Shown here: positions 1 through 50,705 of the stretch, one piece after another
How the letters are laid out: each line of letters opens with the position of its first letter
Position numbering within the stretch: the first letter of the stretch is position 1
NCBI GenBank assembly: GCA_963710605.1
Contig: CAVQBA010000003.1
Location: forward strand, 1-50,705
From: an uncultured cyanobacterium
GTDB lineage: Bacteria; Cyanobacteriota; Cyanobacteriia; Cyanobacteriales; Cyanobacteriaceae
Length of the DNA stretch: 50,705 nucleotides
Reading direction: 5' to 3'
Translations under genes and position numbers: made by a program
Notes under the pieces: model-generated
Told to the model about the DNA's origin: nothing
Database searches by the model: none
The model's input: the letters and a program-made list of their open reading frames with translations, nothing else

Positions 1-714
1 GAGCAGATTAATGATTGCTTAGGTAAATTATTTGACGTACAAACCTCCATTAGAAGAGATGAAAATAAAAGTAACCAAAAAAGTTTAGTTAATCAACAAA
101 CAGCAAAATTGTGGATTCTAACGCCAACTTTATCTGCCAAAATACTAGATTCATTTTCCGCCCAATCATCTCAGGATTGGATTAAAGGAGTCTATTTTTT
201 ACCCACAGCTTTAAAGACGGCAATAATTGTCATACATCAATTACCGAAAACAGAACAAACGTTATGGTTAAGGATATTAGGTAAAGGAAAAATACAGGAA
301 AATGCGATTGATGAATTAAAAACATTACCTGAAAATAACCCTTATCGAGATAACGTTTTAGAGTTGGTATCGAATTTGTTGACGATGTTAGAATTGAATC
401 GAAGTAAGAAGAAAAAGTTAACCTCAGAGGATGAACAATTAATTATGAAACTCTCACCAATATATAAGGCAAGATTAGAAGAAAGAGAGCAAATCGGATT
501 ACAAAAAGGTATTCAACAAGGAGTTGAGCGAGGTATTCAACAAGGGGAAGCAAGATTAATTGTTCGTTTGTTAAATCGAAAAATAGGCAATATTTCCTCT
601 GATGTGGAAAAGACAGTACTCAATTTATCTTTATCTGTTTTAGAAGATTTGGGTGAGGCTTTATTAGATTTTAATTCGATCGATGAGCTTAGAGAGTGGT
701 TAAATACTCATTGA
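1..714 (+). CDS. DUF4351-domain (Rpn/'flagellar assembly protein H'-like) protein, 5'-partial
   Basis: Frame is open from base 1, so it begins before the window. C-terminal GLQKGIQQGVERGIQQGE repeat followed by LEDLGEALLDFNSIDELREWL is typical of cyanobacterial DUF4351 proteins. Confidence 0.8.
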   Translation, partial: EQINDCLGKLFDVQTSIRRDENKSNQKSLVNQQTAKLWILTPTLSAKILDSFSAQSSQDWIKGVYFLPTALKTAIIVIHQLPKTEQTLWLRILGKGKIQENAIDELKTLPENNPYRDNVLELVSNLLTMLELNRSKKKKLTSEDEQLIMKLSPIYKARLEEREQIGLQKGIQQGVERGIQQGEARLIVRLLNRKIGNISSDVEKTVLNLSLSVLEDLGEALLDFNSIDELREWLNTH

Positions 715-790
715 TAACGATCGATTATCATAATCAAAAATTACCCTCAAAACTATCAATATACCCGATTAAAATACAATCGAGACGATC

Positions 791-1132
791 CTACTTCTTC
801 TCTGAAATTTCAACTTTACGACCATCAGGATCTTTTGCTATAAATAATTTTTGAGCATTACGGGTAAAAAGAGCTTTTTCAATCCAGCATTTATTTTTAA
901 ATGTTGAGAAAAGTAAATCTAGATTTTGAACTGTAAACCCTAAGCGACAATTATCAGGGTATTCAGTTTTGTCGATCGGGTAAAGTTCAAAAACAAAATT
1001 ATTATTTGTAGCAGCATAATGCCGAGGACTTTTGCAATGTTGCTCTTCATTAAATGAAAAGTTAAAATAACTATAAAATTCTTTTGAAGCTTCAATATTT
1101 TTACATCGTAAAACTAATAAATTAAGTGACAT
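791..1132 (-). CDS. VOC/glyoxalase-bleomycin resistance family protein
   Basis: LNLLVLRC..IEAS.EFY at the N-terminus, FELYP, and C-terminal KDPDGRKVEI. Confidence 0.8.
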   Translation of the reverse strand: MSLNLLVLRCKNIEASKEFYSYFNFSFNEEQHCKSPRHYAATNNNFVFELYPIDKTEYPDNCRLGFTVQNLDLLFSTFKNKCWIEKALFTRNAQKLFIAKDPDGRKVEISEKK

Positions 1133-1389
1133 TCTATTTTTACTTTATAACTTGTAATTACACAAAAAGTCTTTTTTTTACCTATTATTATCTCCAGATT
1201 GACTAAAATCTATTCAGTTTTTCTGTTAGTAATTATAATACTTAGATCGTACAACACCAATTAAAGGCTAATTGATTGTGAGAACATAATCACAATCTGG
1301 CGTTAGGTTTTGTTTGTATGTTGTGTATTTTACAAATACCACTAATGCCTTCATGACTCAATCGCTCCCTACAATATCTAAGATCGTAC

Positions 1390-1674
1390 TTACAAATCAA
1401 GTTCACCAAGCAACATACAATCATTTTCTTTGACAAATTCAGATGTCAGGGAAATATCATCCAAAGTTGATATAGATCTATGACCTAAAGGATGTCTTCG
1501 ATCGGCAATCCATTCTCCACTGGTTTCAATAGTTGTTTCAAACACTCCATTAATTAATAAATTTAACTTATATTTTTTCCTCAGTAATTGTTTTGTTCCT
1601 ATTACTGGACCTACAAAAATAACAAATCCTGACGATAAATAAAATATATCCAAAATTTTCATTTGAAAGTTCAT
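1390..1674 (-). CDS. Hypothetical protein, 94 aa (orphan, possibly immunity-like)
   Basis: ATG start preceded by an AGAGG Shine-Dalgarno-like site; no recognisable family. Confidence 0.6.
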   Translation of the reverse strand: MNFQMKILDIFYLSSGFVIFVGPVIGTKQLLRKKYKLNLLINGVFETTIETSGEWIADRRHPLGHRSISTLDDISLTSEFVKENDCMLLGELDL

Positions 1675-1845
1675 TTTTGGTTACCTCTTATAATTAACTA
1701 ACTCAATTATTTTCTTTTTTGATAACTTTCTTTCACAATTTTTAATTAGGTTACACTTTCAGCGATCGTAAATATAACGAGTTACTTTTTTTAAGAGATC
1801 GATCGTCTTAACTAAATTAACGATAGATACGATCGATTTGTATGT

Positions 1846-2002
1846 ATATATACAGTGAGAGCGTCTCGCTCTCTAGATTATTTCTCTTAACAAACAAGCA
1901 CTCGAGCGAACAAGATGTTTGTACACACAGCGAACAAGATGTTCGCAATCCAACGATCGAACGAAATATAAGGTTAACAAACTGTGTGTATATATATATA
2001 TA
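1846..2002. repeat. REP-like palindromic element with internal duplication
   Basis: GAGAGCGTCTCGCTCTC hairpin, two copies of AGCGAACAAGATGTT, and TA-rich ends. Confidence 0.5.
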
Positions 2003-2088
2003 CGTATTTCGATCGAAGTTAGTGTAATCTAAAACAATAGATTAAGATAAAAATTAATTATTAGTTATTAATTATTAATTATTGAAGT

Positions 2089-4011
2089 ATGGCAAAGACA
2101 CAAACCGCTAGTTATGGTAGTTGGAAATCTCCTATCAGTTCAGAGTTAATTGTTTCCGCTACTATTGGTGTTAGTAGTCCCAAATTTGACAGAGAAAATA
2201 TATATTGGTTAGAAAGTCGTCCTTCTGAAGGTGGTCGATCGACTATAGTAAAACAAGACAGTGATGGTAAAACTGAGGATATGATTCCTCAACCTTTCAA
2301 TGTTCGTACTCGCGTACACGAATATGGTGGCGGTGCATTTATTATCAACGAAGGAATTATCTATTTCAGTAATTTTAAAGACCAACGAGTATATAAGCAA
2401 GAAGAAGGTGCGTCACCTCAACCTTTAACTGCCGAATCTAAATTACGTTACGCCGATTATTGTCTAGATAAAAATAACGATCGTCTGATTTGTGTAGCTG
2501 AAGATCATAGTAATCCTAACACCGAACCTGAAAATAAATTAGTCTCGATCGATTTGACTACAGGAAATATCAATACACTTATTAGTGGCGATAGTTTTTA
2601 TACTTCCCCTTGTCTTTCCCCTGATGGCAGTAAACTCGCATGGCTATCGTGGAATCATCCTTATATGCCTTGGGATAGTACTTTATTATCTTTAGCCGAT
2701 CTTAATGATGATGGTAGTTTAGGTCATATTAAACAAATTGCAGGTAGCGAAAACGAGTCGGTTTGTCAGCCTTATTTTAATAGTGATGGTACTTTATATT
2801 TTAGTAGCGATCGATCTAATTGGTGGAATTTATATTATCAAAATGAGCAAGGTGAGATTAAAAATGTCTATAAATTAGATGCAGAGTTTGGTTATCCTCA
2901 TTGGGTATTTGGCGAGACAATTTATGGTTTTGCCGACGAAAAAACGATCGTTACTACCTATACTCAAAATGGTACTTGGAAATTAGCCTCGATCGATCTG
3001 GAAACGCAAACTTTAACTGATTATGATATTCCCTTCACCAATCTGGCTTATCTACAAGTAAAGGATAAAGATATTTTATTTACAGGAGGCTCACCTACAC
3101 AACCTACTGCTATCGTTAAAATGAATATCGTTACAGGCGAACATCAAATTTTGCGACAAAGTAGTAACTTAAAAATAGACGAAGGATACCTGACTCAACC
3201 GCAACCTATTGCTTTCCCTACCAGTAACGGTAAAACTGCCTATGCTTGGTATTATCCCCCTCAGAATAAAGACTTTGAAGCCGAGGAAGGAGAATTACCG
3301 CCATTATTTGTTAAAAGTCATGGTGGACCAACTGCAATGACTACTGCTAGTTATAATTTGAGGATACAATACTGGACTAGTCGTGGTTTTGCTTTTGTTG
3401 ATGTTAATTATGGTGGAAGCACTGGGTATGGTAGAGAATATCGTCAACGACTTTATGGTAATTGGGGGATTGTGGATGTGGAAGACTGTATCAATGTAGC
3501 TGAGTATTTAGCTAAAGAAGGAAAAGTCGATCGAAATAAGTTAGCGATTTCTGGTGGTAGTGCGGGAGGATATACAACTCTGGCTTCTCTGACTTTTCAC
3601 GATACATTCAAGGCAGGGGCAAGTTATTATGGTGTCAGCGATTTAACCGCCCTTGCCACTGATACCCATAAATTTGAGGCTCGTTATTTAGATCAATTAA
3701 TTGGTAAATATCCTGAAGATAAAGCTATTTATGAAGATCGATCGCCTATTAATCATATCGATAAATTATCATGTCCTGTCATCTTTTTACAAGGATTAGA
3801 AGATAAAGTTGTCCCACCCAATCAAGCCGAATTAATGTTTAATGCACTAAAGGGTAAAGGTGTCAATACTTATTATGTAACTTTTCCTGACGAGCAACAT
3901 GGTTTTAGAAAAGCTGAAAATATTAAAAAAGCGATCGATAGTGAGTTTTATTTTTATTCCCTTGTTTTCGGTTATCAGGTTGCCGATGATATTCAACCCT
4001 TAGAAAGTTAG
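2089..4011 (+). CDS. S9 family peptidase (prolyl oligopeptidase/acylaminoacyl peptidase-like)
   Basis: YGSWKSPIS N-terminus, HGGP, catalytic GGSAGG, EDKVVP and EQHGF motifs. Confidence 0.93.
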   Translation: MAKTQTASYGSWKSPISSELIVSATIGVSSPKFDRENIYWLESRPSEGGRSTIVKQDSDGKTEDMIPQPFNVRTRVHEYGGGAFIINEGIIYFSNFKDQRVYKQEEGASPQPLTAESKLRYADYCLDKNNDRLICVAEDHSNPNTEPENKLVSIDLTTGNINTLISGDSFYTSPCLSPDGSKLAWLSWNHPYMPWDSTLLSLADLNDDGSLGHIKQIAGSENESVCQPYFNSDGTLYFSSDRSNWWNLYYQNEQGEIKNVYKLDAEFGYPHWVFGETIYGFADEKTIVTTYTQNGTWKLASIDLETQTLTDYDIPFTNLAYLQVKDKDILFTGGSPTQPTAIVKMNIVTGEHQILRQSSNLKIDEGYLTQPQPIAFPTSNGKTAYAWYYPPQNKDFEAEEGELPPLFVKSHGGPTAMTTASYNLRIQYWTSRGFAFVDVNYGGSTGYGREYRQRLYGNWGIVDVEDCINVAEYLAKEGKVDRNKLAISGGSAGGYTTLASLTFHDTFKAGASYYGVSDLTALATDTHKFEARYLDQLIGKYPEDKAIYEDRSPINHIDKLSCPVIFLQGLEDKVVPPNQAELMFNALKGKGVNTYYVTFPDEQHGFRKAENIKKAIDSEFYFYSLVFGYQVADDIQPLES

Positions 4012-4019
4012 TTAATAGT

Positions 4020-4176
4020 TATAGCAATTACCATTCTTTTGAGTACAGTTTTTTTGATTTGTAAGTCCCCAAAGAATAAAAGCGAAGCATCCTTACATTT
4101 CCCCCTTACGAAGGGGGCAAGGGGGATGGGGATTTAGGGGGATTGAATGTATCTCATAATTGTGGAAAAACCTATA
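4020..4176. mobile_element. MITE-like element (TATAG... terminal inverted repeats, internal CCCCCTT/AAGGGGG hairpin)
   Basis: Imperfect TIRs of about 29 nt (TATAGCAATTACC..GAGTACA / TGTATCTC..CCTATA); related copies at 43275 and 46095. Confidence 0.6.
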
Positions 4177-4224
4177 AATAGTTTATTTTTAAATATTCAT
4201 TCTCGCACTGAACAATTATTATTT

Positions 4225-5208
4225 ATGGTTACTAATACTAATCAAATTACAACGGAAAATTTTTCTAACTCAACAGAAGTAGTAGTTGATATTTATCAAT
4301 TAAACAAAATCTATCAAACAGGTTTTTTCATGAATAAAAAAGTAAAATCTTTGCAAGATTGTAGTTTGCAAATATATCGAGGTGAAACCTTTGGTTTATT
4401 AGGACCAAATGGAGCAGGAAAAACTACTTTAATCAAAATTTTATTAGGTATTATTCGTCCTACATCAGGTAAAATTTCGGTATTAGGTAAATCTGTAGGA
4501 GACCAAAAAGTAAAACAAAAACTAGGTTATTTACCTGAAAATGCTTATTATTATGACTTTTTAACTGCATGGGAATTTTTAAATTTTATCGGTGATTTAT
4601 TTAAGATTCCTTCTAAACAAAAAAAACAGAAAATATTATATTTATTAGACTTGGTAGGATTAGCAGTTAAAACAGCTAAAAAGAAGCAATTAAGACAATA
4701 TTCTAAAGGGATGGTTCAAAGAGTTGGTATGGCACAGGCTTTGATCAACGATCCCGATATTATTTTTTTAGATGAACCAATGTCAGGTTTAGATCCTTTA
4801 GGACGTTATCAAATTAGAGAAATTATTTTGTCTTTGAAACAACAAGGTAAAACGATTTTTTTTAATTCTCATGTTTTGTCTGATGTCGAAAAAATTTGCG
4901 ATCGAATTGCTATTTTAGCTAGAGGAGAGTTACTTAATGTTGGTTCTTTAGACCAAGTTTTGGGTACTAGTAAAAGTTATCATGTTGTTGTTCATAATGC
5001 CGAAGGAATTGATTTCGATCGATGGTTAAATAACTATCATCGAGAAAATCATATTGTGACAGGAGAATTAAAAGTTAATCCGCAAGAATTTTTAGCTTAT
5101 TTAGCAACAACACCAGCACAATTGATTAGTATTAATCTTAATCGTGATTCTTTAGAAGAATATTTCCTTGCACAGTTACGACAACGAGATATTACTTTTA
5201 GTCAATAA
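4225..5208 (+). CDS. ABC transporter ATP-binding protein
   Basis: Walker A GPNGAGKTT, signature YSKGM, Walker B IIFLDEP, H-loop NSH. ATG 4225 is preferred because the 4147 start lies inside the MITE. Confidence 0.92.
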   Translation: MVTNTNQITTENFSNSTEVVVDIYQLNKIYQTGFFMNKKVKSLQDCSLQIYRGETFGLLGPNGAGKTTLIKILLGIIRPTSGKISVLGKSVGDQKVKQKLGYLPENAYYYDFLTAWEFLNFIGDLFKIPSKQKKQKILYLLDLVGLAVKTAKKKQLRQYSKGMVQRVGMAQALINDPDIIFLDEPMSGLDPLGRYQIREIILSLKQQGKTIFFNSHVLSDVEKICDRIAILARGELLNVGSLDQVLGTSKSYHVVVHNAEGIDFDRWLNNYHRENHIVTGELKVNPQEFLAYLATTPAQLISINLNRDSLEEYFLAQLRQRDITFSQ

Positions 5209-5264
5209 ATAATAAATTAAACGGTAAAATTATAAGTTATATTATTTGTTAATTTCAAATATTA

Positions 5265-5576
5265 ATGGATGAAATAACTTCTTTTTTGATAAACTTTTCT
5301 ATAGAGAAAAATCTTTGGGAAATCTCAAAGAATCGTGGTTATCAATGCCTTAAAATTAGCTCAGTTGAAAATCCAAATGAGTTTTCGAGTTTTTCACCTG
5401 ATGATTTTGTTTTTAAAAAAGCTTCTCAAAAATTTATCTTTTTTTAGTCTATGAGACTTGTTCCGTTTATCAGGACAACTTTAGATCTTTATGTAAATGA
5501 GGATCAAATAGGATATTATTGTTTGGATGTAAATGAAAAAGGGGAAGTTATAGATGATTGGCTTGTTTTTTACTAA
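5265..5576 (+). pseudogene. Hypothetical 103-codon gene interrupted by an in-frame TAG
   Basis: After TAG 5445-5447 the same frame continues SMRLVPFIRTTLDLYVNEDQIGYYCLDVNEKGEVIDDWLVFY to TAA 5574-5576. Confidence 0.6.
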
Positions 5577-5580
5577 ACTA

Positions 5581-5751
5581 AGTAGTAGGGAACGGTTAAG
5601 CCTCAAAAAATTTAATATATAGACGATACATTAAAAAAGCGAAACCCAACAGGCAACATTAGAGATACAATTTACTCAATGATGGGTTACGGTACTCGTT
5701 ATTGACTTTCTTTATTAAACTTTGTCATGAATAGAGCTATTACCCATCCTA
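5581..5751. repeat. GTAG-type REP doublet (REPIN-like)
   Basis: Left unit GTAGG...GAAACCCAAC (5581-5650) and inverted right unit GATGGGTTAC...TACCCATCCTA (5681-5751). The left unit recurs at 6418. Confidence 0.65.
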
Positions 5752-5772
5752 AAACTATAAATTAGGTAGTAT

Positions 5773-6406
5773 ATGAAGATTCAAGATGAAATTAAATCGC
5801 TCAAATCTCGCTTAGAAGAACTGAGATCGATCGATAAAAATTTGAATATATTCGGTACTTCTGAGCATAAGTACTTCTTAAACGATCCTGTTAGTGAATC
5901 AACTGTTTCAGCATTTGAAAGGAGATTTGATATTACTCTCCCAGAGGATTACAGAAATTTCTTGCTCTTGGTTGGTAATGGTGGTGCTGGTCCGATACTA
6001 CGGATTAGAAACCCTTGAAGATAGTCTATACGAGGATCTTGACTATAAAAAAGATAACGAATATATGAACCCTGCAATTCCCTTTCCCATAACTGAACCT
6101 TGGAACATGAAGTTCAACGGTAATTATCTAGATGAAGAAGCCTATGAATCCTTTGAGGATGAGTATTTTGATGAGAAATGGATAACCGGTCTTTTAAGGA
6201 TTTGTAACTTTGGCTGTGGTGTATTTATTGACGTAGTAGTAAATGGTAAGGAATACGGTCACATTTGGGTCGATGCGAGAGCAAGTGATGGAGGTATTTA
6301 TCCCTATACCACTTTAGAAAAAACAAATAAAACTTCATTTTTAGAGTGGTATAATTTTTGGCTAGACAAATCCTTTAACGAGCTTAAAAAGGGTAAATTT
6401 ATCTAA
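5773..6406 (+). pseudogene. SMI1/KNR4 (SUKH) family immunity protein, frameshifted
   Basis: FERRFDITLPEDYRNFLLLVGNGGAGP joins YYGL...ICNFGCG...GHIWVD...SFLEWYNFWLD if the extra A at 5995 (GGT CCG A TAC TAC GGA) is removed. Confidence 0.85.
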
Positions 6407-6417
6407 TAAGCCAACTT

Positions 6418-6486
6418 AGTAGTAGGTTGGGTTGAGCCTCGAAAAATTTAATCGATAGGCGACACATTAACAAAGTTAAACCCAAC
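6418..6486. repeat. GTAG-type REP unit, second copy of 5581-5650
   Basis: AGTAGTAGGTTGGGTTGAGCCTCGAAAAATTTAATCGATAGGCGACACATTAACAAAGTTAAACCCAAC aligns with 5581-5650 at roughly 80% identity by eye. Confidence 0.75.
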
Positions 6487-6604
6487 AACCAAGATTAAAA
6501 GTGGTCAGTACGATCGAATATCACAGATAAAAACACCGTTAATACAACTCAATTTTGTGTCTAATTTGTGCTACAATAAATTGAAAAATTCGTTTGAAAA
6601 AATC

Positions 6605-6862
6605 ATGGCTAAAGACGCTGTAATTAGAGCTAGAACAGATTCCACTTTAAAAAAAGAAGTAGAAAACATTTTAGCGAAAATTGGTTTAACACCTAGTCAA
6701 GCAGTAAACATTTTTTACTCACAAATTGCATTACATCAAGGTTTACCTTTTGAAGTCAAAATACCAAATCAAACAACAATTCAAGCAATAGAAGAAACTC
6801 AAAAAGGCGAAGGACAAAAATTTGATTCGATCGACGATCTTTTCAATGATTTAAATGATTAG
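6605..6862 (+). CDS. dinJ: Type II antitoxin, RelB/DinJ family
   Basis: IRARTDSTLKKEVE.IL.KIGLTPSQAV.IF..QI....GLPFEVKIPN; extended -10 TGCTACAAT at 6569-6577; directly upstream of the toxin. Confidence 0.88.
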   Translation: MAKDAVIRARTDSTLKKEVENILAKIGLTPSQAVNIFYSQIALHQGLPFEVKIPNQTTIQAIEETQKGEGQKFDSIDDLFNDLND

Positions 6863-6867
6863 AATCA

Positions 6868-7134
6868 ATGCTCAAAATCCATCGCACATCACAATTTAAA
6901 AAGGATTATAAAAAAGCGATAAAATCGAGTAAGCCCATAAATTTATTAGTTCAAATTATTGAAAAACTTGCTAATAAAGAAACATTATCTGAAAAATATA
7001 GAGACCATAATTTATCAGGTAATTATACTAATTTTCGAGAATGCCATATTCAACCCGATTGGCTTTTGATTTATAAGTACAATCGAGAAACCCTTTATTT
7101 AACCAGATTAGGTAGTCATTCCGATTTATTTTAA
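6868..7134 (+). CDS. yafQ: Type II toxin, YafQ family mRNA interferase
   Basis: TSQFKKDYKK, YRDHNLSG, RECHIQPDWLLIY, RLGSHSDLF. Confidence 0.93.
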   Translation: MLKIHRTSQFKKDYKKAIKSSKPINLLVQIIEKLANKETLSEKYRDHNLSGNYTNFRECHIQPDWLLIYKYNRETLYLTRLGSHSDLF

Positions 7135-7308
7135 ATAACAATTTAATAGTTTTAAGAAAAGAAAGTTCGAGTTTAATTTATTAAACGGATTTTGTTAGCC
7201 TTGTAATGATAATTCAAGGCGGTGTATAGGCTCACATTTTTACTATTATTAATTCCTCGATCGTGTTAAGTTGTAAATTTGTCGAATAAATTAAATAATT
7301 ATAAATCA

Positions 7309-8523
7309 ATGACAAGTGACAATTTTAGCTGGTTGCATCGAGGAGTAAGTGAAATATTTCCTTCGCAATCAGACTCAGAAGAAAAAAGCGAAAATATAGA
7401 ACAACTAATCAGTCAAATCGATCGACCTTTAAGGGTAAAATTAGGTATAGACCCTACAGGTACAGATTTACACTTAGGACATAGTATCCCTTTTCGTAAA
7501 TTAAGAGCATTTCAAGACCAAGGACATACTGCGGTAGTTATTATTGGTGATTTTACCGCACAAATAGGCGATCCAACAGGAAAAGATACTGCCCGAAAAC
7601 AACTTACCCCCGCACAAGTTAAAGCTAATGCCGAAACTTATTTAGAGCAATTACGCCCGATACTTGATTTTGATACTCCCGATCGTTTAGAAATACGCTA
7701 TAATTCCGAATGGTTAAGCAAACTCGATTTAGCACAGATACAAGAGTTGTTAGCCACAATGACGGTACAACAGATGTTGGCTAAAGAAGGGTTTAATAAT
7801 CGCTATACCCAGCAAACTCCTATTTATCTACATGAATTTTTGTACCCTTTAATGCAAGGTTATGATTCGGTAGCCGTTGAAGCTGATGTCGAATTAGGCG
7901 GCACAGATCAAAAATTCAATATTGCAGTAGGAAGAGATTTACAAAAATACTTTAATCAAAAGCCACAATTTGGTCTTTTACTACCTATATTAATTGGTAC
8001 TGACGGACAACAAAAAATGTCTAAGTCTCTCGATAATTATGTCGGTTTAAAAGAAGATGCTTTATCGATGTATTCTAAGTTAGAAAAAACTCCCGATTCG
8101 CTTTTAAAAGACTATTTTGAATTACTAACCAACATCCCTTTAACCGATATTCCTGAAAACCCTCGTGAAGCCCAGAAGTTTTTGGCGGTGGAAATCATTT
8201 CTCAATACTATGGCAAGGAAAATGCTTTAACTGCTCAAAAAACAGCGTTAGATATTGTCAGTAAGCAAAATACGGCTAATACTGAAGCTGTACCCGAATT
8301 TTCTCTTGCGGAGGTTGAATTTCCTGCAAAGTTATTTTATATCCTCAATGCTAGTGGCTTAGTAAAAAGTAGTGGCGAAGGTAGAAGACAGATTCAAGGC
8401 GGTAGTGTTCGTCTTGATGGCAATCGTATTACTGACGCTAATTTAGTAATCGAAAACCCAGAACAATTGACTGACAAAATTTTACAAATGGGTAAGAAAA
8501 AATTTGTTCGTTTAGTAGATTAA
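7309..8523 (+). CDS. tyrS: Tyrosine--tRNA ligase
   Basis: GIDPTG.DLHLGH (HIGH motif), [18 protein letters not shown], and a C-terminal S4 domain. Confidence 0.97.
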
Positions 8524-8627
8524 GTGACTATTTTTATTGATTTTAGCTAATTGTTAAAATAGGTAAATATTTTACTCAAAACTATTGTTATTTACTGGTA
8601 TTTATGTTATTATATTATTAGATACAA

Positions 8628-8687
8628 TACAAGTCACCTTTTTTCAATCCGTAGCGATTGGGGAGGGGTGGCTTGTGTGTTTTTTTA
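8628..8687 (+). terminator. Long G.U-rich hairpin plus U-tract (terminator or small RNA)
   Basis: TACAAGTCACCTTTTTTCAATC / GATTGGGGAGGGGTGGCTTGTG followed by a T run. Confidence 0.6.
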
Positions 8688-8817
8688 TAGATTGATTACT
8701 CATTTGAAGAGGCGGAAGAGTGAGAAGTTAGTTTCGACAAAACGTCTGTACAGAAGTAATAAGTAATTATTGAACTTTGCTTGCTATATTTAGAAATAAT
8801 GAGAATGAAAGAAGAAG

Positions 8818-9375
8818 ATGAGTTTAACATTACCTCGCAAGAAATTTAACCTAGAAGAATATTATCAAATAATGAATGCAGGTGTCTTGGCAGAAGATAC
8901 CTCGACAGAATTAATTAGAGGAGAAATATTTGAGATGTCACCGATTGGATTTAGACAGGCATCTTGTGTCAATAAATTAAATAGAATTTTCAGTCGAGAA
9001 TTAGGTAATTATGGTATAGTAAGTGTTCAAAATCCGATCGAACTAAGTAATAACTCTCAACCACAACCAGATTTAGTTTTATTAAAACCAAGAGATGATT
9101 TTTACTCTACTCGTCATCCTCTGCCTGACGATATTTTGTTACTAATCGAGGTAGCTGATAGCAGTATAGAATACAATCGTAGTTTGAAACTACCTCTTTA
9201 TGCTGAAAGTAAAATTTCTCTTGTATGGCTGATTGACTTAAATCAGAATTATTTAGAAGTTTATAGTCATCCTCAAGAAAATTACTATCAAAATAGGCAA
9301 AAACTATCGGTAAATAATACCGTTACTTTAATTAATCCTTGTGAGATTGAAATTCCTTTAAATCAATTATTTTAG
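8818..9375 (+). CDS. Uma2 family (DUF820) PD-(D/E)xK protein
   Basis: ELIRGEIFEMSPIG, PQPDLVLL, LLIEVADSS, KLPLYA..I..VWLIDL. Confidence 0.9.
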   Translation: MSLTLPRKKFNLEEYYQIMNAGVLAEDTSTELIRGEIFEMSPIGFRQASCVNKLNRIFSRELGNYGIVSVQNPIELSNNSQPQPDLVLLKPRDDFYSTRHPLPDDILLLIEVADSSIEYNRSLKLPLYAESKISLVWLIDLNQNYLEVYSHPQENYYQNRQKLSVNNTVTLINPCEIEIPLNQLF

Positions 9376-9378
9376 TTT

Positions 9379-10218
9379 ATGAGTAGAAACGCAATTATAA
9401 AACCTTTTTTAAAATGGGTAGGAGGAAAAAGACAACTAATATCAGAAATAGAAAAATATCTTCCTCAAAAATACGATAAATATTATGAAGTATTCATTGG
9501 TGGAGGAGCTTTATTATTTAATTTACAACCAAAAAAAGCAGTTATTAACGATCGTAATCAAGAATTAATTAATTGTTATCGAATTGTTAAAGATTATCCA
9601 GAAGAATTAATTGAAGATTTACGAACACATTGCAATGAAAAAGATTATTTTTACCAGTTAAGAGAGTTAGATAGACAGGAAGAAAAATATAAAAACTATT
9701 CTAATATTCAACGAGCTTCACGAATTATTTATTTAAATAAAACTTGTTATAACGGCTTATTTAGAGTGAACTCAAAAGGAGAATTTAACGTTCCTTTTGG
9801 TAGGTACAAAAAACCAAATATTGTTAATGAATCTGTAATTAGAGCAGTGAGTAAATATTTAAATGAAAATGAAATTGAGATTAGAACAGGAGATTTTAGA
9901 AAAGCTTTTGCTACTGTACAAAAAGAAGATTTTATTTATTTAGATCCTCCTTATGATCCTATTTCTAATACAGCTTCTTTTACTAGTTATAATCTTAATG
10001 GTTTCGATCGCAAAGAGCAAGAAAGACTAAAAAAACAAGTTGATTTATTACACAAAAAAGGATGTCAAATTTTAGTAAGTAATTCTTATACTGATTTTAT
10101 CGATCGATTATATGATGATGATTACTATCAAAAAATAAGAGTGAGTGCGAATAGGGCAATTAATTCTCAAGGAAAAAAAAGAGGAAAAGTTGATGAAATA
10201 TTGATCAAAAATTATTAG
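9379..10218 (+). CDS. dam: DNA adenine methyltransferase, Dam/DpnM (D12) family
   Basis: KPFLKWVGGK, FIGGG SAM motif, YNGLFRVN, catalytic DPPY. Confidence 0.88.
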   Translation: MSRNAIIKPFLKWVGGKRQLISEIEKYLPQKYDKYYEVFIGGGALLFNLQPKKAVINDRNQELINCYRIVKDYPEELIEDLRTHCNEKDYFYQLRELDRQEEKYKNYSNIQRASRIIYLNKTCYNGLFRVNSKGEFNVPFGRYKKPNIVNESVIRAVSKYLNENEIEIRTGDFRKAFATVQKEDFIYLDPPYDPISNTASFTSYNLNGFDRKEQERLKKQVDLLHKKGCQILVSNSYTDFIDRLYDDDYYQKIRVSANRAINSQGKKRGKVDEILIKNY

Positions 10219-10344
10219 ACGTTAGGGTACATATTCAATGTAGGGATGTAAGGGAAAGCACCCTCGAATAGATAAAAATACGCTCATGGTTTATTTTGAT
10301 AAAATAGCATCACAAACAGATCAATTTTTGATGACGGCGAGACA

Positions 10345-12843
10345 ATGAGTAGTAAAATTCACCACAGCTTCGATTGGCAGAGAATAGAAAAAGCCTTAGC
10401 AGTAGAAATTGAATATGGTTATCAAAACTTAAAGGGGAAACAATATCGTTTCAGTGAATTTCTTTGTTTAACTTTTGGCAACAAACCTCCCGTTACAAAT
10501 GTCGGCGTTGCTTTTCAGTGGCAACACACCGCTAAAGAATTTGCCCTTTATCCACAACTAAATAATAATCAGCGAAAAGCATTACTAAATCAAACCCAAG
10601 AGTTACTCATTCAAGTCAAAAAACTGGCTGAAGAAACACCGATTAAAGTAAAAGAGTTAACGCCTGTCACGACTTCATTTGTTGGTAAAACACCAGCGAC
10701 TAATTCTGTTGCTAAAACTACAACCAAAACTGTTTCTAATTTAACTTTAAACGATCGTGTTACTCAGCTAAAATCGATCGCTTTACGTAAACAAGACTTA
10801 TTACTCAAACTAGGGATAAAAACTATCCAAGACTTACTTTTTTATTATCCACGAGATCACATCGATTATGCTCGTCAAGTTAATATCAAAGACTTAAACC
10901 CAGGGGAAACAGTTACTATCATCGGTAAAGTCCAAAAAATTAGTTGTTTTAGTAGCCCCAAAAACAAAAAACTAACTATTCTTAGTTTAACAATTCAAGA
11001 CGGCACAGGCGAAGTCAAACTGAGTCGTTTTTATGCGGGTGGTTATTATGGTAACCGTGGTTGGCAAGAAAAAACTAAACGAATGTATCCTCGTTATGCT
11101 TTGATTGCAGTTTCGGGTTTAGTCAAACAAAACAAATATGGTGTCACTTTAGATAATCCTGAATTTGAAGTTTTGGATAGCCAAGGCGGAAGTATCAACT
11201 CGATTAAAATTGGTCGTCTTTTACCTGTTTATCCCCTCACTGATGGTATTCCTGCTGATGTTATTCGTAAAGCTGTATCTGAGGCTATGGTGACAATTAA
11301 GCAAATAAAAGATCCATTACCGACTATACTTAAGCAACAATACAGTTTAATTGATTTACCAACTGCGATCGCTCAAATTCATTATCCTGAACAACAAATA
11401 CAATTAATCGAAGCCAGACGCAGATTAATTTTTGATGAGTTTTTCTACTTACAACTAGGATTTTTAGAAAGAAAACAACAAGAAAAAGCCAATCGTGTCG
11501 CCGTTTCTTTTGCACCTCAAGGAGAATTAGTCGAACAATTTCAAACAATCTTACCCTTCAAATTAACCAATGCCCAAGAAAGAGTAATTCAAGAAATTCA
11601 AGAAGATTTACAATCATCTTCGGCGATGAATCGCTTAGTGCAAGGGGATGTAGGCTCAGGAAAAACGATCGTAGCTGTCTTTGCTATTCTTGCCGCTATT
11701 CAATCAGGTTATCAAGCCGCCCTGATGGCACCGACTGAAGTTTTAGCCGAACAACATTATCGTAAAATAGTCGAATGGTTTAATCAGCTTTATCTACCTG
11801 TCGAATTGCTCACAGGCTCAACCAAAACCGCTAAACGGAGAGAGATTCATGCACAGCTACAAAGTGGCGAATTACCTTTATTAATCGGCACTCACGCCCT
11901 AATTCAAGATCCCGTCCAGTTCCGTAAATTAGGTTTAGTCGTAATTGATGAACAACACCGTTTTGGGGTACAACAACGAGGAAGATTACTCGCAAAAGGA
12001 GAAGCACCCCATGTATTAAGTATGACTGCCACACCAATACCGAGAACTCTTGCTTTGACACTTCATGGCGATTTAGATGTAAGTTTGATTGATGAGTTAC
12101 CCCCCGGTAGGCAAGAGATTCAAACGATCGTTAAAAAAGGGAAAGAGCGTCCTCAGGTTTATGAATTAATTAAACGTGAAGTAGCCAAAGGCAGACAAGC
12201 TTATATCATTTTTCCTTTAGTAGAAGAATCAGAAAAACTAGATGCGAAAGCCGCCGTAGAAGAGCATCAAAGGTTCAAAGAAAAAATCTTTCCTAATTTT
12301 AATGTCGGTTTGTTGCACGGGCGAATGTCATCGGAAGACAAAGATAAAGCTTTAAGTGCTTTTCGTAAAAATGAGACTCAAATTATTGTTTCGACTACAG
12401 TAATTGAAGTTGGGGTTGATGTGCCTAATGCGACGGTAATGTTAATTGAAAATGCCGAACGTTTTGGTTTATCTCAGTTACACCAGCTCAGAGGAAGAGT
12501 CGGGCGTGGTAGCCATAAGTCTTTTTGTATTTTGATTACCGCTAGTAAAAATCCTGATGGAGTTCAACGTTTACAAGTGTTAGAGCAATCTACAGATGGC
12601 TTTTTTATTGCTGAGATGGATTTGAATTTAAGGGGGCCAGGTGAAGTTTTAGGCTCTCGTCAGTCGGGTTTACCTGATTTTGCTTTAGCTAGTCTAGTTG
12701 AAGATCAAGATGTGCTAGTCTTAGCCAGAGAGGCGGCAGAAAAGATTTTGTTACAAGCTGAGTATATGGAAGAGGGGACAAAATTGAAGCATGAATTAGC
12801 CCGACGTTATCAAAAATTGATCGGTAGTCAGGTTTTAATGTAA
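10345..12843 (+). CDS. recG: ATP-dependent DNA helicase RecG
   Basis: QGDVGSGKT, DEQHRFG, TATPIPRT, QLRGRVGRG, DLNLRGPGE; cyanobacterial N-terminal extension. Confidence 0.97.
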   Translation: MSSKIHHSFDWQRIEKALAVEIEYGYQNLKGKQYRFSEFLCLTFGNKPPVTNVGVAFQWQHTAKEFALYPQLNNNQRKALLNQTQELLIQVKKLAEETPIKVKELTPVTTSFVGKTPATNSVAKTTTKTVSNLTLNDRVTQLKSIALRKQDLLLKLGIKTIQDLLFYYPRDHIDYARQVNIKDLNPGETVTIIGKVQKISCFSSPKNKKLTILSLTIQDGTGEVKLSRFYAGGYYGNRGWQEKTKRMYPRYALIAVSGLVKQNKYGVTLDNPEFEVLDSQGGSINSIKIGRLLPVYPLTDGIPADVIRKAVSEAMVTIKQIKDPLPTILKQQYSLIDLPTAIAQIHYPEQQIQLIEARRRLIFDEFFYLQLGFLERKQQEKANRVAVSFAPQGELVEQFQTILPFKLTNAQERVIQEIQEDLQSSSAMNRLVQGDVGSGKTIVAVFAILAAIQSGYQAALMAPTEVLAEQHYRKIVEWFNQLYLPVELLTGSTKTAKRREIHAQLQSGELPLLIGTHALIQDPVQFRKLGLVVIDEQHRFGVQQRGRLLAKGEAPHVLSMTATPIPRTLALTLHGDLDVSLIDELPPGRQEIQTIVKKGKERPQVYELIKREVAKGRQAYIIFPLVEESEKLDAKAAVEEHQRFKEKIFPNFNVGLLHGRMSSEDKDKALSAFRKNETQIIVSTTVIEVGVDVPNATVMLIENAERFGLSQLHQLRGRVGRGSHKSFCILITASKNPDGVQRLQVLEQSTDGFFIAEMDLNLRGPGEVLGSRQSGLPDFALASLVEDQDVLVLAREAAEKILLQAEYMEEGTKLKHELARRYQKLIGSQVLM

Positions 12844-13004
12844 ATCATTTTTTTGGTAAAGACAAAGCACGCCTTTTCTCCATACTTTATTAATTACTTG
12901 AGTAGTTAAAAAACTATTTATTGTCAAAGAAATAAGAGAATGAAAAAAATAAAAATAGATCTTCATTTACAATATTAAGATATCTTATTTTTATCTTTAT
13001 TTTC

Positions 13005-13871
13005 ATGAAAACACTCGAATATAGGGAAAATGTTTTACCTGATTTTTTAATTATTGGCGCCATGAAATGTGGTACAACCAGTTTACATTACTATCTAAAT
13101 TGTCACCCCGAAATTTCGATGTCAACAGAAAAAGAATTAGATTTTTTTATTGAAAACCGTTGGCGTAAAAAAGGAGTAGATTGGTATAAATCTCAGTTTA
13201 AAGGTACAGCAAGAATTTATGGTGAGGCTTCCCCTAACTACAGCAATTATCCCAAGTGGAAAGGTATCCCCCAAAGAATTTACTCTCTTAAACCGAAGAT
13301 GAAATTAATTTATGTTTTGAGAGATCCGATCGAAAGAATGATTTCTCATTATATCCATAACTATGACCATGGAAGAGAAAATTTATCTTTTCCCGAAGCA
13401 ATAATAAATCATCAGGATTATGTTTCTCGTAGTAGTTATTATCTACAAATAGCACAGTTTTTAGAATATTTTTCTTCAGAGAATATCTTAATTATAACTA
13501 CAGAAGAATTATCTAATTTTCCGCAAAAAACATTAGAATCTGTTTTGTCTTTTTTAAATGTTTCTGAAGATACTAGTATGATTCCATATCAGAAAACTCT
13601 TCATACTTCTGTCTATAAAAGAAGAAAAAATAAACTTGGCAATGCGATCGCTAAAACACAACTAATGAAACAAATTTCTTCGTTACCGCCATTTTTCCGA
13701 GAAAATATTAAAAAACTGATTTATTATCCTTTTTCTTCTAAAATTACAAAACCGAAGATAAGTGATGACTTACACCAAAAATTAACTGAATTACTCCAAG
13801 ATGATATCAAGAAATTAATCAAACATACAGGCAAAAATTTTGAACAATGGTCAATTAAAATTGAAAATTAA
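13005..13871 (+). CDS. Sulfotransferase family protein
   Basis: PDFLIIGAMKCGTTSL (5'-PSB loop), GEASPNY, RDPIERMIS (3'-PB motif). Confidence 0.9.
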   Translation: MKTLEYRENVLPDFLIIGAMKCGTTSLHYYLNCHPEISMSTEKELDFFIENRWRKKGVDWYKSQFKGTARIYGEASPNYSNYPKWKGIPQRIYSLKPKMKLIYVLRDPIERMISHYIHNYDHGRENLSFPEAIINHQDYVSRSSYYLQIAQFLEYFSSENILIITTEELSNFPQKTLESVLSFLNVSEDTSMIPYQKTLHTSVYKRRKNKLGNAIAKTQLMKQISSLPPFFRENIKKLIYYPFSSKITKPKISDDLHQKLTELLQDDIKKLIKHTGKNFEQWSIKIEN

Positions 13872-14059
13872 TTTTACGGCAAAAAATACGCCTCAAGTTA
13901 GATTTATCAGTATATTTAAAAGATATAATTAAAAACACAATCCTATTTTTGCTTTTGATACTTTAAAGAAAAAACTGATCAAGTGAGTTTTCTTTTTTTT
14001 TGGACAATCAATATTTATTGTTTGTTATTTAGTTATTATCTATACAAGTATAATTTTTA

Positions 14060-14926
14060 ATGATGCTTAAGTTTTCTATTATCATCCCCACATATAACCG
14101 TCCTGATAAATTAAATATTTGTCTTAATTCAATTGCTCAATTGAATTATCCTGTTGATCAATTTGAAGTTGTAGTAGTTGATGATGGTAGTATTGAACCA
14201 TTAGAGGTAATTACTGACAAATTCAAACAACAACTAAATCTGATCTATTTTAAACAAGAAAATACAGGCCCCGCTGGTGCTAGAAACAAAGGCGTTGAAA
14301 TTGCGAGTAATCAATATCTTATTTTCACTGATGATGATTGCGAAATGGACAAAGACTTTTTACAAGCAATTGCCAATATTTTTCAAAAATATCCAGAAGC
14401 AATTTTAGGCGGACATACTATTAATAGCTTAAAAGATAATATATATTCTCAAACTAGCCAAGATCTAATTAATTATTTATATCAATATTATAATAGTAAT
14501 TATCAAAAATCCCAGTTTTTTACCTCTAATAATTTAGCTCTTCCCACTGATATTTTTAAACAAATAAAAGGTTTTGATACTACTTTTCCTTTAGCGGCGG
14601 CAGAGGATAGAGATTTTTGCGATCGTCTTTTTGCTTTAGATTATCCGATGATTTATGTACCAGAAGCGATAATTTATCATCAGCATTTTCTCACTTTTAA
14701 AAAGTTTTGGCGACAACATTTTAATTACGGCAAAGGTGCTAAACATTTTCATCAAATTAAAGCCCAAAGAAAATCAAAAAAAATTAAAGTAGAATCGATC
14801 GATTTTTATTATCAATTATTAACTTATCCTTGGAAATCAAACTCAGAGTTAAAGAATAAAGTCCAAGGAATGTATTTGATATTTGTATCTCAAGTAGCTA
14901 ATACCGCTGGTTTTTTTACAGGCTAG
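14060..14926 (+). CDS. Glycosyltransferase family 2
   Basis: SIIIPTYNR, VVDDGS, GPAGARN, FTDDD, AAEDRD. Confidence 0.92.
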   Translation: MMLKFSIIIPTYNRPDKLNICLNSIAQLNYPVDQFEVVVVDDGSIEPLEVITDKFKQQLNLIYFKQENTGPAGARNKGVEIASNQYLIFTDDDCEMDKDFLQAIANIFQKYPEAILGGHTINSLKDNIYSQTSQDLINYLYQYYNSNYQKSQFFTSNNLALPTDIFKQIKGFDTTFPLAAAEDRDFCDRLFALDYPMIYVPEAIIYHQHFLTFKKFWRQHFNYGKGAKHFHQIKAQRKSKKIKVESIDFYYQLLTYPWKSNSELKNKVQGMYLIFVSQVANTAGFFTG

Positions 14927-14931
14927 GTTTA

Positions 14932-15105
14932 AGAATTGAGAATTGAGATGAATCCCTTATCGAAGCACGTCTTCGGTGAGAATTGAGAATGAAAGAGTCA
15001 GGTGTTAAGTTTTAGGTAGGAAAATAATTGACAATTAAGAATTAAGAATGCCTTTTGCCTCTTGGCTGTTTTAACTCTTAACTCTTAACTCTTAACTCTT
15101 AACTG
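14932..15105. repeat. STRR-type heptamer repeats (GAATTGA; TTAACTC x4-5)
   Basis: Tandem 7-mers between convergent genes. Confidence 0.75.
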
Positions 15106-16857
15106 TTAATAGTGGTTTCCTGATTTGCGATGATGTACGGCAGTTAAACCACCATCATCTGTAAGGAGTTGACCTTGTTTTGCGGTGGCATATAATACCC
15201 AATGATCTCCACATTCTAAACGATTTTTGATTTGACATTCGATATAAGCTAAAGAATCACTCAAAATAGGACAATCATTTTCGGTAGTATCATAATTGAT
15301 ATTTTCAAAACGATCTTCTCCGGGGGCAAAAGGTTTGAGAAAATGTTTCATCAAATCAATATGTTTTCCGTCTTCGAGAATATTAAGAACAAATTGACTA
15401 TCGATCGGTAGTAGTGATTCGATCGCTCTTTCTTTAGCGACGGCAATAGTCAAACCAGGTGGATTAAATGTCGCTTGAGATACCCAAGAAGCAACCATTG
15501 CTCCTTTCAAATCATGATTAAGGGTTGTGACTACACACAACGAACCAACTAAACGTCCTAATGCTTGTTCTGTACGATCGGTTTGGGTATTACTTTTCGC
15601 TGATTGTTTTCCTTTTAGTGCTTTCTGGCGTTTTTTCAGAGCTTGAGAAAAATCTGTACCTGCCTCTTCACAAGTCTTTAATACTTCTTCTGTGGGTTTA
15701 AATTTAACTCTAATCGGGTCAAAGCCAAAACGATAACCACCATCTTTGAATTTGGATTCAAGTAAATCGATCGCCTCGCCACTCCAACCATAAGAGCCAA
15801 AAACACCAACTACTTTATTTTTCTCGGCATGGGCTAAAGTGATACCTAATGCTGTTTGAATTTGTGTGGGGGCGTGTCCTCCTAATGTAGGTGAACCAAA
15901 GACAATTCCATCACAATTTTCGATCGCTGTTTTAATTTCATCATTAGTGGCGTATTCAGCGTTAATTGATTCTACTCTCACCCCTGCTTTATTAATTCCA
16001 CGAGCTATGGCTGTGGCTAAGGTTGCGGTGTTACCATAAGCCGAGGCGTAGATTAAAGCCGTACTAAGGGTTTGTTGTTGTTGTTTTTCTAACAATTCGA
16101 CGTATAAAGCGGTTAATTCATACAATCCATAACGAACTAACGGGCCATGAGCGGTAGCATAAATCTGAGCTTGTTTGGGGGTTAATTTATCCAGTGCTTT
16201 ACTAATTTGACTGGCATAAGGAGCGATAACACAGTCAAAATAATAACGTCTATCTTCTTGATAAATTTGCCAACCTTCATCTAAAATTTGGTCTCCACAA
16301 ATATGAGCCGAAAATAATTTATCTGTGTAAAGAACACTTGTTTGGGGGTCGAAAGTCAATAATTGATCAGGATAACGAGGGTTAGGTGTTGTCATAAATT
16401 CTAATTTATGCCCTTTACCCAAATCCAATTGATAATCATTTTTGACCGCAGTAATTTTTAAAGGATTATTAGCTATGGTATCAGCGTAATCTTCATTAAA
16501 AATACTTTGTAGTGATTTTGCACCTGTGTTAGAAACAATAAATTTAACTTGTGGTGCCAAATTAATTAGTTTGTTAAGGGTGAATGCCCGATTAGGATTA
16601 ATATGACCTAATATAATGTAATCAATACTTTTAAGGGATATTCTTTCTTGTAAAGCAGAGATAAAAATATCAGTAAAAGACTCCCCTGGAGGATCGATTA
16701 AAGCAATTTTGTCTCCTTCAATTAAAAATGAATTTGCGGTCGTACCACGACTCAAACCGTATTCTATTTCAAATTTTAATCGATCCCATGTTCTGGAACG
16801 AAAAACTCTGGTATCTAAACTAATACTAGCAACTTGAACATCTCTGGCTTTATTCAT
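15106..16857 (-). CDS. Class C flavodiiron protein, Flv1/Flv2-type (non-canonical iron ligands)
   Basis: Metallo-beta-lactamase, flavodoxin (SAYGNT, GSPTLGG) and flavin reductase (GDHW, AVHHRKSG) domains. GHINPNR replaces canonical HxExDH. ATG 16857 (MNKARDVQV) is the preferred start. Confidence 0.9.
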   Translation of the reverse strand: MNKARDVQVASISLDTRVFRSRTWDRLKFEIEYGLSRGTTANSFLIEGDKIALIDPPGESFTDIFISALQERISLKSIDYIILGHINPNRAFTLNKLINLAPQVKFIVSNTGAKSLQSIFNEDYADTIANNPLKITAVKNDYQLDLGKGHKLEFMTTPNPRYPDQLLTFDPQTSVLYTDKLFSAHICGDQILDEGWQIYQEDRRYYFDCVIAPYASQISKALDKLTPKQAQIYATAHGPLVRYGLYELTALYVELLEKQQQQTLSTALIYASAYGNTATLATAIARGINKAGVRVESINAEYATNDEIKTAIENCDGIVFGSPTLGGHAPTQIQTALGITLAHAEKNKVVGVFGSYGWSGEAIDLLESKFKDGGYRFGFDPIRVKFKPTEEVLKTCEEAGTDFSQALKKRQKALKGKQSAKSNTQTDRTEQALGRLVGSLCVVTTLNHDLKGAMVASWVSQATFNPPGLTIAVAKERAIESLLPIDSQFVLNILEDGKHIDLMKHFLKPFAPGEDRFENINYDTTENDCPILSDSLAYIECQIKNRLECGDHWVLYATAKQGQLLTDDGGLTAVHHRKSGNHY

Positions 16858-17274
16858 CGAACTTGACCACTTAAATTTTGTTATCCTTTTATATACGTTA
16901 TCAAATTTTTGCCCGAGATCTCTTTTGTAAAATTCAGTTATTAATTTTTGTTCTGGTCTAAAGTCAAAGTTATTAATTAAGTTATGATTCAATTATCATC
17001 AGTCGATCGTTAATTAATTATTCTATTTGTATTGAAGAGGGAAAATTTATATTTAAAAGCAAAAGCAATTTGGTTGCTTCTACGGCTAGTCAAAATAATC
17101 CCTTTCAAACAAAAACAAAAATATTTGACACAATCACACTCGGCTAACATTGGTTATCCTCCTCTATCAAATAAGGATAAGAGACGGTAACAAACCTCTT
17201 AATTTATCTAAATGGTTGCTTTAATACTTTAGTTTTAAATAGAGTATGATCGTTGATTTTGAAGCATAAATTAA

Positions 17275-18747
17275 TTATAAAGCCATTAATTCATTCAAAG
17301 TATCATTTACTTGATCAGTTGTGGCAATTGTCTCGCCAATATCATCCAACCAATTACGACCAAAAATCTCGGCATTACTACCGTTATATGTAGTAATTCC
17401 TAAATCAGTAATTCCTTGAGAAAACAAATCAGCACTAGCAATTTTGTTTTTTAAGGTTTCAATATCATCTTTTTGAGCGCCTAACGCTATTTCTAAAGCG
17501 AAAGAAGCGAGACTCACATTGTTATTCGTTATTTGCTCTGTCCAAAAATTTAAACCGGCTGTTTCGGCACTACGATTAAAGGCAAAATCATAAACTTGAT
17601 TTACTTTTTCTCGGATACTGAGATTACCAAAGATACGATCAGCTTCTTCAGAAGTACCAAAGTCATCAACAAATCTGTCATAATCCCTTTGTTGTCTATT
17701 TGTTAGTATATCTCCTCCACGAGGGCTATAACTAATATTGTTGGTATCTAAAAAATCATTCCAAAAGTTTAAGCCACCGGGATCAGCTGGTCTGCCATAA
17801 TAAGCTACATAAGCAATTTGAGCTGTGCCTGCTTCTAAAGTAAAAAAATCTGGAGGATTCTCAACCAAAACATTTAGTACTGTAGAACTAGATTCTCCTA
17901 ATAAATTGGTTGCTTCAATTGTTATTTGAGCTTCACCTCTAATACCTGGTTGATAATCAAGAATAATTTGGTCATTTGCTTGATTGAGTGATGCGTTAAC
18001 TAAATCGGGGTTAGTATTATTTTCGATCGTAAAAGTTAGCTCTGGGGCTTGACTAATGGTAACATCTCGTAAACGAATATAATCATTATCACTATTAATA
18101 ACTGAATCATCACTATCAATAACTGAATTATCACTATCAATATTTAAAGGAATACTCCCAAATGCAGGATTGATAGTTAAAGCATCAAAAACATCAACAG
18201 AAGCAATATCTTTAATTGCATCTAAATCAGTTTGAGACAAAACTTTACCAAAGACAGTAAATCCACCATTTTGGTTATCTAAGTTATCTGAATTATCACT
18301 TAAATTAAAAAACCATTGACTTGTCGCACTATCGGGCAAATTTTCTAATTTAGCCATTGCAATTGTGCCTTCGGTGTTAGAACGATTAGAGTCAAATTCG
18401 TTCGCTACAGGCGCTGTTGTCGTTACTGTATCGACTGCTAAGTCTTCTACAGTAAAACCACCTCCTTGTACCACAAAATTAGATATCGATCGATGAATAA
18501 TTGAATTATCATAGTCACCACCGTTTACATAACTCTCAAAATTATCAACTGTCTGTGGTGCACCATCTCCATTTTGATCAAATAACAAAATATTAATGTC
18601 TTGAGCAAAAGAATCTTCATAAAAATCAAAAGTTGCAATTTTCCCTGTAGTCAGAGAATCATCAAAAATACTAAAAGGATTGATAATAGTATTGTCACTG
18701 TTGACGTTAACAATAATTCTGTCTGGATTATCGATGTTTATAGCCAT
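17275..18747 (-). CDS. Cyclophilin-type peptidyl-prolyl isomerase fused to a DUF4214/RsaA-N-like surface domain
   Basis: IHRSISNFVVQGGG, GTIAMAK, ATSQWFFNL, GFTVFGKV; C-terminal YVAYYGRPADPGGLNFW and YDFAFNRSAETAGLNFW repeats; 21-bp internal repeat at 18086-18142. Confidence 0.8.
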   Translation of the reverse strand: MAINIDNPDRIIVNVNSDNTIINPFSIFDDSLTTGKIATFDFYEDSFAQDINILLFDQNGDGAPQTVDNFESYVNGGDYDNSIIHRSISNFVVQGGGFTVEDLAVDTVTTTAPVANEFDSNRSNTEGTIAMAKLENLPDSATSQWFFNLSDNSDNLDNQNGGFTVFGKVLSQTDLDAIKDIASVDVFDALTINPAFGSIPLNIDSDNSVIDSDDSVINSDNDYIRLRDVTISQAPELTFTIENNTNPDLVNASLNQANDQIILDYQPGIRGEAQITIEATNLLGESSSTVLNVLVENPPDFFTLEAGTAQIAYVAYYGRPADPGGLNFWNDFLDTNNISYSPRGGDILTNRQQRDYDRFVDDFGTSEEADRIFGNLSIREKVNQVYDFAFNRSAETAGLNFWTEQITNNNVSLASFALEIALGAQKDDIETLKNKIASADLFSQGITDLGITTYNGSNAEIFGRNWLDDIGETIATTDQVNDTLNELMAL

Positions 18748-18886
18748 ATTGAATAATTAATAATTAGTAGTAAATAACTAAGCCCGTAACTAACTTAATT
18801 ATCTTAAAATAGTCTAAATATTTAAGAGTTTTGATTAACGTACTCAAATTACGATTTAATTTCAATTATTCTAACTCAATTATGAT

Positions 18887-19998
18887 TTAATTGATCATCT
18901 CAGCACTAGTAGGAGATGATGCCATTTTTTCTAATCTTTCTTGTTGGTCTTGAGTAATACAGGCTTGAACTACACTTTCGATTTTACCTTCTAGAATACT
19001 ACTTAGGTCAAAGTTTTTGTTTAAACGATGATCTGTGGCTCGATTATCTTTGTAGTTATAAGTCCGAATTTTTTCTGAGCGTGATCCTGTACCTACTTGC
19101 GATCGTCTCATGGAAGTGACAGCTTCTTGTTGTTCACTTAATTTAATTTCAAAGAGTTTAGCTCGTAAAATTTGCATCGCTCTTTCTCTATTTTTTAGTT
19201 GCGATCGTTCTTCGGTACAAAAAACTCTAATTCCTGTGGCTGATGAATCAAATCAACTGCGGTTTCTACTTTATTGACGTTTTGCCCACCTGCACCACCA
19301 GAACGAGCAGTAGTCATATCAATATCTTTAGGATCAATTTTGACTTCCACATCATCAACTTCAGGCATAATTGCGACTGTTGCAGTAGAAGTATGAACTC
19401 TACCTCCTGCTTCAGTTACTGGTACTCTTTGTACACGGTGTACACCTGCTTCAAATTTTAGTTGACTATAAACACGATCGCCTGTAATTTCTAAGACAGC
19501 TTCTTTAAACCCACCCATTTCTGCCAAGGATTCACTTAATAATTTGACCTTCCAATTAAGTGTTTCTGCATAACGAGAATACATTCTCACTAAATCACCA
19601 GCCCAAATACTAGCTTCATCGCCTCCTGTACCGGCTCTAATCTCTAACATAATATTTTTATCATCGTTAGGATCACTTGGTAGTAATAAGACTTTAAGTT
19701 TATCTTCTAATTCTTCTAATGTGTTTTCTAATTCTTCTACTTCCATTCCTGCTAATTCCTTCATTTCAGGATCGGCATTAGATTCTTTATAAATTTCTCT
19801 AGCACCTTCAATTTCAGCTTGAGTTTTTTGCCATTCTTGATATGTAATGACAGTTTCTTCTAAAGAAGAACGCATTTTGGCTACTTTTTGTAGTTCATCG
19901 GGATTAGTCGCAATATCTGGATTGGCTAATCTTCTGGTTAATTCGTTAAATGTCTCTTCTACTGATGCTAATTTTTCTAATAGATATGATTCAGCCAT
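18887..19998 (-). CDS. prfA: Peptide chain release factor 1, apparent 1-nt frameshift near 19238
   Basis: [10 protein letters not shown]1-specific PVT, GGQ and IRTYNY motifs. The two ORFs join as [25 protein letters not shown] if one base is restored at 19237-19239. Confidence 0.93.
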
Positions 19999-20347
19999 TA
20001 TCGATGTTTATATAATTAATAAAATTAATTTGCATTATGATTGATATTTAATCCCATCTAATAGTCCATCTCTATCTAGTAGGATTGATTGTTTGTTTTG
20101 CTAGTGAAACAAAAAAAATAAGTCCAAAATAACAAGTTAACTTTTTCATTATAATCTAACTGCCTTCATTCTCATTACTTATCAAGAAAACAAAAAAATA
20201 TCTTGCTAAATTTGACAAGTAACGATCGCATTTTGAGAATTATTTAGTTAAGAATAAAAGCGATTGTTAATCTGTTATTGATCTCAAATCAGGGAAAAAC
20301 TATAACTTGAGATCGATAATTTCTCTAAAATACTAAATTCAAAAAGT

Positions 20348-20803
20348 CTAGCTTAATTTTGCTTTAACTAATTCTTGAATTTGTTTACCATCGGCTTTAC
20401 CTTTTAATTCTTTCATGGCTACGCCCATAACTTTACCAAAGTCTTTAGAGTTAGTCGCTCCTACCTTAGCAATCATTTGGTCAATAATGGTTTCTAATTC
20501 TTGGTTTGATATCTGCTTGGGTAGATAAGTTTCAATTACTATTAATTCTGCTTGTTCAATTTCGGCTAAATCTTCTCGTTGTGCTTTAGTGTATTGAGCG
20601 ATCGAATCTTTTCTTTGCTTAGCTTGTTGTACTAATAGCTTAATTTCGTCTTCTGGAGTTAAACCGTCAATTCCTTTTGCTCTTAATTCTACTTCTTTTT
20701 CAATAATTGCTTTTTTGATACTTCTTACTGTCTGTAGGCGTATTTTATCTTTGGCTTTCATCGCTGATTTGATGTCTTCGGCGATTTGCTCTTTTAAAGT
20801 CAT
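20348..20803 (-). CDS. GatB/YqeY domain protein
   Basis: DIKSAMKAKDKIRL, KQRKDSIAQY, YLPKQ, GKVMG, GKADGK. Confidence 0.9.
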   Translation of the reverse strand: MTLKEQIAEDIKSAMKAKDKIRLQTVRSIKKAIIEKEVELRAKGIDGLTPEDEIKLLVQQAKQRKDSIAQYTKAQREDLAEIEQAELIVIETYLPKQISNQELETIIDQMIAKVGATNSKDFGKVMGVAMKELKGKADGKQIQELVKAKLS

Positions 20804-20835
20804 TTTCTTTCTTTAACTCAAGAATTATTTAATTT

Positions 20836-20885
20836 GTGAGGACGTGACCTCTGAATTCAATTCAGTGGCTTGTACCGTCCGTCAA
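20836..20885 (-). mobile_element. Candidate minimal IS200/IS605-derived element (PATE-like)
   Basis: Minus strand reads TTGAC + GGACGGTACAAG + hairpin CCACTGAATTGAATTCAGAGG + ...TCAC. Confidence 0.4.
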
Positions 20886-20944
20886 GGTACGTTACGATTG
20901 CCCCGGATAAGGAGCTTTATTGATAATAACTAAGGTAACAATAT

Positions 20945-22060
20945 TTAGAGATATTTGTCAATCACATGAGACATTTTTTTATTAAAAACATTTTTACTTA
21001 TATACTCGTTAACACCGTACATTTTAGAAATTAAATTATCTTTAAATGCGTATTTATCTACAACTATAATAATTGGCAAATCAGATGAACTAGTATTATT
21101 TCTGATAATTTTACATAGATTATAAGTATTATCATTATTCGTAACTTGAGACTCAATAATAATAGCTTTAATCGGTAAATTTAAAATATAAGTAAAAAAA
21201 TCAGTTAAGTTACTAGCAATCAAAAACTTATAGTTATAACCTAAATTATCAGTTTTCAACGTCCATTGATTAATGACACTAAAACACAAAATTTGAGCTG
21301 AAATAGGTAAAGAAAAACCTAGCGATGGTTGAGATATTAAAGAAGAGCTTTTCATTTTAACTCTTCCTTGTTTAACATAAGGATAAAGTATTTTACTTAT
21401 CTCTACTATATTTATCTTTAAAGAACGAGATAGTTGAATTAAACTAGTTTTATTATCTATTTTTCGCCATAAATTTTGGTTATTTTGAAGCGATAAAAAA
21501 TATTCTTTTTGCGAATCATCAATAATTACTTTTTGTTCTACATTTTGGATATAAGGAAATAGTTTGTGCCATTCGATATTATTTTTAATGATTTTAGGTA
21601 AAATATTTTCCGGTGAAAAACTAATTATTAATGGTTGTAAATTAAATGTATTTTGCCAAGTAAAATAACCTGTTTTTAAATTGATTATTTTAAAAATAAT
21701 TTCTTCTATAATTAGATAACAAATATCTTTTTGCTCTAATATTGAAATTAGTTGCTTTTTACCTAATAATAAAATTACTTCGTATTCGGTAATACTAATC
21801 GATTGATTTAAACTTCGTTGTAGATGTTGAAATTTATTTCTTAAATTGAAGGAATCCAAATATTCTTTTATTCTGTCAAAATCAAAAGAGTGTTTATCTC
21901 CTGCAAACACTATATTCCCTTTAACAAAGAAAACAAAAAAAATATCTTTTTCTCCAGTTAGAGATTGCTCGTGTTCAATAAAAAAAACACCTGATTTTTG
22001 TTGTTGACTAAAGAAAATTAATAAAGAATTAATATCTATTTCTTCTAAACTACCTTGCAT
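20945..22060 (-). CDS. PatA-type regulator (PATAN/DUF4388 plus degenerate receiver domain)
   Basis: MQGSLEEIDINSLL N-terminus; C-terminal YNLCKIIR...LPIIIV...KMYGVNEYISK. Confidence 0.75.
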   Translation of the reverse strand: MQGSLEEIDINSLLIFFSQQQKSGVFFIEHEQSLTGEKDIFFVFFVKGNIVFAGDKHSFDFDRIKEYLDSFNLRNKFQHLQRSLNQSISITEYEVILLLGKKQLISILEQKDICYLIIEEIIFKIINLKTGYFTWQNTFNLQPLIISFSPENILPKIIKNNIEWHKLFPYIQNVEQKVIIDDSQKEYFLSLQNNQNLWRKIDNKTSLIQLSRSLKINIVEISKILYPYVKQGRVKMKSSSLISQPSLGFSLPISAQILCFSVINQWTLKTDNLGYNYKFLIASNLTDFFTYILNLPIKAIIIESQVTNNDNTYNLCKIIRNNTSSSDLPIIIVVDKYAFKDNLISKMYGVNEYISKNVFNKKMSHVIDKYL

Positions 22061-22210
22061 AAAATATTTTAAACAATATATTTTTTTTATTGTATAGTAT
22101 TACTTCTAGTTATAAAAAATATTTAAACTAACCACTACCTAATAATAAATAAGTGATTATTAATAGTTATTAACTAATAATTTTTACTAACTATAATTTT
22201 TTATTATTAA

Positions 22211-22489
22211 TTAATCGTTTAACTCAGTCTGAGAATTTTTTGATTCTATTTGTTCGATCGAAATAAAATATTCATTAGGTAAAAGAATCGGACGATCAGT
22301 AAATAACAATTGACCTTTATGTGTGTTTTTATCGATCGCAACACCAACCGGAGTTTTTTTGATTTTGACATGAAAATGACGATAGTTATTATATATTTCT
22401 CGTGCCGATTTGACCAAACTAGGATCTAACAAATCTTTTGTGCGTTTATCTACAAAGGATTCATCTCCATTTTGAGATTGTGAATTCAT
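22211..22489 (-). CDS. Conserved cyanobacterial hypothetical protein
   Basis: DPSLVKSAREIY...PVGVAID...GQLLF..PILLPNE resembles a small cyanobacterial family. Confidence 0.7.
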   Translation of the reverse strand: MNSQSQNGDESFVDKRTKDLLDPSLVKSAREIYNNYRHFHVKIKKTPVGVAIDKNTHKGQLLFTDRPILLPNEYFISIEQIESKNSQTELND

Positions 22490-23164
22490 TATTTTTTCAT
22501 CAAAGATGGTTAGTTTATTTTAATTAATTAACTACTATATATGATATGTATCATTTTAGGTCAATATTCAAACATTAACGTGTCTTTTCTCTATAAATTT
22601 TTTTTAAGACATTTATTATCTGTATGAATTCTCAGTCTGAACTAGCTCGCAAAAATATTGAGAACAATAAGAATTATATAATATATTTTGATTAGTAGAG
22701 ATAATAATCTTTGTTCAATTTATTCATTATTAAAAAAGCAAATGAAGACTTTTCCTGATTAGATATAAACACTGATAATATAATTCATTATCTAAAATAA
22801 CCATCAAAAAAATAAATATAATTAGTTATTGTGGTATATAAGTATTATTTTAATCTTTAAAAAAAATAATCACTAAAATTATTGACTAAAAATACTATTT
22901 AAGATCAAACAAAAAAGAAAAGCTAATTGAAAATAAAAGATTAAGTAAGAAAAATACTTCGCAGTTGAACCAATATTAATCAATTTTTCATCTAGACAAT
23001 TAGGCTCACTAATTCACAAAATAAAAGAATTTTTACGGTTTTTAATTTGATATTTTGGTTGAGATTTGATTTGATGAAAGATCGATATTGAGGATAAATT
23101 ATCTTCAGTAAGTAATCAAAATTTACAGGTAGAGGTAAACTTTGATTCAATTTAATTGTCTAGA

Positions 23165-24249
23165 TTAACTCTCTAATACTTGGAGTAAAGTATCGCCCAT
23201 TTGCTTACAGCCAACTAACTGACAACCTTCAGACATAATATCTCCTGTACGATAACCCATATCTAACACTTTCATCACAGCTTGTTCTATTTTAGTCGCC
23301 GCTGTTGGTTGATTTAAACCATAACGAAGCATCATCGCCGCACTTAATACTTGAGCTAAAGGATTGGCTTTGTCTTGCCCCGCAATGTCAGGTGCTGAGC
23401 CGTGTACAGGCTCAAATAAACCTAAACCTGAAGCACCTAAACTCGCTGAGGGTAACATCCCGATACTTCCTGTCAACATAGCCGCCGCATCCGAGAGTAT
23501 ATCACCAAATAAGTTACCTGTAACGATCGTATCAAATTGTTTGGGGTTACGGACTAATTGCATAGCCGCATTATCAACATAAAGATGAGAAAGTTCAACA
23601 TCAGGATAATCACTAGAAATTTCGACTACTCTATCTCGCCATAATTGAGACACATCTAAGACATTGGCTTTATCTACCGAGCAAAGTCGGCTTTGACGTT
23701 TTTGAGCTATTTCAAAAGCTACCTTGGCAATACGATCGATTTCTGACTCGTTATATACCATGGTATTTAAACCACGTTTTTCCCCTGTTTCGCTTTCAAA
23801 AACGCCTTTTGGTTTACCGAAATAAATCCCGCCTGTTAATTCTCTTACTACCATAATATCCACACCTTCAACTACTTCTTTTTTGAGGCTAGAAGCATCT
23901 ATTAGTTGAGGTAAAATCGTTGCGGGGCGAAGGTTAGCAAATAAGCCTAAAGCCTCACGAATTCCTAGTAAGCCTGTTTCTGGACGTTTTTCTCTCGGTA
24001 AATTGTCCCATTTATAACCCCCTATCGCCGCTAGAAGTACGGCATCGCTTTTTTGACAAGAGTCGATCGTTTCTTGAGGTAAGGGATTATCCGTCGCATC
24101 AATTGCCGCCCCACCGATTAACGCTTTTTGAAAATCGAATTCTAAATCGCATTGTTTGGCGATAACGTTCAAAACTTGGACTGTAACGTCCATAATTTCA
24201 TGCCAATACCGTCACCTGATAAAAGAGTAAGAGAATATTTTTTAGTCAT
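23165..24249 (-). CDS. leuB: 3-isopropylmalate dehydrogenase, apparent 1-nt frameshift near 24201
   Basis: [44 protein letters not shown]. The missing N-terminus [16 protein letters not shown] lies in another frame from ATG 24249. Confidence 0.95.
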
Positions 24250-24363
24250 TCTTGATATGCAATGATTATAAGACTTTGACTTATTTGTCCACTAAGAGAT
24301 TGTACCTATTTGCTGGTCGATTGTCAATATTCTAATTTTGAGTTGGGGGTATTGATGTTCTTA

Positions 24364-24640
24364 TGGAATAAGATAGAGCATCGTCTGTTTTATTTTATTT
24401 TACAGAATGAGTGAAGAAAACCGTTAATTAATAGAGTGACAGTGGTGAGTTTGATCGGTAAGACAAAAATAAACAAAGGACCAGAAATAAAAGCCAAACT
24501 CGATAAAAGCAGATATCTAGCAAGTATAAAAGTCTTATCAGAAGAGATGAAACAAATCAACTTACACAAAGATATTTTTCGTAGCGAATGGAACTATGGT
24601 ATTAAAGTTGATTAAAATATTATTTATTCTGGAATCCTTA
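24364..24640 (+). mobile_element. ISAzo13-family transposase relic (C-terminus) with probable right end
   Basis: Manual translation WNKIEHRLFYFILQNE*RKPLINRVTVVSLIGKT...KAKLDKSRYLASIKV...EWNYGIK matches the ISAzo13 C-terminal pattern; followed by TTATTTATTCTGGAATCCTTA. Confidence 0.8.
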
Positions 24641-24909
24641 ATTTAAACTACAGTTATCATGGGAGTGCCGTATAATCTTAAGTTAGTTGATAATAGATAG
24701 CACAATTAGCATTTTTCAACGACGGATAAGTAGTTTTAAGGCTGTTTCGATGCGGCAGGTTGGGAACCAGATCGACTCTTTGTTAATCGTTACGTCGAGC
24801 CGTCTAGTATCAAATCTCACTCGATCGAACAATGCATACAAATGCTTTGACTCATTGAATAATAAAAATAGGCTCGAAGAATAATATTGAGAATAGCGGA
24901 CTATATATA

Positions 24910-25860
24910 ATGGTAAGTCAAAAGAAACCCTGTGTCCCACAAGCACCCGAACCGCAAGTAAATCCTCTATACTCGTCGCGAGGTGCAAAGCTTGCAACGA
25001 GAGTCTGGAGAAACAACACCAAAGGCGAAAGCCAACGTGCCGTTTGCCTTATTGTTCCAGGTGGAGGCTGGCATTCTGGCTACTTCGAGCAACTCGCTTT
25101 GTTTTTAAACCAAAAAGGTTTTTCCTGCTCAAGTTACGATCCAGTCTGTATGGGATACTCCGAGGCTGAACCTGGTACTCCTAAAGGGTGTATACACATC
25201 GAGAAGTTTGACGACTTAGTAGAAGATGTTTTTACTGCCGTAGTCTGGACTAAAAAACAGCTCCAATGCTCGGCAGACGTGCCAATCTTCCTTATCGGCG
25301 AATCGTTCGGTGGACTTCAAGTTCTAGCCGCTGGACTCGCAGAAGATATGATAAAAGCGAATGGAATTAACTTGGCAGGAGTTATTACGATGGGTGCCGC
25401 ACTCGAAATTAATCCGGTCATGTTACCTCCCAAACTAGTCATCAAAGTCTTAGCTTTTTTGTCCAGCTACTTTCCCAAACTGAAGATGCCAGCTACCGAC
25501 TTTTCAGCCACCTTTGACGAAGCATTCGGAAACAAGGAGTGGGCTAAGGTTGCCCGTCTCGACCCAGGTGTTCAAATTTCTCCTCGCCCTACAATGGCTG
25601 CAGCTATTGCTACCGTGACAACTGGAGAGAAGATTGCGAGAAGTGCTAGAGATTTTAGAGTACCGCTACTGGCGATTCATGCCATCAAAGACTGCCGAAC
25701 AGTCTGTGAAGCAATGCAAAAGTTTATCGCTCGATTGGGTCCTCTAACCGAAGGGTTTTGGATTGAAGATACTACAGGTCATCAACTGTTACAGGATCGA
25801 GAGGAGGTCACTAGTCGCGTGATGGAAAAAATAGCTAGTTGGTTGCTCGAGAAGACGTGA
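24910..25860 (+). CDS. Alpha/beta hydrolase (monoacylglycerol lipase/lysophospholipase-like)
   Basis: Nucleophile elbow GESFGG, PLLAIHA..D, GHQLL; GC content clearly above the flanks. Confidence 0.82.
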   Translation: MVSQKKPCVPQAPEPQVNPLYSSRGAKLATRVWRNNTKGESQRAVCLIVPGGGWHSGYFEQLALFLNQKGFSCSSYDPVCMGYSEAEPGTPKGCIHIEKFDDLVEDVFTAVVWTKKQLQCSADVPIFLIGESFGGLQVLAAGLAEDMIKANGINLAGVITMGAALEINPVMLPPKLVIKVLAFLSSYFPKLKMPATDFSATFDEAFGNKEWAKVARLDPGVQISPRPTMAAAIATVTTGEKIARSARDFRVPLLAIHAIKDCRTVCEAMQKFIARLGPLTEGFWIEDTTGHQLLQDREEVTSRVMEKIASWLLEKT

Positions 25861-25980
25861 GCTACGTATTCGCTGGCGTACTTTTTGTCCACAACCTCGG
25901 TCATTCAAGGTTAGTAAAAATTGTTGAATTTATTAGACTAAATGTTATTTCTGAGTATTGATAATTTATTATAAGACAAC

Positions 25981-26559
25981 TTACTCATAATAAGAAAACA
26001 CAGCTAGTGTACCTTTGTCTATTTCTACCACTTCTAGACCTTTACTGTGAACTTTACAATTACGCATTTTTTCAATTTTAGTTTGATTTTCGGTTTGATT
26101 TTCAGTCTTGAAAAAAAGTCTTCTTACACTACTTATTAAATGGTCAATTATACTTTTGTTATCTTTTTTTACTTCACTATCTGATTTTAAACCCATACCT
26201 ATTTCACCGATCGAAATTTCCTTTTTTTGAGAATGAGCATCTTTAATTAAGGATATTGCTAGATTATAAGTTTCAAGATGAAACCTACGTCGTGAGTAAT
26301 CATTTGTAGAAACATATTTTGCATAAATAGTAACTTCTGGACATTCATAGGGAAAAACTTCATTATATTCAGATAAACCTATAGGGATAACTGTAATTTG
26401 ATGATAGTTAGTACCAATTGTAGTAATATCATTGACTTTAAATTGCCAATGAGTACCACCTGAATAAGCTACAGGTACATTAGATAATAAAGAAACTAGA
26501 CTTATCAGGATAATTTTCAAATTTTTCAGATTATGATGAGGAGAAATAAAAGTAAACAT
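25981..26559 (-). CDS. Hypothetical exported protein
   Basis: Signal-peptide-like KIILISLVSLLSNVPVAYS and two Cys; no known family. Confidence 0.65.
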   Translation of the reverse strand: MFTFISPHHNLKNLKIILISLVSLLSNVPVAYSGGTHWQFKVNDITTIGTNYHQITVIPIGLSEYNEVFPYECPEVTIYAKYVSTNDYSRRRFHLETYNLAISLIKDAHSQKKEISIGEIGMGLKSDSEVKKDNKSIIDHLISSVRRLFFKTENQTENQTKIEKMRNCKVHSKGLEVVEIDKGTLAVFSYYE

Positions 26560-26607
26560 AAATTCAATTTAGACTTTTTTCTTAGGTTTATGTCGATCGT
26601 ATAATAA

Positions 26608-28662
26608 TTAATTAGTTGAAACAGTAGGAATAACGCACAACAAAGGCAACAATTTTCCTGTTTGCTCACTACCATTGGTAGTTAAATTGCTGTGACAAAG
26701 AAATACTTTTTCATTTACTCTCGACAATAAGTCATAGACGATTCGAGGTAGTAACTGATTATCTAATTCTGTTTGCTTTTCAACGATAGATGTATTGGTT
26801 TCCCATTCTTGTAAAAATAATTCTGAAGCGAATAGATGACTGCTTTGACTCCAAAAATTTGAACCAACATCTAACCAAAAGTGCCAACGATGTTGTAAAT
26901 GGTTAGTACGGTATTGATAAATATTAGCGATTGTCACCTGATTAGACTCAGGTATAATTGTTAAATTATTTTCAGTGGTATTGTCCGAAGCAAAAAGACG
27001 ATCGACTACTGGCAAAGGATTTGCTGTAATCGTGCCTTTAATCAATAAATTAATTAACTGAGTTAGTATATCTTGGATATTATGATTACCTAATTTTTGT
27101 TGAACTTGCCAAAAATGAGCTACTGTTTCAGTAAACCCTCTTAGATGAGAAATTTGGGTATGATTTAATAAACTACGATTGCCAAAAAAAGAAGCTATAA
27201 TTTCATCTACTACTACCAAAAAACTTTTTTTCTCGGTTTGAATAGCTGTTTTTTGAGTAATAATCCAATCTCTAATTTGGTTATAGGCTTCTAAACTTGG
27301 TACATTTAAACGATCCCAACGAGAAAATTTTTCGACTTCTGACAACATCGGCGATTTCAAATCAGGATAATAACAATAATCAACTAGTAATCCTGCCCTA
27401 ACTAAATCAATTTTGTGAGCGGACAAAATCACCAACATTTGTACCACCATATCAAGGGCGATTAATCTACCTAAGTCTGAATAGAGAAAACATAATAACG
27501 TTAAGATACTTCTGACTAAAGGTGAACTAATTAAAGGTCGTTGTTCATGAACAAATTTACTTTTAATGTTATAACTATCTAAACTAGAGCTAAGACTATA
27601 TCTAGCTACTTCATCTAAACCTGCGGCAATAATTGCTATTTCATTGGCTTTTATCTTTCCAGAAGCGATTGATTGAGCGATAAAATCGATGGTAGTTGTC
27701 AATAAATCTCCTCTGGAATTAGTTTGAATTGAAGCCAAATCATCAAACTTATTACTCTTAAAATTGTTATATTTAATAAGATTAATTATCGGTTGATAAC
27801 TGGTATTTACTAAACTTTTGACGGGTAATTTAGTTAAATTTTCGTAACGACAAATACTTTTTATTTTTGTTTGCCAATAATCAGGGTCAGCATTAAAACC
27901 TAATCTAACTTTACCTTGAGGATTGTAAGTAAATACTGCTATCTTATCATTGGTTAAAAATACTTGAGCTAGATTGACCATGACAGCGGGAAAATTATCA
28001 ACATCATCCGCAAAAATACCTGTATAGTTTTTGCCTAAATAAGATTGATACTCGATCGAAGTTAATAAGTAACGCCAATAAAGTTCATAGATTAAACCAT
28101 AACTTAATAAGCCTTTATCTAAGCACCATTCACGCCATTTAACTATTAATTGAGCGATCGTCTGTGCTACTGTTGCATCACTAATTATTTGACTTGAATA
28201 CAAACGCTGAGTAATCTCTTCTAAACGAATTGTACCCGTACCAGCTAATTGAATAAAATCGAGAATGCGTCGAACACAATTATATTCACCACCAAAAATA
28301 GTTAGTAATTCTGGAGTTAAATCATCATGCCACAATTGAGTTGCTAATTCTTGTTCTGTTTCTGATAATAACCTAATCGGTAAAGTAAATTTAATTTGTA
28401 ATTTTTGACAAATCAAGGGGTAAAAAAGGAAGACATCCTCAATCATCAAACCCGCTGGAGTTCTAATTTTTTGTTGATAACTATTGACATTTTTAGCTAA
28501 CAAAACATTAGCAAATATTTTTTTGGTTGCTTGATTAAAACACAAAATTAAAGGTTTTTGCGGAAATGGCGTTTTTTCAATTATTTCATTGGTAATTTCG
28601 GCTAAACGATTCGTTTTACCACTACAACTATTACCTTCTATCCAAAGATGTTGAAATTTCAT
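26608..28662 (-). CDS. Conserved cyanobacterial P-loop protein, UvrD/AddB-like (probably degenerate)
   Basis: Walker A-like GNSCSGKT, Walker B-like IFADDVD, IAIIAAGLD, HFWLDVGS. Confidence 0.6.
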   Translation of the reverse strand: MKFQHLWIEGNSCSGKTNRLAEITNEIIEKTPFPQKPLILCFNQATKKIFANVLLAKNVNSYQQKIRTPAGLMIEDVFLFYPLICQKLQIKFTLPIRLLSETEQELATQLWHDDLTPELLTIFGGEYNCVRRILDFIQLAGTGTIRLEEITQRLYSSQIISDATVAQTIAQLIVKWREWCLDKGLLSYGLIYELYWRYLLTSIEYQSYLGKNYTGIFADDVDNFPAVMVNLAQVFLTNDKIAVFTYNPQGKVRLGFNADPDYWQTKIKSICRYENLTKLPVKSLVNTSYQPIINLIKYNNFKSNKFDDLASIQTNSRGDLLTTTIDFIAQSIASGKIKANEIAIIAAGLDEVARYSLSSSLDSYNIKSKFVHEQRPLISSPLVRSILTLLCFLYSDLGRLIALDMVVQMLVILSAHKIDLVRAGLLVDYCYYPDLKSPMLSEVEKFSRWDRLNVPSLEAYNQIRDWIITQKTAIQTEKKSFLVVVDEIIASFFGNRSLLNHTQISHLRGFTETVAHFWQVQQKLGNHNIQDILTQLINLLIKGTITANPLPVVDRLFASDNTTENNLTIIPESNQVTIANIYQYRTNHLQHRWHFWLDVGSNFWSQSSHLFASELFLQEWETNTSIVEKQTELDNQLLPRIVYDLLSRVNEKVFLCHSNLTTNGSEQTGKLLPLLCVIPTVSTN

Positions 28663-28698
28663 GTTTTATTTACCAAACTACAAGTACAATATTACTAT

Positions 28699-28772
28699 AA
28701 TAGTAAATAGTGAATAGTGAATAGTGAATAGTGAATAGTGAATAGATTAGCAGTTACTCATTACTCATTACT
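28699..28772. repeat. STRR-type heptamer repeats (AATAGTG; TTACTCA)
   Basis: Tandem 7-mers. Confidence 0.8.
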
Positions 28773-28788
28773 TTCATCCCCCTAATCC

Positions 28789-30168
28789 CTAACTTTTAAC
28801 GTCAACTTTTAAGATATAAGTCATGATACCTGCAAGGATACAGCAAACGGCTAAACCAAATAACAATATCGGTAAACCAAATTGTGCTTGTAAAATTGGT
28901 AAGAGAAAAACACCAACAACCGCCCCCGCTTTAGCAATTCCTGCGGATAACCCTGCACCACTTGCCCTTATTGCGGGGGGAAATACTTCTCCTGAGAGTA
29001 AGAAAGTTGTCGCATTTGGTCCCGCATTCATTGATAAATTAAAAAGGAAAAAACCGATAAAAATCAATAATAAACTTTGAGTACCCGTAATATTATTACC
29101 CGATATAGCTAATAATGATAAACCGATCGACATCCCCACAAAACCTGTTATTTGTAATGTATATCTACCAATTTTATCTACTAATAAAATAGCGATAATA
29201 AAACCAAGAATTAAAAATAAATCTACGATCGCACTTCCTTGAGCAGAATGTATTTGACGCAAGATAAAATCATCCTGATTTTGAAAAGCTAAAGTTGCGA
29301 TAATTGTCGGGGTAAAAATACCAATTCCATAAGTAGCAATATCTTGTAAAAACCAAGGGATAGAAGCAAGCATTGTATTTTTTAGATATAACGGAGAAAA
29401 TAAAGCTGAATAATTAAGCTCGTTTTGAGGTGGTTGAGGGTCAGTTTCAGCGGTAACTATTATCTCATCTTCAAGTAATTCTCTAGCCGCTAATTGTGCT
29501 TCTTCATACTCTCCACGACCAATATAATAAAGCGGACTTTCTAACAAAAATTGTAACCTAAAAAAGCCAATTACCAAAGCAAATAATAAACCGACTGCTA
29601 ACATTAATCGCCAACTATAACGAATGAGAAACAAGCTTGATTCAGGTTGAAAATATTGACAACCAAAAATGATGATAATTCCTGTGATAGCACCGAGTAA
29701 AGCACCGACAGCTTGAAATGTAAATGCACCTATCACCATCTTCCCTCGTAACCGAGAAGGCACATTTTCGGTGATATAAGACACCGTAATCGGGTAATCT
29801 GCACCAATGGCGACACCAACTAAAAAACGGAAAAAGATCAAAGAAAACCCATTCCAAGCTAAGGCTGTACCTGCACTAGCAACAATAAAGATTAAAACAT
29901 CAATTAAAAGCATCTTTTGCCGACCAATTTTATCGGTAATTGGTCCTAAAGTAAGTGAACCAATCAACGAACCTGCGATCGCCGCTACAGCAGTTGCACC
30001 TATTTGAGCGGTAGATAAATTAAAGTCTTTTTCTAAAAATGGTAAAGCAATTCCAATAATAAAAAAATCAAATCCATCAAGGGCAATTAATCCTGCTGAC
30101 AAAATCCATAATAACCACATCGATCGAGTTAATTTAGACTTATCTAAAACTGATTGAAAATTACTCAT
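28789..30168 (-). CDS. MFS transporter (sugar/phosphate porter-like)
   Basis: LDGFD, motif A GPITDKIGRQ, RFLVGVAIGADYP, DKIGR, GPNATTF..EVFP..R; about 12 hydrophobic segments. Confidence 0.9.
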   Translation of the reverse strand: MSNFQSVLDKSKLTRSMWLLWILSAGLIALDGFDFFIIGIALPFLEKDFNLSTAQIGATAVAAIAGSLIGSLTLGPITDKIGRQKMLLIDVLIFIVASAGTALAWNGFSLIFFRFLVGVAIGADYPITVSYITENVPSRLRGKMVIGAFTFQAVGALLGAITGIIIIFGCQYFQPESSLFLIRYSWRLMLAVGLLFALVIGFFRLQFLLESPLYYIGRGEYEEAQLAARELLEDEIIVTAETDPQPPQNELNYSALFSPLYLKNTMLASIPWFLQDIATYGIGIFTPTIIATLAFQNQDDFILRQIHSAQGSAIVDLFLILGFIIAILLVDKIGRYTLQITGFVGMSIGLSLLAISGNNITGTQSLLLIFIGFFLFNLSMNAGPNATTFLLSGEVFPPAIRASGAGLSAGIAKAGAVVGVFLLPILQAQFGLPILLFGLAVCCILAGIMTYILKVDVKS

Positions 30169-30710
30169 CTATTTAATTAAATTATTTTCTTGATCGTATT
30201 CAATATTTTGTCTTTTCTTATTTTACTCAGCTAACCCAAACAAGCGTATAAATTCTTGTAATAGCTGTTTATGATATAGCTCTACTTTTTTTTAGTCAAC
30301 TTAGTTTTCTTTCTTATCGCTAATTTTTGATTATCGTAGCAAAAGCTAGATAAATTTAGTAACTGTTTAAAAACGATCGTCTAACTAAGTATTCAAACTT
30401 AATCTAATTTTAGAAATAATTAAGATTAGTCACTTTTAAATAAATAAATTAAAGTTTTTTCGGAAATTAATAACAAACTACCTTTTTTCACCGCTAAAAA
30501 AACTTAGCAAAAACTTAAAAAAACCTAGTCTAAAACAGCTAAAATATGCTAGAATAAAGAAGCTGAAAATGAATCTTAAAGGCTTAATTGTTAAGAGTTA
30601 TAAAAATATAACTATCCGATAAGAATCGTGAAAATGAAAATCAAGAAAATTACAACCAAACTCTTGAGAAATCATTATCAATTATTAGTTATTAATTATC
30701 AATTATCAAT

Positions 30711-33305
30711 ATGACATCTAGTCAAGAACGTATAGTACCGACAAACCTAACCAACGAAATGTCTCAATCATACTTAGAATACGCCATGAGCGTCATTGTA
30801 GGTAGAGCATTACCAGACGCTAGGGATGGATTAAAACCTGTCCATCGCCGTATTCTCTATGCGATGTATGAATTAGGTTTAACCGCCGATCGACCTTTCC
30901 GTAAATGTGCAAGGGTAGTCGGTGAAGTATTAGGTAAATATCACCCTCATGGTGACACCGCCGTTTATGACGCATTAGTCAGGATGGCTCAAGACTTTTC
31001 TATGCGTAACCCCCTCATTTCAGGGCATGGAAACTTTGGTAGTATCGATAACGATCCTCCAGCGGCGATGCGTTATACAGAATGCCGTTTACAAGCGTTA
31101 TCCTTCGATGGTTTGTTACGGGATATTGAAGCAGAAACCGTCGATTTTATCGATACCTTTGATGGTTCACAACAAGAGCCTGTAGTTCTACCCGCACGAG
31201 TACCGCAACTATTACTTAACGGTGCAACGGGTATCGCTGTTGGTATGGCAACCAATATTCCCCCGCACAACTTAGGGGAATTGATTGATGGCTCGATGGC
31301 AATGATTGCTAACCCTGAAATTACCGATCTAGAGTTGATGCAGTATATCCCCGCTCCTGATTTTCCTACAGGCGCGCAAATACTCGGTCGTCAAGGGGCA
31401 AAAGATGCCTACACCACAGGTAGAGGCTCTATTACCATGCGTGGAGTCGCCAATATCGAAACTGTTAAGGCGACAGGTAGGCAAGATAAAGAGGCTGTTA
31501 TTGTCACTGAGTTACCTTATCAAACTAATAAAGCGGCATTGATTGAAAAGATAGCCGAGTTGGTTAATGATAAAAAGATTGACGGTATCTCTGATATTCG
31601 GGATGAAAGCGATCGAACAGGGATGAGAATTGTCATCGAACTCAAAAGAGATGCTTATCCTCGTGTGGTGCTAAATAACCTCTATAAACAAACAGCAATC
31701 CAAAGTAATTTTGGGGCGAATATGTTGGCATTGGTTAATAACGAACCACAACTATTAACTATTCGTGAATTTTTACGAGTTTTCCTTGACTTCCGTATCG
31801 AGGCTATCACCAGACGGACTCAATACCTGAAAAGAAAAGCCGAAGAAAGAGATCATTTATTACAAGGATTGCTAATTGCCCTTGCTAATCTTGATGCAGT
31901 TATTCGTCTTATTCGTGGTGCGGCAGATAGTGCCTCAGCTAAAGAAGAGTTGATGACAGGTTTTGAATTATCGACAACTCAAGCCGATGCAATTTTACAA
32001 ATGCAGTTACGTCGTTTAACCGCTTTAGAAGCTGAGAAAATTGAAGCCGAACACCAAAGTTTAATCGCTCAAATTGAAGACTTAAACGATATTCTTGCTC
32101 GTCAAGAGCGTGTTTACGAAATCATTCAAGAAGAGTTACAAGTAATTAAAGCCACTCATGCAACACCTCGTCGTACCGAAATTGTACAAGGGGATGGAGA
32201 TTTAGTTGATTTAGATTTAATTGCTAATGAGCAAGTAGTTATTTTATTAACTCAGCAAGGTTACTTGAAGAAAATGTTGGTTAATACCTTTGAAGCTCAA
32301 AACAGAGCGACTAGAGGTAAATCGGGAGCGAAGATTAAAGATAACGATCTCGTTGCCCATTTTTTGACAGGATGTGAACATGATACGGTACTGTTTTTTA
32401 GCGATCGAGGTGTTGTCTATGCCTTAAATGCTTATCAAATCCCATCAAGCTCTCGTACTGCTAGGGGTGTACCTATTATTCAGTTATTACCAATCTCTGC
32501 TGACGAAAAAATTACTTCGATCGTACCTGTTAGTGAATTTAACGAACAAGAGTACTTAGTAATGTTAACCAAAAAAGGTTTCATTAAAAAAACGACTCTT
32601 TATGCTTTCCGTAATATCCGTAGTAATGGTTTGATTGCTATTTCCTTAGCTGAAAAAGATCAACTTAGATGGGTGAGACTAGCCACTCCTGAAGATAGTA
32701 TCTTAATTGGTTCTAGAAAAGGTATGTCAATTCATTTTTATGCTGATAATAACCAGTTACGTCCTTTAGGAAGAACCGCTAAAGGGGTAAAATCAATGAA
32801 GTTACGTAAAGGTGATGAGATTATTAGTATGGATATTTTACCATCACAAATTGTCGCTAATATCGCCACCGAAGAAGAAGTCTTAAATGATGAGATTGTT
32901 GATGTCGGGGAAGAAGAAGAGTTAAGCAATGATACTAGTAAGGATGCACCTTGGGCTTTAGCTGTAACTACAGGCGGTTATGGTAAAAGAGTACCTGTTT
33001 CTCAATTCCGTTTACAAAGACGGGCAGGAATCGGTGTTAAGGTAATTCGTTTCCGTAAAACCACAGAGGAGTTAGCTTCTTTAAGGATTGTCAATGCTGA
33101 TGATGAGTTTATGATTATTACTACTCGTGGAATTATCGTCCGTTGTGATGTCAATGCTGTTTCTTTACAGTCTCGTAATGCCAGTGGTGTGACGATTCAA
33201 AGATTAGATAAAGATGATGCGATCGCAACTATTGCTTTAGTACCTCCTTCTCCTGAAGAAGTGCTTGAGGAATTAGAAGATTCAGATTCAGATTCAGATT
33301 CATAA
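30711..33305 (+). CDS. gyrA: DNA gyrase subunit A
   Basis: [29 protein letters not shown] active site, GyrA-box variant QNRATRG, acidic tail. Confidence 0.97.
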
Positions 33306-33321
33306 AGGAAAATAAAATATA

Positions 33322-33364
33322 GTCATGACAATGGTGGGTAATATTTACTCATTGTTATCATGAC
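33322..33364 (+). terminator. Hairpin downstream of gyrA
   Basis: GTCATGACAATGGTGGGTAA / TTACTCATTGTTATCATGAC imperfect inverted repeat. Confidence 0.45.
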
Positions 33365-33512
33365 AACAACCGTGAGTAGAAATAGAATATTTAGATTAGA
33401 ATCAGTGTAAAGAGCAGTTTGAGATAAAATAGAAGTTAAATTAACCCAACGACAAAAATTAAGAAAAAAGGGTCAATATTTCTTTTAAATAACTATTAAT
33501 TACTAACCATCA

Positions 33513-34178
33513 ATGTTTCTTCAACCTCATCAAAGAGCAAAAATAGATACCAATGAAGATAATCTATTTTATTCTTCACCACGTTTTGTAACTCATGTAG
33601 ATGACAATTTTATTAAACAATTGACCGAATTATATCGTCAAAAAATACCACATCAAGGTAGAGTGCTGGATTTGATGAGTAGTTGGGTTTCGCATTTACC
33701 ACCAGAGATTGAATATAGTCATGTAGAAGGGCAAGGAATGAATGAGGAAGAATTAGCGAAAAATCCTCGCCTAGATAATTATGTGGTACAAAACTTGAAT
33801 GCTAATCCTAAGTTACCTTTTGCTGATGCTGATTTTGATGCAGTATTATGTGCTGTTTCGGTGCAATATTTAGAATATCCTGAAGCGATTTTTAGCGAAA
33901 TAGCAAGAGTTTTAAAACCGAATGGAGTAGCAATTATTAGTTTTTCTAATCGTATGTTTTACCAAAAAGCGATTACCGCATGGCGAGATGCAACTGATAG
34001 ACAACGAATCTATTTAGTTAAATCTTATTTTCAATCAATTGCTCAATTTTTTGATCCACCTGAAGTAGTTATCACTGAAGCAAAATCACCTTCTTTTTTA
34101 CAAATGGTAGGTATTGGTGGACAAGATCCATTTTATGCTGTCTTTGCTCATAAAAAAGAATCTGATAATAATAATTAA
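33513..34178 (+). CDS. Class I SAM-dependent methyltransferase (type 11)
   Basis: FY..PRFVTHVDD, VLDLMSSWVSHLP, LPF.D..FDAV, RVLKPNG. Confidence 0.88.
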   Translation: MFLQPHQRAKIDTNEDNLFYSSPRFVTHVDDNFIKQLTELYRQKIPHQGRVLDLMSSWVSHLPPEIEYSHVEGQGMNEEELAKNPRLDNYVVQNLNANPKLPFADADFDAVLCAVSVQYLEYPEAIFSEIARVLKPNGVAIISFSNRMFYQKAITAWRDATDRQRIYLVKSYFQSIAQFFDPPEVVITEAKSPSFLQMVGIGGQDPFYAVFAHKKESDNNN

Positions 34179-34232
34179 TAATTAACAATTATAGTTATTC
34201 TAATTAATTTCCAACCACCACAAAAATGATGG

Positions 34233-34261
34233 GTAGGGACGTTATATTATAACGTCCCTAC
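34233..34261. repeat. Perfect GTAG-type REP palindrome between convergent genes
   Basis: GTAGGGACGTTATA-T-TATAACGTCCCTAC (14-bp arms). Confidence 0.75.
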
Positions 34262-34324
34262 ATTAAAATACAAAGATTATAGTTTAAAATAACGATCGAT
34301 TTCATCCATTTAACTAATTAATCC

Positions 34325-35698
34325 TTAATCCAAAGTGCGACAAGCAACACATTGAGTTAATCTTTGTTGTAAAGAATTAAAAGGAATACGACTAAGAATC
34401 TCGGCGGCGAAAGCATCTAATAAAAGATGAGTTGCATCATATTCATTCAAACCACGACTACGAAGATAAAAAATTTCATCCGCAGATAACTGACTAACTG
34501 TCGCCCCGTGAGTACATTTAACATTATCAGCAGTAATTTGTAACTCAGGTTTTGTATTGATACGGGCTTTAGGAGATAACAACAAGTTACGGTTAAGTTG
34601 TGCCGCATTAGTCATTTGAGCAAATCGAGGTACATTTACTTTACCATTAAATACCCCACGACCAGAACCATCAATAATATATTTATGAAGTTGATCTACT
34701 TTACCATGAGGTTTAGTTAAATTAACCTGACTATGAGTATCAGCTTGTTGTCTGCCTTGAAGCATCGTTAAACCGTTTAAATTAGTCTGGGTTTGCTCAC
34801 CATGTTGATGAATATGTAAATTATGACGATATAATTTACCACCTAAACTTATTTCATTAATAGTATAACGACTATCACTAGCTTGATGTACAGAAGTTTT
34901 AGCTAAATGAAAACCATCACCAGATTCTCTTTGAATACGGCTATGATTGACTTGTGCGTTTTCGGCTAAATGAATTTCGGTGACGACATTATTAGTATAA
35001 CTTTGTCTGCCGACAGAATCTGAGCAACCTGTAGTTATTGCACCATAATATTCCACAAACTCGATTTGCGAATTAGCTTCAGCGACAACTAAGATACGAG
35101 GTTGTGTCCAAATCGCTTCATTTTCAGTTAAGGTTAAATGTAATAAATGAATTGGGGTGGTAATTTCTTGATTAGCTTTTACCCAAACTACAAAAGCATC
35201 ATTAATACCTGAAGTATTTAAAACTGTAAAAACTTCGTTTTCTGGCTCATTAACTGCTAAATATTGACTAAGTTGAGGTATTTTAGCTTGATCAATATTT
35301 TTTAAGTTACCGACATAAATATCATCAGCTAAAGCCGATACATCAGATAAATCAGCGTTGTAGTTACCATTAACAAATACCAAACGAGAGTTATCGGCTT
35401 CTGGTAAAACAAATTGCCCTAAGACAGAATTATCGACTTGTTTAGTATCAGTATTTACCCAATCTTGTTTTTGTAATTGAGATAAATCGAGAAAACGCCA
35501 GTCTTCTTCCTTGGTGGTAGGGATATTTAATCTAACTACTTGATTAGAAGCTTGACGACGAATTTCGCTAATTACCTCTTTGATTGAATCATCAAGATTA
35601 ATCGGTTTTTGTTGGGCTAATTGTAATAAACCTGCGAGATAAGCATCTTGGTTAAGATTTATGGTATTCGGGTTGAGAGTTGCGATCGAATCAGACAT
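34325..35698 (-). CDS. sufD: Fe-S cluster assembly protein SufD
   Basis: EDWRF, RLVFVNG, GVFNGKV, KPELQITADNVKCTHGAT, FYLRSRG; downstream of sufC. Confidence 0.94.
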   Translation of the reverse strand: MSDSIATLNPNTINLNQDAYLAGLLQLAQQKPINLDDSIKEVISEIRRQASNQVVRLNIPTTKEEDWRFLDLSQLQKQDWVNTDTKQVDNSVLGQFVLPEADNSRLVFVNGNYNADLSDVSALADDIYVGNLKNIDQAKIPQLSQYLAVNEPENEVFTVLNTSGINDAFVVWVKANQEITTPIHLLHLTLTENEAIWTQPRILVVAEANSQIEFVEYYGAITTGCSDSVGRQSYTNNVVTEIHLAENAQVNHSRIQRESGDGFHLAKTSVHQASDSRYTINEISLGGKLYRHNLHIHQHGEQTQTNLNGLTMLQGRQQADTHSQVNLTKPHGKVDQLHKYIIDGSGRGVFNGKVNVPRFAQMTNAAQLNRNLLLSPKARINTKPELQITADNVKCTHGATVSQLSADEIFYLRSRGLNEYDATHLLLDAFAAEILSRIPFNSLQQRLTQCVACRTLD

Positions 35699-35716
35699 AA
35701 TTTTAATAATGAGTCA

Positions 35717-35840
35717 AAAGGGCAAAGGGCAAGGGGCAAAGGGCAAAGGTTATTTTGAAAGTAGCTTGAAAATACCATCAAAATTAATAACGCCTATCAA
35801 AGGAGTATCCCCCCCATCCCCCCTTATCGAAGGGGGGAGA
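35717..35840. repeat. AAAGGGC heptamers and a CCCCCTT/AAGGGGG hairpin repeat between sufC and sufD
   Basis: Heptamers at 35717-35749; hairpin at 35808-35840 belongs to the family seen at 4101, 42301, 43316 and 46130. Confidence 0.7.
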
Positions 35841-35900
35841 TTCGGGGTTTTATACCCTTGATTTTTCGATAATTAATAATGAATAATTAATAATTAGAAG

Positions 35901-36671
35901 TTAAACTGAGGCAAATTCTTCGGTTTCGAGGAAGTCGTAGCCTTTTTCTTCTAACTCTAAAGCCAATTCTTTATCTCCACTCATGACGATTTTTCCTTGA
36001 TACATAACATGGATAAAATCAGGAGTGATGTAGTTAAGTAAACGTTGATAGTGAGTGATGAGTAAAAAGGCATTTTGGGGGTTACGTAATTGGTTAACTC
36101 CTTCAGAGACAATTCTGAGTGCATCAATATCTAAACCCGAATCAATTTCGTCTAAAATACCTAAGGTAGGCTCAAGTAAAGCCATTTGTAAGATTTCGTT
36201 ACGCTTTTTCTCACCACCAGAGAAACCTTCATTTAAACTTCTAGCCAAAAAAGCAGAATCCATTTTAACCACATCAAGTTTTTCTTCAACTAAATCTTCA
36301 AAATCAAACGCATCTAATTCTTCTAAACCCAAATGCTTACGACGGGCATTATAAGCTACTCTCAAAAAATCTAAATTACTGACACCCGGTATTTCTAAAG
36401 GATATTGAAACGCTAAGAAAATACCGGCTAACGCTCTTTCTTCTGGCTCTTTTTCTAGTAAATTTTCGCCTTGATAAATTATTTCTCCACTGGTAACTTC
36501 ATAGTCTGGATGCCCTGTCAACACCTTAGACAAGGTACTTTTTCCCGAACCATTACGCCCCATAATAGCATGGACTTCTCCTGCTTTAATTTCTAGGTTA
36601 ACTCCTTTAAGGATAGGTGTTCCATCTACACTAGCATTTAAGTTACGAACAGATAATATAGGTTGATTCAT
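35901..36671 (-). CDS. sufC: Fe-S cluster assembly ATPase SufC
   Basis: [49 protein letters not shown]. Confidence 0.96.
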
Positions 36672-36763
36672 AGTAATTAATATATTAGTATCTCTAACTG
36701 TCTTAAGAGTTGGCTTAATTTTTATTTGTATTTACCAATTATCTATTTTAACTGGTACTTTAG

Positions 36764-36777
36764 CAACATTTTTGTTG
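36764..36777. promoter_or_regulatory. SufR operator-like palindrome
   Basis: CAAC-ATTTTT-GTTG matches the cyanobacterial SufR consensus CAAC-N6-GTTG, about 93 nt upstream of sufC. Confidence 0.7.
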
Positions 36778-36902
36778 TTTAATCCCGTCTTTTAGCTAAA
36801 AATGCTTGAGATACTTAGCCTCGCTACATCCAGATTAAAGGGTTAGGAGTTAATTTAAGCTCATCACTTTCATCCTTTTTTTTCATTATCAATTGTTTGA
36901 CC

Positions 36903-36931
36903 TTGCATTTTAAAAATACATTAGCTATAAT
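36903..36931 (+). promoter_or_regulatory. Sigma70-type promoter of tRNA-Leu
   Basis: TTGCAT-N17-TATAAT. Confidence 0.7.
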
Positions 36932-36958
36932 AGATGACTGTGAGCAATTCACTCCCTT

Positions 36959-37265
36959 GGGGGTGTGGCGGAATGGTAGACGCGAGGGACTTAAGTAAAT
37001 TGAGCCTTGTAGAGGAAACTTTATAAGTGTCTGTTCTCAAATTCAGGGAAACCTAAATCAGTATAACTGATAAGGCAATCCTGAGCCAAGCTGAGTAATT
37101 CAGAAGGTGCAGAGACTCGACGGGAACTACCCTAACAGATTAAGCTGAGGGTAAAGAGAGAGTCCAATTCTTAAAACTCGATGTGTTGAGCAGTAATGAA
37201 AGTTACGGAAGGATGAAAATCCCTTGATCGTAATGGTCGTAAGAGTTCAAGTCTCTTCACCCCCA
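36959..37265 (+). tRNA. trnL: tRNA-Leu(UAA), intron-containing
   Basis: Exons 36959-36992 and 37216-37265; acceptor stem GGGGGTG/CACCCCC-A, anticodon stem AGGGA/TCCCT, T-loop GTTCAAGT, long variable arm. Confidence 0.96.
36993..37215 (+). ncRNA. Group I self-splicing intron (trnL-UAA, IC3 type)
   Basis: Inserted U^AA in the anticodon; core blocks AAATTCAGGGAAACCT, GGCAATCCTGAGCCAA, GTGCAGAGACTCGACGG, GAGAGAGTCC; terminal G. Confidence 0.95.
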
Positions 37266-37269
37266 TAAG

Positions 37270-37310
37270 AAAAAAAGCCTGTAAGCGTAAAAGTTTACGG
37301 GTTTTTTGTT
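37270..37310 (+). terminator. Rho-independent terminator after tRNA-Leu
   Basis: A-tract, GCCTGTAAGC/GTTTACGGGT stem, T-tract. Confidence 0.8.
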
Positions 37311-37438
37311 TGGTTATATAAAGAGAAAAATCGATCGAATAGTAGTCTTATTTCAAAAAAAAGTGTTTTAATGAAATAAGCCCAAGAAAACTTACTCTTA
37401 TTTCAATTTGATGCAATTAACAACAAACTTTACATTTG

Positions 37439-37624
37439 ATGAAAATGCGTGCAGGTTATTATCAAGAACAACTAGAAGGTTATAAAGCTTTTATTCCAGT
37501 AGATTTACCTCCTTATCCTCCAATTAAAATGGATGGTGAATTAGTTACTTTACTATCTAATGCCGATCGTTGTTTGGGTAGATTAGATGGAGCAACAATT
37601 AAGGTTATTAATGTTAATAAATAA
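37439..37624 (+). pseudogene. Fic/DOC family protein, N-terminal stub only
   Basis: RAGYY..QLEGYKAFIP.DLPP.PP....EL..LLS.ADR.LGRLDG is a typical Fic N-terminus; no HPFxDGNGR core follows. Confidence 0.78.
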
Positions 37625-37631
37625 TCTTTAT

Positions 37632-37698
37632 TAAGCCATCAATCAAGATTTTCTTGTTGTAGTGGAGTAGAGTTATCAATGGTTTTGATTTCGTAGCT
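37632..37698 (-). pseudogene. Displaced, diverged copy of the 3' end of the M61 peptidase gene
   Basis: 53/67 nt identical, ungapped, to 40349-40415; reads SYEIKTIDNSTPLQQENLD*WL versus SYEIKIIDNPTPQQQENFDKWL. Confidence 0.88.
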
Positions 37699-37732
37699 TA
37701 GGTTGAGTATTTTATTCGTGGTATTACATCGA

Positions 37733-38788
37733 TTAAAACTCAGTTAGTATTGATGATATTTTTTCTTTTATTTTATCTAATTCAGTTTCCTGTGTCTGAA
37801 TCCAATCTTTTTCTATTTTATTTTGAGAATCTAATTCACTTTGGTATCTGTTTTGACTTTGAAGAAATTGATTGTAGAAATTGATTGTTTCCTCAACAGC
37901 TTTAATCGCTATATCTGCCTTTTGAGAAATAATATCTTTGATTAAGTTTTGAGTTACATTTTCTACTTCAGTATGAAAGTTATCGAGATCTTTTATATTC
38001 ATATTCAGTTTAAACTTTTTGGCTATACTAGCTTGTTTATTAATATTACTCAAAATCACTTTCTGACTTAAAGTTGTCTTATAATCATTAGAATATTTAT
38101 TGGGCAAATATTCTGTAGGACTATCAAAATGCTTTTTTAAATTATTTTGAATTAACTCGCTCTTTTCTTGCCATTGTGACTTATAGTCTAAATCTAAACT
38201 ATCTAGACAATGAGTAAAAATATCAGAATAAAACAAATTTACTTCTTGAAAAATCAACTGTAGTTTTTCTGTCAACTGCTTTTTAAGTTGAATAGCTAAC
38301 TGAGTAATATTTTTATCTGATGGAGTAAAAAAAGAATCTGTTTCAAAAAGGTTAAGATTTTCTTTTTTAAACTTGTTATTACTCTTATCCCATTGAAAAC
38401 ATTTGCGTTTTAATTGTTGATATTGTTCTCGCCATGAATCTACTACAATTTCTATATTTATTTCATTTTTAATAATTGTTTGTAGTTTATTAATTCTGGT
38501 CGATTTACCCGTTAAATTACCTAATTCTTCGATAATTTCTAATCTATCCACATCGCAAATCTTAATTTTGCTTTCACAAATGTTTTTTCCTTCTGCTAAA
38601 GTTTGATAACAAGGATTAAGCAAATCTTGTAATCGTGATAAAGCTGTCTTCATTTCTAACAAGCAAGGCTCGATATTTTGCTCTAATTTATTAGCTGTCA
38701 GATTAAGTTCGACAGAAGTATCTTCAATTGCGTTTATCTTTTCAATTTGATTTTCTATCTCGTTAAAAGAATTTAAATAATCTCTCAT
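37733..38788 (-). CDS. Coiled-coil protein resembling the C-terminal helical region of cyanobacterial dynamin-like proteins (no GTPase domain)
   Basis: All-helical composition; tail FYNQFLQSQNRYQSE...EKDWIQTQ is recalled from cyanobacterial dynamin-family C-termini; no P-loop. Confidence 0.5.
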   Translation of the reverse strand: MRDYLNSFNEIENQIEKINAIEDTSVELNLTANKLEQNIEPCLLEMKTALSRLQDLLNPCYQTLAEGKNICESKIKICDVDRLEIIEELGNLTGKSTRINKLQTIIKNEINIEIVVDSWREQYQQLKRKCFQWDKSNNKFKKENLNLFETDSFFTPSDKNITQLAIQLKKQLTEKLQLIFQEVNLFYSDIFTHCLDSLDLDYKSQWQEKSELIQNNLKKHFDSPTEYLPNKYSNDYKTTLSQKVILSNINKQASIAKKFKLNMNIKDLDNFHTEVENVTQNLIKDIISQKADIAIKAVEETINFYNQFLQSQNRYQSELDSQNKIEKDWIQTQETELDKIKEKISSILTEF

Positions 38789-38989
38789 TTTAAAACAATG
38801 GTTTACTTTCAATAAAATAGTTAATCAATATTTGAATGTTGAATATGGATAAATATAGACAAATTAAATTGAATAACTTTAGTCATTATTCTAAAACTAA
38901 ATTATGTAGTCTTAATTGACCATTTTAGTAAGAAAAATACTTTTGATATATGATAATGTATTAATAGAAATAAGTAAAGTACTTTTATC

Positions 38990-40237
38990 ATGCAATTTGT
39001 TTTCCCTTTAGCTATTCAACAAGGTATTAATTCTGGTGTTTATAAAACAGTGATTAGTAATGCAGGAGTACCCTTAGGTATAGCGAGAAATGCAGTAACA
39101 GGACAATTTGTCGGTCATGCAGTACAAGCCGTAGCAACTCCTTTTTTAAGTATAAGCTCTTTACTTACAGGAGGATTAAGTTTGTTAGGAGACGGTATAT
39201 TAGGTTTTCAAATGAATAGGGGATTTCAAAAAACATATGAGAGGCTAAATCAAGTACAAAACAGTTTGGGTGTTTTACAAGCTACGACTTCATTAATTGG
39301 GGTAACTTCTGTTGCAGGAGTTGCATTATCTGCGGTAAATTTACATCAAACCTTAAAATTAAAAAAAGAAGTAGAAGAATTAAAATATCAAGTTAAAGAT
39401 GGATTTATTCAAGTTTTAGAAGAAGTTAGGTATATCCCCGATACCATCAAGTTTGACAATCACCGCACTATTTTAATGATGGCTTATGGGGAATTTATTC
39501 AAGCAACCAAATTAATAAAGTTGGCTTTAAGTACAGAAAATAAAAACGCTAGATATAGCACTTTAAGTAATGCTCAGTTGCATCTAAGTAACGCTAATAA
39601 CGCTTATAGTAAACCTGAATTGTTTGAGGCTACCACCGCCGCTGCTCAATTGCGCCGTTTAGAATGTGCATGGATGATTGAACAAACTCAAGCTATCAAT
39701 TTTCAATTAATGAATGCTCCAGAATCTGCTAGTCATTGTCTTCACGAGTTGCAACAACAAATACAAACTCAGTTTCTAGAGTTAATTGACGGTTGTAGTT
39801 GTGAAGAAGAATTAGCTTTTCTTTACCCTGAGATTACTCGAATTCAGACTCAAGATATACCTATTTTCGACACATGGAAGAATCAAATTGATTATGTGCA
39901 ACAACTTAGTGTTTTAGAGAAAGAAGAAATAAATAATTTAGCGAGTAATACTGATTCTGTAGAAGAAATGGTAACTGAAGAATTCGATTTAAACTCACTG
40001 CCTATTGAAGTTAATCAATATTGCCAATCAGAGCAACTATCCCATTACGAATCTCTTCTAGATCAATTAAGATATACTGTTAATACTAATATTCGTCAAG
40101 ATCATTTAGACTACATTAAAGATAAAGCTGTCTCTACTAATCTTCAAGGAATTGTTCCCGTAAATTTAGAACAAGTTTCCGATTTAACGATCGCTAATAT
40201 CTATAATTACTTAAAAACCCAAAAATCATCTGTTTAA
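38990..40237 (+). CDS. Hypothetical cyanobacterial protein with Gly/Ala-rich hydrophobic segments and a helical C-domain
   Basis: 415-aa ORF; GVPLGIARNAVTGQFVGHA and LGVLQATTSLIGVTSVAGVALSAVNL segments followed by a coiled coil. Confidence 0.75.
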   Translation: MQFVFPLAIQQGINSGVYKTVISNAGVPLGIARNAVTGQFVGHAVQAVATPFLSISSLLTGGLSLLGDGILGFQMNRGFQKTYERLNQVQNSLGVLQATTSLIGVTSVAGVALSAVNLHQTLKLKKEVEELKYQVKDGFIQVLEEVRYIPDTIKFDNHRTILMMAYGEFIQATKLIKLALSTENKNARYSTLSNAQLHLSNANNAYSKPELFEATTAAAQLRRLECAWMIEQTQAINFQLMNAPESASHCLHELQQQIQTQFLELIDGCSCEEELAFLYPEITRIQTQDIPIFDTWKNQIDYVQQLSVLEKEEINNLASNTDSVEEMVTEEFDLNSLPIEVNQYCQSEQLSHYESLLDQLRYTVNTNIRQDHLDYIKDKAVSTNLQGIVPVNLEQVSDLTIANIYNYLKTQKSSV

Positions 40238-40337
40238 TATCACTTTAATTATTAAGTTAATTTTTAGGTATGATACTTCGCCCGACAAAACAAGTCAAAG
40301 CGTAAGCATCAAAGATTAATAATATTTATTGAAGTAG

Positions 40338-42089
40338 TTATTTAGTACTAAGCCACTTGTCGAAATTTTCTTGTTGTTGTGGGGTAGGATTGTCAATTAT
40401 TTTGATTTCGTAACTAGATGGTTTAGGAGAATCAAGGGTAACAGAAAATGTTTGTAATTCTTCTTGATGGAAAATAGTCAATTGAATTGTATCTCCTGCT
40501 TGATAATCTTCTAGTCTTTGGGTTAAATTATCACTAGTAACTCGATAACCATCGATTGCTAACAATTCATCACCTGCATCGATACCTACTGTACCCGCAG
40601 GAGAATCGGCATCAACGAAAGTTATTTTATCTGTACAATCTTGTTTAGTGATGGTAATACCTAAATAAGGCACAACTTTTTCGTCATCTTCTTGTTTTGC
40701 TTCTAAGGTTAAGCCAAAAGGTGCGAGATATTCATTAAAAGGTAACTCTGTTGTTGTTTGTAAATACAGATGGAAAAACTCAGTTAAATCAGTTTGGGCA
40801 ATCGTTTCTATTTCGGTGATTAATTGCTGAGGAGAATAACCAATTTCGTCCTTACCAAATTTTTGCCACATTACTCTCATTACATCATCATAAGAATTTT
40901 CATTATTGGTATTATCTCTAATAATTAAATCTAAGAAAAGAGCGATAAATTGTCCTTTTAAATAATAAGAAATTTGATTGTTATTACTATAAGTATCTCG
41001 GCGATATAATTTAATCCAAGCATCATAACTAGATTCGGCTAATGGTTGAATTTTACGACCACGAGTATTGAGATATTGACTAATATCTTTACTTAATAAT
41101 TTCAAACATTCTTGACGATCGTATATTTTCGATCGAACTGGTAAAATCATATCATAATAACTAGTAGAGCCTTCACAAAACCACAAAGAAGGAGTGTAAT
41201 TTTCTTGATCATAATCAAACTTTTCTAGTGCTTGAGGACGTATTCTTTTTACATTCCATAAATGGAAGAATTCATGCGTTACTAGTTGCAGAAAACGGTT
41301 ATATTTATCTTTGTCTTTAAAACCGAAACGAGGATAATTCAATACAGTACAATCTTTATGCTCTAAACCACCAAAGCCACTAGCAGATAAATGTAACAAG
41401 AAGAAATAATTATCATAAGGCAAACCACCAAACATTTCCGATTCAGTTTGAATGATTTTTTTAGTATCTTCTATAATACGATCGATTTCGATATTTCCTT
41501 CACCCCAAATTACCCATTGATGTGATTTATCTTCTACGGTAAAATTATGTTTAGATTGTAAACCAATTTCAAATGGACTATCAACTAAAGTATCAAAATT
41601 TTCGGCAATAAATGTATTTTTTTTCGTAGATACTTGTGGTAAAGCCGTGGTGATTTGCCAATCTGGGTGGGGAGTTTCGATCGTAACTGAAATAGGAATA
41701 TTTTCGTAATTAGGAATATAAAAAAATAAAGCCGCTCCAGTCAAAAAACCATGAGTTGCATCTAAATGATTTGTTCTAACTGTCAATTCATTAGCATACA
41801 TTTGATAGCTAATCGTTATTTTGTCGTCGTTATTAGTTTCAATTAACCAACTATTTTTAGCTATTTTTTTAGTAACTAAATCTTTATTTTTGAGTGTGTT
41901 TTTCGCAGAGAAGTTTTGTAAATGTCTAACATATTCTCTCACTAAATAAGAGCCAGGTGTCCACACAGGCATTCTTAAATTTAAACTGGTTTCTTGCCAA
42001 TTATCAATCTCTAATTTGACGTTGAATAAATGACTTTCTGGTTGAGGCATCGAAACATGATAATTTATACTTATTCCTTCTTGGTTCAT
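40338..42089 (-). CDS. M61 family glycyl aminopeptidase with PDZ domain
   Basis: MPVWTPGSYLVREY, GGLEH, HEFFH, LWFCEG.TSYY, ISYYLKG; PDZ motifs SPA..GI..GDELLAIDG. Confidence 0.93.
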   Translation of the reverse strand: MNQEGISINYHVSMPQPESHLFNVKLEIDNWQETSLNLRMPVWTPGSYLVREYVRHLQNFSAKNTLKNKDLVTKKIAKNSWLIETNNDDKITISYQMYANELTVRTNHLDATHGFLTGAALFFYIPNYENIPISVTIETPHPDWQITTALPQVSTKKNTFIAENFDTLVDSPFEIGLQSKHNFTVEDKSHQWVIWGEGNIEIDRIIEDTKKIIQTESEMFGGLPYDNYFFLLHLSASGFGGLEHKDCTVLNYPRFGFKDKDKYNRFLQLVTHEFFHLWNVKRIRPQALEKFDYDQENYTPSLWFCEGSTSYYDMILPVRSKIYDRQECLKLLSKDISQYLNTRGRKIQPLAESSYDAWIKLYRRDTYSNNNQISYYLKGQFIALFLDLIIRDNTNNENSYDDVMRVMWQKFGKDEIGYSPQQLITEIETIAQTDLTEFFHLYLQTTTELPFNEYLAPFGLTLEAKQEDDEKVVPYLGITITKQDCTDKITFVDADSPAGTVGIDAGDELLAIDGYRVTSDNLTQRLEDYQAGDTIQLTIFHQEELQTFSVTLDSPKPSSYEIKIIDNPTPQQQENFDKWLSTK

Positions 42090-42222
42090 CAAAAATACCC
42101 TTTCTTCTTTTTATTACCTGTATCTTTTTATTTTAATGCTACTGCACAATTTATAATTGGTAAATCGATCTCTACAATATGTTAATAACGTGATAATTTT
42201 CAATCCAAATACTTAAAACACT

Positions 42223-42330
42223 CAACCACTTAACCACTCAACCACTCAACCACTCAACCACTCAACCACTCAACCACTCAACCACTCAACCACTCAACCA
42301 CCCCTAACCCCTCCTTCAAAAGGAGGGGAA
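42223..42330. repeat. CAACCACT octamer tandem (about 10 copies) plus GC hairpin
   Basis: Tandem 8-mers at 42223-42302, then CCCCTCCTTCAAAAGGAGGGG. Confidence 0.85.
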
Positions 42331-42414
42331 TTTGATTTAACTGTTTTAGCTAACTTATTTACTGCTATACAATCAATTTAAGGTTAATCGGTTTATCATC
42401 AGTTAATTAATTTT

Positions 42415-43272
42415 ATGAGCAAAACAGCATCTATTTCTGTCGTTAAAAATACAGCATGGCAAGGAAAACTCGATTTAGTTTATCATCATCCTAAAGATAC
42501 AACCAAAATCAAATCAGTTTATACTCAAGCACCATTTAAAATACAAAGACCATTTTATCCTGAAGGTAAGTCTATTTGTCATACTGTAATTATGCACACC
42601 GCAGGAGGAATTGTCGGTGGTGATATTCTACAGCAAAATATTCACCTTTTACCTAATGCTCAAGTTTTACTTACTACTCCTAGTGCTAGTAAAATTTATC
42701 GCTCAGCTCAAAAAAAAGCGATTCAAACAATAGAAATAACTTTAGAAAAAGATAGCTATTTAGAATATTTACCGCAAGAAACGATCGTTTTTAATCAAGC
42801 TCAATTTGCCCAAAAAACCCTAATTAAATTAGCTGAAAATAGCAGTTTTATAACTTGGGAAATTAATCGTTTCGGACGTAGTGCTAGAGGAGAAGATTTT
42901 AGTGAGGGAAAATGGCGTAATAGTTTAGAAATTTGGCAAGGGCGAAAACCACTGTGGATTGATCGTAAATTAGTTGTCGGAGAAAATAATCATTTTTATA
43001 GTTTAAATGGTTTAAATAGTAAACCAGTAGTTGGTAGCTTGATTTTTATACCTAGGGTGGAAGTAAAAGATTTGATCTTATCAATGAGAGAATTAATCAT
43101 GGTAGAATTTCCCGATCGACTAGTTGTTGTAACTAAAATACAAAAAGGTATATTATGTCGTTATCATGGTGAGTCAGTTAGTGATTGTCGGCAGATATTT
43201 ATTAGTCTTTGGCAACTGTTAAGAAAAACTCAAAACTTCGATCGTAATTTCACTTCAAGAATTTGGAATTAA
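42415..43272 (+). CDS. ureD: Urease accessory protein UreD
   Basis: WQGKLDL, APFKIQRPFYPEG, HTAGGIVGGD, TTPSASKIYRS, LEYLPQETIVF, GRSARGE.F. Confidence 0.93.
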   Translation: MSKTASISVVKNTAWQGKLDLVYHHPKDTTKIKSVYTQAPFKIQRPFYPEGKSICHTVIMHTAGGIVGGDILQQNIHLLPNAQVLLTTPSASKIYRSAQKKAIQTIEITLEKDSYLEYLPQETIVFNQAQFAQKTLIKLAENSSFITWEINRFGRSARGEDFSEGKWRNSLEIWQGRKPLWIDRKLVVGENNHFYSLNGLNSKPVVGSLIFIPRVEVKDLILSMRELIMVEFPDRLVVVTKIQKGILCRYHGESVSDCRQIFISLWQLLRKTQNFDRNFTSRIWN

Positions 43273-43274
43273 GC

Positions 43275-43381
43275 TATAGCAAGTAACGGCTAAGGCGTGG
43301 ACATTTCAATTAAGTTTCCCCCTTTTATAAGGGGGATTAAGGGGGATCAATAACGTGCTAATTATCTCTTTTTCTGCTATA
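43275..43381. mobile_element. MITE-like element (TATAGCA...TGCTATA) with GC hairpin
   Basis: Same terminal motif and internal CCCCCTT..AAGGGGGATTAAGGGGG as the copies at 4020 and 46095. Confidence 0.55.
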
Positions 43382-43826
43382 AATTAATTTTTTCGAGCAT
43401 TTTTAAAAATACGATAAATTAGAATTACTAAAGCCATTACTATAACAATCAAATCTTTAATCCTGAACTTTCAATACTTCGACATGAGAGGTAGTCAAAA
43501 CTCAGCATAAATTGTTAATTATTAATTATTCATTGTTCATTGTTCATTGTTCATTGTTTATCGTTTTGTAAAGAATAAGGTCAAAATAAAACTTTTGAAT
43601 TATCATTTAGATCTCAGTAAGTCATTAATAGTCTTTTGGTTATTTGACCGATCGATAATTATCAAGATAATTGCGTGAAAATACTTATTTAATATTTTTT
43701 TAGTTTTTAATAAAAACTCGATATTATAATAATAACTTTATTATTAATATTCAATCTTAGATCTTGATAAAATAATTACTGATAAATTGTTGTTTATGAT
43801 TTAGTATTAAGCTAAAAAATACGATC

Positions 43827-44492
43827 GTGAAATATGACATTCGTTATCGCCCTGCCTTTGCCACAATCTTTGTCACACTCGCCCCCGGAGACAAAATGAC
43901 AGCAGAAGCTGGTGCAATGGTTAGTATGGATGGAAAGGTGTCAATGACAACAGAATTTTCAGGTGGTTTTTTCCCGGGATTGATACGTAAGTTTTTCGGT
44001 GGAGAATCTTTGTTTGTCAATGTTTTCAGTAATCCCACTAGCACTCCTTTAAATGTAGTTTTAACTCAAAACCTGATAGGTGATATAGAAGCGATAAAAC
44101 TAGACGGTAAGACAATTTGTTTACAACCAGGTGCTTATATTGCTCATACTCCAGGGGCGAAAATGGGTGTAAGGTGGGCAGGATTTGCTAGTTGGTTTGC
44201 AGGAGAAGGTTTATTCAAACTCCAATTTAGTGGTAGTGGTCGTGTAATGTTTGGTAGCTATGGCGGAATTACCCAAAAAGAAATTAACGGTGAATTTGTA
44301 GTTGATAACAGCCATTTGGTAGCTTACGATTCAGGTATCAAAATGAATGTCGCTTTATCTGGTAACTTAATTTCCTCAATTACCTCTGGTGAAGGTTTTG
44401 TTAATAAACTAAAAGGTAACGGTACAATTTTTCTGCAATCTCGTAGCGTTGGTGGTTTGGTTGGCTTTTTATCTCCTAAAGTAAGAGGATAA
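43827..44492 (+). CDS. TIGR00266/AIM24 family protein 1
   Basis: AEAGAMVSM, GGESLF, GEGLF, VVDNSHLVA; GTG start. Confidence 0.9.
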   Translation: MKYDIRYRPAFATIFVTLAPGDKMTAEAGAMVSMDGKVSMTTEFSGGFFPGLIRKFFGGESLFVNVFSNPTSTPLNVVLTQNLIGDIEAIKLDGKTICLQPGAYIAHTPGAKMGVRWAGFASWFAGEGLFKLQFSGSGRVMFGSYGGITQKEINGEFVVDNSHLVAYDSGIKMNVALSGNLISSITSGEGFVNKLKGNGTIFLQSRSVGGLVGFLSPKVRG

Positions 44493-44499
44493 TTAATGA

Positions 44500-44582
44500 A
44501 CAATTAACAATTAACAATTAACAATTAACAGTTATTCTCAATTCTCAATTCTCTTACTGAACAATTCTCAATTCTCAATTCT
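44500..44582. repeat. STRR-type heptamers (ACAATTA; ATTCTCA)
   Basis: Tandem 7-mers. Confidence 0.75.
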
Positions 44583-44589
44583 GAAAGTT

Positions 44590-45267
44590 ATGGATATAGA
44601 TATATTACAACAACCAGATAGTACGATCGCAAAAGTTACCTTATCAGCTAATGAAGAGTTAGTCTCCGAAGCAGGGGCGATGATAGCGATGAGTGAATTT
44701 TTAAATGTTAGCACCACCCTCAGAAAAGGAAAAGGAGGAGGGATTATGGGAGGCTTAAAACGAATGTTAGCAGGAGAATCTTTATTTTTAAGTGTTTATC
44801 GTTGCTATCAACCCCAAGGTGAAATATTTTTAGCACCAAAATTGTTGGGAGATATAATAATTTACCAAATGCAAGGCAAAGAATTAGTAGTCCAATCAAC
44901 CACTTATTTAGCTTCTGCCTCAGGAGTAGATATAGATTTAGGTTTTACAGGTTTTAAATCGGTATTTTCAGGAGAATCTGTTTTTTGGCTAAGTATAACA
45001 GGTTTTGGTCCAGTAATTTTAAGCTCGTTTGGTGGTATTTATGAAATAGACGTTGACGGTGAATATGTAGTCGATACAGGGCATATTGTTGCTTTTGAAA
45101 GAAGTCTTGATTATAAAATCGCTAAAGCAGGAGAAAGTTTAATCGGCTCTTTTTTAGGTGGAGAAGGTTTAGTTTGTCGCTTTTTTGGGCAGGGAAAAGT
45201 TTATTGTCAAACCCATAATTCTCGTGGTTTTGGACGTACAGTCGGTAGTCGTCTTCCTCCCAGATGA
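44590..45267 (+). CDS. TIGR00266/AIM24 family protein 2
   Basis: EAGAMIAM, AGESLF, VVDTGHIVAF, GGEGLVCRF. Confidence 0.9.
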   Translation: MDIDILQQPDSTIAKVTLSANEELVSEAGAMIAMSEFLNVSTTLRKGKGGGIMGGLKRMLAGESLFLSVYRCYQPQGEIFLAPKLLGDIIIYQMQGKELVVQSTTYLASASGVDIDLGFTGFKSVFSGESVFWLSITGFGPVILSSFGGIYEIDVDGEYVVDTGHIVAFERSLDYKIAKAGESLIGSFLGGEGLVCRFFGQGKVYCQTHNSRGFGRTVGSRLPPR

Positions 45268-45364
45268 TAATAAGAGTTAAGAGTTAAAAGTTACAAGACG
45301 AAAAAATGTTGAGTGTAAAACCTTTTGATTAAACCAAAATTTGTAGTTGTTATATTTTTTTATT

Positions 45365-46072
45365 ATGGATATTTTAAAGTCGGATATTAAATATAGAATC
45401 GAACATAATCCCGCTTATGGTTTTTTGATTTTAGAGTTAGAAGCCAATCAAAAAGTCATTGTTGAAGCAGGTGGTATGGCGGCAATGGATACCTCAATTA
45501 GGATGAAGTCTAATATGCGTGGTGGCTTAGGTAAAGGAATTGGTAGAATGTTAGGCGGTGAATCTTTGTTTTTAAGTGAATTTACCGCTCAAGGAATGCC
45601 AGGGGAATTATATATTTCGCCTGCTGTGCCTGGGGATATTACTCATTATTATTTAAACTCAAATTGTGGTTTAATTGTTCAGTCTTCTGGTTTTGTTGCT
45701 TGTGGTGAAGAAATTGATATTGATACAAAATTTCAAGGGTTTAAAGGCTTTTTTAGTGGTGAATCTATATTCTTATTAAAAGCTACAGGTAGAGGTGATT
45801 TTTGGTTTAGCTCTTATGGGGCTATTATTGAAGTTGATGTTAGTAATAATTACGTTGTCGATACGGGTTATATCGTCGCTTTTGAAGATACTTTAACTTA
45901 TAATGTAGAGGTATTCGGGGGGCTTTCTTTTCGTGGCTTAAGAACAGGTATATTAGGCGGAGAAGGTTTAGTTTGTCGTTTTAGCGGTCAAGGAAAATTA
46001 TGGTTACAATCTCGTAATTTATATCCTTTACTTAACTTTCTTAATCCTTTTCGCCCTGTTAAAAGTGATTAA
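45365..46072 (+). CDS. TIGR00266/AIM24 family protein 3
   Basis: EAGGMAAM, GGESLF, VVDTGYIVAF, GGEGLVCRFSG. Confidence 0.9.
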   Translation: MDILKSDIKYRIEHNPAYGFLILELEANQKVIVEAGGMAAMDTSIRMKSNMRGGLGKGIGRMLGGESLFLSEFTAQGMPGELYISPAVPGDITHYYLNSNCGLIVQSSGFVACGEEIDIDTKFQGFKGFFSGESIFLLKATGRGDFWFSSYGAIIEVDVSNNYVVDTGYIVAFEDTLTYNVEVFGGLSFRGLRTGILGGEGLVCRFSGQGKLWLQSRNLYPLLNFLNPFRPVKSD

Positions 46073-46094
46073 TACTAATCAATATTTATAGATA

Positions 46095-46203
46095 TATAGC
46101 AATTATCACCATTATGAAAGACAAAGAAATCCCCCTAAATCCCCCTTTGTAAAGGGGACTTATTGATTATTAACTGTACCTCACAAGTATGGGAAACGCT
46201 ATA
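46095..46203. mobile_element. MITE-like element with TIRs of about 29 nt and GC hairpin
   Basis: TATAGCAATTATCACCATTATGAAAGACA / TGTACCTCACAAGTATGGGAAACGCTATA; internal CCCCCTAAATCCCCCTTTGTAAAGGGG. Confidence 0.65.
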
Positions 46204-46457
46204 GTGGTTTTAATTAAGAATGAAATAGTATTAATAATCGTAAAAATGCAAAACTCTTAATTCACCTTGCAATAAATTGACAAGGCTCATAAAATAACGT
46301 TCAATGAATTGAACTTCAATATTAATACTAAAAAAGTATCTGATTCGATCGATTTGAAACAACTATAACTAATAATTTTTTTAACAATTCCTAATTCTCC
46401 ATTCTCCCCGAATAATTGCAAAGCAAGAATTCATCTCCATTCTCAATTTTGAAAGCC

Positions 46458-47273
46458 GTGCCTTATAATTCACCAATTAGCGATCGTAATCCAGAAACAA
46501 ATAACAAACAACTATTGACCATTATTGGTTTATTTTTGGGTGTAACTTTATTAATCATTGCCAGTTTATTTTTTTTAGTTAATCAAGTAATTAATTTTAT
46601 TCCTGTAAGTGTTGAACAAAAATTAGGAAAAGCTGTTTTTGCTCAGTTAGATTTACCTAAAGAAAAACGAGATTTGACAACCGAAAAAAAACTCAATCAA
46701 TTATTAGATAAATTAGAAGCGACAATACCGAATGATAGTATTGCTAAAAGAGATTATTCACTCACCTATATTAAAGAAGACACTGTCAATGCTTTAGCTA
46801 TCCCTGGAGATAGAATTATTATCTATCAAGGATTATTAGATAAAGTAAACTCAGAAAACGAATTGAGTATGGTTTTAGGGCATGAAATTGGTCATTTTGC
46901 TAATCGAGATCATTTACGTGGTATAGGTAACTTATTATTAGTACAAATACTAATTTCCTTTTTTCTAGGTCAAAATGATTTTATCGATACAGGAGCAAAA
47001 ATTGCTAATACGGTAGTTAATGCTCAATACTCTCAAAACCAAGAAGTAAAAGCCGACGAATTTGGCTTACATATATTAAACGATTATTACGGACACGTAG
47101 CAGGGGCAACAGACTTTTTTCGTCAATTAGAAGCCCAAACACCTCGTCAAATTGCTTTTTTATCTAGTCATCCTGTACCCAAAAAAAGAGTTAAAAAACT
47201 AAAAAAACTAATTAAAAGCGAAAATTATAATTTAGGAAAAAAAACCCCTCTTAATATGAAGAGTAAGGAGTAA
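46458..47273 (+). CDS. M48 family metallopeptidase, membrane-anchored
   Basis: N-terminal TM segment, NALAIPG, HEIGH, YSQNQEVKAD, LSSHP; GTG 46458 is a plausible start. Confidence 0.88.
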   Translation: MPYNSPISDRNPETNNKQLLTIIGLFLGVTLLIIASLFFLVNQVINFIPVSVEQKLGKAVFAQLDLPKEKRDLTTEKKLNQLLDKLEATIPNDSIAKRDYSLTYIKEDTVNALAIPGDRIIIYQGLLDKVNSENELSMVLGHEIGHFANRDHLRGIGNLLLVQILISFFLGQNDFIDTGAKIANTVVNAQYSQNQEVKADEFGLHILNDYYGHVAGATDFFRQLEAQTPRQIAFLSSHPVPKKRVKKLKKLIKSENYNLGKKTPLNMKSKE

Positions 47274-47440
47274 TAAGTAAAAAGTAAGGAGTAATAAGTA
47301 AAAAGTAAGGAGTAATAAGTAAGGAGTAAGGAGTAATGAGTAATGAGTAATGAGTAAGGAGTAAGGAGTAAGGAGTAATAAGTAAGGAGTAATAAGTAAG
47401 GAGTAATGAGTAAGGAGTAATGAGTAAAAAGTAATGAGTC
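47261..47440. repeat. Long degenerate heptamer array (RAGTAA[G/T/A]), about 25 units
   Basis: GAGTAAG/GAGTAAT/AAGTAAG units overlapping the M48 stop codon. Confidence 0.9.
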
Positions 47441-47744
47441 AATTATTTAGTTCTTCATTGTTAATTATTCATTGTAAATTGTTCATTATTATCTGTAGTT
47501 GTCTTTTCGCCGTGACATTTGATGTTGTGAGTCTAGTTATTATCTAGTATGATTGTCAAGGCTTATGTAATTTTAACGATCGAAACGAAACATATTTTCT
47601 TGAGAGAATCAACGATTGATCGTTTATTTACCATCTTCAATTTATGCTGAGCAGTGTCGAACGAGCGATTAATGTTAGTTAATCAAATAAGATCAAGTTC
47701 GTAATTATCAATTATCAATTATCAATTATCAATTGTTTTGCCAT

Positions 47745-49421
47745 ATGACTTTTTCATCTTCTAGTCAAACTAAATCTTACCCCACCATTAGACCAATTAC
47801 GGCTACCTCAATTGATGGGATTACTTTTATCAAACAAAAACTATATGCGATCGATTCACGTAATGGTTTTATCTTAGAAATAAATCCCTCAACTAGTGTC
47901 ACGAAAATAGTTAACGATACCGATTGGGAAGACTTCATCGGGGCAAAAGGTTTATGTTTTAAAGATGAAAAACTTTGGTTTACTAGACAAGAAAATGTTT
48001 ATGTTTGCGAAATAAATTGGCAAGAAGATACCTTAAAAATAACTTCACCACCACAATATTGTTTTAGTGTCTCCGCCTCTTGTTCAGGAATAGCTATCTA
48101 TCATAATACAATTTATCTAACTACCCAAAAAACAGGTCATATCCTTGTTTATTCGGTTACAGGAGACGAAATAACTCAGTTTTATACACCGGGGATAGGT
48201 GCAGAAAATATTACCATTAAAGACGAAGAAATATGGTTGTCTGATGTTATCGAACAAAGTGTTTATTGTTTGGATAGATCGACAGGTACAACCAAATTCA
48301 GCTTACTCACTCCTTTTGAATCTCCTAGTGCGATCGCTTTTTATCATGACGAAGAAGAGCAAAAAGATATATTATATATAGCCTATAGCGATCAAGAGCC
48401 TTATATTCGTGATAATCCTAATGCCGAACCAAATCATGAATTATTATACCGAGATCGTACCTTTATTCATCCTTTATATTTCCGTTACGACGAAGAAAAT
48501 AAATATACCCTTACCAATGGCTTTTTGCTAGAAATGACTTATGTTGAAGAAATTTCGCCCTTAGACAAAATAGAAATAGAAGATTTAGAATGGCGTATTG
48601 CTTTACCGACGCAAAGTGCCAGACAAAAAATCAAAAGTATTGAGCCAGTTGGTTTACCTTATACTGAAGAAAATCATGATGGTCAAAAAGTCGCTGTATT
48701 CAAATTTCCTAAATTTACCTCTAACCAACGTTTTGTTTTTGGTTGGCGAGTAATATTAGAAGTGTGGAGTATCAAATATCAACTCAAACCTTATGATTGT
48801 GAAAGTTTACCACCTCTTCCTCAAGATTTTGAAGGTAAATATTTAATTGATGATGATAACTTGATGATGAATAGCGACATCATTTTGCAAGCGGCAGAAA
48901 ATGCTCGTGGAAGAGAAACAAACTTGTTACGTAAGATGTATAGTATCCGTAACTATGTTTATGATCATCTTACCTATGGCATCAAACCTCATATCGATAC
49001 CCCCGACATTGTACTTAAAAGAGGCGTTGGTTCTTGTGGTGAGTACTTGGGGTTATTGTTAGCTTTATCTCGCTTAAACGGTGTTGCTAGTCGTACTGTA
49101 GGGCGTTATAAATGTCCTGTCAAAGTCCTTCATTTTGGTATTCCTTTAGTTCCTGATTTCAATCATGTATGGATGGAGTTTTATCTACCTAGTATTGGTT
49201 GGTTGCCGATGGAATCTAACCCTGATGACTTAGATAATGGTGGCCCCTATCCGACTCGATTTTTTATGGGTTTGTCTTGGTATCACGTAGAAATGGCTAA
49301 AGATACTGCTTTTGAAACGATTCAAAGTAAGGGTGAAAAGATTAATAAAGAAGTAACATCGATCGGGCAATTAGCAATTAATCATGTGACTTTTAATATC
49401 ATTGAAGAATTACAGCCGTAA
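47745..49421 (+). CDS. Transglutaminase-like domain protein with N-terminal beta-propeller-like region
   Basis: GSCGEY (Cys), NHVWMEFY (His) and GWLPME in the C-terminal domain. Confidence 0.85.
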   Translation: MTFSSSSQTKSYPTIRPITATSIDGITFIKQKLYAIDSRNGFILEINPSTSVTKIVNDTDWEDFIGAKGLCFKDEKLWFTRQENVYVCEINWQEDTLKITSPPQYCFSVSASCSGIAIYHNTIYLTTQKTGHILVYSVTGDEITQFYTPGIGAENITIKDEEIWLSDVIEQSVYCLDRSTGTTKFSLLTPFESPSAIAFYHDEEEQKDILYIAYSDQEPYIRDNPNAEPNHELLYRDRTFIHPLYFRYDEENKYTLTNGFLLEMTYVEEISPLDKIEIEDLEWRIALPTQSARQKIKSIEPVGLPYTEENHDGQKVAVFKFPKFTSNQRFVFGWRVILEVWSIKYQLKPYDCESLPPLPQDFEGKYLIDDDNLMMNSDIILQAAENARGRETNLLRKMYSIRNYVYDHLTYGIKPHIDTPDIVLKRGVGSCGEYLGLLLALSRLNGVASRTVGRYKCPVKVLHFGIPLVPDFNHVWMEFYLPSIGWLPMESNPDDLDNGGPYPTRFFMGLSWYHVEMAKDTAFETIQSKGEKINKEVTSIGQLAINHVTFNIIEELQP

Positions 49422-49633
49422 AAAAAACTAAGTAAGAAGCATAAATAATATTACTATTAGTAATTACTTTTTGAGACACGTAAGTGATATTTTTTTAATA
49501 AATTTTGTTTAATTAAAACTTTATCAAAAAAATATATTCTGATATCTGAAAACTATTGACTTATGATTTTTATTAAAGTATCATTCGAGCAAACATATTT
49601 ATTTTTCATTGATAATAATAAGGAGCTAAAAAA

Positions 49634-50299
49634 ATGTTTTCATCTAAATTTTTCAAAAAAGCTAGTATTTTTGGTTTAGCCACTACAGCTAGTGTATTGA
49701 CTTTGGGAGCAAGTAACTCCGCTCAGGCTGCTATTTTGTCCTATACAGGTACATTTGACGGTGATGATGATGTGGATTTCTTTCCCGTCAGTCTAGCCGA
49801 AACAGGTTTTATTACTGCTCAAACTTTTTCTTATGGCGGTGGAACTCAAGTCGATGGTAATGTCGTATCACGTGGTGGTTTCGATCCTATTATTGGTATC
49901 TTAGATTCTGTTGGCAATTTGGTTCTTCAAAGCGACGATGGTACAGGAAATGGAGATCCAGATACAGGAGTAACTTACGATACTTTTATTCAAGCTAGTG
50001 ATTTAGCCCCTGGCAATTACACAGTATTTATCGCTCAATACGATAATTTTTATGACGATGATAATGCGAATGATTTTAATTTTACCGCAGACCCAACATT
50101 TACTTCAGTATTTGGCTGTAGTAATGGTCAGTTTTGTGATTTCACTGAGGCAAACAGAAGTAATGAATACGCTATAGATATTAGTAATACCGAAAATATT
50201 ACTACTGAACCTGTACCTGAACCTGTAACTATCTTAGGTTCGGTAATAGCTTTGGGTGTAGGAAGTATTTTCAAAAAAAAGCGTCAAGAAATTAAATAA
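49634..50299 (+). CDS. PEP-CTERM sorted surface protein, DVUA0089-like
   Basis: AAGGAG RBS; signal peptide ending AQA; FDPIIGILD...DDG; C-terminal VPEP, TM segment and KKKR. Confidence 0.88.
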   Translation: MFSSKFFKKASIFGLATTASVLTLGASNSAQAAILSYTGTFDGDDDVDFFPVSLAETGFITAQTFSYGGGTQVDGNVVSRGGFDPIIGILDSVGNLVLQSDDGTGNGDPDTGVTYDTFIQASDLAPGNYTVFIAQYDNFYDDDNANDFNFTADPTFTSVFGCSNGQFCDFTEANRSNEYAIDISNTENITTEPVPEPVTILGSVIALGVGSIFKKKRQEIK

Positions 50300-50323
50300 T
50301 TAAATAATTAAATAATCGTCATG

Positions 50324-50363
50324 AAGTAAGTGTACCTAAACCATCATTTGGGTACACTTACTT
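50324..50363. terminator. Long inverted repeat after the PEP-CTERM gene
   Basis: AAGTAAGTGTACCTAAA-ccatca-TTTGGGTACACTTACTT. Confidence 0.65.
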
Positions 50364-50450
50364 ACTTTAAACTTGTAGCGATCGAATCTGCTATCTTAGA
50401 AACGAAAAAAAGATTACAATCACATTTGTACATTATTAGGTACAAGTATC

Positions 50451-50528
50451 ATGACAAATATTATCAATTTTAGTGAGGCTAAAAAAAACTTTAAATCTGT
50501 ACTAGACATCTGGGAGAAATTATATTGA
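50451..50528 (+). pseudogene. Phd/YefM antitoxin N-terminal stub
   Basis: MTNIINFSEAKKNFKSVLD then a stop; upstream TGTACA (50427) and GGTACA (50439) resemble YefM operator hexamers. Confidence 0.65.
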
Positions 50529-50624
50529 ATCGATCGAAATAGAAGAATAAATAGTTAAAATTGATTAAAAACGGATCTAAATTAATTTGATTATTAATTA
50601 TGGGAGACGTCTATTAGATACAGT

Positions 50625-50705
50625 TCGATTTTTATGGGTTTGTCTTGGTATCATGTCGAAAAAATAGCTAAAGATACTCCTTTTGAAATCATTAAAAGCA
50701 AGGGC
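50625..50705 (+). pseudogene. Displaced, diverged copy of the 3' part of the transglutaminase-like gene (runs off the window)
   Basis: Aligns with 49256-49334; reads MGLSWYHVE(K)IAKDTPFEIIKSKG versus MGLSWYHVEMAKDTAFETIQSKG, with a 1-nt deletion and a 3-nt insertion. Confidence 0.9.

Follow-up and report, generated by a model that had tools for sequence, protein, structure and literature searches.

Orphan gene ends beside accessory DNA in an uncultured cyanobacterium: probable scars of recombinase-independent insertion at the edges of conserved genes

Introduction

Integrative elements that restore the end of the gene they enter, such as tycheposons and the islands that target tRNA or protein genes, rely on a site-specific recombinase and a defined att core. 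Homology-facilitated illegitimate recombination during natural transformation has reportedly been observed in Acinetobacter, Streptococcus pneumoniae and Pseudomonas stutzeri. Insertion with long target duplication is said to have been described by Nobusato et al. 2000.

The relevant parts of PMC5361080 and PMC3240628 cite the original work on homology-facilitated illegitimate recombination. Furuta, Abe and Kobayashi 2010 (PMC2853133) report insertion with long target duplication chiefly from naturally competent species, with a single report from Microcystis; the cases presented there are restriction-modification units between repeats 87–100% identical, for which a sister genome has the empty site. 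Passages of PMC5361080 on T6SS, Rhs and CDI loci describe incoming modules that push the old 3' end downstream and leave strings of orphaned 3' regions. There the 5' part of the toxin gene is the conserved anchor, what is displaced consists of non-homologous toxin domains and their immunity genes, and the authors propose homology-facilitated illegitimate recombination as the cause.

Here we describe two loci of an uncultured cyanobacterium (genome G000; 3.93 Mb, 7 contigs, 84.9% completeness, 33% GC), and their counterparts across its genome. Both lie on contig C3, all of which was analysed and whose 50,705 nt are called the window. An essential release-factor gene is split within the window, a hint of indel errors. 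Homologues of comEC and dprA are present in the genome and are compatible with DNA uptake, without being proof of it.

Results

Two conserved genes are followed by accessory DNA and an orphan of their own 3' end

At both loci a conserved gene is followed by 1.2–2.6 kb of accessory DNA and then by a co-oriented, diverged orphan of its own 3' end. This arrangement had been proposed in the initial annotation and was borne out by significant repeat pairs, one per locus, with no second homologous arm. Locus 1 contains the following features.

36983..37192, + strand: group I intron in the resident flank at the far side of the locus (Rfam RF00028, 92.3 bits, E 6e-23, full model)
37436..37624, + strand: 5' stub of a Fic-family gene, ~57 of ~382 codons, abutting the old M61 3' flank, convergent
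37593..37698, - strand: orphan M61 3' end, comprising a coding remnant (37630-37698, ~23 codons) and ~35 nt of 3' flank
37733..38812, - strand: cargo ORF of 359 aa, no known family (no match in Pfam, NCBIfam or PADLOC)
38990..40237, + strand: cargo ORF of 415 aa, no known family (no match in Pfam or PADLOC, sub-threshold matches only in NCBIfam)
40338..42092, - strand: intact M61 glycyl aminopeptidase gene (Pfam Peptidase_M61_N, Peptidase_M61, PDZ)

The M61 gene was present in 17 of the 18 other family genomes searched and was not found in the congener G001, whose genome is 67% complete; the best relative of the protein in a metagenome scan was 68% identical. Its last ~23 codons (40346-40415, - strand) are repeated at 37629-37698 (blastn against the whole genome, 78.6% over 70 nt, E 2.7e-9; tblastn, 74% over 23 aa). 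Weak similarity extends ~35 nt beyond the M61 stop, giving a repeat of 106 nt at 71% in the repeat search (D5). These repeats of 70–106 nt enclose 2.65 kb with a GC content of 29.3%, versus 33% for the genome, and the orphan carries one in-frame TGA. The Fic stub, which itself had no Pfam match, aligned at 37436-37606 with the N-terminus (about the first 57 residues) of a 382-aa ORF with Fic_N and Fic domains in the relative G040 (67% identity over 54 aa, E 7e-18). The group I intron probably sits inside a tRNA gene, which we take to be that of tRNA-Leu(UAA); ARAGORN called no tRNA at the intron.

The features of locus 2 are as follows.

47733..49421, + strand: intact transglutaminase-like gene (Pfam Transglut_core)
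49634..50299, + strand: cargo gene for a PEP-CTERM sorted protein, DVUA0089/FDP family (NCBIfam NF038127, 6e-32; TIGR04155 cyano_PEP, 5e-11)
50406..50528, + strand: yefM antitoxin promoter and 5' stub at the distal cargo end (25-codon ORF at 50451-50528, ~18 homologous codons)
50622..50705, + strand: orphan transglutaminase-like 3' end, cut by the contig end and resuming on contig C7 through the stop codon

The transglutaminase-like gene occurs in 19 of 20 family genomes, G000 counted. Its tail (49256-49333) is repeated at 50625-50704 (85% over 81 nt, E 5e-18), the homology beginning at a shared TCGATTTTT. The remainder of the orphan up to its stop forms the end of C7 (566415-566362, reverse strand; 88.9% over 54 nt), where 18/18 amino acids are identical and all 6 nucleotide differences are synonymous; ~32 nt between the two contigs are unassembled. 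The repeats, of at least 135 nt, enclose 1.2 kb with a GC content below that of the genome, and the orphan shows a one-codon insertion and no disabling mutation. A paralogue of the PEP-CTERM cargo gene lies 11 kb inside C7 (54.5% aa identity). Up to about position 50507, the yefM stub is 83% identical at the nucleotide level to the complete yefM-yoeB locus of G001, and its Pfam PhdYeFM match falls under the cut-off (E 0.0037). A yefM gene cut after ~18 codons at the cargo end is as expected of an arbitrary donor break.

The truncated Fic and YefM genes had been put forward as a common hallmark. Both 5' stubs are real and they are not equivalent: the hallmark was rejected because the Fic stub lies in the resident flank, outside the repeat pair, and the YefM stub inside the cargo.

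Similar loci recur across the genome

Self-BLAST of the 3.93 Mb, with matches classified against 3029 ORFs, gave 303 direct-repeat pairs within 15 kb. Tandem or frameshifted paralogues, internal repeats and truncated large paralogues were dropped from the first-pass matches before curation (C1 131990; C2 6005, 219901, 239028/240322; C4 51534, 481374, 667698, 1018658, 1333257; C5 266429; C6 247723; C7 258512, 280799). The curated set comprised 21 cargo intervals, with repeats of 61–592 nt that are 68–98% identical and whose differences are distributed along their length with a synonymous bias; the smallest cargo spans 0.8–1.2 kb. Further cases had been predicted, and about 19 further or similar loci were indeed found. 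They affect 5' ends as well as 3' ends, so that capture is not specific to 3' ends as first described, and the claim that the lineage builds its accessory genome in this way is overstated for about 20 small loci.

A clear polarity was observed. All 9 rows of orphan 3'-end copies, from 6 genes, lay downstream of the intact gene and none upstream; of the 12 rows of orphan 5'-end copies, 8 lay upstream. In a protein scan using the last 50 amino acids as queries, co-oriented orphan HSP rows numbered 45 downstream versus 17 upstream, and mid-gene control queries gave 17 versus 8. A PMT_2 glycosyltransferase gene on C4 is followed by 3–4 successive orphan tails across 9 kb. Elsewhere in the genome the cargo is typical accessory DNA, including MazEF, ParE, HicA, PIN, PEP-CTERM proteins, a helicase-methyltransferase and, at H2, a restriction-modification pair (Eco47II) flanked by 190-nt repeats. 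Several of the curated loci are not clear-cut: T2 has an IS200-like Y1 transposase as its host gene, T6 sits in a field of decayed copies, and H4 and H10 have transposase fragments in their cargo.

No integrase was found within the inserts

Searches of the window found no recombinase gene, and its two cargoes showed neither a transposase nor an integrase domain. Of the 155 ORFs listed around 18 loci, 123 were scanned, and none had an integrase or resolvase domain; serine recombinases were sought by Pfam on the listed ORFs only. Eight six-frame matches to PF00589 were found in the genome, all outside the 21 cargo intervals. These results agree with the integrase-free reading of the initial annotation and weigh against a different explanation, in which the loci would be what is left of site-specific integrative elements at gene ends, which carried the replacement end in attP and later lost the integrase and most of the element. 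Such elements are the textbook source of an intact gene with a displaced end, and their replacement end would also be under purifying selection, fitting the low dN/dS reported below. The genome does have eight tyrosine recombinase genes, locus 1 has a probable tRNA gene 0.4 kb away, and the copies share identical runs, the longest being 25 nt (locus 2) and 13 nt (locus 1), but these runs lie inside longer diverged homology, and differences are spread throughout the repeats of 61–592 nt. With no integrase in any of the 21 intervals, cargo down to 0.8–1.2 kb, repeats that run from one gene's tail into the next gene's head (T7) or cover a pair of divergent heads (H8), and ~19 different targets that would require as many specificities, we regard this explanation as unlikely.

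Both copies bear signs of selection

Pooled dN/dS between intact and orphan ends was 0.24 (146.7 synonymous differences in 730 sites, 157.3 non-synonymous differences in 2882 sites), a value drawn from 19 of the 21 curated intervals and from the part of T4 that continues on C7. Neither copy overlaps a called ORF in T5b or T5c, and these two were left out. Only two in-frame stops occurred in these comparisons. The two window loci gave 0.12, a value that rests on 27 differences because the repeats are short (about 23 and 55 codons). Uncorrected synonymous divergence (pS) at locus 1 was ~0.6, with one disabling mutation only. When codon changes at 4 loci were polarised using G001 as outgroup, orphans had 9 synonymous and 6 non-synonymous changes, and intact ends 12 and 7. 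The low dN/dS, the two stops and the polarised changes therefore show that orphans evolved as working gene ends until recently; this codon-level record shows selection on both copies before they met.

These values also bear on the possibility that a long target duplication was made de novo at insertion, for example by filling in widely staggered breaks, so that the copies were identical at first and diverged later. A decaying orphan would then give a pair-wise dN/dS near 0.5, against the pooled 0.24, and more changes on the orphan branch than on the intact one, whereas the polarised changes are symmetric (19 intact versus 15 orphan, 9/15 of the latter synonymous). A pS of ~0.6 with a single disabling mutation at locus 1, and no such mutation at locus 2, also argues against it. 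De novo duplication is thus improbable, even though repeats longer than 30 bp, inserts under 20 kb and the lack of a mobile-element gene agree with the description in the part of PMC2853133 that defines such insertions, and H2 has its restriction-modification pair between 190-nt repeats.

As the initial annotation had supposed, dN/dS between tail pairs is not near 1; together with the further loci and the lack of an integrase, this upholds an integrase-free reading with an imported allele. The direction of replacement, with the orphan as the displaced end, is suggested by locus 2, where the orphan has FEIIKSKG, common to the congener, and the working tail FETIQSKG, with T as in other genera. 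Nucleotide identities of intact and orphan ends to G001 at three loci (82/81, 76.6/75.4 and 86.8/85.5%) make the copies equally distant, and the choice of imported copy therefore rests on 2–3 amino-acid sites at one locus.

Comparison with relatives

In G001 the transglutaminase-like gene has a single tail, no PEP-CTERM gene after it and a different downstream flank (ccmK-like genes). No counterpart of the cargo was found beside the host gene in G001 or at 18 family loci, and synteny around the M61 and transglutaminase-like genes was not conserved in either. Four of five further host-gene ends queried in G001 had no match, and three whole-locus queries found orthologues and no syntenic flank. 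Among the relatives searched neither an empty site nor a donor was found. In a relative from another genus (G014; 2.4 of 3.16 Mb), 31 local direct-repeat pairs were found versus 303 in G000, with one downstream tail orphan and one head pair on the unexpected side, neither with CGATCG at its boundaries. The near absence of scars from this part of G014 means that the pattern is no constant of the family.

Local duplication and decay without horizontal transfer would make the orphans the remains of mostly deleted tandem paralogues. Local direct repeats (the 303 pairs) and tandem paralogues are indeed abundant in the genome, and several first-pass matches proved to be frameshifted or truncated paralogues. 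However, the DNA between copies duplicates no neighbouring DNA, orphan tails are never upstream, the orphan keeps the extreme gene end only and cargo GC is under genome GC at both window loci, which leaves this explanation with little probability. False partial duplications from two fused co-assembled strains are highly improbable in spite of the 7 contigs, the 84.9% completeness, the position of locus 2 exactly at a contig break and the indel errors hinted at by the split release-factor gene, as the copies differ by 7–30%, far beyond assembler merging, their junctions have at most a few bases in common, and misjoins would yield neither polarity nor codon-level selection. No public reads were listed for positions 41000-50705 of the window.

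CGATCG and the joints

The function of HIP1 is a 30-year-old question. Its core motif, CGATCG, occurs 96 times in the window (4.5 expected from shuffles) and 8449 times in the genome. With one copy every ~465 nt, the 'CGATCG sites nearby' listed as a feature of the two loci are uninformative, and a CGATCG/TCGA junction motif was not found there, the nearest CGATCG being 129 nt (locus 1) and 89 nt (locus 2) from the truncation point. Across the genome, the orphan truncation point fell within 10 nt of CGATCG in 7/19 loci, neither window locus among them, versus 5.5% expected. At these seven loci homology ends 0–7 nt beyond the motif, once exactly between CGAT and CG. We raise as a tentative and rather doubtful idea that the HIP1 core motif marks where foreign DNA joins the chromosome illegitimately in this CGATCG-saturated cyanobacterium. 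HIP1-guided, recombinase-free gene capture would then be very active in the lineage and almost silent in a relative that has 2.5-fold fewer sites. A Chi-like or uptake-related role of HIP1 in transformation has reportedly been described recently.

Discussion

On balance, we read the two loci as scars left where foreign DNA was inserted, independently of a recombinase, beside a conserved gene's edge, a reading that we hold to be probable, if well short of certain. The incoming DNA would have carried one segment homologous to the chromosome, the M61 or transglutaminase-like 3' end of a diverged relative, together with that relative's neighbouring genes, and may have entered by natural transformation. 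Host homologous recombination would join it through the single shared segment, and the second end would be joined illegitimately within the resident gene end. This might occur by a direct join, as in homology-facilitated illegitimate recombination, or by circularisation of the fragment and integration through a single crossover. Either route would leave, in order, the gene body, one tail allele, the cargo, the other tail allele and the old flank, after which the displaced tail would decay. The insertion would be tolerated because the gene stays intact. Counting against this reading, experimental cases of homology-facilitated illegitimate recombination are reported to yield insertion-deletions. 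Given that the relatives yielded no empty site, donor or synteny, we infer the exact mechanism, and separate insertion from other rearrangements, on internal evidence.

The proposed mechanism corresponds to homology-facilitated illegitimate recombination, and to insertion with long target duplication as published. With the former it shares one homologous anchor beside non-homologous cargo, the lack of a dedicated recombinase, an arbitrary distal joint (here cutting yefM) and a host with competence genes. It differs in that those cases come from laboratory selections and have rarely been read at many natural loci, whereas the present ones are known from genome data, with a putative dependence on transformation and RecA. 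Here, moreover, the distal joint would lie within the anchor, so that part of the anchor is duplicated and no recipient DNA is deleted.

As in long target duplication, small inserts without mobility genes lie between direct repeats of tens to hundreds of bp over gene ends. Unlike in the published cases, toxin-antitoxin, PEP-CTERM and unknown genes make up most of the cargo, the window cargo has no restriction-modification unit (only H2 has one), and the repeats are 68–98% identical. The glycosyltransferase gene on C4 with its 3–4 orphan tails resembles T6SS, Rhs and CDI displacement, but the host genes here are housekeeping-type enzymes (M61 peptidase, transglutaminase-like), and what has been displaced is an allele of the working end. 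End-restoring integrative elements likewise leave the target gene intact, with a partial copy displaced to the insert's far end; in contrast, no recombinase was found in or beside the window inserts. The suggestion that the system is undescribed does not stand, as both one-anchor illegitimate recombination and long target duplication appear in the relevant parts of PMC5361080 and PMC2853133.

If the suggested role of CGATCG is true, scars with CGATCG at the joint would be the natural genomic footprint of a HIP1 role in transformation, and should the association hold in more genomes, the HIP1 question would be tied to a concrete, testable recombination outcome. Gene-end scars are invisible to gene callers and could pass for pseudogenes or paralogues. 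One-anchor illegitimate recombination is known mostly from the laboratory, and few natural genomes offer many scars that can be read. The genome described here has about twenty, with clean polarity and codon-level evidence of two alleles, and the share of this route in small-scale accessory gene gain therefore becomes measurable.

Organisation of the two window loci

The genome (G000) comprises 3.93 Mb (33% GC) in seven contigs, of which C3 is the entire window. The region flagged by the initial annotation contains the following conserved genes.

flagged region, sufD and sufC
40338-42092, - strand, M61 peptidase gene
flagged region, ureD
flagged region, three AIM24 paralogues in tandem
flagged region, M48 peptidase gene
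47733-49421, + strand, transglutaminase-like gene

Locus 1 (T3), read in the M61 direction, consisted of the gene body, the working tail (the copy in the intact gene), 2.65 kb with two ORFs, an orphan tail (a displaced partial copy of the gene end beyond the cargo) and the old flank. The two cargo ORFs (415 and 359 aa) matched no family in Pfam, NCBIfam or PADLOC. The orphan tail spanned 23 codons (37698-37630), carried one in-frame TGA and shared 78.6% nucleotide and 74% amino acid identity with the working tail, with weak similarity extending ~35 nt into the 3' flank past the two copies. The old flank adjoined a Fic 5' stub at its truncated 3' side, and on the far side of the stub lay a complete group I intron (36983-37192, + strand; RF00028, 92 bits). 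ARAGORN called no tRNA at this intron, which probably sits in a tRNA-Leu(UAA) gene; an intron-containing form of this gene is typical of cyanobacteria.

In locus 2 (T4), the 1.2 kb 3' of the transglutaminase-like gene held a PEP-CTERM gene, followed by a yefM promoter with the first ~18 codons of that gene, and 115 nt that were left unassigned. The orphan tail started at 50622 and ran to the contig end; its remainder, including the stop codon, lay at the end of contig C7, with ~32 nt missing between the contigs. The last 18 residues of the C7 part were identical to those of the working tail, all six nucleotide differences being synonymous. Searched against the whole genome, the repeat pairs of both window loci (E = 2.7e-9, 5e-18 and 4e-13) were far above chance. 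The orphan reads FEIIKSKG, like the congener G001, and the working tail FETIQSKG, with the T found in 17 other family genomes; these residues (2-3 sites only) fit an old tail displaced and a new one imported. Nucleotide distances to G001 did not discriminate between the copies. A paralogue of the PEP-CTERM cargo gene (54.5% amino acid identity) was located ~11 kb past the orphan tail (G000:C7:554630-555289).

The M61 and transglutaminase-like genes are 5.6 kb apart in the window and point away from each other; in one family relative (G017:C1:198820-204040) they are convergent, with 1.8 kb between them. Intergenic DNA contained long stretches of tandemly repeated 8-nt (AACCACTC) and 7-nt (GAGTAAG-like) units at 42200-42319 and 47219-47453, and related AATTAAC-type heptamer runs at 43501-43572, 44493-44533 and 47701-47727, inverted copies of which flank the first AIM24 gene. 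Elsewhere in the window, a peptide-chain release factor gene (18890-19998, - strand) was split into a 267-aa ORF (PCRF and the RF-1 start) and a 96-aa ORF (remaining RF-1), separated by ~20 nt at a point distant from the usual prfB frameshift site; the split reflects an assembly indel or else a genuine break in an essential gene.

Recurrence and polarity of gene-end repeats

ORFs of at least 100 aa numbered 3029, and the 20 kb around each was searched with its last 50 residues. Co-oriented orphan HSP rows numbered 45 downstream versus 17 upstream, compared to 17 and 8 for mid-gene control queries; queries with the first 50 residues gave the mirror image (29 upstream, 19 downstream). Many of these rows were tandem or frameshifted paralogues, so repeat pairs were classified at the DNA level, where 303 pairs of direct repeats separated by 200-15000 nt were sorted by ORF context. 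All nine rows of orphan 3'-end copies (six genes) lay downstream of the intact gene and none upstream, as did two further tail orphans within short ORFs (T7 and T8), and 8/12 rows of orphan 5'-end copies lay upstream. An insertion with a direct repeat of a gene end on either side necessarily yields this polarity.

The curated set comprised 21 intervals at 3' ends (T1-T8, with T5a-c representing one gene) and 5' ends (H1-H11), with repeats of 61-592 nt (68-98% identity) and cargo of 0.8-10 kb; T2, hosted by an IS200-like gene, and T6, amid decayed copies, are doubtful. The recurrence proposed in the initial annotation was borne out beyond the window loci; its restriction to 3' ends was not supported, 5'-end orphans occurring as well. 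On contig C4 (G000:C4:1137504-1148613), the 3' end of a PMT_2 glycosyltransferase gene recurred as 3-4 orphan copies, one after another, in the 9 kb downstream, with ParE-like, KaiC-like/histidine kinase, Tse2-like fragment and Imm53 genes between them. The locus is an insertion hotspot used repeatedly.

Divergence of working and orphan copies

Nei-Gojobori counts covered 19/21 intervals and, for T4, its continuation on C7; T5b and T5c, with both copies outside called ORFs, were left out. Pooled dS was 0.234 and dN 0.057, equating to a dN/dS of 0.24 (3'-end loci, 0.21; 5'-end loci, 0.29; window loci, 0.12), with only two in-frame stops; a value near 1, which by the initial annotation would have refuted its reading, was not observed. 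Had the copies begun identical and the orphan alone decayed, a value of ~0.55 would be expected. At the four loci where G001 has the gene and served as outgroup, codon changes on the orphan branch were synonymous in 9 cases and non-synonymous in 6, as against 12 and 7 on the working branch. Because the branches were symmetric and each biased to synonymous change, the copies are alleles whose divergence took place in separate lineages, while both were working genes, before they came to lie together.

Cargo content

Among 155 ORFs listed around 18 loci (at least 70 aa), 123 were scanned; the other 32 include seven small overlapping cargo ORFs. Matches included toxin-antitoxin parts (MazEF, ParE, HicA, PIN), an Eco47II restriction-modification pair, a helicase-methyltransferase, pentapeptide-repeat proteins, RHS/GUN4 genes, a DUF4351 protein and three transposase fragments. 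The T1 and T7 cargo had PEP-CTERM-like ORFs lacking a Pfam match, whose C-termini matched the window PEP-CTERM protein. The integrase-free character originally claimed was upheld: no integrase or resolvase domain was detected in the 123 ORFs, no integrase was found in the window, and none of the eight PF00589 genes from a six-frame genome search fell within cargo (closest, 14.8 kb away).

DUF4351, a C-terminal domain of Rpn-type recombination-promoting nucleases, occurred at the contig start (109-711, + strand) and within the 10-kb cargo of H7 (G000:C5:272360-273256). The window also held a RelB antitoxin gene (6557-6859) with no obvious toxin partner and a putative Uma2-family endonuclease gene directly 5' of a D12-class N6-adenine methyltransferase gene (8818-10215, + strand).

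CGATCG at the joints

The HIP1 core CGATCG occurred 8449 times in the genome and 96 times in the window (4.5 expected); GCGATCGC occurred only 708 times, the commonest context being TCGATCGA. With one site per ~465 nt, proximity means little, and the nearby CGATCG initially listed for the window loci was uninformative. At neither of these two loci did a junction carry the motif. Across 19 independent loci, the orphan truncation point lay within 10 nt of CGATCG in seven (binomial P = 4e-5; background 5.5% for random positions and 4.9% near gene ends), compared to 3-4/19 for the remaining three boundary types. The ±10-nt bin at this boundary held seven sites and the other 20-nt bins, to 200 nt, 0-3 each. 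Paralogue-type repeat boundaries were at background (17/276 and 4/56). At the seven joints, homology ended 0-7 nt past the motif, once exactly between CGAT and CG, and the motif was present in both copies at four loci and in the orphan alone at three. As the sample is small, from one genome, and the loci were analyst-curated, this genome-wide association is a lead. It echoes a 2026 proposal that HIP1 is an adaptation for gene transfer (PMC13756078).

Proposed mechanism and relation to known systems

The simplest account would combine recombination via a single homologous segment, one illegitimate joint and tolerance of the product, since a gene end lies within the duplicated segment and the gene therefore stays whole. 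Such a product could arise directly by homology-facilitated illegitimate recombination or, equally, from a fragment closed on itself followed by single-crossover integration. Repeats ending at the stop codon or a few nt past (T1, T4, T5, T8) fit a donor gene with different neighbours; those extending into the next gene (T7, H8) fit the circle route better. The genome has comEC and dprA, and we infer entry by transformation. Neither an empty site nor a donor was found in G001, family loci or metagenome relatives.

Contrary to the suggestion in the initial annotation, the system is not undescribed. Its architecture agrees with the published operational definition of insertion with long target duplication (PMC2853133), except for the empty site and restriction-modification cargo, and the loci work like the T6SS/Rhs sequential displacement proposed in PMC5361080. 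We found no published account of such scars in cyanobacteria in the open-access literature. In G014, a relative placed in a different genus (38.6% GC; CGATCG every 1177 nt on average), 2.4 of 3.16 Mb yielded one tail orphan only and no junction motif; abundant scars thus characterise this lineage or genome rather than the family. What is new here is that a single cyanobacterium has many such loci, at 5' as well as 3' gene ends, with repeats that are allelic rather than de novo and joints possibly linked to HIP1.
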